A stretch of DNA of 64,000 nt, taken from the NCBI GenBank assembly GCA_964016885.1, contig OZ024741.1:131564001-131628000 (forward strand), given 5' to 3'. A program made the translations under genes and the position numbers. The stretch is from Eledone cirrhosa (lineage: Eukaryota). The first letter of the stretch is position 1. Every line of letters starts with the position of its first letter. Shown piece after piece: positions 1 through 64,000 of this stretch. Below the pieces are notes generated by a model. That model had not been told where the DNA came from. It searched no databases and saw only the letters and a program-made list of their open reading frames with translations.

Positions 1-1741
1 CTGGCACTGGAGGGGCTCTGGTCAACTTGGATCAATCTAAAGCATTTGATAGGGTCGACCATCGGGACCTGGCTGCGGTCCTCGAAGCGGCCGGCTTCGG
101 ACCCGTTTTTAGGGGCTGGATCGCTGCGATGCACAGCGACATCTGCTCGATTGTGTGTCGCAGCCTTTCAGCATCATGCGCTCTGTCCGGCAGGGTTGCC
201 CCCTCTCGTCCCTCTTGTACGTACTGGCCCTCGAGCCATTACTGCACAAATTGAGACGATGAGGGGGGTCCCACGCGAACTGGAATGCGGGAGATCCGTG
301 TCAGCTTACGCCGACGACGTCACGGTGGTGGTGTCGAGCACCAAACACGTCCAGATGCTCGGAACCGCTCTCAAGGAATACGAAGCGGTGACAGGAGCAA
401 AGATACACCAGGAAAAGTCAGTGGGCTTGTAATTCGGCACCTGGAGAGGCAAGTCCATGCCGTCCGACAGCGTCGTAGGGTGCTGTATGGAAGTATCGGT
501 TAAATTGCTTGGGGTCTGGTTCGGTCCGGACCTCCAGATGGAGAAAAGCTGGATCGAGGTGACGAGCAGGGTGGCCTCTCTCACCCAGAAATGGGCCGAG
601 AGGAGGCTGTCTCTGAAAGGTCGGGCGGAGGTGGCGAATGCGTACATAGCGTCCGTCATCTGCTACCGCCTGACCGTCGTACCTTGCCCCGCCTATCTCT
701 AACCAAAATGGAGCGTCTTCTCTTCCGCTTTTTGTGGAAGGAACGTGCTCCCATGGTCAGACGATCCATTTGCAGTCAACACCAGTTGCGTGGAGGACTA
801 GGCATGCTTCGGCTGATGATACGCACTGGGGCTGCGACATCTCTGGTGCTTCCTTGACGGTGAATAGGTGTGGTCACCGTTTGCCAGACGCGCTTTTCCC
901 CGGCTCGTCTCCTTGACAGAGCTGCAGTCCTGGATCAGGAAAATATCGAGGGATACCACTTGCAAGCTGGAATGTCTCCAAGCGCTCACCGCCCTATACC
1001 AGCTGGGCACTAATATCGGTGGAACATCCACCACGGCGTTCTATAGAGGGCTAGAGGAGGGAAAGAGCAACGACGTTCTCCGGGAGACCCTGGGCGTCGA
1101 AGACGATCAGCTGTTCGCTTTCTTCAAGAGAATTTCAGACCGGGGCCTATGGATAACTTCCAGAAATGCCTGGTCTGGCAGTGCTACCGGGGATCGTATC
1201 CGGTTCGGGATAAGCTCCACAGGCACGGAGCTGCTGTCAGCCGAGCCTGTCCGAGATGCAAGGTGGGCGACGCACTCGTTCAGAGCCCGAGGATTGCTGA
1301 CTTGTGGAGCTATGTGGAATAGTTGCTGTCGCGTGTAGGACGGATCTGGTTATCGACTGAGTCCATTGTGCAAATAACCCAGCCATCCTCCTTTAAAGTG
1401 CTGTCTTCTAGTAAGTTTGTTGAAAGGTGGGTGAAAGTGGCGAGTCTGGTCCTAGTGAACGGGCCCGCTCTGAGTATGCGCCTGTAGACTGAGGAGTGAG
1501 AAAACCGAGAGAGGGCGCTCGTCCTGGTGGTCAGGGTGGCCGTCGTCTTTTTGTGTGGATTTCGCCACGAGTGACCCTCGGAAGTTTCCCCATTTTTGGG
1601 GGATTTTTGCTGTTTGAATTTTTTTGATTTCTAGCCCGATTTTCTTATAACCTGTTTACACGACAAAAACTCACTTTGTATCATCCTGTGTCGTCTCTAA
1701 TGTTTTACTTCGTGATAGCTCTTGTGGCCAATAAAGAAACC
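1..1741 (+). mobile_element. Degenerate Tx1-clade LINE, 3' part (RT C-terminus, 3' UTR)
   Basis: ORF fragments DQSKAFDRVDH, SAYADD, LLGVWFG align with ORF 4269..6443; frameshifts and deletions; ends AATAAAGAAACC followed by (ATT)n. Confidence 0.9.
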
Positions 1742-1789
1742 ATTATTATTATTATTATTATTATTAATATTATTATTATTATTATTATT
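1742..1789. repeat. (ATT)n spacer/target with AAT interruption
   Basis: (ATT)8-AAT-(ATT)7; the same AAT-(ATT)7 recurs at 6725-6748. Confidence 0.95.
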
Positions 1790-2003
1790 GGCGACCTAAG
1801 TAGTAAATCGTATCATCGTGAGCTACGCAAAGGATTGTTATTTTCAGTTGTTTAAAATTGCCATTTATGGAAATTTTTTATTGTTAAATGTATATAAGTG
1901 CACATACATTGTTATCTGAAAAGGACACCCAAAATGATTGGGGCCTTGAGCCCAAAATTTAAACTTTTATAATTATCAAACAAAAATTTTTCTTTGAAAA
2001 ATC

Positions 2004-3253
2004 ATGGACGACTCAGGGTCACTCCTTCCTCACAAACTAACACCTCACACCGACACCACCATTGTAAATATTACTACGTTTGCCAACACTAAAAATATAA
2101 GCAGTAGCAATATTTTAAATTTGTCTCAGGCAGACATTCATTTCACGCCATTACGAATGACTGCTGGTGTTAAAGCCGCCACCACCACCACCACAACCGC
2201 GACAACCCCCCCCCCCCCCCACCACCACCGCGACAACAGAAACAAAAGAAAAAAATAAATTAACTCGTGATATCGAAATGAATTCAACCAAAATGAACTC
2301 TTCCACACCGAACACCACTGACGCCACCACCACCACAACTGAAACTAAAATTAACAATAACAAAAATAACGATAACAACAACAACAACAACAATGAAATT
2401 AAGAAAACCACCCTGAGTTTTGGCAGAGTAGCAAAACAGTGCGAATCATTTCAGGTAACTCAGGAGGAATTAGAAGAAGCGAAACAAATGGTAAAGAAAT
2501 ATGGGTACAGGGTCAGCCTCACCCCACCCCCACCACCTAATAAAATGGAGCATCAGCGCCTATGCACCGTGTCTTATCGAACGATTAACATAAAATCGCG
2601 CCGAGTGGAACGGGCATCCGAGTCCCAAATCCAAAAAGCTTTGGGACATGTGTGGGCAAAAAAAACCACATCAGACGTGGGCAGGAATATGGAACCGTGG
2701 ACGTGTTCTTTGAAACACCACAGGAGGCTAGAGAACACTCCATGGCCCCATTAAGAAGTGACGACTTCACACTCGTCCCAAGCTATTGTGGCCAGAGACT
2801 CGTAAATATCAGGGTGACCCACGTTCCACCGACCATCGAAATTCCCTGGCTAATAGCTGCCGTCCTCGCCGGAATCGAAACCAACACCAAGATAATCGAA
2901 ATAGCGAAAGAAAAGCAGGAGAACTTCTCCGGATCTGGGATGGAGCTCCTGATCCAAGCGGACCAAAAAAGCATTGAGATCCCAGAGGTAATAGACCTCA
3001 CTGACGGCAGTCACCTCACCGCAATCGTCGAGGGCAGAAGGCCTTGGTGTGTCGTTTGTGGTGAAGGAACCCACCTAAGGGCTTTCTGCCCTTAGGCTAA
3101 AAGGTTGAGGCCACCTCTCTTACCCACCCCAGTGACTCAACCATCAACACCACCAGCAGCAGAGATGGCAGCAACAACTGTAGCAGCAACAACAGGAGCA
3201 ACTGTAACAGCAACAACCCCAGCAACAGTAGCAAAACCAACACCACCACCACC
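2004..3253 (+). pseudogene. Tx1 ORF1 (Thr/Asn/Pro-rich N-terminus, single zinc knuckle), disrupted
   Basis: Split over ORFs 2004, 2167 and 2652; frameshifts in the C-run and A-run; TAG at 3093; homologous to 13378.. and 37171.. ORFs. Confidence 0.8.
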
Positions 3254-4268
3254 CATGGATCTTGCCATACGGGCCATCTTCCTGGACCCAGAAAGGTAAG
3301 TTGGTGGTGCTGGACGTGACCAGCGGAGACGGGCAAGCTTTCAGGTTAGTGGCCGTCTATGCCCCGACAGGAGCAGGGCGGCCTGATTTCTTCCGGCGTC
3401 TGGAGACCTTTCTTGGAACGTCCCGCTCTTTAGTGTTAGTGGGCGACTGGACGGGATCTTAGATGCACTCTGGGACTGTGTGGGATTAGCGGATAGGGGA
3501 GGAGGGTGCAAGAGCCTCACCAACCTGCTCAGGCGTTTTGAACTGTCTGACAGGTACCGATTGGATTTCCCGAATGTGCCAATGTGGACTTGGACAAATC
3601 GCATAGGGTCATCCAGATCATATCTAGATAGAGTATTTTGTAGGGAAATAGATAGGTATAGCATAGGCTGTCCACAATTCAAAATAGTCAGCTACACGGA
3701 CCACAAATTCGTGATCTGTGTGCTTGACTTAGATAGGCTTCATAGACGAGGACCCGGCTACTGGAAGCTAAACGCGTCCTTACAAGCGCGCAAGGCCTAC
3801 AGAGAACCGATTAGCGAACTAGTTAAGCGGGCGTTGACGGGGGCCATCGTGAACAACAAGTGGTAGTTTGCTCTGAAAAGAGCAATTAGAATAGAGTCCA
3901 TTAGGTTTAGTAAGGCTTTAGCAATAAAGAAAAATAGAGCAGAGGGAGAATTAATTAGAAAATTAGACGAGGCGTTTAGCAAAGGCATCGCGACCGACGT
4001 ACTTGCGGCGAAATTAGCCCTTGACCAATTCTTCAATGCAAAGCACGAAGGCTGCGTTGTCAGAGCTAGGGTGCGTGCACTCAGACACGAGGGGACGAAA
4101 GCCATTCAATGGGCCCGAGTGGCGGAGGCGCGTCGTGGCAACAAAGCCACGATCCGGTCTTTGGTGGACCACGACGGGCGCATGCTACTCGATCCCGGGC
4201 AAATGTGTGAAGCTTTTCAGTGACACTTCGCACAGCTGTTCGGGGGAAGCGGCGGGCCGGATCGAGGT

Positions 4269-6443
4269 ATGGACTTTAGTGTTTACCTCGACGGACTGCT
4301 GTGGCTCTCGGCCACTGAGGCGGAGTGTTGCGAAAAGCCGATAACAGCCGCTGAAGTACGGGAGGCAATGACTGGCTGCACAAGGGATAAATCGCCTTGT
4401 TTGGATGGTCTGCCCTATGAACTTTACGTACAGATGCCAGACTTGTTCGGAGGCCTCTTGGCGGAACTCTACTGCAACTGGCAACAGAACGGGAGAATTC
4501 CCAGTTCTGTGATCCGAGGAGCTGTGGCGCTGCTGAGAAAGGATCCGAACATGGAGGATAACATAGATACTTTTAGGCCGATAACTCTTCTAAACACAGA
4601 GTTCAAGATTTTGGCCAAGGTGCTAGCAAAGAGGTTGGCGCTTGTCGTTGGTGGTCTGGTGGGAGAGGCGCAGACGTGCGCCATTCCCGACAGATCCATC
4701 CACGACAACCTCCACCTCATGCGATACATCGTAGAGAGGGTAGCTAGGGAACCTGGCACGGGTGGGTCCTTGATCAATTTAGATCAGTCGAAAGCTTTCG
4801 ATAGGGTCGACCATCGTTACCTAGCGGCAGTCCTGAGGGCGGCTGGCTTTGGGCCCGTCTTCAGAGGCTGGATCGCTGCCATGCACAGCGACATCTGCTC
4901 TGTAGTGAGAGTGAACGGTCACCTGTCGGAACCGTTCAACATCATGCGCTCGGTCCGCCAAGGATGTCCCCTCTCGTCCCTCTTGTACGTATTGACTCTC
5001 GAGCCATTACTGCACAAACTGGAGACGTTGAGGGGAGTCCCGCGCGAACTAGGATGCGGAAGATCCGTGTCAGCATATGCGGACGATGTCACCGTAGTGG
5101 TGTCGAACGCCAAACACATCGAGGCGATCGGCACTACACTAAGAGAATACGAAGCGGTGACAGGAGCAATGATCAACCAGGAAAAGTCAGTGGGCCTGCA
5201 GCTCGGCACCTGGAGAGGCAGGTCCATGCCGTCCAACAGCGTCGTCGGGCGCTGGACGGACGGACCGGTTAAATTGCTAGGGGTCTGGTTCGGTCCGGAC
5301 CTCCAGACGGACAAAAACTGGGACGAGGTGACGAGCAGGGTGGCTTCTCTCACCCAGAAATGGGCGGAGAGGAAGCTATCCCTGAAAGGTCGAGCGGAGG
5401 TGGCTAACGCGTACATCGCGTCTGTCATCTGCTACCGCCTAACCGTCGTACCTTGTCCTAAGCCTCGCCTGACTGCGCTGGAGCGTTTGCTCTTTCGCTT
5501 TTTGTGGAAGGGACGTGCTCCGATGGTCAGGCGGTCCATCTGTTGTCAACACCCGCTACGTGGAGGGCTGGGCATGCCGTGGCTGATGATGCGCAGGCAC
5601 GCGCTCAGGCTACGACATCTCCACCTCTTCCTCGACGGTGATCAGGTGTGGTCGCCGTTTGCTAGACGCGTTTTTCCCCAGCTCGTTTCCTTGACGGAGC
5701 TGCAGTCCTGGGTCAAGCGAAGACCGAGAGGGAGCGCCTGGAGACTGGAATGTCTTCAGGCGCTCACAGCCCTCGACCAATCGGGCAATGTGATCGGTGG
5801 AAACTCCACCTCGGCGTTCTATAGAGGATTAGTGGAGGGGAAGAGCGACGACGTACTTGGGGAAACTCTAGGCGTCGACGAAAATCAACTAGCCAATCTC
5901 TTCGGAAGAACTTTCGGGCCAGGGCCTATGGACAACTTCCAGAAATCTCTGGCCTGGCAGTGCTACCGAGGAGCCTTGCCAGTTCGGGATAAACTCTACA
6001 GGCATGGAGGTGCCGTCAGCCGGGCATGTCCGAGATGCGCGCAGGGCGACGAAACCGTCCTGCACGCACTCGTCCAGTGTCCGAAAATTGCTGACTTGTG
6101 GGTTTATGTCGAACACCTGCTGTCGCGTTTAGGACGGATCCAGCTAGCATCTGAGTCTATCGTGAGGATTGCCCCGCCCTCCTCCTTTAGCCGGGAAGGG
6201 CAGGCAGTTTTTATCTGTCTGGTGGCCATGGCGAAAGAGATAGTATGGTGGACACGTTTGAAAGGGCTGAAGACGAGCACTTACCTCTTCGGTGATGCTC
6301 TGATTGCCTTTTTCAAATTTCATTTGAAAAGGAAAATCAGAGTAGAGAAGGAAGTGCTCTCTTCCCAGCATTTTGTTGAAAGATGGGTGAGAGAAGCAAG
6401 AATGGCCCGAGTGAATGGGCCGACTCTGAGTATATATCTGTAA
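4269..6443 (+). CDS. Uninterrupted 724-aa RT plus C-terminal zinc-finger portion of Tx1 ORF2
   Basis: KSPxxDGLP, FRPITLLN, DQSKAFD, QGCPLS, YADD, LLGV and CPRC motifs. Upstream ORF2 has stops at 3864 and 4221, so the element is probably not autonomous. Confidence 0.85.
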   Translation: MDFSVYLDGLLWLSATEAECCEKPITAAEVREAMTGCTRDKSPCLDGLPYELYVQMPDLFGGLLAELYCNWQQNGRIPSSVIRGAVALLRKDPNMEDNIDTFRPITLLNTEFKILAKVLAKRLALVVGGLVGEAQTCAIPDRSIHDNLHLMRYIVERVAREPGTGGSLINLDQSKAFDRVDHRYLAAVLRAAGFGPVFRGWIAAMHSDICSVVRVNGHLSEPFNIMRSVRQGCPLSSLLYVLTLEPLLHKLETLRGVPRELGCGRSVSAYADDVTVVVSNAKHIEAIGTTLREYEAVTGAMINQEKSVGLQLGTWRGRSMPSNSVVGRWTDGPVKLLGVWFGPDLQTDKNWDEVTSRVASLTQKWAERKLSLKGRAEVANAYIASVICYRLTVVPCPKPRLTALERLLFRFLWKGRAPMVRRSICCQHPLRGGLGMPWLMMRRHALRLRHLHLFLDGDQVWSPFARRVFPQLVSLTELQSWVKRRPRGSAWRLECLQALTALDQSGNVIGGNSTSAFYRGLVEGKSDDVLGETLGVDENQLANLFGRTFGPGPMDNFQKSLAWQCYRGALPVRDKLYRHGGAVSRACPRCAQGDETVLHALVQCPKIADLWVYVEHLLSRLGRIQLASESIVRIAPPSSFSREGQAVFICLVAMAKEIVWWTRLKGLKTSTYLFGDALIAFFKFHLKRKIRVEKEVLSSQHFVERWVREARMARVNGPTLSIYL

Positions 6444-6748
6444 ACTAAAGGTGGAAAACTGGGAGAGGGCACTTGCCTTGGTGGTCAGGGTCATTGTGGC
6501 TTTTTACTGGGCTTTCTCCACAAATGTCCCTCCGAAGTCTCCCCCCTATTGGGGAATTTTTCATTGTTATTTTCATTGTTATTTTTGTTACATCCTCTGT
6601 TTTTGTTTTTTTTACACGCAGAAATGCCCATTTGTACCGTCCTGCATTGTCCTGCACTGTCCTTAATGTCTACTTTATGTAAACCCTTGTGGTTAATAAA
6701 GAAATCATTATTATTATTATTATTAATATTATTATTATTATTATTATT

Positions 6749-9700
6749 GGCGACCTAAGTAGTAAATCGTATCATCGTGAGCTACGCAAAGGATTGTTAT
6801 TTTCAGTTGTTTAAAATTGCCATTTATGGAAATTTTTTATTGTTAAATGTATATAAGTGCACATACATTGTTATCTGAAAAGGACACCCAAAATGATTGG
6901 GGCCTTGAGCCCAAAATTTAAACTTTTATAATTATCAAACAAAAATTTTTCTTTGAAAAATCATGGACGACTCAGGGTCACTCCTTCCTCACAAACTAAC
7001 ACCTCACACCGACACCACCATTGTAAATATTACTACGTTTGCCAACACTAAAAATATAAGCAGTAGCAATATTTTAAATTTGTCTCAGGCAGACATTCAT
7101 TTCACGCCATTACGAATGACTGCTGGTGTTAAAGCCGCCACCACCACCACCACAACCGCGACAACCCCCCCCCCCCCCACCACCACCGCGACAACAGAAA
7201 CAAAAGAAAAAAATAAATTAACTCGTGATATCGAAATGAATTCAACCAAAATGAACTCTTCCACACCGAACACCACTGACGCCACCACCACCACAACTGA
7301 AACTAAAATTAACAATAACAAAAATAACGATAACAACAACAACAACAACAATGAAATTAAGAAAACCACCCTGAGTTTTGGCAGAGTAGCAAAACAGTGC
7401 GAATCATTTCAGGTAACTCAGGAGGAATTAGAAGAAGCGAAACAAATGGTAAAGAAATATGGGTACAGGGTCAGCCTCACCCCACCCCCACCACCTAATA
7501 AAATGGAGCATCAGCGCCTATGCACCGTGTCTTATCGAACGATTAACATAAAATCGCGCCGAGTGGAACGGGCATCCGAGTCCCAAATCCAAAAAGCTTT
7601 GGGACATGTGTGGGCAAAAAAAACCACATCAGACGTGGGCAGGAATATGGAACCGTGGACGTGTTCTTTGAAACACTACAGGAGGCTAGAGAACACTCCA
7701 TGGCCCCATTAAGAAGTGACGACTTCACACTCGTCCCAAGCTATTGTGGCCAGAGACTCGTAAATATCAGGGTGACCCACGTTCCACCGACCATCGAAAT
7801 TCCCTGGCTAATAGCTGCCGTCCTCGCCGGAATCGAAACCAACACCAAGATAATCGAAATAGCGAAAGAAAAGCAGGAGAACTTCTCCGGATCTGGGATG
7901 GAGCTCCTGATCCAAGCGGACCAAAAAAGCATTGAGATCCCAGAGGTAATAGACCTCACTGACGGCAGTCACCTCACCGCAATCGTCGAGGGCAGAAGGC
8001 CTTGGTGTGTCGTTTGTGGTGAAGGAACCCACCTAAGGGCTTTCTGCCCTTAGGCTAAAAGGTTGAGGCCACCTCTCTTACCCACCCCAGTGACTCAACC
8101 ATCAACACCACCAGCAGCAGAGATGGCAGCAACAACTGTAGCAGCAACAACAGGAGCAACTGTAACAGCAACAACCCCAGCAACAGTAGCAAAACCAACA
8201 CCACCACCACCCATGGATCTTGCCATACGGGCCATCTTCCTGGACCCAGAAGGTAAGTTGGTGGTGCTGGACGTGACCAGCGGAGACGGGCAAGCTTTCA
8301 GGTTAGTGGCCGTCTATGCCCCGACAGGAGCAGGGCGGCCTGATTTCTTCCGGCGTCTGGAGACCTTTCTTGGAACGTCCCGCTCTTTAGTGTTAGTGGG
8401 CGACTGGAACGGGATCTTAGATGCACTCTGGGACTGTGTGGGATTAGCGGATAGGGGAGGAGGGTGCAAGAGCCTCACCAACCTGCTCAGGCGTTTTGAA
8501 CTGTCTGACAGGTACCGATTGGATTTCCCGAATGTGCCAATGTGGACTTGGACAAATCGCATAGGGTCATCCAGATCATATCTAGATAGAGTATTTTGTA
8601 GGGAAATAGATAGGTATAGCATAGGCTGTCCACAATTCAAAATAGTCAGCTACACGGACCACAAATTCGTGATCTGTGTGCTTGACTTAGATAGGCTTCA
8701 TAGACGAGGACCCGGCTACTGGAAGCTAAACGCGTCCTTACAAGCGCGCAAGGCCTACAGAGAACCGATTAGCGAACTAGTTAAGCGGGCGTTGACGGGG
8801 GCCATCGTGAACAACAAGTGGTAGTTTGCTCTGAAAAGAGCAATTAGAATAGAGTCCATTAGGTTTAGTAAGGCTTTAGCAATAAAGAAAAATAGAGCAG
8901 AGGGAGAATTAATTAGAAAATTAGACGAGGCGTTTAGCAAAGGCATCGCGACCGACGTACTTGCGGCGAAATTAGCCCTTGACCAATTCTTCAATGCAAA
9001 GCACGAAGGCTGCGTTGTCAGAGCTAGGGTGCGTGCACTCAGACACGAGGGGACGAAAGCCATTCAATGGGCCCGAGTGGCGGAGGCGCGTCGTGGCAAC
9101 AAAGCCACGATCCGGTCTTTGGTGGACCACGACGGGCGCATGCTACTCGATCCCGGGCAAATGTGTGAAGCTTTTCAGTGACACTTCGCACAGCTGTTCG
9201 GGGGAAGCGGCGGGCCGGATCGAGGTATGGACTTTAGTGTTTACCTCGACGGACTGCTGTGGCTCTCGGCCACTGAGGCGGAGTGTTGCGAAAAGCCGAT
9301 AACAGCCGCTGAAGTACGGGAGGCAATGACTGGCTGCACAAGGGATAAATCGCCTTGTTTGGATGGTCTGCCCTATGAACTTTACGTACAGATGCCAGAC
9401 TTGTTCGGAGGCCTCTTGGCGGAACTCTACTGCAACTGGCAACAGAACGGGATAATTCCCAGCTCTGTGATCCGAGGAGCTGTGGCGCTGCTGAGAAAGG
9501 ATCCGAACATGGAGGATAACATAGATACTTTTAGGCCGATAACTCTTCTAAACACAGAGTTCAAGATTTTGGCCAAGGTGCTAGCAAAGAGGTTGGCGCT
9601 TGTCGTTGGTGGTCTGGTGGGAGAGGCGCAGACGTGCGCCATTCCCGACAGATCCATCCACGACAACCTCCACCTCATGCGATACATCGTAGAGAGGGTA

Positions 9701-11649
9701 GCTAGGGAACCTGGCACGGGTGGGTCCTTGATCAATTTAGATCAGTCGAAAGCTTTCGATAGGGTCGACCATCATTACCTAGCAGCAGTCCTGAGGGCGG
9801 CTGGCTTTAGGCCCGTCTACAGAAGCTGGATCGCTGCCATGCACAGCGACATCTGCTCTGTGGTGAGAGTGAACGGTCACTTTTCGGAACCGTTCAACAT
9901 CATGCGCTCGGTCCGCCAAGGATGTCTCCTCTCGTCCCTCTTGTACGTATTGACTCTTGAGCCATTACTGCACAAACTGGAGACGTTGAGGGGGTCCCGC
10001 GCGAACTAAGATGCGGAAGATCCGTGTCAGCATATGCCGACGATGTCACTGTAGTGGTGTCGAACGCCAAACACATCGAGGCGATCGGCACTACACTAAG
10101 AGAATACGAAGCGGTGACAGGAGCAATGATCAACCAGGAAAAGTCAGTGGGCCTGCAGCTCGGCACCTGGAGAGGCATGTCCATGCCGTCCAACAGCGTC
10201 GTCGGACGCTGGACGGACGGACCGGTTAAATTGCTAGGGGTCTGGTTCGGTTCGGACCTCCAAACGGACAAAAACTGGGACGAGGTGACGAGCAGGGTGG
10301 CTTCTCTCACCCAGAAATGGGCGGAGAGGGAGCTATCCCTGAAAGGTTGTGCGGAGGTGGCTAACGCGTACATCGCGTCCGTCATATACTTCCGTCTGAC
10401 CATCGTACCTTGTCCTAAGCCCCGCCTGACTGCGCTGGAGCGTTTGCTCTTTCACTTTTTGTGGAAGAGACGCGCACCGATGATCAGGCGGTCCATCTGC
10501 TGTCAACACCCGCTACGTGGAGGGCTGGGCATGCCGTGGCTGATGATGCGCAGACACGCGCTCAGGCTACGACATCTCCACCTCTTCCTCGACGATGATC
10601 ATGTGTGGTCGCCGTTTGCTAGACACGTTTTTCCCCAGCTCGTCTCCTTGACGGAGCTGTAGTCCTGGGTCAAGCGAAGACCGAGAGGGAGCGCTTGGAG
10701 ACTGGAATGTCTTCAGGCGCTCACAGCCCTCGACCAATCAGGCAATGTGATCGGTGGAAACTCCACATTGGCGTTCTATAGAGGATTAGTGGAGGGAAAG
10801 AGCGACGACGTACTTGGAGAAACTCTAGGCGTCGACGAAAATCAACTAGTCAATCACTTCGGAAGGACTTTCGGGCCGGGGCCTATGGACAACTTCCAGA
10901 AATCCTTGGCCTGGCAGTGCTACCGAGGAGCTTTGCCAGTTCGGGATAAACTCTACAGGCATGGAGGTGCCGTCAGCCGGGCATGTCCGAGATGCGCGCA
11001 GGGCGACGAAACCGTCCTACACGCACTCGTCCAGTGTCCGAGCATTGCTGACTTGTTGGTTTATGTCGAACACCTGCTGTCACGTGTAGGATGGATCCAG
11101 CTATCAGCTGAGTCCATCGTGAGGATTGCCCCGCCCTCTTCCTTTAGCCGGGACTGGGCAAGCAGTTTTTATCTGTCTGGTGGCCATGGCGAAAGAGATA
11201 GTATGGTGGAAACGTTTGAAAGGGCTGAAGACGAGCACTTACCTCTTCGGTGATGCCCTGATTAACTTTTTCAAATTTCATTTGAAAAGGAAAATCAGGG
11301 TAGAGAGGGAAGTGCTCTTTTGCCAGCATTTTGTTGAAAGATGGGTGAGAGAAGCAAGTATGGCCCGAGTGAATGGGCCTACTCTGAGTATGTGTCTGTA
11401 AATTAAAGGTGTAAAACTGGGAGAGGGCACTTGCCCTGGTGGTCAGGGTCACTGTGGCCTTTTAATGGGCTTTCTCCACAAATGTTCCTCGGAAGTCTCC
11501 CCCCCTATTGGGGAATTTTTCATTGTTATTTTTTTTATTACATCCTCTGTTTTTTACACGCATAAATGCCCATTTGTACCGTCCTGTATTGTCCTGTACT
11601 GTCCTTAATGTCTACTTTATTTAAACCCTTGTGGTTAATAAAGAAAGCA
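6749..11649 (+). mobile_element. Tx1-clade LINE copy B, tandem to copy A
   Basis: Near-identical to A over the first ~3 kb, clearly diverged after ~9770 (frameshift ~9995, TAG 10660); ends AATAAAGAAAGC then (ATT)n. Confidence 0.95.
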
Positions 11650-11659
11650 TTATTATTAT

Positions 11660-11757
11660 AAGGTTAACTTTGCCTTTCATCATTCCGGGGTCGATAGAAT
11701 AAAGTACCAGTAATGCATTGGATAATTGCTGGCCTTGTGCCAAAGTAGAAACAATTA
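11660..11757 (+). mobile_element. 5'-truncated tRNA-derived SINE
   Basis: GCCTTTCATCxTTCCGGGGTCGATA..AGTACCAG core plus GGCCTTGTGCC..AGAAACA(ATT)n; ~10 copies in the window; core resembles the Meta domain (from memory). Confidence 0.85.
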
Positions 11758-13168
11758 TTATTATCATTTTTATTCTGTTTCATTATTGTTTCTGAGATAT
11801 ATGCCGAGTGTCTTCCTGACACCTAGAGAAAATAAATTCACAGTGTGCATTGGTAAGCCAGTTAATACAGCACATTGATTTAAAAAAAGAAAAAAAAACA
11901 GTATACATATATATACATGGAGGGATATCAATCTTACAGAGATAGTGCTCTTCTCAATACGTGTGCAGTTCCAGTCAAAACAACGTTTTGCACCTCGTGC
12001 AGAGAGGGTAAATCAGGAATCATTCGCAAATATTGTTCTGTTCCTTTCTTGATCATTCCCAGTCCTCCCACAATCACTGGTATTGTAACGGCTTTGAGGC
12101 GCCACATTTTCTCAATTTCAATAAGCAGATCTTTATATTTTCGTAGCTTGTCAAATTCTTTTGCCGCGATATTGTGATCACATGGGATGCTCATATCTAT
12201 CAATTAACAGACCTTGTTATGTTGATCTTTTACAATGATATCAGGTCTATTTGCTTTTATGGTCCTGTCAGTATGTACAGGAAAGTCCCAGAGAATTGTT
12301 ACTTTTTCTGCTTCAGTTACAGCCTCAGGGTGATGAGTGTACCACTTGTCTTCAGCTCTGATTTTATAATGCCGACATATTACCCTGTGTAGATATTGGC
12401 CAACTCTGTCATGTCTATATTTGTATTCTGGTGCTAAAACTTTACATTCAGAGACTAATTGATCCACTGTTTCAACCTCAGCATTGCAGAATCGGCATTT
12501 TTGGTTTATTCTGTTTCTCATCACATTGGCCTGGTAATTACGAGTCAATAAGCTTTGATCTTGGCAGCTAAGATGAAGCCTTCACTCTCCGCCTTTAGCC
12601 CTGAACTACGTAGCCACTAATGGGTGTGCTTTTGGTCAACATCAGCTTGTTTGCTACGGGCCACATATTTGCCATGAAGAGGTTTCTGCTCCCAATTTGA
12701 TGTTAATTATCCTTGCCCTTTTGCTTTTGCCAGTGATTTTATACGCCTAGCAGCCTCAGTTGCAACAGTTTCTTTAGTCTGTCCAGCCTGGGTATCAAGC
12801 ATGAGATCAGTAGCATATTTTTTTATCTCCTTCAAGATAGAATGAAGTTTCTTACTTCTCTCATGCTTTTCAACAAGTTTCAGCATACAGTCGTTAGTTG
12901 TTTCAAGGTATTTGGCCAGTCCAATTATGGTGGTCTTGTAAGCAAGTTCAAATTGGATCAGGCCACGGCCTCCTTGAGTTCTAGGAAGGTAAAGACGATC
13001 CACATCTGCTTTAGGTGGTGCATCCTATTACAGTAGCTTACAGACTTTGGTGTCGATTCTTTTGATTTCACTCATATTCCAGTTCAACACACCGAAGTTA
13101 TAAGTGACGACTGGAACTGCCAAGGAATTTATGGCTAGCACCTTGTTACGAGCGTTTAGTTCTGTATT
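11758..13168 (-). mobile_element. Dong/R4-like RLE non-LTR retrotransposon, 3' fragment
   Basis: RLYLPRTQGGRGL; CRFC..ETVDQLVSEC; RPDIIVKD..IDMSIPCD..K..KY restriction-like endonuclease; ends in (TAA)n. Confidence 0.9.
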
Positions 13169-13169
13169 A

Positions 13170-15323
13170 GTATTACCACCAGTAAGACCAGTAGCGGCAG
13201 CAATAGTGGTGCTGCTGAAAAAGGAACCACTTCTTTTGCAGGTGTCGCCTGAAATATCGAGACAGTGTTAGTTACAGAGGAGGAGATGGCAGTCGCAAGT
13301 GCCATGGTGACAAGAAGCGCCAATAGAGTCTCCCTGAACTTCCACCCGATATTTTCAAGGACCAGCAGCTACGGACGGTGACTTACCACACCGTAAGCAA
13401 AATCTCACATCGCGTGGAGAGAGCCACGGAGGCTCAAATCCCAAAGGCCTTGGGGTGCGTCTGGGCACGCAAAACTCACATCACCCGAGGCAGAAAGTAC
13501 GCCACAATAGACGTACTTTTCGCCCCCCCCCCCCAGGAAGCAAAGTCTCACTCTTTGGAAACCCTAAAGAGTGAGGAGATAGTCTTGGTGCCCTCCTACT
13601 GTGGGCAGAAAATTGTGAGGGTCAAAGTGACCCAGGTCCCACCCGACGTGCCCATACCTTGGCTGGCCGCGTCTGTCCTTGCTGGAATCGAGGACAGGAC
13701 GACCATGCTGCAAGTAGAGAAAATAGGGAGAGAGAACTGGTCAGGTATAGGCATGCAAATGCTTATACAAACTGACCAGGAATGTATCGACGCTATCCCC
13801 GATATCATAGCCAGCGAGGAAGGACTCCAACTCCCTATAAGCGTAGAAGGAAGACGGGCAAAATGTTATCTCTGTGGGTCGAAGGGTCACCTCAGGTGCC
13901 TTTTGCCCGCAGAAGACAGCGAAGAAGAAGGCCCCTCTCCTTCCAATACCTGGTCCGCTGCTACCAAGAGCAGGGCAGGAAACAAACGCAGAAGCCCCTT
14001 CCACGGTGAGTACTGCTACTGGGGTCCTGATCAACTTGGATCTATCCAAAACATTCGATAGGGTCGACCATCGGTACCTGGCGGCGGTCCTCGAGGCAGC
14101 CGTTTTCAGGGGTTGGATTGCTAAGATGTACAGTGACATATGCTCAGTTTTGAGGGTGATCGGTCACCTGTCGCAGCCGTTCAACATCATGCGCTCAGTC
14201 CGACAGGGTTGTCCCCTCTCGTCCCTCTTGTACGTATTGGCTCTCGAGCCGTTACTGCACAAACTGGGGGCGATGAGGGGCGTCCCACGCTAACTAGGAT
14301 GCGGGAAATCCGAGTCGGCTTACGCCGACGACGTCACCGTGGTGGTGTCGAGCACCAGGCACGTCCAGATGCTCGGCACCGCTCTCAAGGAAAACGAAGC
14401 GGTGATAGATAAACCAGGAAGAGTCGGTGGCCTTGCAGCTCGGCACCTGGAGAGGCAAGTCAATGCCGTCCGACGCTGTCGTGGGGCGTTGGACGGACGG
14501 ACCGGTTAAATTGCTCGGGGTCTGGTCGGACCGGACCTCCAGATGGAGAAAAACTGGAACGAGGTGACGAGCTGGCCTCCCTCACAAAGAAATGGGCTGA
14601 GAGGAAGCTGTCCCTGAAAGGCCGGGTGGAGGTGGCGAATGCGTACATCGCATCCGTCATCTGCTACCGCCTCACCGTCGTCCAACTCTCACCAAAATGA
14701 AGCGCCTCCTGTTCCGCTTTTTGTGGAAGGGACGCGCTCCCATGGTCAGACAATCCATCTGCTGTCAACACCCGTTGCTTGGAGGACTGGGCATGCCATG
14801 GCTGATGATGCGCAAACATGCGCTGAGGCTGCAACATCTCTGGTGCTTCCTTGACGGTGAACAGGTGTGGTCGCCGTTCGCCAGGCACGTTTTCCCACAG
14901 CTCGTCTCCTTGACGGAGCTGCAGTCCTGGGTCAGAAAAAAACCGAGGGATAGCGCTTGGAAACTGGAATGTCTCCAGACGCTCACTGCCCTCTGCCAGC
15001 TGGGCACCAGTATCGGTGGAATATCCACCTCGGCGTTCTATAGAGGACTAGGCGAGATCCTGGGCGTCGAAGAAGATCAGCTGTTTGCTCTCTTCCGGAG
15101 AACTTTCAGCGCGGGGCCTATGGATAACTTCCAAAAATCCCTGGTCTGGCAGTGCTACCGGGGAGCGCTGCCGGTTCGAGATAAGCTCTACAGGCACGGA
15201 AGTGCCGTCAGCCGAGCCTGTCCGAGTGCGCGCAGAGCGACGAAACCGTCGTGCACGCACTCGTTCAGTGCCCGAGCACTGCTGACTTGTGGAACTATGT
15301 CGAACAGTTACTGTCGCGTGTAG
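13170..15323 (+). mobile_element. Internally deleted Tx1 copy (ORF1 joined to mid-RT)
   Basis: ORF1 knuckle CYLCGSKGHL, then at ~14015 jumps to LINLDLSKTFDRVDH, YADD and the C-terminal region. Confidence 0.85.
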
Positions 15324-15325
15324 GA

Positions 15326-16860
15326 ACCACCAACCTTTACAAGAGCCCGGGAGGTAAATAAATCTTTCCTCTGTCTTTTAGCCTGCCAACATGGCCATAT
15401 TAAGAGTAGGATGTTTAAATTTTCGAGGCCTGAGATCGTCCTGGAAGCAGGGTCACCTGCTCAACGACCTTAGTTCTCTAGAAATGGATGTAATTGCCGT
15501 CAGCGAGACCAGGATTTCCGACACGCGCGCACTAGCAACACACACACACACACTTTCGACGACTATCAGATCTTCGCATCTATTAGTCGGCAGGAAATGG
15601 GAGGTGGGGTGGCACTGCTGTTTAGGAAAGGCCTGGATCTCGAGGTAAGGTCGATCTTCCGGGACCTGGACGGTAAGTTGATGGTCTTGAACGGAAACAA
15701 TAGCGAAGGTTGTGCCTTTAGACTGATGGCCGTCTACGCCCCTACCGGTGTAGGACGGCCGGATTTCTTTAGATGCCTGGAAGCCTTTCTGGTTACGTCT
15801 CACCCTTTACTGTTAGCGGGGGTCTGGAACCGCACCTTAGACCCAATCTGGGACTTGTGTTGGTGTATCCGATAGATGCGGGAGGAGCAAAAGCCTCAAG
15901 TACCTAATCAGCCAGTTCCAACTGTTTGACAGGTACTGACTATATTCCCTAATGCGCCAGTGTGGACAGGGACAAAGCGTTTAGAGACATCTAGATCGTA
16001 CTTAGATAGGTTTCTAATTAGATTAGTGGATAAGGATAGTATAGGGTGTCCACAATTACATACGGTCATCTACTCAGATCACAAGTTTGTGATCTGTATG
16101 GTCGACCTAGATAAGACGCGTAGGTTAGGACCTGGTTACTGGAAGCTGAACATGTCATTTCCGGCACGTAAGGCTTACAGGGACCGGGTCAACAATTTAG
16201 TAAAGAAAAAATTGACAGGGGGAGTCGTCAAGAACAGAGATTAGATTAATGTCGATAGAGGTTAGCAAAGAAGTAGCGTTAGAGAAAAATAGAAAGGAGG
16301 GGGAGTTGGTAGATAAGTTAGACGAGGCTATTTGTAGTGGCATTGCTACTGACGCGCTAACGGCGAGAATGGCATTAGATCATTTCTTCAATGCGAAACA
16401 CGAAGGTTCCATTGTCAGAGCTAAGGCGTGTGCTCTGAGAAACAAGGGAACGGAAGCTGTTCGAGGGGCCCGATTGGCAGAGGCGCAGCATGGTAATAAA
16501 ACCACGATTCGGTCTTTGACGAACCGAGACGGACTCGAGCTGAGCGATTCCAAGCAGATGTGTGAGGCATTTCGCCAACATTTTTCTCGGTTGTTCGTGG
16601 GAAGTGGTGGGTCAAAGACGGTGGTGGACTTCAGTCCCTATCTCAATGGCTTGCCGCAACTCTCGACGGCCGAGGCTGAGCGCTGCGAAAGGCCGATTAC
16701 TTCAGCCGAGATTCAGGATGACCTTGTCGGCTGCCATTCCTTAGCTAGTAGCAGCCGTTTTCCCAGATGTTAAGGAAAAAACGACCATACTAGAGTTCTT
16801 CAGAATAAAAAGAGAAAACTGGTCAGGAAGGGGATGGAGCCACTCATCTTAACAGACCAC
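15326..16860 (+). mobile_element. Tx1 fragment: inter-ORF region, APE endonuclease and start of RT, then a short ORF1 piece
   Basis: MAILRVGCLNFRGL..VSET, VYAP, SYLDR, YSDH, GYWKLN; ~16775-16860 resembles ORF1 RENWSG. Confidence 0.85.
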
Positions 16861-16959
16861 GACTTTATCGATCCGATATTTGATAACACCCCTTAAAGAC
16901 ACAAGTTACACCCCTTAAAGCCACAAGTCTTCACACCTGGCAAAACTACTATCATAATA

Positions 16960-17770
16960 TTTCCATAGAAAATACTTTCTTATTGTACAACTCCTAACAT
17001 CGCCTAAAACATCGTTTCTTCTAACCTAGCTAAACTCAATTTAAGTAGAATACACACAGACCAAGTCATTAACCGAACCAGACAATACAACTGCACTGGG
17101 CGAAGTAAATGCGCACATAACATTAAATGAGCGGGAGAAAATCATGTATGAATGTGCAATGTTATAAACTACTACTATAAACAAAGTGTATACAGGTTTT
17201 ATTGCCTGCAAATTCTAAACAACATTTTACCCGCATAAACACAGCTTTAGAAACGCCGCCCGGAAAAACCAACGACACTATCGAATCATATATGCGATCT
17301 TCGAGAAAAATGCATCTTTTATGTTGTAATTGAGTATATTGACCAAGGCGAAACCATACACAGGAGTCTCTTTCCATGTAATCTCTGCTCCGAAAAAAGC
17401 ATAAACGTATCCGTCGTTTGACTCAAACATCCCATACACAACTCTACGATATAAATAACCATAATGCTAAGACACTATTCATATGCTTTCTATTACATTA
17501 GGTCAAATATCCCGACCCCATAACATTCCCCAACGACTATATACATTTCTACAACATTAAAGCATATACATTTCTACAAGATAACTAACTCCTTAAACCT
17601 ATACCCCATAGCAACAGAGACTGAAACTAAATATACACTCCACTAAACGTATAGTACTAAGTAACGCCTCCTATACAACACTGTGGCACCTACATCGCTT
17701 AAACATTTCCTGTAGAATAAGGGATACATATTAATAGGTGTAACTACCCCAACAATTGAGATAGACGGTA
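16960..17770 (+). mobile_element. Highly degenerate Penelope-like element (Hydra-type GIY-YIG)
   Basis: Manual translation across frameshifts: LSYCTTPNI, YNCTGRSKC, KVYTG, HKHSFRN, TLSNHI, CNLCSEK, colinear with 25271-25620; ends at (TA)n. Confidence 0.6.
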
Positions 17771-17836
17771 TATATATATTTAGAAAAAAGGAAGAGATAC
17801 GGTTTTACGTATTCAACTTCATTGTTCTTACATCAA

Positions 17837-17911
17837 ACCTGCTACATACATTTCAAAGGCGTTAAAATGTCCTTCCGTAATAGGTATTTATTGCGCTGCC
17901 GTCAGACAAGT
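17837..17911 (-). ncRNA. Degenerate type-I hammerhead-like motif
   Basis: Minus strand: acttgt-CUGACGG...GAAA-tgtatg-UA-gcaggt; 6-bp stem I with G-U pairs, A9G change, poor stem II. Confidence 0.35.
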
Positions 17912-18149
17912 GCTGAAAATGTAAACAATATTTCGTTTTGGCTTTTGATTTTTGATATGCCTGTCGTTGAAGGAATGTTGTCCATTCAGGGTTACGACAA
18001 GTATGTGCTATATCATCCAAATTTGCTTTAAAGTCCTTTTAAAAGCCAGTATGGAATGAGCAAAAAAATGAACAGTCTGGGACATTTTTAGTAGATTGAC
18101 CTACTGTCACTTCCTACCATCACCACAGTAACTCCAATCCTCTACCTCT

Positions 18150-18535
18150 GGATTGTCAGCGCCAATATATATAAGCAACCGACTGCAGTTGATCCAGGTG
18201 GATCCACAAGCGAGGTCAACCAAACTAGTCGATGCTATCCAACTATCTTACTGGTGGCGTAACTCTGGCTTTCCAGCCAGTTGGTTCTGTCCGTAAAAGC
18301 TGTCCAGCGATTCTTTCTTAAGACATTCTAACCATATGTCTGTTGTTCCGAAGTTGTATTCTCTCTATTCACGGAAGTAGCTGATCTATCTAGGAGTTAC
18401 TGATCTCCGAACTACGCACCCTATCGAGTAATGTTACACGATTGTCCCTTCGAAGGAACTCCATTTCGTCTGTTTTTATTAGCTATCGTATTATTTTAAT
18501 TAACCAAAATTCATGACCATAGGTAAGGGTTGACC
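18150..18535 (-). mobile_element. RTE (Expander/Rex3-like) C-terminal remnant
   Basis: Manual translation PTLTYGHEFW..EMEFLRR..VTLLDRVRSSEI; lower boundary approximate. Confidence 0.7.
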
Positions 18536-19617
18536 CGATCACCGAATTAGAGATAACGAGTTTGGATTTCTTATATATTATTTCTATCCTTAATAACAGA
18601 ATTTTTTAACTTATCTAAATAGAATTCTGAAAATGTCAAGTTTTGTTGATTATTTCAGTTTATACATTTCATTTAGTATTATTTATATCAATAAACACAA
18701 GTTCATTACGATTTTATTATTTGAAAATGTATCCTTCTAAAAGACAACTAATTCATTTTCATAAGCTCAACCCTATCAAATAATCATTGTAACGTAATAT
18801 ATTTAATGAATCAATTATTAAAACTGCAAAAAATATTGTCTTGATATTTGGTTATAATAAGATTAATAACGGGAAAATTATCTAATGTATTATTTGGGAA
18901 AATGGTCTGAACTTGGCACGATATAGTCATATCAAAGATATATCTCTGTTCAACACACACGCACTTGAAATCCTATGATAAGTGAATTTTAAATGAAAGT
19001 TGGTTATGAAGTACTACAGGGTAGTAGGAAAGAAACTCCCTATTGAAAATGCAAGATGTTTTACCTACTGTGACCACAAGATGGGGCCCCCACCTCATTT
19101 TGCATGCACTCCGTTAATAGCTTTCTGTCTAATTTCTAGGACGTTGGCTGAGTCGTCGAGGTCAACATACGATTTCTTCCTCTGGCGGTGGACGAAGGAA
19201 GACATGTATTGCTCTTGAAACTAAATATATACCATGCTAAAAGGATTTAGGAAAATGTTCTGTTTTTCTTTAATGATAGTTTTTTCTAATCCGGAACTAT
19301 TTCAATCATGAAAAGAAGTTCTGCAAAATATTGAAAGTCTATCGTTAAAAATAAACATATTTATTTCAAAATAATAAACAAATGACAAGAATATGGATAT
19401 CAAGTCGTATGTATATGATGGAAAAAAAGACGTCAAATGAATTAACAAAACATAGGGTGTACAAAGAATATTCTAAGTAAAATTCCTTAGTAAAAACATA
19501 CATCCAAGAAAGGAGAAATATTTGGAAACATAAATAAATAGACTTTTAAACTTTAATCCTGTTATCTCAACAAGATTTGTCCTCTATTAAAAACTTATCA
19601 GTGAAAAATATAAATAA

Positions 19618-19816
19618 TAAGAAATAGACGCTTTCGCCGGATTTTTTTACGAAAGAAATTTTAGCCTGATAGGGGGGTTTAGAACCCTCTAAGAAATGGA
19701 AAAATGTGAGTAATAACGTCAATACTCATTTTTTCCATTTCTTAGAGGGTTCTAAACCCCCCTATCAGGCTAAAATATATTTAGTCAAAAAATAGCGCGA
19801 ATGTTTCTATTTCTAA
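19618..19816. repeat. Foldback inverted repeat
   Basis: 19659-19712 vs 19724-19775 nearly perfect; outer arms degenerate. Confidence 0.85.
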
Positions 19817-20398
19817 TATTAAACTCGCTCGCTGTTTCAAAACATAATTATAATTAGGAAGATATATTTTTCTTCTTTTGATGCAGCCAAGTAATACCTT
19901 TCTAAATTATATACTATCCCAAACAGAACACGTGGAATTACCTTCATATACAGATAGAGAGCAGCCATAAATTTAATTACATATGGAGCATAGACGAATG
20001 GTTTAGAATATTGCTTAGTAACCATAAGGTCTCAGGTCGACCCAAGCTGTGACATTGAAATTGTGTATACAGAAACCAATCGGGTAGACTATAGCTGCAA
20101 TTAGAAGGGCCACCCTTCTCAAAAACTACGTCAAACTTTATCCTACCGAGAATCACGTTATGATTACATGTGACTGTGGAAAATCTCAGCTTCTTACATG
20201 TAAATTTCATGAGTAGGTTGTTCCGGTAATCGAATAACAGGAACGCACATCGTGGAAACTGACGGAGGTCCATTCCATATTCCATGAAATATAGTGGTGC
20301 GCCAAAGCATGAGAATTCACTTATTCAATTAATATTTAGCTATCAACTATTATTATAGTTATCTACGCTGTAGAAACTATATTTTCATACACACACAC

Positions 20399-20519
<121 letters not shown>

Positions 20520-20531
20520 TGTGTGCGTGTA

Positions 20532-20576
<45 letters not shown>

Positions 20577-20989
20577 TGTATCTAGACGTCTATCTGTATT
20601 TCCCATATTTTTCACTGTCACTCTAGCCCCCTCTCAACCCCCCACACACTCACACATCTATATGCATCTGTTCCGCTCTAGATCTATCTATTACATAATT
20701 TATCTCCCGCTTTTACTCTCGTGTTTTTATTCTAATGTTAAAAGTAGAGAGAGACAGTGAGAAAGATTGGGTTGCGGTGGGGTGTTCTGTAAGAGCGGAT
20801 ATCCTGAGAATATGGGACAGTTTTTGCCAGAAACTGGGGATGCGTGGGAGCAGAAGCCAGTATTGTGTCATTTAGAAAACAAAACAGGTTAGGCTTACAT
20901 ATTATCTATGTCTGTAACAGATTTAACCATTCTTTTGAAACAATCTGGCATCAGAGATTTCTGAAGGTGATGTGTGGTGGAACAAAAAG

Positions 20990-22110
20990 AGAACAAAAAT
21001 AAAATAAAAAGGAAAAATACAAAACAAAAACAAAATAATTATACCAAAGATAAGAGCAACATCATGAACGTCGTAGAACCAACCACCGCCATCAACGTAA
21101 CCATCAACACCACCACGACAACCACTACTACCACCACCATAAGGAACATCAACAATAAAAGCCGTTCCCGCCCCCACAATCACCACCAACACCACAATCA
21201 ACACCATCACCACCACCACTATCATTATCCCCATCACCACCAATAACAACACCACAACCAACACCAACACCACAACCACTAACAACATCATGATCTACAC
21301 CAACATCATCATCACCACCATCATCACAATCATCACCAGCAAAACAACAACACTGCCGCTCCCACAACCACAATCAACATCATAGCCAACACCTCAGCGC
21401 CACCTTCACAACCGTCCACGCAGTGTGTCGTAAGTCATCTTCACAGTTGTTCTCAAGAATTAACTAAATCATCACCATCACCATTACCATCACCATCACC
21501 ATCATCACCACAATCGCCATCATCACCGCCATCATCATAACCACCATCATCACCACGATCTCCGCCATCACCACCATCATGACTATCAACACCTTCATCA
21601 CCACCATCATCACTATCACCACCACCATCATCATCATCACCATCATCAGCATCGTCATCACCACCGTCAACATCATCATCATCACCACCATCATCATAAC
21701 CACCATCATCACCACCATCATCAAAACCACCATCATCACCACCATCACTCTCACCACCATCATCACTATCACCACCATCATCATCACCATCATCAGCATC
21801 GTCATCACCACCGTCAACATCATCACCATCACCACCATCATCACCATCATCATCACCATCATCATCACCACCATCACCATTACCACCATCACCTTCACAC
21901 CATCATCGCTAGATTTATCACCAGCAACATCACTACCATCACTATCACCACCATCATCGTTAGATGTATCACCATCACCACCACCACCACCTCCATCACT
22001 ATCTTCATCACCAACATAATCACCAGCATCACCACGTTGATGATCGGCAGAATGACGCAAGCTACAACACCAAATACTACTACTACTATTCTACCACCAC
22101 CTCCACCAAT
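20990..22110. repeat. (CAC/CAT/CAA)n low-complexity tract
   Basis: Trinucleotide mosaic with an internal ~75-bp duplication (~21601 and ~21754). Confidence 0.9.
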
Positions 22111-22350
22111 GAGCAGGATTAAAGCACTCAATACAGTCATTTATTTACTTGTCTGTTCTTTAGAAATATTTAATGTGAAGAGAGAGAGAGAGAGAATGTT
22201 TATAATGTTCCCTTTCTTTTAATGTAATTAATTATTTTAGAGTGATTCTGTAACAAGACATTGAAGCCGCTTACTCAACGGTTGAATTATTTCGTTTGGT
22301 AAATCCTGTGGTAGTTCCACTATAAGATTCCAAATGTAACAATTTACAAA

Positions 22351-22603
22351 AATCATTTAAAATCCCACATTCCAGAAGAGTGAGATCATCACTTATTGCA
22401 TAACAGTGACACGTATTTCTTTGTATGTATTATGTAAGCGGTCAAGGGTCGCTAATTTTGATTTTTCAATCAAATTAAACCGAATCTAATTTTGAGTAAT
22501 TGCATTCGATTATATTAGCGATCCTAGACCGATTATATAAATAAACAGAAATGCGTGTTAATGTAATGATCTCACTCTTCTCGAATGTGGTGTTTTAAAT
22601 TAT
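22351..22603. repeat. Old degenerate foldback (~250 bp)
   Basis: Nested complementary blocks: gaagagtgagatcat/atgatctcactcttc, acacgtatttct/agaaatgcgtgt, cggtcaagggtcgctaat/attagcgatcctagaccg. Confidence 0.75.
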
Positions 22604-23069
22604 TGATATAAACACTTCTCTATGCCCTACTCCCCTTTCCGCCATTTTTATATTTCATCTGCTTGTCACCCACCTTGTGGATTATCTCCCTGTTGACCAC
22701 TGGCCGCTGATCTCTGTCGTCTGATGCACTTTTACCAATAGTTGTCTTTGGCAGCATTTAACTGATTTAACGGCTGTTCTAGAGATGAGTTTTGTTATTT
22801 TTATATTATTCAAATACTCTCTTGCTGCGTCTCGATCAGATACAAAATTGTTTTTTCATTTATATATATATATGTATATGTATAATATATATATATACAT
22901 ATATATATATGTGTGTATATATATATATATATGTGCAAAAGTTTTATTTAAAATTGTTGGGTTACAACAAGTAAATATTTTATAACCGATATAAAAGGCT
23001 GCCTCCTTTCTTAATGGTCGCTTATATTTATGGTACGTCAAAATTATTTATAAAACTGTTTATATATTG

Positions 23070-23135
23070 TATTTTATCTGACGAAGGCATGCCATATTTT
23101 TAATATGGTATCCCTGAAATATGTATAATGAAATA
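23070..23135 (+). ncRNA. Type-I hammerhead ribozyme
   Basis: Stem I tattttat/atgaaata; CUGACGA 23078-84; 14-bp stem II with one mismatch; GAAA 23116-19; stem III ATA-tg-TAT; predicted cut after A23127; distal tatttataaaac/gttttataaata pairing. Confidence 0.8.
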
Positions 23136-23211
23136 AATATGGTTTTATAAATATAGTTTCCATTTGTTTAATATCGTATATATATGTGTATATTTATATA
23201 CATATTTATAT

Positions 23212-23756
23212 GTCAAAGTGACATTATTGAAAAAATGAGAGGGACAATTCTTTTAGAAAAAGAGTTTTATAATGTATATAAAGTATATAAAGTATATAAA
23301 GTATTACCGGTTTCGATGTATTAGTAAAATCCATCTTATCAAATGTTAAGTACTACAATTAAAAAGAATTAATAAGAATTAAAAATTAAAAATTAAAGAT
23401 TTAAAATTAAGTGTTGAGGCAAGTTTTTTTTATTCTTCCTTGCCTCAACATTTAATTCTAAATCTTTAATTTTTACTTTTTAATTCTTATTAATTCTTTT
23501 TAATTGTAATACTCAACATTTGATAAGATGGAATTTAATAATACATCGAAACCGGTAATACTTTATATACTTTATATACATTATAAAACTCTTTTTCTAA
23601 AAGAATTGTCCCTCTCATTTTTTCAATAATGTCACTTTGACGAATCAAAGAAAGGAAAAATGAAAAGAAAAACAGATCCTTAAATATATTTTCCGTGCTA
23701 CTTCCAGTTTCACCTTTTCTCTATAACCACTGTTTTCTATGGAACCTTACTTCCCT

Positions 23757-23760
<4 letters not shown>
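23212..23760 (+). mobile_element. Foldback + tail element in (TA)n (putative PLE pLTR derivative)
   Basis: Arms 23212-23423 and 23439-23641, 15-nt spacer, unpaired ~120-bp tail, then (TA)n. Confidence 0.75.
23518..23560 (+). ncRNA. Hammerhead motif with U3-A8 core (mirror copy at 23301-23345 on minus)
   Basis: UUGAUAA-gatg...catc-GAAA-CCGG-UA; palindromic stem III; proximal stem I only 2 bp. Confidence 0.5.
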
Positions 23761-23802
<42 letters not shown>

Positions 23803-23810
<8 letters not shown>

Positions 23811-24021
23811 ATGCTTTGGGACGGCCATGTTGCCAATAAGAAACACACGCACCAGTTGCTTTCACTCCAATTTATTATAAATTTAATTTATAATAAATTG
23901 GAGTGAAAGTTACTGGTGCGTGTGTTTCTTATTGGCAACATGACCCTCCCAAAGCATAACAATATCGGTTTCAACACGCGTTTTCAGATAAAGAGTCTTG
24001 CTAAACAAATTCATAAACGAA

Positions 24022-24022
<1 letters not shown>
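23803..24022 (+). mobile_element. Foldback + tail element in (TA)n
   Basis: Arms 23803-23883 and 23885-23965 with a 1-nt centre, 57-bp tail; arm start recurs at ~25770-25815. Confidence 0.8.
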
Positions 24023-24074
<52 letters not shown>

Positions 24075-24197
24075 GGAGGTGAGTTTTATTGTAGTACAAT
24101 AAAGCAATGCAGATATCGGATAAGAAGCACTCTACAGTTTGTAGGACTGGAGTATACATAATATATAAGATCAAAAGATGGTTAAAAGAGTTCCATG

Positions 24198-24268
24198 TAT
24201 TTTATTATGCGCATTTCAAAAACAAATATCATCATGCAATAATATTTGTGTTTTCATCGGATAAAATA
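24198..24268 (-). ncRNA. Type-I hammerhead ribozyme in the PLE terminal repeat
   Basis: Perfect stem I tattttat/ataaaata; CCGAUGA core (U4C); ~15-bp stem II; GAAA; palindromic stem III ATGCGCAT; UA cleavage site. Confidence 0.8.
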
Positions 24269-25270
24269 GGAAGACATGATATGAAGGTTAAAAAACACTT
24301 GTGAATAGTGCAGTTTTAAATCAACATATGAAAAGTAGTTTTAGATTGATGTGTGATATTGGGAAAAACAATTTTTGAGGGGGGGGGTTGAAAAAGAGGA
24401 GGAGATGAGAGTAAAAAGTGGAGGGGGAGGAGTATAATGAGGAAGGATGAGATAGGAGGAGAGATGGGTGATAGAGAGAGAGAGATAGCTTTTATAACTG
24501 AGAAAAATATATTGTTTTACATAGAGAGGTTGAAAAACCGTTGGAAGATAATATATAAATTAAAAGAATTTGAAAATTAACGAAGAGAAAAATAATGTTA
24601 AGTTAAGGTTTGTATATTGAAGGGTTTAATAATATGTGCGGTGAAAAGAAATTGTTAATATGTGTTAAGAATAATATTTAAGGGTTTAATAATATGTGCG
24701 ATGGAAAGAAAATGTTGATATGTATTATTAAAAAAATGTAAAAATATAGCAATAGTAATGTAAGTAAGGATATATTGTGAAAGAAGTAGAAGATAGGATG
24801 AATAAGTTAGATGAGCATGAAAGGGAGAAAAAAATAATGAATTGAGGATGAATAATCTAACGTCAAAAAAAATGTTTATGTTTACGAAGGATTTGTTCAA
24901 GGTGATATAAAGTAAGAATATATTGTACTGTGTAATAATTGTTTCTATGTTAGGCACAATGAGAAAAGGTACAGATTAGGGGTTAGAAATTAAAAGAAAA
25001 GAAAAGGAAAAGGAAGAAAGGGAAGTGATAAATAGGAGTGATATAGAATGAGTAGCTAGTAATATATAATGTATAGTAAATAACTTTGAAATAAGGTAGA
25101 AAGATGGGTATATTTTTAAAGAAGTATATATATATATATGTGCCTTTGAGAAAAGGATTTTAAATTGATAAAGTATTAGATATTAGCTGTATACTTTATG
25201 GAATGTTCTGTGGAATTTATGCAAGCAGAGAGAAAACAAGTCAATGCGTCTATTTATTATAGAATCTAAA

Positions 25271-25620
25271 TTAGATATAATGGTAAATTTTTTCATTTAA
25301 ACAGAGATTGCAAGTCTTGGATAGAGAACTGTTCAAGTATGTAGAAGCAGAAGAAACCTTTTTCCAAGAGATGTTATATTTAATATTGTTGTCTTTCAAG
25401 GACCATATGAGTTCTGAGAGTGCCGTGTTGGTTCTTTTAAGTTGGTATTTAAAAGACGAATGATGATTATAAAGACGAGCTTTAAAGGAGGTGGAAGTGG
25501 AGCCAAAATAGGTGAAGGAATTGGTATCAGTTATAACTTTACATTCGTAGATTAAGTTTTTTTTCAAGACAATGGTTGTTGAGAGGACATTTATTTTTAA
25601 CAGGGCAATTGCAATTGCCC
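25271..25620 (-). pseudogene. GIY-YIG endonuclease domain of the PLE
   Basis: CNCPVKNKCPLNNHCL (frameshift in the A-run) then LIYECKV..YFGST..FKARLYNH..SF..TALS..IW..CNLCLNEK. Confidence 0.85.
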
Positions 25621-25962
25621 TGTTAAAAATAAATGTCGTCTTAAAAATAAATGTCCTCTGAAAACACAAATATTATTGCATGATGATATTTGTTTTTGAA
25701 ATGCGCATAATAAAATACATGGAACTCTTTTAACCATCTTTTGATCTTATATATATATATATATATATATATTGTTATGCTTTGGGAGGGTCATGTTGCC
25801 AATAAGAAACACGCATATGTACGTTTTATGAGTATATGAACAGCATAGATGTTACTGTAAATATTTACATAGCAATCTGTATCTGTGTTATGTATTGATT
25901 GAGCTATGGTTAGAGGTATCAGGCCTGTTTTTGTGTATATTATAATTAAGTAGATGCATGAA

Positions 25963-26044
<82 letters not shown>

Positions 26045-26254
26045 TTCTGCGTGTGCGTGTGTGTGTGCCTGTGTGTAATGAATATATGTAAGAAAGACAA
26101 TAAATATATGTATAGATAAGCTTGCCAAGGCGTCGGATTTCTAAATTTGTCTGCATTGGAATCTGACAAATTATAGATGGTGGCATTTATCTAAGACATT
26201 TGTTTGTACGCGTTAACATTGTAATTATATAAAAATGAGGATATATATATGTGT

Positions 26255-26327
<73 letters not shown>

Positions 26328-26364
26328 CACTATATACTCTTTATATATATATATATGTATATAT

Positions 26365-26519
26365 AGGTGGTTAATGCCTTCTTAACCACTTTTTCAGTTT
26401 GTATGGCGTTTTAACATATTGTTTAGCTCTAGTTTTCTTAACTATTGAGCGCTTACCAGCATTTCTACGATTTTTCGTTTCGCTTTTTCTACCAGCCGAA
26501 ATACGATTCTCTCTGAATT
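26365..26519. repeat. Dispersed (TA)n-anchored repeat family
   Basis: Reverse complement aligns with 51001-51165 and 31452-31580 (gagaatcgtatttcggc...gcgctcaata..accagagcta). Confidence 0.75.
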
Positions 26520-26534
26520 ATATATATATATATA

Positions 26535-27400
26535 CGAGGTGTGTCAGAAAAGTTCCACGACTGATGTCACAAAAAAACCCAAACTTCACACTAAGAGTTT
26601 TTTCCTTCAAAGTAATCCCCTGGAGTCTAATGCACTTTTCTATCCTTTTCTGCCACGCTTGCATGCACTCCTGGAAGGATTCTTCCGGGATCCTCCGCGT
26701 TCCGTCGTCACGGCCTTTTTCATGTTGTCCACGTCTTCAAAACGCGCCCCCCCCCTGGTCGTACTCGAAAATCCATGACTCATCGCCGGTGATGACTGTC
26801 CCTAGCAAGTCTGGTTCGGTTTCAAGACGCCCGAGGATGTCTTGGCACACTTGCATGCGTCGACCCTTCTGGTCATCGTTCAGCAGTTTACGCACCATCT
26901 TCGCGCAGACTTTCCCCATGTCCAAATCTTCAGTGAGAATCTTCCCGACGCTGTCCCGATTCATGCCCAGCTCATTTACCATCAGTCGAACAGTCAGCCG
27001 ACAATCGCTACGCGCCATCTGCCTGATGCGCTCAACGTTGACCTCAGTCCTCGTTGTTGAGGGCCTTCCGGTCCTGGGGTCATCTTGCGCCACTCAAAAA
27101 CACGTGAGCGTGACATCATCTCATCTCCATACACTTGCTGCAGCAATCCCAGTTCTTCTGACGGAGTTTTCCCCAACCGTACCAGAAACTTCAAGTTTGT
27201 TCGTTGCTCTGTGCTCATTGCTTGATGACCTGAAACAGAGGACATGTATAAAAAATTATGAAGAAAAAAGTTTGATCGCTGCAGATTACAGTTACATACT
27301 CCAGGGAGATTACTTTGAAGGAAAAAACTCTTGGTGTGAAGTTTGGGTTTGAAATAAATCTTTTGTGACATCAGTCCTGGAACTTTTCTGACACACCTCG
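26535..27400 (-). mobile_element. Non-autonomous mariner with ~100-bp TIRs
   Basis: TA-flanked CGAGGTGTGTCAGAAAAGTTCC TIRs; EQRTNLKFLVRLGK HTH, R.GRP, ITGDESWIFEYD, catalytic core deleted, QGDYFEG end. Confidence 0.92.
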
Positions 27401-27694
27401 TATATATATGTATACATATATCATAAAGGTTTTAACCAGTATATACATTATATATAACGAGCAAGAGTTTTTTGATAATCGTAAATGATAGATTTAGAGA
27501 AAATCTAGACATGATAAAAAAATGTGACGATATATATATGATGTAAATTTAATTTAGGTAAAACAATATTTTTTAAGCCAGAATTCGTGAAAGGAACTAC
27601 ATTCAAACATTCCACAATTTCTTCTTCACATAGAAAAGGGATTATATTTATACATTTCAGATTTAAACCATATCTATTGGCATGTAGATGTAAA

Positions 27695-27880
27695 TAATTG
27701 TTTCTACTTTAGGCACAAGGCCAGCAATTACCCAGTGCATTACTGGTACTTTATTTTATCGACCCCGTAAGGATGAAAGGCAAAGTCAACCTCGGCGGGA
27801 TTTGAACTCAGATCGTAAAGGGACGTAACTATGCTGGAAATAATGGCGTCCGACCCTCTACCGATACTGCCAATCCGTAA
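27695..27880 (-). mobile_element. tRNA-derived SINE
   Basis: Reverse complement has a TGGCAGTATCGG A box, GAGTTCAAATCC B box and the family core. Confidence 0.9.
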
Positions 27881-28441
27881 ATAATGAAACAATGATAGTA
27901 AAAAAATACACCTGCGTCGAAGCTGCTTACTTTAAATTAACATACATTTATATGTATGTATATACTGTATATAAATATATATATTTTTTTCTAATTCTTC
28001 ATTTTAATTTGTATATCACATATGCAACAACACAGCACGCCATTTTTCATTTCTATATATATCGCTGCTGCTAGCTGCAACATTTAGTATTTCGCCCCGT
28101 TCTTTGGTAGAACGAAATCTTGTTGATGAAATGAATCCTCTGTTCGATCATGAATACCACGAGCTTGCCAGTTACGTAAGTCTGATTTCGGATTCATAGA
28201 AACACTTTAAACGCTTAACGTTTGATTTGTCCAGGTGTATTTTTCTCAACCTGTTAGTTCTTTCGTTACTTTGGTATATTGTGTGTTAGATTTTTGCCTA
28301 CCACAATGTTCAATTTGTCAAGCTATTTACACGTATGTTATTACTCTAAGGACCTACCTTGTCGAGTGCTTTGCTAACTCATTCATATAGTTGGCCGAAT
28401 TTGCTTGCACACCACCAGAGATTCGATTTTACTAAGCCTCC

Positions 28442-28478
<37 letters not shown>

Positions 28479-28681
28479 TACGTATATGTACAATATATAA
28501 TTATGTACATATATTCATATATATTTGTATTTATATATACTTTCCTGATGATCCACTTCGAATGAAACAGTTCTTGTCCTGTAGAAGCCATTTTTATATT
28601 ACATTTATTGTATACACTCTGTTAATATATTGAGTACGTTACTTACTCTGGTTACACACACACACATATTTATATATCTAT

Positions 28682-29637
28682 CTAAGGCGGGTAAAATTCC
28701 CGAGATCCATGGACGAGCTCTCTCCAGCGGTCTCTGACCCTCATCATCGCTGCCATGTCCTGCGTCTCCAACAGACCAGTGTCTGTCCTTAGAGCATCAA
28801 CATACGTTAACCTTGGTCTTCCTCTTCTAGTGTATCCATGTAGGGGCTCCCACAGGAGCACTGAGTGCAATGTCAACTCTGGATGTCGGTGAGCATGTCC
28901 AGCTAACCTCAGTCTCTTCTGTATCACTTTTGAGCTGACTTTTGGGATGCTCCCATACAGCTCTGAGTTTTTCATCCTCAGTGTATGCTGATTAATGTTC
29001 AGAGCCATCCTCAGCATTCTCGTCTAGCACCCATCCACCAAAGCCCAAGTCATTACACCCGATGGGATGACAGAGTTCTTTGAGATACTGGCTGGAGTGC
29101 TCCAGGGTGATACATTGGCTCCCTACCTGTTTATCATCGTAGTGGACTATTGTATGCGCCTTGCACTGGAGAAACACCACGACTCTGGCTTTACTGTAGC
29201 ACCGGCTCAGAGCAGGAGAGTTAAGGCGAAAAAGGTATCGGATGCTGAATTTGCCGACGACATAGTTTTGGTGACAAATACAGTGAAGGAGGAAGAGGAT
29301 TTGATGCGGGAAGTTGAGACTGTGTCGATGAGTCTGGGGCTGAGAATGAATGAGACTAAAACAAAATATCTGGTAGAGAATGTTGAGAAGCCAGAGGGGA
29401 TCACTAATGTAGGCGGGAAGCCGCTAGAATTGGTTGAGGGCTCCCTGTATTTGGGAGCAAAGATTGGGAATACGGAAGATGATGTGGTTGAGAGGAAGAG
29501 CAAAGCCTGGGCGGCGTGCCACAGCTTGAGATCGGTGTGGAAGTCGGACCTTCGTAAAGACCTGAAAATCCGCCTCTTCATTGCTGTAGTGGAATCTGTG
29601 CTGCTGTATGGGTCTGAGACTTGGACACTGACCAAGA
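28682..29637 (-). mobile_element. RTE-clade LINE with inverted 5' segment
   Basis: Minus 28682-29038 is the C-terminus (RMLRMALNI..RLRLAGH..RGRP); plus 29037-29637 is RT (GVLQGDTLAP, FADD, LLYGSETWTLTK). Confidence 0.88.
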
Positions 29638-29935
29638 ATATTTATATATATATATATATTTTTTTGTATATACACATACATATATATATATATAAATGTA
29701 TATAAAACAATACCGTTGTAATAACTGTAGATAGGTTTCCTTTTAAACTATGTCTCGCTCGTCCTTTCTATACAAGACCCCCCCCCCCACACACACGCAC
29801 ACAGACATATCGCCACCAGCTTAAGTCCATACCACAAAATAAAGTAATTACTTAAATACTAACACACACGGACAGAGTGAGACACAGAGACTCACGTATG
29901 CAAACACACATGCACACGCACACATACAAACACAC

Positions 29936-29983
<48 letters not shown>

Positions 29984-30574
29984 ACAAAGAGTAAACAACA
30001 ACAATATTTTAAAGAAACAATACGAAAGACATTCTCACTATGATAATAACATCAGCAGCAACTAAAATAAGCGACAACAATAAACACGAAACACAATATA
30101 TAAACCTTAAAAAATAGAAGCAGACGATCTTTTCCTACATTATCTATATGTATTTAACAAAGTGTCTGTCTGTTTCCCTTTCTCCTTCTCTAGCCCATAA
30201 CACTTCATGTTCACCATTTTTACTCTACTCCTCACTCCCGTATTAACATTGATATCGTCTGCTAATATTTAAACATTATAGAGAAATGTAGACTGAAAAG
30301 GAAAGAAAAGAAATTAAATACAGAATAGTACAAGTGAATAGTACAGAATAGTACAAGTGAAAGTACAACGTCATAAATTGATGTTACTAATAGCGGCAAT
30401 AATAATTTAGTTCTTTTTTCCATTATTAAACAGACATTTCACAAATTGTGTATATATTTTTGTGTAGTTAGTTTATTTTTCATGCTTTGTTTGTCTTTTG
30501 TTTTTTAATACGTTGTTTCTGTATAATCCGGAAGTAATCTTTCTGCCCCACCCCTCGTTATATATTTATATATA

Positions 30575-31208
30575 CGAGGTGTGTCAGAAAAGTTCCAGGA
30601 CTTATTTCACAAAAGATTTATTTCAAACCCAAACTTCACACTAAGAGTTTTCTCCTTCAAAGTAATCCCCCTGGAATATGTAACTGTAATCTTAGCTCTG
30701 TGCAGATGGCGCGTAGCGATTGTCGGCTGACTGTTCGACTGATGGCAAATGAGCTGGGCATGAATCGGGACAGCGTCGGGAAGATTTTCACTGAAGATTT
30801 GAACATGCGGAAAGTCTGCGCGAAAATGATGCGAAAACTGCTGAACGATGACCAGAAGCGTCGATGCATGCAAGTGTGCCAAGACATCCTCGAGAGCGTC
30901 TTGAAACCGAACCAGACTTGCTAGGGACAGTCATCACCGGCGATGAGTCATGGATCTTCGAGTACGACCCGGGCGGGGGGGGGGGGCTGTTTTGAAGACG
31001 TGGACGACATCAAAAAGGCCGTGACGACGGAACTGTGGAGGATCCCGGAAGAATCCTTCCAGGAGTGCATGCAAGCGTGGCAGAAAAGGATGGAAAAGTG
31101 CATTAGACTCCAGGGGATTACTTTGAAGGAGAAAACTCTTAGTGTGAAGTTTGGGTTTGAAATAAATCTTTTGTGACATCAGTCCTGGAACTTTTCTGAC
31201 ACACCTCT
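30575..31208 (+). mobile_element. Second non-autonomous mariner, further deleted
   Basis: Same TIRs and TA flanks, same core deletion at the G-run, additionally lacks the HTH region. Confidence 0.92.
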
Positions 31209-31240
<32 letters not shown>

Positions 31241-31294
31241 CGCACACACAGACACACACACACACAAGCACGCACACACACACATAAACACACT

Positions 31295-31386
<92 letters not shown>

Positions 31387-31831
31387 TTATATATATATAT
31401 ATATAAATATATATATACAAATATAAATATAAATATAAATATACAAATATAAATTAGCGAGAATCGTATTTCGGCTTTGGAATTAGCGAAAAACAACTTC
31501 GAGATGTGTGGCAAGCGCTCAATAATTCTGACGAACCAGAGCTACAACATACGTTAAAGGCCAAACACACTGAGACGATGGCAAAGTGGAATAACAGGTA
31601 ATCAATACTAAATATTTGTTAAAGGTTGTAGCGGTCACTGGATATCTAGCCCCAAACGCCGCCATTTCAAAAATGATACAATAGCTGAAATCAGAACATA
31701 CCATAGATCACATACCACGCCATCCATTCACCGTTTTTAGCGGTGAAAGAAAAAACCCAAATTTATATTTCAAAATTGTCAGCTTCGGATTAACAAAAAT
31801 TATACAGCGCCGAAATAGTTTCTTCTATCTT

Positions 31832-31864
<33 letters not shown>

Positions 31865-31938
31865 TTATCTATGTATCAATATCTGTGTACACAAGCACAC
31901 ACGCACACACGCACACACGCGCACACGCGCACACGCGC

Positions 31939-32071
<133 letters not shown>

Positions 32072-32128
32072 TATTGAAATTTCAGTTAGAAACAGAAAAG
32101 GTCATAGAAATGAAGAGTGCTCTATGTC

Positions 32129-32394
32129 AGGGCTGGTACGCAGCAGGTGCGACGACGCCCTCAGAGAAGCCCTAGACATGGAGGAGGACGAACTGGCCAG
32201 CCTGTTCGGTAGGACATTCAGCCCGGGACCTATGGACAACTTCCAGAAGTCCCTGGCCTGGCAGTGCTACCGAGGGGCTCTACCCGTCCGAGAAAAACTC
32301 TACAGACACGGGCGCCCGGGTAGGGACCCCGCCAAAAAGATCTGTCCCAGATGCGTGTGCGACGAGGAAACCGTTGCACACGCATTGGTACACT
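32129..32394 (+). mobile_element. 266-bp internal Tx1 fragment, inverted relative to 34111-34376
   Basis: About 3 substitutions relative to the neighbouring element; no 3' tail. Confidence 0.92.
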
Positions 32395-32399
32395 TTTTA

Positions 32400-32479
32400 T
32401 ATTGCCTCGTCTGACGAACGAATGAAGTCGTTTATTTCGTATTCGCCTCATTCGGGAAACCTCTGGTAATGAGGTAATA
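32400..32479 (+). ncRNA. Type-I hammerhead ribozyme
   Basis: 11-bp stem I tattgcctcgt/atgaggtaata (G-U pairs); CUGACGA; stem II cgaatga/tcattcg with A-G first pair; GAAA; stem III ACC-tct-GGT; cut after A32468. Confidence 0.8.
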
Positions 32480-32501
32480 ATATTGTATTGATTTTATACA
32501 T

Positions 32502-32531
<30 letters not shown>

Positions 32532-32533
<2 letters not shown>

Positions 32534-32731
32534 GAAGGGGTTACACAACAGTTAGTTCACCATACTGAGAACAATTGTTTCACCTTAGCGGATCCTCAGC
32601 TCGTAATGGACCTCTAAGTTGAAACAATTGTTTACAGTATGGTGAACTAACTGTTGTGTAACCACTTCTACCTAACTCGTCCCATGGACTGAGTGCTCTA
32701 CCACTACGGATATTACCTTCCAGTGTTCTAC

Positions 32732-32735
<4 letters not shown>
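32532..32735 (+). mobile_element. Foldback + tail element in (TA)n
   Basis: Arms 32532-32588 and 32614-32670, 65-bp tail, (TA)n on both sides. Confidence 0.8.
32563..32605 (-). ncRNA. Minimal type-I hammerhead
   Basis: tacgag-CUGAGGA-tccgctaaggt-GAAA-caattg-UU-ctcagta; palindromic stem III; short stem II. Confidence 0.65.
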
Positions 32736-32780
<45 letters not shown>

Positions 32781-32847
32781 CGAGGTCTAGCAAATAGAGA
32801 AAAAGTTTTAAAATATATTTTTAAAATTCGCTGTACTTACTATATGT

Positions 32848-32929
32848 GCCTTTATCGCGGTTTCATGCTCCAGAATAAACGGAAAATCCAAGCGGATTTC
32901 AATTGAGAAGGGACCAATCTTCAGAAGGC
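32848..32929 (-). ncRNA. Type-I hammerhead with extended stem II, partly decayed
   Basis: gcctt-CUGAAGA-ttggtcc...ggagcat-GAAA-ccgcga-UA-aaggc. Confidence 0.6.
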
Positions 32930-33348
32930 TCTTCTCCCTCGGAAAATATAAAATTCTCGAGTTCAATCACAAACTGACGCCATGCAAAACCATTCCCAAA
33001 TGAGAGCGGATGATGAAAGAAATAATTCTGTCTGGTGCCGTGTACAAAGACAAAAGGCAGGGTGGACAGGTCAATATCCTGCCACTAGGAATAGCAGCAG
33101 TCCAAACGGCCAAAATTTTATCTTTATCAATAATAATAAGGTATGAATTCCTACGTGTAAAAAATACATATAGGGAAACAAGTATTATCCAACCGTATGC
33201 CAATGTGGTTCTATGGCGGGTTAATAAATTAACATACAAGTATGTATATATATATATATTTATATATATATATATAAACATATATATATGTGTGTGTGTC
33301 TGTGTGCATGTGTACACAGATATTGATAGATCAATATATGTGTATACA

Positions 33349-33436
<88 letters not shown>

Positions 33437-33745
33437 CATATATATATATATGTGCGTGTGACAAATATTAATAGATAGATATGTTTCTTTTATTTGCCAC
33501 CAGGGCATCAAAAGTGGGACAAGTACAAAGGGGGGAGTTTACACAAAAAGGCGTCCTCAATAAGGAGGAGGCAATAACAATGTATAAAAATAAAATAAAA
33601 TATAACAAAAAATAAAATTTATAACAAAATCCTCAATAGAGAGGAGGCGCCTTGGGGGGTCGCACACACCCCCGAAAAAAGTGTGCAACCCTTTTCCTCA
33701 GGAGCACAGAGAGGGGGTGCTCCCTCGTTCCTTCCTCCTTTCCAC

Positions 33746-36700
33746 CTACAGGCTTATGTAAAGAGAAGGCCCATTCACACGGGCCATTCTCGCCACTTTC
33801 ACCCACCTTTCATAAAAACGACTGGGGTGCAGCACCTCTCTCTCCATCCTGATCCTTCTTTCGAAATGATATCGGAAGAAACGGACCAGTTGTTGGCCAG
33901 AGAGAAAGGTGCCTGACCTCAGTCCTTTCAGACGCGTCCACCATACAACTTCTTTCACCATGGCTATTACGCACAGAAACACCGCCTCTCCTTCATCTTT
34001 GAAGGGGGGAGGCGGCTTGATCATTACAATAGACTCGGTGGTCAACCGGATCGGTCCCACCCTTGACAGCAGTTGTTCGACATATCCCCACAGATCGGCT
34101 ACGCCCGAGCAGTGTACCAATGCGTGTGCAACGGTTTCCTCGTCGCACACGCATCTGGGACAGATCTTTTTGGCGGGGTCCCTACCCGGGCGCCCGTGTC
34201 TGTAGAGTTTTACTCAGACGGGTAGAGCCCCTCGGTAGCACTGCCAGGCCAGGGACTTCTGGAAGTTGTCCATAGGTCCCGGGCTGAATGTCCTACCGAA
34301 CAGGCTGGCCAGTTCGTCCTCCTCCATGTCTAGGGCTTCTCCGAGGGCGTCGTCGCACCTGCTGCGTACCAGCCCTCTATAGAATGTTGCGGTGGAGTCT
34401 CCACTGATAACCGGATCCGCCTGCCAGAGGGCGGTGAGCGCCTGGGCACACTCAGTGTGCCAGGCGCCCAGTTTTCTCGGTCTTTGCTTGACCCAGGATT
34501 GCAGCTCGGTAAGTGAGACGAGTCTGGGAAAGGTTCGTCTCACAAACGAGGCCCACACCGGTTGACCGGTGAGGAATACGTAGAGGTGCCGTAGCCTTAA
34601 TGCGTGTTTACGCATCATTAGCCACGGCATTCCCAGCCCTCCTTTCGAAGGGTGTTGACAGCAGATGGATTTCCTCACCATAGGCGCCCGCCTCTTCCAA
34701 AGGAATTGGAAGAGCGCGCGCTCCATCTTGGTGAGGGTTTCCCTTGGGCAGGGCACTACGGTCAGGCGGTAGTAGATGACGGACGCTTTATAGGTGTTCA
34801 CCACCTCCGCCCGACCTTTCAGGGATAGTTTGCAACTGGCCCACTTCTGGGTCAGTGCAAACACCCTGTTCGTAACCTCCGCCCAGTTCTTCTCCACCTG
34901 GAGGTCCGGTCCGAACCAGACCCCGAGCAACTTCACCGGGCCCTCCGTCCAGCGTCCGACGAAGCCATCGGAGAGCATCGGTCTGCCCCTCCACGTGCCG
35001 AGTTGCAAACCGATCGACTTGTCCCGGTTCAGCTTAGCCCCTGTGAACCTTTCGTACTCCTCCAGTAAGGTGCCGACCGCCTCGATTTCGGAGGCCGTCG
35101 ACACCATTACTGTCACGTCATCGGCGTAGGCCGACACCGCTTTCCGCAATCCCGGTTCCAAAGGGATGCCCTGCAACAACTCCAACTTCCGCAGTAGTGG
35201 CTCGAGAGTCAATACATACAGAAGGGAGGAGAGAGGGCACCCTTGTCGGATGGACCGCGCGATTTTGAACGGCTCCGAGAGGTAGCCGTTCACCTTAACC
35301 CTAGAGCAGATGCGGCTGCTGTGCATAGCAGTGATCCAGCCCCTGAAAACGGGTCCGAAGCCTGCCGACGCTAGCACCGCATCCAGGTAACCATGGTCGA
35401 CCTTATCGAACGCCTTAGATTGATCCAAGTTGATCAGAGCCCCACCAAAGCCGGGTTCGTTCCCAACCCTCTCTATGATGTATCGCATGAGGTGGAGGTT
35501 GTCATGGATGGACCTGGACGGGATAGCGCATGTCTGCGCATCTCCTACCAGGTTGCCCACGACAAGCGCCAACCTCTTTGCTAGCACCTTGGCCAAAATC
35601 TGTAACTCTGTATTTAGCAGAGTTATGGGCCTGAAGTTACTTATTTCGTCCCCCTTGTTCTCGTCCTTCCTCACTAGCGTGACTACGCCCTTGGTCACAG
35701 TACAGGGAATTCTCCCGTTCTGTTGCCAGTTGCAGTAGACCGCCTCGAGGAGATCGGGGAACAAGTCCGGCATAGCTAGATATAATTCGTAAGGAAGACC
35801 ATCGAGACCCGGGGATTTGCGTTTGCCGCATTGGCCCAGCACGTCCTCTATCTCAGCGGCCGAAATCGGCTCCTCGCAGGACTTCGCCTCCCTGTCCGAG
35901 AGACGCGGCAGGCCGTCGAGGTATGGACCGAAGTCCACATTCCCAACCGGCTCCCCGCCCCTCCCGAACAGTCAGGCAAAGTGCCTTTGAAAGGCCTCAC
36001 ACATCTGCCTAGGCTCAAGAATCGCCCGTCCATTCAGGTCTCGCAAAGACCGGATGGTGGATTTAGTTCCACTGTTGGCCTCTGTCACGCGGGCCCAGCT
36101 AACAACTTTGGTCCCCTCGTTTCCTAGAGCACGTATTTTACTTCGGACAACGCAGCCTTCGTGCTTCGCGTCGAAAAACTGGCTCAAAGCCGTTCTCGAC
36201 GCTAGCACTCTGGCCACGTCGTCGCTTCTAATAGCCTCTTCTACTCTATCTATTAGCTCCCTTTCCTTCCTATTCCTATCCGCAGCTAGAACCTTACTAA
36301 ATTCTATCGAGACTACTCTAATCTCTCTCTTTAGAGATACCCACCACCTGCTGTTGACGATCGCTCCAGTCAACCGTTCCTTAACTAACGTACTAATCCG
36401 ATCCCTGTAGGCTCTACTTGCCGGCAAGGACAAGTTGAGCCTCCAGTAACCGGGGCCCTGTCTATGCGTTCTATCAAGTTTGACCATGCAGGTCACCAAC
36501 TTGTGGTCTGAATAGCCAACCATGAGCATTTCTGGACAACTTAAAAAGTCCCTGTCCTTATTTCTAACTAAAAATCTATCTAGGTACGACCTAAATGATC
36601 CGCTGCGATTTGATCAAGACCAGGTTGGCACCGTCGGAAAATCTAGTCGAAATCTATCGGCCAGGTCAAATCGACCGAGTAACCCCTTGAGGCTGTTGCA

Positions 36701-37183
36701 CCCCTCTCTATCGGGACATGCCCCTGCATAGTCCCAACGTGCATCCAGGATACCATTCCAATTCCCCACTAAAAGCAGGGAACGGGACGTCCCTAGAAAA
36801 GACTCCAGACGCTGGAAAAAGTCGGGCCGCTCTGTCCCAAAAGGGGCATATGCGGCTACCAGCCTAAAGGCTCTACCTTCACCACTGCCAAGGTCCAGCA
36901 CCACCAGTCGACCCCCTGGGTCCAAGTGAACTATCTATGTTGCAAGGCCCATATGTTTTTGCAGCAGAACGACAACCCCACCCCCACCTCCGGGCTGACA
37001 GAGAGATGCGTGCATCTCAAAGTCGTCAAAGGTGGGGGCTAGCTGCCGCATGTTGCTGATCCGGGCCTCGCAGATAACCATCACATTTATAGATTGTGAC
37101 CTGAGGTCATTTAGAAGCATTGCTTGCTTCCAAGACGAGCCCAGGCCACGCGCATTTAGACACCCTACTCTTAGCACAGCCAT
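33746..37183 (-). pseudogene. Tx1 ORF2 (APE-RT-CCHC), one frame with ~5 nonsense codons
   Basis: ORFs 36935, 36614, 35972, 34214 and 33746 are all in the same frame; starts MAVLRVGCLNARGL; contains YSDH and YADD. Confidence 0.92.
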
Positions 37184-37207
37184 GTTGGTGGTAAGGAGAA
37201 AAGGCAC

Positions 37208-38995
37208 TTACCTCTCTGCGTCCCGGGAAACGGGCCGCTCAATTTCCATGCTGGGTGGGGATGGGTTGTTGGGTGTGGAAGTGAAGGGGCATCGGTGTGT
37301 TGTGGGGTTGGGGTGTTTGTGGTTGAGTGGGTGTCTGGGGGGGGGGGGGGGGCCACGTCCTCCGTGAAATTTATTTTCAGTGTTTTGTACAAGTTCATTG
37401 GGACTTTTATCATTTTTAAATGAGGTAGTCCCACAGCAGTTATAAAGTTAGGCCCTTCGGTTTGGACCGAAGGGTTTGCTGAAATTGTTTTCCGTAATTC
37501 TTTGTTGTCTGTGTTCATGTATGTATATTGTAAGGTCTTTTTTTGTGTAGCAGTTAGTGTTGTGTGACAGGGAGGGGTGGTTTGTGTGTAGTTTGTGTTC
37601 TCTTGGGGGGGGGGGTTAAAGTTAACATGTGTGTCTGTGGTGCGTCTCCTCTTCTTTCTCTTTACTTGTTGGAAGGGATCTTTTTCGTCTTGCGACGAAA
37701 GGGGTTCGTCTTCCTTGTTGGGTGGGAGGGGTATGTTTTCTGGTAGTGTTTGCGGTGTGTGTGTTTTTGTATTTGTTTTGGGTGGGGAGGGATTGGGTGG
37801 GACAGTATTCTGTGTTATTTTTTCACGTGTTTGTTGTTGTTGTTGTTGTGGAGGTGGTGGTGGTGGTGGTGGGGTTTTGGGTTTTTGTTGTTGTTGTGGT
37901 TGTTTTTGTTGTTGTTGTTGGGGTGGTGTTGGTAGCAGTGTTTTTTTCTGTGTGAGCTGGGGACAGGCAGCCCTCAGGTGACCTCTATTGCCACAGAGGT
38001 AACAGGAGGGACGCCTACCCTCCACAATAATGTTGAGGTGGGTACGGTCATCCAGCATGACGCGCTCAGGGATTTGGGCGATGCGTTCTGGCCTTATTTG
38101 GATCAGAACTTCGATGCTCGTTCCACTGAACGCGTCGCCGGATGCCTTCCCTATTGAAATGAGGTTGTCCTCGTCTAAATTGAGGAAGCCGGTTAGTAAC
38201 CACCAGTAGTTTATGTTTGGGGTGATGGTGGTTATCCATATCCTCTGGGGTTTTTTACCCATGTAGGTGGGGAAGAAGGTGTAGTGTGTGGACCGAATTG
38301 GCGACACGGAGTATTTTTTCGCCGCCAATTCGTCTTTCATCAATATGGATAAACTCCCATAGAGTTTATCCTTTTGTATAAAAGTGATGTCTCTCATCGC
38401 GTCTTTCAAGACTAACTGAATTTCGGCTTGAGATGGTTGCGCTGGTTTTTTTTGTTTTATTTAAAATTGTTCGGAATACGACAGTTCGTGATTCCGTCTG
38501 TTTTTTTAGTTCTGGAGGTGAATGTATAGAAAACGAACCGTTTTCGCCAAAAGATACATATTTCTTGGCTTTTTCCAGCATTTCTTTTGCTTTTGAAATA
38601 TCTTCAAGCACATACGCGACTGATAATTTAGCCGTTTGTGCAAAAGATATTTTGTTTTCGCTTTGGATTTTAGTATTGTTTTGTTTCTCGTCGTTTGAGT
38701 TGTTTTCATCTTTGTTGTTGTTGTTGTCTTTCTCGTTTGGTGTGTGGATACTTGTGACGTTTGTGATGTTGTTGTTTTTGTTGTCTTTATTGTTGCTGTT
38801 GTTGTCGTTGTTGTTGTTGTTTTCAAATTCTTGTGTAGTTGTGGCTACATCTAGTGGTCGGTCAACAGGTGAAGACAATTCTTCCTCTCTCTGACCTCTG
38901 CCTTTGGCATCTGCTGCTGTGACAGTGGCAGGGGGAAGCTGTGAGTATGACTTCCCCTTTCCTTCTTTGATTGATGGTGAAGATGCTTCAGCCAT
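37208..38995 (-). pseudogene. Tx1 ORF1 with CCHC knuckle, frameshifted
   Basis: ORFs 38366..39004 and 37171..38409; CYLCGNRGHLRAAC; Asn-, Gln- and Pro-rich tracts. Confidence 0.85.
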
Positions 38996-39367
38996 TTTCC
39001 TCAAAATAGGGTTTTTCGAAGTTTTTCGAAAGATAAAATGTTCACAATACTATTTCGCCCAAAGGCGCAGAATATTTTGAGAGACCGACCAGATCAAAAT
39101 TTGACCTGGCAGTCCCTCTATGAATTTAAACAAAAACTTACCGAGCGAGCTCAGCACATGTGTCCATCGTAAAGAGTAGTAGATAGATATTAATAGATAG
39201 ATAGATAGATAGATAGAAGAAACTATTTCGGTGCTGTATATTTTTTGTTAATCCGAAGCTGACAAATTTTGAAATTTAAAGTTTTTTTTTTTCTTTCACC
39301 GCTAAAAACGGTGAATGGATGGCGTGGTATGTGATCTATGGTATGTTCTGATTTCAGCGATTGTATC

Positions 39368-39405
<38 letters not shown>

Positions 39406-39420
39406 ACGGGAGGAAACAAT

Positions 39421-39470
39421 AGCACCACTGACGATGTTGCAGATGTGCAACGAAAGAACTTTGATAAACT
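39421..39470 (+). ncRNA. Minimal hammerhead with an extra U after A9
   Basis: CUGACGA-u-gttgca(gatg)tgcaac-GAAA-gaac-UU; stem I partly decayed (cacca/tgata); between (TA)n tracts. Confidence 0.55.
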
Positions 39471-39667
39471 ATATATATGTGTTTGTGTCTATATTGTATC
39501 TGTATTATTTTTGACCGTTGGTCAGTCAATGGCAACATTGAGGACCGAATAAATTAGATTACCGATACAAAAGACAGAGAAGCGAAAAGCGAAAACCAAC
39601 CAAACAGTTGAGTGTGTTCTGTTATTAATTCTGGCAATATTACACAAATATGACCCTCCCCAAGTAT

Positions 39668-39724
<57 letters not shown>

Positions 39725-41288
39725 AAACATCTCAAAACCAAAGCGATATATCGGAGTAACGGGACTCACATTTAAAGACAGGTTTTTACAATAAACATTC
39801 CACCAATAGAGGTGTATATAAGCATATACAATATTCTAATGTAAAATAAACATCCATAAGTATCGTCGTTGATACTTGAAGCTGTTATCATGTCACAGCT
39901 ATCTCAGTAAACGTTTGAGAACATCATATACGAGTATAATAGTTGATATTGAAGGACATCCTTTTCTTTCTGATCTCAAATCCCGTCGAGATCATTACAA
40001 TAAAGTAGGCACGCCTAACCCATTCATCTCTACTTCTCGCAGTATCTATGTTGAGTCCAATCTCCAAGGATACGCTCAGTTCCTTTTGTTTTGAACATTA
40101 TTCTTTTGGAACGCACCCTCTGTACATATCTTTCCTAGGCTTCGACTTGTAACAGTTTATGTGGTAAAACAATATCAATCGTATCGACCTCAAAACATCC
40201 ATAAAAACTGTGAACACTGCCTCTTCCTCCAGACCTAGAAAAAAATAAGTAGTACCGTCGTGGAAATAATCGTGGAAATAATCTTATATTTAAGGCCTCG
40301 TGACTGTTAGAAATTATTGTTATTGTTAATAAATATAATAATATAACTGCTAGTACCATTAACAAGAATAATAACTACAACTCTAATCCTAGTACGATTA
40401 AGCTAATAAGCAGTCCACCATAGACAACGATCAAGCAATGAAACAACGTACAAAGAATGCAAAGAGTTCTTTTTTTTTACCACTTCCGGCATTAGCCATT
40501 TAAACAACACAATCTACAGAGTTTCCGCTTTCGACCTACATTTTTTCTCGTCCATCTTTATTCAGTTTTGACTATCTTTTATACACACATTTATACAAAT
40601 ATATAGAATATTCACGTGCGTGCGGGCGAGCACACACACACACACACACACACAGACACACACACACACACACTGACACACACACAAAAACACACAAATA
40701 TATATATATATGAGTGTGTGTATACATAAATACACTAACACGGTATATTTTCCCAAGTAGAACGAGTACAGACGTGTATGTGAGCGTATGGAAGTGTGTA
40801 TACGTGTGTATATATACAAGAGTGACTACTCTTCTCTATGTATATAGGTGTATGTTTATGGGTGTCTATATAGAAGTGTATGGCGTTCATTGAATGTATT
40901 TGCCACCAAATTAATTCTAGTTTTATAATATAACAGCTCGCTTTCCTTTTCCTTTCTTTTAGTTTGTTTGTTTGTTTGTTTGTTTGTTTGAAATGACCCT
41001 CTGGCCTCAATAATTTTTCTATCTCTGGATTTTACATCAACCCACTTTGTTTCAGTTTCTTAACAACCTCCACTCCCACCACATCTCTCTTCCTCGCTAT
41101 ATATTTTCCTCTATATATCGCTTTCTCCTCATTTGCATATAATAAATTTGTAGTTTCCTCTTAGTATTTCCTTTTCATGTTTTCTCATCAACTAAACCTA
41201 ATTTTTAAAACTTTCTCTCTTCAAATCTTCCGCTTCCTATCTCTCTATCGCGCTTTTTCTTTTTCTGTCGGTATATATATATATAATA

Positions 41289-41369
<81 letters not shown>

Positions 41370-41418
41370 CTCTCTATCTCTCTTTGGCTTTCTCTCACAC
41401 TCTATCTGTCCTCTATCC

Positions 41419-41486
<68 letters not shown>

Positions 41487-41769
41487 CTCTGTTATTCTTT
41501 TCTCTCTCTTGCTCTCTGTCCCTCCTCTCATATCCTCCCAATCTGTCCTTTTAACTCTCTCTATATATATCTCTGCTCTTCTCTCTTTTTATCCTCCCAT
41601 ATCTCACACACGCCCAACATTCTGTCTTTTATAATATTCTCTCTTTCCTGGCACCGTTTCACTGACTCCCATAGCAATCTCTTCCTTTCATTCTCCTTAT
41701 CTCTATTCACGTATCTCATTTATTCCCTCCATTCTTTTTTCCTCTCTCACGTGACTTTCTGTCTTGGCA

Positions 41770-41842
<73 letters not shown>

Positions 41843-41843
41843 T

Positions 41844-41906
<63 letters not shown>

Positions 41907-42119
41907 GTCCGTCTATATGCATATATAACTTTATCATTCGTACTCCGTCTCCGTCTCTTTCTCTGTGAGGTTATTCTACATCTCTACATCAAAATGTCCA
42001 TCATTCTCTAACAAACTAAATATCTTAGTCCTTCATGCATACCAAAAATAAATGCTTGCATCCGATCATTGAGGGACTGTGATCCGCAATTTAAACAAAT
42101 TAGTCTGGTACCTAGACAC

Positions 42120-42295
42120 TAAGATGGATCGTGGTCTGAGACTGAACCACGTTGATTTGGTATTTATTACTGACCACTAGGTGGAATGTGGTCGGTGACT
42201 GAACCACGTTGATCTGGTGTCCATTACTGACAGCCAGGTGGACTGTTATCTGTGACTAAACTACGTTGAGCTGGTATCTATTATTATTGACAGCC
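42120..42295. repeat. 57-bp minisatellite, ~3 diverged units
   Basis: actgaaccacgttga-like motif at 42141, 42198 and 42255. Confidence 0.85.
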
Positions 42296-42300
42296 TAAAC

Positions 42301-42532
42301 AAATTCATACTTATAAACCTACTTTCAACATTTTCAAAACAAAGTGTTGTGGTGTCGTTTATGCCTTTCTGAATGTTATTGCTCCTACTTAAGGTTGACT
42401 TCTAAATCATTTGGGTGTTCCATAAACTTCATCCTCGTTTTGTTTCACATCTATGTAGAATATATTTTAACCTGTAATCCATGTTTCATTTCTGTTGCAC
42501 CTCATTTGACCCCCCCCCCCGTCTCCCTCTCC

Positions 42533-42572
<40 letters not shown>

Positions 42573-42662
42573 GTGATATTTGAATATACTATGATTTGGG
42601 CTTACTTTATTCATATATATATATGTTTTGCATGTCAGATTCAAATTTACAATGATTGGCAT

Positions 42663-42667
<5 letters not shown>
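42301..42667 (+). repeat. Direct repeat of 43124-43447
   Basis: aaattcatacttataaacctactttcaa...tacaatgattggcattatata present twice, each ending at TA repeats. Confidence 0.85.
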
Positions 42668-42693
<26 letters not shown>

Positions 42694-42769
42694 TGTTTGC
42701 TAAGATAATCAAATTAAATTAATTCAACAGTTAAACACACATAGGAATAATAAGGTGGTTACCAAAGGG

Positions 42770-43447
42770 CCAGAAGATTGACAAGTCGGCCCTAAATATT
42801 TCTAATAGCACTAGGAAAGCCATGAACGACACCACATCTTTTTAACTTTGATTTTGAAAGTAGGTTTATAATCATCAATGTTCATTATACTTTTGTAGCT
42901 GCCTCGTTGGCGTAATCATAGACGGTGGTAATCCTGGTCTGAAGTTCGATCCTAGTCGGGAGTAAGGTTCCCAGTAAACCTTTTCAGTTTTTTCTATACG
43001 TTATAAAATAAAAACTGAAAATGGTTACATGTACCTCTTCACCAGGATTGAACTCAAGACCAGGATCTCAAGCGTATCTAGTGCCTCCCGCTAGGCAACA
43101 GAGACAACTACGAAAATGTTATGAAAATTCATACTTATAAACCTACTTTCAAAATTTTCAAAACAAAATCTTGTGGTGTTATTCATATCTGTTTTAATGT
43201 TATTACTCCTACTTAAGATTGACTTCTAAATCATTTGGGTGTCTATAAACGACATCCTCCTTTTGTTTCTCATCTATCTAGACTACATTTTAACCTGTAA
43301 TCTATGTTTCATTTCTGTTGCACCTCATTTGCCCCCCCCCCCCTCCTCTCGCTGTGATATTCGAATCAACTATGATTTGGGCTTATTCCTATATATATGT
43401 TTTTCCATGTCAATTACATTCAAACTTACAATGATTGGCATTATATA
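42770..43447. mobile_element. Foldback with convergent tRNA-like arms plus tail
   Basis: B boxes GTTCGATCC (42944-52, plus) and GTTCAATCC (43045-53, minus), A-box-like motifs, inner stem 42977-43026, outer arms ~42770-43240. Confidence 0.65.
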
Positions 43448-43449
43448 CA

Positions 43450-43937
43450 CTAGCAGAAAAACCACCCTTCGATTGTGGTTTTCTGCTAGCATGTGTAGTG
43501 TGTATATAAATATTATACGCAGGTATATATATATACATGTAGATATGATACATCAAATAAAATCGTAATTGACAATATATAATACATAGAAATTGAATGA
43601 AGACTGCGTTACACTGTCTTATGTAATCAGTAACGTAATCCATGATACATTACAAAAGACGATATTATATATAAACTGCATTAGGAGAAAATTAGTGACG
43701 GAAAATTGGTATGTTTATTTAAGCGATCGCCACAGGAAGTGTTGACATTTCAGAAATTTTTAAGAAGTGAATCTTTAAATAAACAAAATATATTTAATGA
43801 ACAGCCACGAAATTTAGTAGATAAATTATGTAATATTCATTTATTATTTATTAAAAGTAATCCAACTTATTTTACAAACAGGATAATAAAAAAATAAACC
43901 GTACGCAATCCCGCAGACCTTCCTTTATTATAGTAGA
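43450..43937 (-). mobile_element. Non-autonomous Helitron
   Basis: Minus strand A|TCTACTATAATAAAGG ... hairpin-CTAG|T. Confidence 0.7.
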
Positions 43938-43959
43938 TATATATATATATACACAGACA

Positions 43960-45567
<1,608 letters not shown>

Positions 45568-45859
45568 TTATTTTTTTTTTTTTCAAAGAGCTGTCTCACT
45601 TAATGATACAAAATAGTAGGAATTTAATTTTCCGATAAATCTAGTCGGACTAGCGTTTCTAGATCTGTGTCAATTGCATAATAAATATTGAGGCTCTAAA
45701 TTCGATGTTGTCATATTCGTGTTACTTATTATATCATATAAAAATATATATATATATATCAAGCAAAATGTTATTTGTCTTAAAACTGATTTATTTTAGT
45801 CAGTCTAAAATAAATAGAGAAATATATACATATACACTTACATACAGAAACACATACAG

Positions 45860-48800
45860 TATATTGATGATATGCTGGTAGCCAGCACATCCCATGAGGA
45901 GCACAAAAGGCACCTACAATTGTTCTTCGAGCATTTCTCTCAGTTTGGTGTCATCATCAACCGCAGCAAATGCCTTTTCGGTGTTCTTATCTTTGATTTT
46001 CTGGGACACCACATCGACGAACAAGGAATCTGCCCCTTCCACGACAAAGTTAAGTCTATTTTAGATTTTTCCACTCCTACGTCACTGAAGAAAGAGTTCC
46101 TCGGCTTCATAAATGCTTAGCGCCGATTCATTCCTCGCTGTGCAGAGTTTCTCCAGCCGCTAACAGACAACCTACGGCAGTGCAAACGGAAGAATGAACT
46201 TATCACTTTCGATGACGCACAAGCCGCTGCTTTTCTGAGTCAAGCGGGCCTTAGCAGAGGCCACAATGTTGGTTCATCCCAAACCTGACGTACCGCTTTG
46301 TCTGTTCGACAATGCATCGGATGTCGGGGTCTGTCGTGTCTTCCAACAATGTGTAGACGATGCGTGGCAGCCAATTTCTTTCTTCTCTTGGCGACTCAAA
46401 CTGTCCGAAACAAAGTACAAAACATTCGGTCGAGAACTTTTGGCAGTATACCTCAGTGTGAGACATTTCCGGCTCGTGTTAGAAGGTTCTGTGTTTTCTA
46501 TTTTCACGGATCATAAACCTCTCACGAACGATTTATATTCCAAGCCTGACCGCCACTCACCTAGAGAAGTGCGCCAACTCAATTCTATATCCCAGTATAC
46601 TAAGGATATTCGCCACATTAACGGTTCAGACAACTCTGCAGCCGACGCCCTTTCTCGCACACACTTGGGTGCACTGCACACCTCTTTTTCCATCAGCCTG
46701 TGAGACATTGCCACCGTTCAACATACGGTTGTTCTTCTTCCTTGTCTTTCAAACTACCCCCTCTACCTTTTTCTTCTGGTGGTATTTGATGCGGCGATGT
46801 GTCTACAAGTCACGCGCGACCTTATCTACCTATTCAGCATCGACATTCGTTCTTTTCTGCGCTACACAACCTATCACATCCTGGTGCCAACTCTACCCTG
46901 AAGTTAATAACAGCCCGGTTTGTCTGGATTGGTGTGAACAAGGATGTCAGGGAATGAGCCAGACGTTGCGTCCAGTGTCAGAAGCCAAAATTCACGATCA
47001 TGCCAGAACTCCTCTGGGAACCTTCGCAACACTGGATGCACGTTTCCAACACGTACACATAGAAATCATCGGACCACTGGTTCCTTCTCAGGGAGCATTC
47101 ACCTTTTGATCTGTGTGGATAGATTCTCCCGGTGGCCTGAGGCTATTCCTCTTTCCGACACCATAACTGAATCTATTGCCAAGGCGCTAATACAGCATTG
47201 GATTTCGCGTTATCGCACGCCTACTATCACAACGGAGGTGGCCAGTTCGACTCAAATCTTTTTAAAGAATTGAGACGCCTCCTAAGTTGTAGTCGAACAC
47301 GTACAAAAGCTTATCATCTTGTAGCTAACAGTATGGTGGAACGTTTCCATCGGAAATTAAAATCGGTTCTCAGAGCCTATGTCAACAACAGCAACTGGTT
47401 GGAGATCTTACCCCTCATCCTTTTTATAATTCGCTCCACCGTAAAAGAAGGACTTGGTTTTATGCCAGCTGGGCTAGTTTATGGCACGGCATTGGTATTA
47501 CCCGGGCAAACGATTGCCCCTGAGTCTCAACACGCCACAGATCCAATGAACTATATTCACTACGCAAGTTCCATCTGATATACAGCAATGGACACACGTT
47601 TTTGTCAGAAAGGACACTATCAGGGCTCCTTTGCAACCACCATACTCGGGGCCCTATCAAGTACTCAAAGGGATACCCAAGCATTTCATTTTGGACATTA
47701 ATGGAAAGAGAGATGCTCTCACTGTCAGCTAAAAAAAGCGCATATGGATTTGGATGAACCCTCATCATCAGACGAAGTTAACCCAACATCGGTGCTCCCA
47801 TCCACCGTTAATCCGAACTCTATGCCAACAACAAGCACTAGACCCGGTCAACGTGTGTACTGGCCATCTTTCTATGGCCAATATGTCAAGTAACATTCCT
47901 CATCTTATCTACAATTTGTTCATTTTCATTTAATTATTTATTTATTTTATCATTTTTGCGTTATTTTTTTGTTTTTTGTCTTTTGTCGTTTTTTTTTTCT
48001 TCTCTCTTTTGGTCCGAGGTCATTGGTTCTCTTTTTTTGCTAACTTTTCGATTATCGATCGCTACTCCCATTTCGATCTAGGCGGGGAACTAATGTAGCG
48101 AAAGAAATGTTCCCGCGATTCCTCTCACTGATTTGGCCAATAAAAATCGACATTCGACCACACTTAGAGAAAAACATGAACAATCCTGATGCTAGGTTTA
48201 ACGGCACCAAGGAAGGGGAAGATAGCAGAAGGCCATAGGTCAATATAAATAGGCTGTCCTAAAATCAGGGGACAGAGGGAATTTCCTATCACCAAAAGAA
48301 TACGTCACCTTCCCTTGTCACTGGACTTTGTCTACTATCTTCCTGCTACTGTCGCTGCGGATCTACCGTGGACTCTTTCGGCTTCCACCCGCTTTCATGT
48401 CGCTACAGTGCCGGCTGCCTTCCACGCCATACCACCATCAACGAGATCATAAAGCATGGCTTGGATGCTGCAGGCTTTTCCTCCCAGCTAGAACTGGTGG
48501 TGCTGGACCGAGGGGACGGTAGAAGACCAGATGGTATGACCATCTTCCCGTTCCGCGGTAGCAAACCCCTCGTCTGGGATGCCACTTTCAGCGACACATT
48601 CTCCAGCGGCAACCTGGTGCTGACTGCCACTAACCCGGGTTCTGCTGCACTTCAGGCTAAGGAGGGTAAACTCTGCAAGTATCGGTCGCTCTCCGATAGG
48701 TTTGCGGTCGTGCCGCTAGCAATAGAGACTTCAGGTGTCCTTGGCCCTGCCATAAGCGCTAAGTTCGCTAGCCGCAGGTGTGAGCCTCGTGAGATGGAAT

Positions 48801-49256
48801 GGCTCTTCCAGCGCATCTCCTTTACCATCCTCCGGAGAAACGCCTTCTCCATTCTGTCCGCCGGGGCTGTGGGGCGGCCAGCACGTGGGACCGACCCCAT
48901 TTGCTCATATTACAGAGAGGTGGGAAGGGCGATAGAAATAGAGGCGATGACAGTGGAAGTTCGGCTCTTCCGTGTTCGGACACAGTTATCAACTCTATGT
49001 ACCTCGCAACTGTAAGAGCTCCATTATTTTACTCAAATTTTTAGAAGCATCCACTAGCGAACGATAGCCAAATCCATCCCACTCTCTATTTCAGCATATC
49101 AAATTAATAACAAAATCATCTTCAAACTTTATGATTTGTAGTAATCTTATTCTTTGTTCCTTTATTCACTGAAGTGAAGTAAATTTTATATTTAAAGGAA
49201 ACCACTTATTTTGTCGTGTTATTTCATCACTAACAACATTTACTAACTTCGCTTCA
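45860..49256 (+). mobile_element. Gypsy LTR retrotransposon remnant (RT-RNaseH-IN, PPT, 3' LTR)
   Basis: YIDD, RELLAVY, TDHKPL, ADALSR, VDRFSRWPEA; PPT aggcggggaa; LTR 48094 TGTAGCGAA..TTCGCTTCA 49256. Confidence 0.88.
48320..48880 (+). mobile_element. CRE-like RLE retrotransposon fragment inside the Gypsy LTR
   Basis: H.LSC..RH, DGRRPDG, WDAT, K..KY, PLAIETSG, QRIS...R.NA. Confidence 0.8.
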
Positions 49257-49769
49257 CTTCATATATATACCAAGAAAAAGAAACGAACAAACACGAGTAT
49301 GCAATATCATGAAGTGTATTAGTTTCTCGCTTGCAGGAAGAAGAATGGGTCAACGTATCGGGTATTTGCCCTTCAGAAAGAAAACACAAAAAGAGAACTG
49401 CAAATAATAATTTTAAAAATTGCTAAAATAAAATAAAATATATATACATATATACATGTATACATACATTTAGCTTTACTCATACTGTTGACTCACGTAT
49501 TGCATGCTCAGTTGCTTACCTTCCACATTATTTGAAAACCTATGTATATACTTATCTATGTACGTCAATATGTTGGAAAAGGCATGACGCCGGCTTTAAT
49601 GGTAATTGAAAAATTCTAAGAAAATAATGAAAGCAGTAGGAGTTTTTCTTTTACATTATGTTATATGGTTTCATGCGGAACAGGACGTTGACTGTTTTAG
49701 AACATCTAATAGAACATTTTCCGAATATCTAAAGCCGCATAAAATGCGGAGAGAGGCGACGAATCGACA

Positions 49770-49915
49770 GAGGCGTTAGAACTTTGGATAGAATGCTTTG
49801 TGGTATTCGTTTAGACTCTATGCTCTCTGAGTTCAAATCCCGTTAATGACATCTTTGCCTTTCAACCATTCCATAATGTCGATAAACATGTACCAGTTAA
49901 GTACTGAGTCGATTC
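49770..49915 (+). mobile_element. Degenerate SINE
   Basis: GAGTTCAAATCCCG..TTTGCCTTTCA..GTCGATAAA..GTACCAG. Confidence 0.75.
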
Positions 49916-50233
49916 TTCTTTTATATCTCTTTCTCACTCTCTCTATCCTTCTCAGGAAAAGATCTGCTGTATTTAGACTTGGAAAGCAGATGGGCTCCCG
50001 CAGGTTTAAAATTGCCTTAAAAACACCGTTCGTCAATACGGCACCCCAAAGACTCCTTTGGGGGTTACGGAACCATGCATGTATTATGCAGGTATCGATT
50101 ATGTATATGTAATAGCCTAGAGGGAAATGTTGTTGTTATTTCTAGCATGACGAAGGATAAAGTAATATCTCCGTTTGTAGATCAAAGATAGATATCTATT
50201 TTGCTTTTGATTATGTTATGATTATTATCATTT

Positions 50234-50445
50234 GGATTAGCAGAATCGTTAGAGCATCGGACAAAATGCTTTGCAGCATTTAGTGACGGTCCTTTATGTT
50301 CTGAGTTCAAATCCCGCCAGGGTTAGCTTCGCCTTTCGTCATTAAGAGGTCGATAAAAGGAAGTATCGGTAATGCACTGGGATCGATTTAATCGACTCTC
50401 CCTTCCCTTTAAATTACTAGCCTTGGGCCTAAAAGTAGAAACAAA
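50234..50445 (+). mobile_element. Near full-length tRNA-derived SINE
   Basis: TAGCAGAATCGTTAG A-box region, GAGTTCAAATCC B box, core, tcgatttaatcga palindrome, AGAAACA end. Confidence 0.88.
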
Positions 50446-50456
50446 TATATATATAT

Positions 50457-50820
50457 ATAGTATAAAAAAAACGAAAAATCAGTGATGCATCTGGACTCAG
50501 TTTATTGCGTGTTACAATTGTTTCGCCGGCAGGTAGCTCGAGACATGATCACTGTATGGATCTGTCCTTTGGACACGGGCAGTTCGTTCGGAGCAAATGT
50601 TCTCTGAAGGAACCTGCAGCCGTAGAATCAGTCAGATCCATACAAGGACCATGTCTCGAGCTACCTGCCGGCGAAACAATTGTAACACGCAATAAACTGA
50701 ATCCAGATGCATCACTGATTTTTCGTTTTTTTATACTATCCACACTCTGCTCTGTATGAATATTGAGTGCTAATTTTGGCATACCGCCTATCGAAGCACC
50801 ATAGCTACCATTATACACAA

Positions 50821-50821
<1 letters not shown>
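50457..50821 (+). mobile_element. Foldback + tail element in (TA)n with a hammerhead 3' half
   Basis: Arms 50457-50564 and 50633-50739, ~68-nt spacer, 82-bp tail; GAAA-caattg-UA in the arms. Confidence 0.8.
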
Positions 50822-50858
<37 letters not shown>

Positions 50859-51867
50859 GTTTATCCCGAGTTCAATCGGGCGTAACCACAGTAAGTAAGG
50901 TACTCAATACATAGCAGAGTATAAATATTTCTACCGAATGAAACAGTCCTGGTCCTGTAGAAGCCATTTCTACATTATATATATATATATATATAAATAA
51001 AGATTCAGCGAGAATCGCATTTTCGGCGGGCAGGAAAAGCGAAGCGAAACGCAAAAATCAGAAATGATACTGGCAAAGTGCTCAATAGTTAAAAACCAGA
51101 GCTAAACAATGTGTTAAGAAGCCATACAAAACTGAAAAGGTGGTCAAGAAAGCATTAACCACCCAAGCCAAAAACCAAATCAAGCTAAACAGGTCAATTT
51201 AAAATAAATGATAAAAAATAAGTGATAACCAGACCTGGACTCCCGGAATTGCTGCTAAAATCCGATGTAGAGTTTGTGTGACACCTAAATCAAAATACAG
51301 TCTGCTTAAAAATATAAGCTTTGTGTATAACGATCGAACAAGGAATATCACGTTATCAACAGGTATTTCGCTCTGTACCAAATAAGTGAATGACACGGTG
51401 GTAAGTTAAACCACGTGTGGAAATCAAAAGGGGAATAACCCCAGATTTTGGCAAAGTAATTCACTTGGTGTAAATCATGCTAAAAATAGCATAAATAGCA
51501 CAAATCGAATAAGTTCTCAACCGAGTAGTTTAAAATAAACTTATACAATTAACCTGTCAATAGAAATTATTAACAAGTTAATTGTAAAACACGGGAGATT
51601 AATATATATATTTGAAAAAACAACAGAATTGGGAAATGTTTTCCTTCATGAAGGTTTTGATATGGTTTAGAGGCGAAAGTAAAGTGACCATGGACTGAAG
51701 CACCATGCAGGATTAGAAACCCTATCACTGACGTCGTCTTGCAAATATTATTTGGCTTTTGTTCAAGAGTGCTCTCTCTTCTCAAACTGAAGCAATGAAT
51801 ATTAACTATGGTTCGATATTAACATACATTGTGTGTATAAATAATTTTACATTATAAACACACACAG

Positions 51868-51974
<107 letters not shown>

Positions 51975-52344
51975 GACAGGGGGTGCTTATGTTCTATATG
52001 GATGAGATGATTGAGAGTCAAGTACTGTCCCCTCCCCTTTTCATCCCCCACCTACTGAAACATAGAGGTCTATAATGAAAATTATTACAGTTTGTCTCTC
52101 CCACACCAACACATTCACACACACACGCATATACATACATACTTACATATAGTGTGTTTATATATATATATACATACATATGTATATAATTATATAACAT
52201 ATATACACATATATATGTATATAATTATATATTGTACATATACATGTATATGCATATAATTATATTATCTCTATATATATATATATACACACATATATAC
52301 ATATATATATATATAATTATATATATATATATACATACATATAA

Positions 52345-52427
<83 letters not shown>

Positions 52428-54244
52428 TATATATATATACTTGTATATATATTTATATATATATATACTTTCATTTTCCTGTCTCACTCTTTTCCTTATC
52501 TTTTCATTCATTTCCTTTGTCATTATGAACCCCTCTCTTTTCTCTTCCTCCCTTCTTTCCCACGCTCTTACTATATCTCTCTTTATCTCCCTCTCTCCCT
52601 CATAAATTGTCTTGATTCCTCTTAGTACCCTACACATACTTTTTTAACTCATTCATACTCCTCCTCCACATTATTTTCTCTCCTCCTCCTCTTCCTCCCT
52701 ATATGTTTGATCACCTTTACCGCTACCACTTCCTTCTATGACAATATATTCCTACCACGACCACTACCCCTCCCACAACAACAACCATAAGCTCTGCCAC
52801 CAGTACCACACCCACCACAACCACCACCATAATATAACAACTACGGACACATTGTATCAGCACCACTACCACCACCATCACAATCGCTGTTCTTTAATTC
52901 CCCTCCCAATAACTTCCTACACCTTACTACCATTATACTCCCTACCCCTGTAACATTCCAATCGTTTCCCTACCACCATCACATCACCACCACAACTATT
53001 AGCAAGTTTGTGCCAACCTACCTCATACATATACATGAAATAAATTTCCTAAAAGCAAAAAAAAAAGGGAAAAAAGAGCCCAAAGAAGAAAAAAACGACC
53101 ATTTAAAAATGGTGCTTTCAGCTACGCTGATCCAACCATCAATAGAAAACATTTTCAAAGCGCTCACGTAGGCCACACCACCCTCTTCTCGCCAATAACC
53201 ACTTAGCCACTTCTCTCCCACCCAAGACAACCTCAACATCCTGCATCATTCTCTATTGAGCAGGCATCGTTGACGCACGGTTGTTCTATTCTGTGTACTG
53301 AAAACCATATTTGAGGCTTTGCAAAAAAGAAAAAGAGAGTGAGGGAAAAAAAGAAGGGGAAAAGAAGTGTTTATATAAAATTTATGAGGCCATAAGGAAC
53401 TTTTTAAGTACCAAGGCTACCCTCACAACAAACCTACCAACTTTTCGAAACGACTACCTTTATCAAGCAACAATCCTACAACCTATCAAGGGCCCTTTAC
53501 TAAATACTTCTAACCAATAATTATCAGTGACTATTTCCAAACGACATTCTAAATTGAACTTTCTGCTCGGCCATATCTCTACGTTTTTGCGATCGTTTTG
53601 GGTAAGTAAAATAAATGTTGTTATTTCATGCGTTGCTAATATTGTTGAGGTGGTGGCTGCATTTATTGTTGTTTATGATATTGATGTTTGTTGCTGTGAC
53701 ATTTGTTGGTGATTTAATTTTGAGGTGTTCTGTGATAATAATATTGATAACAAATTATAGCGATGATGAAAGTGATAATGACGGTAGAGGGATGGTAATG
53801 CTGAGAATGTTGATGATGATCATCATCATGATCTTGATGATGATTGATAATGATGAAGAGGATGATGATTTTGATTATGATGATAATTACGACGATGCTG
53901 TGGCTACTTCTAAAGAAGATGATGTTGAAGATGATAATGATCATGATCATGATCACGATATAGATAAAAATTATGAATTTGTTACCGTTGTTTTTCTTCT
54001 GACTTGCTGCTAGACTTGTCTTGCTCCTATTGTTTTTTAACACCAAGTCAACTATTACCCGGCAGACTATTATCAAACGTGTTTTTGCCTTGCCCATCCC
54101 ATCTTTATTTTCCAGACTCTACATCTAATGCACTATTATGTAATGTCATTCATTTCTTTACGAAAGTTGTGTATGGTTTCAGAGAAACTCGGCAATACTT
54201 TCTAGAAGTTGTAGGACCTTAGTTTAGAGCAATGATATTATTAT

Positions 54245-54432
54245 TGTCGGACATGATGCTTTGCAACATAGAGTTACGGCCCTTTGCATTCTGAGTTTTA
54301 ATCCCGCCGAGGTTAAGTTTGCCTTTCATCCTTACGTGGTCGATAAAATAAAGCACCAGTAACATACTGGGGTCGATTTAATCGACTTTCCCCTCCCCCC
54401 AAATTACTGTCCTTGTGCCTATACTAGAAACA

Positions 54433-54433
<1 letters not shown>
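54245..54433 (+). mobile_element. SINE with long (ATT)n tail
   Basis: Family core followed by (ATT)n to ~54507. Confidence 0.88.
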
Positions 54434-54507
<74 letters not shown>

Positions 54508-54509
54508 TT

Positions 54510-56300
54510 CGCTCTGTCACGCAGTGCATATGAATAATGCAATGCACCGGGGTATATAGTCATCTGTCAAATCACAAGGACCTCAGACAGCTAATACTTT
54601 CCTCAAAATGTGTGCAGTACCTAGCAAAGCCGCTTTTTTTTTATGACACCTAACCCAGTCGCTATAAGTTTTGAAGTTTCAAAGGGATTGATCCTAATGC
54701 CCCGATCAACTGGTACCACTTTCACATTACACTATCGCATTCCAAATAGTCTTGCCAGCTCCACTTTCAGTTCAGAGTACTTGTGACATTTTCAATCTCC
54801 TTGCTCACAATATTCGTGTCATTTGGTATTATTATTATTAAATCCCGCCGAGGTTAACTTTGCCTTTCATCCTTACGGGGTCGATAAAATAAAGTACCAG
54901 TAATGTACTGGGTAATTACTGGCCTTGTGCCTAAAGTAGAAACAATTATTATTTTGTCCACAACCAGTTGACTGAGGTAGTACCTTCAATTATCAAGCAC
55001 TTTTCTGTGCATCCTCTTAGTTCCAAAGAGTAGTCTTTTCTCTGCTGGCCCCACCCTGCTGGCTCCAATTTTTTTATAGTTTTCAATTCTGGTGATCACC
55101 ATACCAAGCACCCCGACTACAACTGGGATCACCTCAATATTTTTCAATGCCCACAAATGTTTTATCTCCCATGCTAATGGTTCTTATCGTTCAATATTAT
55201 TAATCCCGCCGAGGTTAACTTTGCCTTTCATCCTTACGGGGTCGATAAAATAAAGTACCAGTAATTATACTAGGTAATTGCTGGCCTTGTCCCAAAAAGT
55301 AGAAACAATTATTAATTTCTTTATCATAAACCTTATTGTCAGTAGGACACGCTACATCCATAATCAGACATTGTTTGTTAACTTTGTTGATCCCACAATA
55401 TCTTGCTTGCGATGTTCAATTTCATGGTCACATTGGACCATAAAGTCTGTTAAAATTTTGACGTGGTCATTTTCTATAACATCTGGCTTGTGCTCCTACC
55501 ATTGGCTTGCTCCTTTGAGGCCGTATTTTCAACATAACTGCTAATGAATGATTTGTGCTACGTTAGCATGATGCCGCTTGTATTCTTTCGGTGCCAGCTT
55601 TGTACACTGGCTGGTGATATGTCCCACAGTCTCTCCCTTTTCTCCGCACACTCTACACTTTTCTGTTTCACCTGAGTTGTCAGTTTTGTGTCTAACATAA
55701 TTTCTCCTCAGAGCAGCACAAATTAAAACTACCGCTTCTAGTTTAAGGCCTCTTTTCTGCATCCATAAACACCTCTTCACCAAATCGGTTTTGGCTTCTG
55801 TGCCTCTGTAAAATTGCCCATACATCGTCTTTTCTTTCCATCCCTTTTCATTTTCAATTCGCTTCTCCTTCTTGTATTCTGATTATTTTTTCTTTGCAAT
55901 TTCCAATTTTCAACACATTTGACTTTTTCATATCCAGTAGCCATGGTTCAGTGTCATTCTTTATGTACCAAGTTACGCTATTCTCTTCTGTTCTCACACA
56001 TCCTTCACAACTGATGAGTCCCTTCCCCCTTTTTGTGACAAGTATAATCTGTCAACATCGCTCCTTGAATGAAAGGTTCCGTTCATTGTAAATTCCCCGT
56101 TTTCCAGCACCATATATTAGCAAGAATACTGCGCAAGTATTAAGCGCTTAATATTCATTTCTGTCAATCAACTTTGATTTTAGAGTAAATCTCATTTTCA
56201 AAAAGTATTCTTTTGCTAACTTAGTTTTCATTTACTGTTCCATCAAGTTATGGTTCTCTAAAGTTCCCAGATATTTGTAGCTGTTATCATCTATTTTCTA
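54510..56300 (-). mobile_element. Two Dong/R4-like remnants interrupted by short SINEs (54841-54946, 55202-55309)
   Basis: AALLGTAHILRKVL; MYGQF, CRVC..ETVGHITSQC..YKRH; abuts (ATT)n. Confidence 0.8.
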
Positions 56301-56486
56301 TTATACTGAAGCAATCATAGGTCAGATCAACAGATCGGAGCGTTTGCATTACCCTTAAACATAGTAACACTATATTGCTATGATACAGAGATATTTCGAA
56401 CCTGCCAATTCCCGTCGAACATTGAGAAACCAAATGTTGCATCGAACTCAAAAAACATTTGTTTTTTAAAATAAAAATCTACTAAT

Positions 56487-56672
56487 AATTGTTTCTACTT
56501 TTGGCACAAGGCCAGCAATTATCCCAGTGCATTACTAGTACTTTAATTTACCGACCCCGTAAGGATGAAACGCAAAGTGAACCTCAGCATGATTTGAACT
56601 CAGACGGTAAAGGGACGTAACTCTGCTGGAAAGCATGGTGCCTGACCCTCTACCGATACTGAGAGAATCGTT
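56487..56672 (-). mobile_element. SINE
   Basis: Close match to 27695-27880. Confidence 0.88.
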
Positions 56673-57064
56673 GAATGACCTAGCTATTATATAAGTGATA
56701 GTAAAAGATGAGGGCTCTGCGCACAGTCTGGGACATACTTGTATGACAGGTCTGAAATTTTCAGTAAATATCAATGGAGCCTTGAGATGTATTCATATTA
56801 GATAGCTGCGAAGGGCTACCATAAATACAACACAGGTGTGAGAAATGAATCAATTCATGCAGGAATGCAGATTTTTTAATATCGTTCTTTCTTATATAAG
56901 TGAAGCATATTCAATCAGTATCTTTAGAAATCATCTAGAATTCACAAATTCACTGGCCCAATGTCTCACTTTTTAAAATTACTTATCAATTACCAAGAGG
57001 GTGGATTGTCAGTATTGGAAGAGAGTCGACCAACATGCTTCATGGCATATAGCTAGGTTCCTTT

Positions 57065-57207
57065 ACGTGTTGAGTTAAAATCCTGCTGCGATTAGCTTTG
57101 CCTTTCATCCTTACGGAATCGATGAAATTAATCACCAGTGATGCACTAGAGTCAATTTAATCGCCATCCCCACCCAATGTTTTGGCCTTGTGCCTAAATC
57201 AGAAACA
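57065..57207 (+). mobile_element. Diverged SINE
   Basis: TTTGCCTTTCATCCTTACGG..GGCCTTGTGCCTAAA..AGAAACA. Confidence 0.8.
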
Positions 57208-57539
57208 TGAACAAAGAACGTGAGGAAAATAAATGTTCCCAGTGTACTCAGGATGCCTCGAATGGAAATATAGAAAATATAAATATTATTTTGTGTTCAA
57301 AATATATCTGTTAGCCGAGGCTTTATTAGGTAGTCAACCAGTTTGAACATTAAAAAGAAACGTTTGAAATGTTGTTTATAATTATATAAATTATATTATT
57401 GCTGCTTTATATCATTACTATATGGACAGACACACACATATATATAGCAAAAGTGTATGATAAAGTTATATCTCGATTACACACTGTACTTATACAAGTA
57501 TAACTTTAATCTCTCTCTCCATCTCATCCCACTTTCCCC

Positions 57540-57613
<74 letters not shown>

Positions 57614-57663
57614 ATACGGTAACGATACAAAGCAGCAAAGATGATGACGTAAAATGAATTCAT

Positions 57664-57739
57664 ATTTGATAATTGTTTCTGCAAACATGGTCGCTCTCAC
57701 ATCTCTCCTATGGTATGACATTTGACTCGTCGGAGAAAT
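57664..57739 (-). ncRNA. Degenerate hammerhead-like motif
   Basis: CCGACGA..GAAA-caatta-UC; weak stems I and II; lies between microsatellites. Confidence 0.3.
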
Positions 57740-57830
57740 TAACAAAAGGATTTACGTTTTAAGGAATAATTCTTTGCATAAATATACCATTACATACACT
57801 CACATACACGCGCACACACTCACACACTCA

Positions 57831-57919
<89 letters not shown>

Positions 57920-59116
57920 ACACACACACACACACACAAACTCACACACACACACACACACATACATATATATATACACATATATATATACCACCAATGC
58001 TTTCTACCATTACGTTTCAAGAATACTTAGTAAATCAGACGGCCATGTTTGTTTATAGTCTGATTACAGACGAACATGGGTGTTTATAATTGTATTGAAG
58101 GTGGGGATAATAGCGGAGCTGCAAGCTATGGTTGTGTTGATGATGGTTTCGATGACGTTGATGATTGAAATGGTGATTATGTTGGTAATGGTGGTGGTGT
58201 TGTCTATGATGATGAGGATAATGGTGATGATGATGGTGAGGGTATTGACGATGTTACGTTCCATTTTTCCATTATTCCCAGACGACGAGAGAATTTTTAC
58301 TTCTCTCCCCTTCCGACACCTCTCCACTTCCTTTCGACATTAAAAACTATCTTATACAAACATTTTCTCGCTTGCACACACACTTTATACATACACACAT
58401 TTGCATGATTTCACCTACACGAGCACACATTCGCACGTAGAGACACGTTCTTCGTCTATCCACTATTGTTCTTTTCTCTTCCTCTTTCTCTCTCTTCTTG
58501 TCTCACTCATTCTCTAACTCTCACTTCTCTCCACTCTCTTCCTCCCATTTATTTGTCTCAATTTTTTTGTTTGCACTCTTTTACACACTCTCTGTCAATT
58601 ACTCTCTCTTCTGTTTTTTTATGTCTCTGCTTTTCTGTATTTTTTCGCACTTTATCATTCTCTCATCCTCTTCCTCTGACTCTTCCTCGCTGTCTTTTAA
58701 TCACAAGTCATTCTTTCTCTTGCTCTCTTTCATCCTTTTTCATCTTTCCTCTGACCCGTCATCCTGTAATTCACTGCGCCTAAATCTCCGATGCCCTCTC
58801 TCTCTGTTTCCCTTTGACACTAATTCTCTTTACCTCTCATTAGCATTCTCACATTCAGACTCTAGATCTCTACATGCGAGTTTCATTCCCCATTTCTCTC
58901 TTTCTCTTGCTATCTTCTACTTTCATTTGCTATCTTCTACTCATTGTTATGTCACTTTTACTACTACAACCACAGTCACAGCCACTACTTCCCCAACGCT
59001 ACCATCCTCTGTGTAAGATATGATGCTATACATCCGCCATTTTGGTTTACCACCTATGGAAGTCTCTTGGTACTGATATCCGGGAGAACAACAATACCAC
59101 CACCACCACCACCACC

Positions 59117-59148
<32 letters not shown>

Positions 59149-59724
59149 CAACAACAAACAACAAAAACAACAATCAATAACATTTTCAATAGCAAGAACT
59201 TCAGCGAAACTCTAGAAGAAAACATTATCGACAACATCAACAACAATAGCGACTAGAAAATACTATGTTAGCAACAATAACAACAACACTAACAAGAGTA
59301 ATGGGAAATTTAAAATAGCAACAATAACAACACCAATACAAGAACAATAGCAATATCGATAAATATAATGATTGATAAATATATAATTAAGAAATTCAAT
59401 AACAGCAACAATATCAACAGGAAAATTATAGTAGCAGCTCTAATGCCTATATTGATAGCAGCAATATCATCGATAACAATAACAGCTGGTAAATACAACA
59501 ACGACGACAACAACAACAACTACCAATACAATAACAACAACAACAGATGTAACAAGTGTAACAGGAAAATCATAGCAGCAATAATTGCAACAACATTTTC
59601 AATTGCTACAATATTATTAACACAATTGACAAAACTAACAGTAGCTATAGTTACAAGATCACAATCATAATTGATAGGGATGACAACAATAACAACGTCA
59701 ACAATAACAACAAGGGGCAACGAA

Positions 59725-62130
59725 CGAAGATTGCGTTGTCAGAACTAGGATGCGTGCTCTGAGACACGAGGTGACGAAAACCCTCCAATGGATCCGAGTG
59801 GCAGAGGCACGGCGTGGCAATAAAGCCACAATTTAGTCTTTGACTGATCAGGATGGGCGCGTCCTACTTGGTTCCGAGCATACGTATGCGACCTTTCGGC
59901 GGCATTTCTCTCAAACCTTCGAGACGTGCGACAGAGTGGATCGTGGGATGGACTTCAGTAAATACCCCGATGGTCTACCGTGATTCTGGGCAACGGAGGC
60001 ACAGTGCTGCGAAATACCGCTAGCGAACTACAAAATGCAAGAAACGATAAGTAACTGCATGAGAGGCAAATTCCCGAGTGTGGATGGCCTGCCAAGGAGC
60101 TTTATATTTACTTGCCACACTTGTTCGACAACATTTTAGCGGACGTCTACACCAACTGGCAGCAGACAGAAACATTCCTATTTCCGTGAGCTAAGGGGGA
60201 GTGGAGCTGCTGATATATGACCCAAACGAGGTAGATCATATCGATAACTTTAGAGCCAAAACTTTGCTAAACGCAGTGTTCAAATTTTGGCTTTTCATCA
60301 AGAGTCTGGTAGAGGAGGCGCAGTTTTATTCATGACAACCTCCATCTCATGTGATACATCATAGACGGGGTAAGTAAGGAACCTGACAAGAATGGGGCTC
60401 TGATCAACTAAGATATATGGAAAGTTTTCGATAGGACGACCATCGCTACCTGACAGCAAGTTTCGACCCAGTTTTCAGAGGACGAAACGCTGCACAGCGA
60501 CATCTGCTCGGTGATCAGGGCAAATGGCTACCTATCTGAGTTGATTAACTTCATATCTCGGAAAATCAGGGATGCCCCATCTCGTCTTTCTTATACGTAA
60601 TGACGCTCGAGCCATTACTACACATGCTATAGAGTGGTTAAGTGCATCCCACGAGAACGAGAATATGAGAGATCTGTCAGCATATGCTGGCGATGTCACT
60701 ATACTAGTGTCGAGCTACGAACACATTGAAATGATCGGAATTGCTTTAAGGTGACGGTAGCAAAGATAAAAAAATTCGGTGGGTCTGCAGCTCGGTACCT
60801 GGAGGAGCAGGCCCATGCCATCTAATAGCATCCAAGGGTGCTGGACAGAATGACCGGTTAAGTTGCTCGGGATCTGTTTGGGTCCAGATCTCCAAGTAAA
60901 CTCCGGGACGAGGTAACCTGCAGGGAGACCACTCTCAACCAGAAATGAGCTGAGAGGAACCTAACACTAAAAGGGCGGGCAAAGGTGGCGAACGCGTACA
61001 TCGCGTCCATCTCCCACTACCTCCTGACTGTCGCGCCTTGTCCTCGTGCCAGTATCATCGCATTGCTTTTTTGCTTTTTGTTGAAGGGACACGTGCCAGT
61101 GGTCAGGAGGTCTATTTACTGTCGACACCCGCTTGGCACACCGTGGGTGATGATGCAAAACCATGTGCAGAGGCTACAGTATCTCAGTCTTTTCCTTGAC
61201 GGTGAACATATGTGGCTGCCGTTCGTTAGACGCGTTTTTCTCCAGCTCATTTATGACTGAGACGGAGCTCTTGTAAACTGAAACGTCTTCAAACGCTCAC
61301 AGCTCTCATTCACCTGGACAGTACGATCGGTGGAACCTCTACCTTGCTGTTTCATAGACGATTAATGGCAGGTAAATGCGGCAACGTGCTTGAGGAGACT
61401 CTGGGTGTCAATAAAAATTAACTAACCACTCTTTTCCGGAAGATTTCGGGCCAGGTTCCAAGGGTAAATTACAGAAATCTCTGTCATGGCTGTGCTACCG
61501 CAGAGAATTACCAGTTCGAGATAAACTCTGCAGGCATGGAAATGCCATCACCCGGGGCTGTCCGAGATGGAATCGTCTTCACGCACTCATGGAGTGTCAG
61601 AGTATTGCTGATTTGTGGGTTTTTGTCGAACACCTGCTGTCATGTGTGGAAGGGATCCGGCTATCCGCTGTGTCCGTCATGAAGACAACACCCCACCACC
61701 TTCCTTTAGCCGGGAAGGACAGGTAGTTTTTATCTGCCTGGTGGCAATGGGGAAAGAGATCATGTGGTGGACAGATCTGAAAGAGTTGAAGACAAGCGAT
61801 TTCCTCTTCGGCGTAGCCCTGACTAACTTTTTCAGGTTTCACTTGAAGGGGAAAATTAGTGTGGAGAGGAAAGTGCTACCTCCGAAAATGTTTATTGAAA
61901 GCTGGGTGAGAGTGATCAGCATGGCCCTAGTTAATGGGTTTGTTCTGCGCATGCGCCTGTAGATTGGAGGAGGTCAAGTGGGAGAGGGCACTTGCACTAG
62001 AGGTCAGGCTTTTTCCCTATTATTCAGTATTTTGTTTTTGTTTGAATTTTACAGCTTTAATTGTTTTCGTTAACACGTCTTTACACGCCCTGTACCGTCC
62101 GTGAGCTCCGTGTGGCTAATAAAAATACCA
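59725..62130 (+). mobile_element. Old 5'-truncated Tx1 copy
   Basis: Colinear with 4050-6700 with many indels; SAYAGD, ANAYIAS; AATAAA followed by decayed (ATT)n. Confidence 0.88.
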
Positions 62131-62166
62131 ATATTATTACAGTTGTTATTATTATTCTCGATAAAT

Positions 62167-62303
62167 GAGTTCAAATAACGGTGAGGTTAGTTTTGCTTTT
62201 CATCCTTATGGGATTGATAAAATAAAGCACCAGTAATGTACTGGGGTCGATTTAATCGAGTCCCCCCCCCCAATTGCTGGCCTTGCGCCTATAGTAGGAA
62301 TCT
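62167..62303 (+). mobile_element. SINE with (ATT)n tail
   Basis: B box plus family core. Confidence 0.82.
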
Positions 62304-62332
62304 TTATTATTATTATTATTATTATTATTATT

Positions 62333-63067
62333 GTTCTTTAAGTCTCAGTCATTGATGTTAGTTAACTGGAAAGTTTGTTGAAATGAATATCAAGCCACTA
62401 CCTGCAGCCTCAGATATTCAGGACGTATCGGAGGGTTCTTGCTGTTCCCTGCAAGCATGCATTTTGAAGCATTCCAAAAAGCGAGGCGGGGTCAATTTTC
62501 TTTAACCATCCCTGGAAACTTTTTGAGATAGTACCTAGTGCGCCTATGACAATCGCGACCACTTTGACTTCATGGCAGTTCCAAATCCTTTTTACCTCCC
62601 ACTTTCAGTCCTGGTATCGGTTAATTTTCTCCCTCTTCTTTTCTTGCACTCTCGTGTCGAATGGGCAGGCCACATCCACAATCAGGCACGATCTTTTTTC
62701 CTTGTCCAAAACCACCAGGTCAGGTCTATTGTGTTCCAGTTTCTTGTCCGTCTGTATCCTAAAATCCCACAGCACCTTCACCTGATCGTTTTCTATCACC
62801 GACTCTGGCTTATGCTCATACCACTTCTCAGAATGTGGTAAATTATTTACTTTGCATAGGTGCCAGTGGATCACCCTGCCCATCACATCATGTCTCCAGC
62901 CCTTATAGTGAGTCTGGGCTAGGTGTTTACACTCCGATACAATGTGAGCCACAGTCTCCTCTCTCTCTCCACAGATCCTGCAGTGGGCTAACCTCCTCCT
63001 TGTAAATATGGTGTTTCAACCACTTCGTTTTGAGGGCCTGCTCTTGCGCAGCCATTAACATTCCTTC

Positions 63068-63070
<3 letters not shown>
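62333..63070 (-). mobile_element. Dong/R4-like 3' fragment flanked by (TTA)n on both sides
   Basis: EGMLMAAQEQAL, HIVSEC..RH, LWDF, NRPDLVVLD..VDVACPFD..K..RY. Confidence 0.9.
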
Positions 63071-63144
<74 letters not shown>

Positions 63145-63540
63145 TATCATCAGTACAGCACAGGAAAAATGTGTCTCCAACGATATTTCTCTCATATTCC
63201 ATCCACAATTCAAAGCTCTCTCATATCCAAATTGTCTTTATCCTCTCGGAATCGACAGAATATTTGAGTCGATATAATTGACTGAACACCTCCCTCCCCC
63301 ATCGTATCTCCCAAATTATGCTGGAAAGAATTATTCCAATAGAAAATTAAAAAATAGAAATATTGTATGGAAATGCTGAAATAGCTTCAGGGTACATTAC
63401 ACACGGATAGAGATAAGCACTATCAATATCTGAATAGAAACGATCAGTGATAACAGGTTCACACAGGCATATAAAGGCTAATATGTATGTATGTATGTAT
63501 GTATGCATGTATAAACTTTCATGTAGATATTTTGGCTATA

Positions 63541-63960
63541 CAGGGTGTCCCCAAAAAATGTATGCATACCTCGATTACCTGTACAGACAATATTTATTAG
63601 AATGTTGTTGAAGTGTGTATACATTTTGGGGTTTTCGATTCCTAGGCTGGGTTGCGTGTTGTGTTCTTCAGCAAAACACTTATTTGATATCATGCAAAGC
63701 ACATTGCAAACTGGCATATATCTTCCTAGGTATTCATCAGCCAATTTTCTTGAGCAACTGCTTCCTTTTTGTCCCTCAGCTGTCTTCTGTCTCTGCACTG
63801 CGGATTTCTTTCGTAAAAATCTGAAAGACAGTAGTCCGACTGAGGAACGAGCTCGTGAGGTGGGGTGGCTGTTGAAATGGTTGTCGCTGATCATTCTCCG
63901 AGGCAATACCTTTGTCATATTATCCACGAGGCGCAGCTGAAACACCACACAGACTGGGGT
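63541..63960 (-). mobile_element. Possible Tc1/mariner terminal remnant
   Basis: TA-CAGGGTGTCCC terminus; decayed PP...SDY-like motif on the minus strand. Confidence 0.35.
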
Positions 63961-64000
63961 GTAGACTCTGTAGCGTCCTCACCCACTCTCTTTCTTTCGT

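What the first reader, a model, noticed from the sequence alone, without database searches (positions are those of the whole stretch)
24072..25747. Hydra-type Penelope-like element with intact HHR and perfect inverted pLTR
Seen: CxCx5C linker (CNCPVKNKC), GIY-YIG without the CxxC between the two motifs, C-terminal CNLC, (TA)n flanks, an apparently perfect 89-bp inverted repeat (suggesting a young insertion) and an HHR with an 8-bp stem I. Known (from memory): these traits define the small Hydra PLE clade of aquatic invertebrates. Inference: a recently active family in a probable cephalopod, and a candidate driver of the foldback elements.
Basis: partly seen in the sequence, partly recalled or inferred. 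Interest (0 to 1): 0.7.

Follow-up and report, generated by a model that had tools for sequence, protein, structure and literature searches.

The report
Truncated Hydra-type Penelope retrotransposon foldback
This is a broken 1.7-kb end-piece of a Penelope-like jumping gene, likely of the known Hydra group, sitting between TA repeats with a mutated ribozyme core, and its tail carries a small predicted RNA hairpin shared with unrelated neighbouring repeats that may mark where such elements start being copied.

Summary
Real, mostly ordinary. 24072-25747 (minus strand) is a 5'-truncated, non-autonomous Penelope-like element (PLE) between (TA)n tracts. Its GIY-YIG remnant fits the Hydra clade: it matches 29 of 34 conserved columns, and 41-43 of 44 long relatives carry RWK, DKT and CxCx5C with an RT. 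Hydra PLEs are already described in Octopus (Hydra-1_Obim). The 89-bp inverted repeat is perfect, against 4.4% divergence in four neighbouring foldbacks (p 0.01-0.03). That makes this copy relatively young but does not show an active family. The neighbours share its architecture, not its sequence: head-to-head arms, (TA)n at one end, a one-sided tail at the other. This fits the published two-start-site, both-strand priming of a PLE. New lead: a bulged hairpin (RCUC...GAGYRC) in the tail recurs at 9 microsatellite-adjacent sites (6 unrelated families) and, by eye, in 4 of 6 published Hydra consensi; it is a candidate RT-initiation signal.

The parts
24022..24071 (.). (TA)25 target microsatellite, left flank
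24072..24167 (-). 96-nt one-sided tail (3'-most part of the element), beginning with an internal TATATAT at 24167-24161; inferred to be the stretch between two RT start sites
   Evidence: model from PMC11167929
24127..24153 (-). predicted bulged hairpin RCUC-stem-loop-stem-NN-GAGYRC, shared with 8 other microsatellite-adjacent sites in the window
24168..24256 (-). direct arm of the 89-bp inverted repeat (3' part of the pLTR)
24198..24268 (-). type I hammerhead fold: 8-bp stem I, long stem II, palindromic stem III, core with U4C (24259), predicted cleavage after A17 (24206)
24269..25182 (-). about 0.9-kb G-poor 3' UTR (3.4% G) with a 60-nt tandem duplication at 24614-24727
25183..25613 (-). 3' remnant of the single ORF: CxCx5C linker (25613-25563), GIY-YIG core to CxxC..E (25561-25289), N..CxH and stop (25287-25183); two +1 slips at A runs; no RT
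25612..25658 (+). inverted stub at the 5' truncation: 26-nt perfect snap-back copy of the ORF end, 3 extra nt, then a re-copied ORF stretch (18-nt period duplication)
25659..25747 (+). inverted short arm: hammerhead from U7 onward to the internal TA site; lacks the 5' strand of stem I, C3-A6 and the tail; joined to the stub by 1 nt of microhomology
25748..25772 (.). (TA)12 target microsatellite, right flank

Best explanation
The 1.7-kb stretch is a 5'-truncated Penelope-like retrotransposon copy with no reverse transcriptase and two frameshifts, likely of the Hydra clade, which was likely inserted into a (TA)n tract by an intact relative priming reverse transcription from both target strands. 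Shown: the anatomy (TA flanks, head-to-head arms, tail on one arm only, U4C core, palindromic 5' junction). Inferred, by analogy with Poseidon in vitro (PMC11167929): (1) the GIY-YIG endonuclease nicks both strands of (TA)n; (2) one nick primes a long cDNA from the distal start site (24072) to 25611; (3) the other nick primes a short cDNA from a proximal start site at the internal TA run (24168), which stops at the hammerhead core; (4) the long cDNA end snaps back at a TGCA palindrome, copies about 45 nt with a slip, and is end-joined to the short cDNA. The copy cannot move on its own. Its hammerhead is predicted to be weakened and would not have been needed for insertion. The hairpin just 3' of the proximal start is a candidate RT docking or initiation signal. 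Confidence by step: Hydra-type dead copy about 0.93; two-start, both-strand origin about 0.6; hairpin as RT signal about 0.35.
For: Endonuclease: 29 of 34 columns conserved in at least 90% of 44 long relatives are matched, all Cys and His included. Of those 44 relatives: YRDD 44, CxCx5C 43, CxxCxxE 43, N..CxH 43, RW[KR] 41, DKT 42. A Cys pair between GIY and YIG occurs in 0 of 38 parsed long relatives and 0 of 126 direct hits covering the region. A profile of the relatives finds no RT in the window. Four other TA-flanked foldbacks show the same asymmetry, with gaps to (TA)n of 26/119, 0/60, 0/65 and 1/86 nt against 0/96 here. PMC11167929 reports cleavage and extension of both strands, two internal RT starts delimiting the tail, and insertion unaffected by HHR mutants. 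PMC8557442 Fig. 2 describes an inverted 5'-truncated copy and a one-sided tail. Hairpin: 10 of 17 pattern matches lie within 130 nt of a microsatellite, against a mean of 0.45 and a maximum of 4 in 200 shuffles. A model built without this site recovers it as the best non-training hit (33.6 bits, E about 1.5e-6).
Against: No tree against other PLE clades was made, and the long relatives were gathered through one hit (P0001), so they are one family by construction. Only 48 of 110 direct hits long enough to hold the linker carry CxCx5C. Pfam and NCBIfam give no GIY-YIG hit for the remnant. The first linker Cys depends on two bases from the inverted stub. The tail (96 nt) is longer than the published 30-40 nt, and the 3' UTR would make the full element longer than the usual under 3 kb. 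The in vitro data are for a Poseidon, not a Hydra. The total number of hairpin-pattern matches (17) is within the shuffle range (mean 8.6, maximum 19). Single-site fold z-scores are modest (-2.55 to +0.11), and site 32675 scores at background in the held-out model (10.3 bits).
Confidence: 0.75

Rival explanations
1. The insertion began as a perfect palindrome of two 1.45-kb arms, and about 1.3 kb of one arm was deleted afterwards, leaving the central 26-bp hairpin and the outer 89-bp arms.
For: Both arms share the same 5' breakpoint, and the short arm reads as ORF start followed by pLTR end, joined by 1 nt of microhomology. Long palindromes are unstable (established knowledge, recalled).
Against: The deletion would also have to create the 18-nt duplication and 3 extra bases. 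Neighbouring foldbacks have short arms on both sides. It still needs PLE insertion to explain the one-sided tail.
Confidence: 0.2
2. One reading: this family is currently active and is itself the driver of the window's foldback elements.
For: 0 mismatches in 89 (115 with the inner palindrome) against 19 of 436 pooled in four neighbouring foldbacks, Fisher p 0.027 / 0.011. The endonuclease remnant has no in-frame stop within its three pieces.
Against: No second copy in 64 kb and no sequence match to any foldback beyond its own arms. The 95% bound on arm divergence is still 2.6-3.3%. There are two frameshifts and U4C. The best protein relative is 54% identical.
Confidence: 0.15
3. The copy is old, and its arms are identical because gene conversion between inverted repeats homogenised them.
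For: Frameshifts and U4C lie outside the duplicated stretch, so the arms cannot date them.
Against: Neighbouring foldbacks with closer arms are 3.4-7.1% diverged. The endonuclease keeps 29 of 34 conserved residues, unlike the decayed copy near 17.0-17.4 kb.
Confidence: 0.1
4. The foldback junction and the two +1 A slips are long-read or assembly artefacts on an otherwise simple truncated copy.
For: Both slips add one base to an A run, and zero-loop palindromes are a known read-chimera form (recalled).
Against: The same TA-flanked asymmetry occurs at four other, diverged foldbacks. Between the two tandem LINE copies only 2 of 20 indel events are single-base changes in runs of 5 or more, so the window does not look homopolymer-error-ridden.
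Confidence: 0.08
5. The endonuclease belongs to another PLE clade (Nematis, Neptune, Penelope/Poseidon, Naiad) or to a free GIY-YIG gene.
For: No phylogeny was run, and the RT of this very family is not in hand.
Against: No CCHH cysteine pair between GIY and YIG in the remnant or in 0 of 126 hits. The relatives are RT-first, EN-last, with RWK and DKT.
Confidence: 0.03

Closest known systems
Hydra clade of C-terminal EN+ PLEs (Craig et al. 2021, PMC8557442), including Hydra-1_Obim of Octopus bimaculoides
   Same: CxCx5C linker, no CCHH, CxxC and CxH around E and N, (TA)n insertion, 3' hammerhead fold; relatives carry RWK and DKT. File S1 also lists Penelope-13_HM with a 5'-truncated inverted copy.
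   Different: By eye not the Hydra-1_Obim family: different hammerhead stems and a much longer 3' UTR (not computed). Core is U4C, whereas 26 of 26 listed Hydra rows have CUGA. No RT remains.
Poseidon from Anolis carolinensis (Frangieh et al. 2024, PMC11167929)
   Same: AT-rich target, both strands cut and extended, two internal RT start sites delimiting an optional tail, hammerhead not needed for insertion; this predicts the asymmetry seen here.
   Different: Other clade. Its starts lie in an AC-rich stem-loop 111-118 nt into the ORF and the tail is 30-40 nt; here the tail is 96 nt, non-coding as far as seen, and begins with a different hairpin.
PLE-derived solo and opposite-strand hammerheads and non-LTR retrozymes (Cervera and de la Pena 2014, PMC4209133; bioRxiv 10.64898/2026.07.22.740005)
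   Same: Short non-autonomous PLE ends with hammerheads; pairs 100-700 bp apart on opposite strands, and the U3-A8 core variant, were already noted.
   Different: Retrozymes are head-to-tail tandems. The units here are head-to-head, TA-flanked and single.

Membership tests
Hydra PLE clade | C-terminal GIY-YIG EN downstream of RT in one ORF | tested here: inconclusive
   EN is at the ORF's 3' end here but the RT is lost; 44 of 44 long relatives have YRDD and 43 the downstream EN motifs
Hydra PLE clade | CxCX5C linker | tested here: met
   25613-25563; the first Cys codon overlaps the foldback centre; 43 of 44 long relatives, 48 of 110 fragments
Hydra PLE clade | CCHH motif absent (no Cys pair between GIY and YIG) | tested here: met
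   no Cys pair in the remnant (one lone Cys); 0 of 38 and 0 of 126 in relatives
Hydra PLE clade | CxxC and CxH either side of conserved E and N | tested here: met
   both present, CxH after the second frameshift
Hydra PLE clade | RWK and DKT motifs in the N-terminal region | tested here: inconclusive
   region missing from the copy; relatives RW[KR] 41 of 44, DKT 42 of 44
Hydra PLE clade | no IFD, divergent RT4(B) | not tested
   RT absent from the copy; not examined in relatives
Hydra PLE clade | canonical hammerhead near the 3' end | tested here: inconclusive
   fold and position met but this copy has U4C; whether the family has U4 needs other copies
Hydra PLE clade | insertion into (TA)n | tested here: met
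   both flanks
Hydra PLE clade | groups with Hydra in RT/EN phylogeny | not testable with these tools
Penelope/Poseidon, Neptune, Nematis, Naiad | CCHH with two Cys inside the GIY-YIG core | tested here: not met
   definition from PMC8557442
Canonical (intact) hammerhead ribozyme | CUGANGA core | tested here: not met
   CCGAUGA; U4C considerably lowers in vitro activity though tolerated in a viroid (PMC3088659 passage)
Autonomous active element | intact RT-EN ORF | tested here: not met
   no RT, two frameshifts

The most novel reading that the evidence does not exclude
Hydra-clade PLEs use a conserved bulged RNA hairpin (RCUC...GAGYRC), placed between their two reverse-transcription start sites, as the signal that docks the RT-endonuclease. 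Many sequence-unrelated short repeats in octopod genomes keep this hairpin, are mobilised in trans into (TA)n, and become head-to-head foldbacks through both-strand priming: a large unrecognised class of PLE-driven, MITE-like palindromes.
Probability: 0.3. Interest if true: 0.6.

Novelty: new member of a known kind. Interest (0 to 1): 0.33.

Why it matters
The element itself adds one more octopod family to a published clade. What is useful is the anatomy. How PLEs make inverted ends, tails and microsatellite-targeted insertions is named as an open question in PMC8557442. This window shows the same asymmetric foldback five times and a candidate cis signal that can be mutated in an existing type of in vitro assay. 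If the signal holds, many apparent MITE-like foldbacks in cephalopod genomes would be retrotransposon products and a source of long double-stranded RNA (inference).

Tried and rejected
Pfam, NCBIfam and PDB sequence search gave nothing informative for the remnant or the long relatives. The ESM Atlas gave GIY-YIG-like clusters at 0.92-0.93, a lead only. Rfam found no hammerhead and only sub-threshold microRNA-type hits on palindromes, which were rejected as chance. The GxK[FY] (23 of 44) and DKG (4 of 44) counts were not position-specific and were not used. A global alignment of five hammerhead regions was uninformative. My hammerhead descriptor missed two motifs visible by eye (28545 +, 32599 -), so its 4 hits are a lower bound. 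The hairpin model built from all 9 sites found only its training set. The tail hairpin pattern does not occur in the tails of foldbacks 23212-23641 and 23803-23965. The idea that the EN and the hammerhead belong to two nested elements was rejected, because the inverted arm joins ORF and hammerhead sequence in one piece. The cluster-member look-up for names of relatives could not be made. Literature searches and word searches in PMC8557442 main text and the retrozyme preprint found no description of the tail hairpin; subscription papers, Repbase notes, PMC8557442 figures S7-S8 and the supplements of PMC11167929 and of the preprint were not seen and could hold one.

Full report
Observation. The stretch 24072-25747 lies between (TA)25 and (TA)12 tracts. 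Its ends carry an inverted repeat, 24168-24256 against 25659-25747, with 89 of 89 identities. On the minus strand there is an endonuclease remnant in three frames: a CxCx5C linker (25613-25563), a GIY-YIG core ending in CxxC..E (25561-25289), and a last piece with N..CxH and a stop at 25185-25183. The frames are separated by +1 slips at an A8 and an A6 run. A G-poor UTR of about 0.9 kb follows, then a hammerhead fold at 24268-24198 with an 8-bp stem I. The core is CCGAUGA, i.e. U4C, so 'intact' is wrong. All 26 Hydra rows of File S2 of PMC8557442 begin ctga, and a neighbouring hammerhead with a nearly identical stem I (23070) has the canonical core. PMC3088659 says U4C considerably decreases activity in vitro yet is tolerated in a viroid, so the ribozyme is predicted to be weakened, not certainly dead.

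Identity. The 99-aa core finds 2840 cluster representatives at E up to 0.001, none at 1e-30, best 54% identical, and 2 longer proteins among 237 candidates, both with an RT. One of these (P0001) retrieved 1452 proteins; of the 120 listed, 44 are 650 aa or longer. Among those 44: YRDD 44, CxCx5C 43, CxxCxxE 43, N..CxH 43, RW[KR] 41 and DKT 42. A Cys pair between GIY and YIG was seen in 0 of 38 that could be parsed. The remnant, read with X at its breaks, matches 29 of 34 columns conserved at 90% or more. Among the 150 direct hits, 0 of 126 have the Cys pair, 87 of 113 have CxH, but only 48 of 110 have the linker; many are fragments. These are the features that define Hydra in PMC8557442. Pfam and NCBIfam do not recognise the remnant. 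No tree against other clades could be made. A profile of the relatives finds no RT anywhere in the window, only this remnant and a decayed second endonuclease near 17.0-17.4 kb. The copy is therefore non-autonomous. The host is probably an octopod: the only cephalopod-named close relative of a neighbouring LINE ORF is from Argonauta hians (69%); one other close row is labelled as a bacterial MAG, and the rest are unnamed or 'hypothetical'. A Hydra family from Octopus bimaculoides is already published.

Anatomy of the inverted end. The 5' truncation is the centre of a zero-loop 26-bp palindrome (25611/25612), and two bases of the first Cys codon come from the inverted side. The inverted piece reads 26 nt of ORF, 3 extra nt, a re-copied ORF stretch, then jumps about 1.3 kb through 1 nt of microhomology to U7 of the hammerhead. 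It runs to an internal TA site, where it meets the right (TA)n. The long arm continues 96 nt further. Four of seven other foldbacks examined are TA-flanked with the same asymmetry: gaps to the microsatellite are 26/119 nt (23212-23641), 0/60 (23807-23961), 0/65 (32533-32669) and 1/86 (50461-50735); three others (19617, 22343, 42770) are not. By eye, three of the four contain hammerhead parts: a complete motif and a 3' half at 32.6 kb, a degenerate one at 50.5-50.7 kb, and a U3-A8-like core at 23.3-23.5 kb. None shares sequence with the finding.

Age. The arms have 0 mismatches in 89 (115 with the inner palindrome) against 19 of 436 in those four neighbours, Fisher p 0.027 and 0.011; the 95% upper bound on divergence is 2.6-3.3%. 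The copy is younger than its neighbours or has been homogenised. Family-wide activity is untested.

Mechanism. For a Poseidon element, PMC11167929 shows cleavage and extension of both strands of AT-rich DNA, two internal RT start sites whose interval is the optional tail, and insertion unaffected by hammerhead mutants. Applied here (inference): a long cDNA from the distal start, a short cDNA from the proximal start on the other strand, and repair by snap-back and end-joining give exactly this head-to-head structure with one tail. A later deletion from a long palindrome is the main rival. Inverted truncated copies and one-sided tails are known PLE features, and opposite-strand hammerhead pairs were noted in PMC4209133.

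New lead. The tail starts with a predicted bulged hairpin, RCUC-stem-loop-stem-NN-GAGYRC (24153-24127). I drew the pattern from this tail and a by-eye reading of the six consensi in File S7: three match (Hydra-2_Amil, Hydra-2_Ajap 3' ends, Hydra-1_Ajap 5' start), one is a variant (Hydra-1_Crog), and two do not show it (Hydra-1_Amil, Hydra-1_Obim) (not computed). In the window the pattern has 17 matches, which alone is within chance (shuffle mean 8.6, maximum 19). However, 10 of them lie 16-97 nt upstream of a microsatellite on the same strand, against a mean of 0.45 and a maximum of 4 in 200 shuffles. Merging one overlapping pair leaves 9 sites in 6 blastn-unrelated families. All 9 have inner stems of 3-6 bp, and the 7 distant matches have 0-2 (p 9e-5; threshold chosen after the fact, dropped match had 2, families not independent). 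All 9 fold the outer stem in the minimum-energy structure, with modest z-scores. On the alignment 96.8% of 62 cells pair and 4 of 8 pairs change on both sides, above shuffles and slid controls, though the sites were picked by the pattern. A model from 5 sites, excluding this one, recovers it at 33.6 bits and two more held-out sites at 23.8 and 17.9 bits, but the fourth only at background. Five of the 9 sites have hammerhead parts nearby by eye; four do not, and only this one has an ORF, so Hydra specificity is not shown. The hairpin sits directly 3' of the inferred proximal start site, which makes it a candidate RT docking or initiation signal. Searches found no description of it.

Papers seen. 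PMC8557442: abstract, sections 3, 6, 11, 12, 15, word-search passages, supplement parts 1, 2, 52, 53 of 59 (Files S1, S2, S7; figures S7-S8 not seen). PMC11167929: parts 1-2 of 4 of the text, no supplements. PMC4209133: parts 1-2 of 4. PMC3088659: three passages. bioRxiv 10.64898/2026.07.22.740005: part 1 of 5 and four passages. Hammerhead numbering, the instability of palindromes and snap-back end-joining are recalled.

Verdict. A new family member of a known clade in a host group where the clade is already recorded, present as a dead, fairly young copy. The title's 'intact HHR' is wrong and 'active family' is unproven. Interest 0.33, resting mainly on the shared foldback anatomy and the tail hairpin.

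Noticed in passing
window 22933-23178 (+), hammerhead 23070-23135: Short TA-flanked unit with a canonical CUGACGA hammerhead whose stem I is nearly identical to the finding's; it ends about 45 nt after the ribozyme with no tail.
   Followed up: partly
window about 16975-17412 (+): Decayed second Hydra-type endonuclease with stops and frameshifts.
   Followed up: partly
window 23212-23641: Foldback (3.4% arm divergence) with a U3-A8-like hammerhead core and weak stem I in both arms, and a 119-nt one-sided tail.
   Followed up: partly
window 23807-23961, 25773-25812, 39647-39675: Another TA-inserting family: one foldback plus two stubs. The stub abutting the finding's right (TA)n is 40 of 40 identical to the foldback's right arm. 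No hammerhead or hairpin was seen.
   Followed up: partly
window 32400-32479 (+), 32533-32735, 50461-50822, 28530-28655, 50856-50990: Further hammerhead-bearing or hammerhead-remnant units at (TA)n; 50856-50990 has an inverted hammerhead half directly beside a hairpin tail.
   Followed up: partly
window 26366-26520, 50990-51300 (-), 31445-31750 (-), 28180-28445: Repeats ending in the tail hairpin and (TA)n but with no hammerhead found upstream; the first three are one family.
   Followed up: partly
window 1396-11659, 14020-16700, 33762-38460, 59717-62008: Tandem and dispersed LINE copies (RT relatives carry PF00078, PF03372, PF13966); the two tandem units are 95.5% identical.
   Followed up: partly
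window 26519-27431 and 30558-31228: Two related mariner-like transposase remnants (label recalled from motifs), 92% identical.
   Followed up: no
window 24933-24962: 26-30 nt match (E 5e-5 to 6e-4) inside the 3' UTR to the end of an abundant short repeat family (27693, 54439, 54951); unexplained.
   Followed up: no
window 21174-22035: Long (CAC/CAT)n histidine-codon-like microsatellite array.
   Followed up: no
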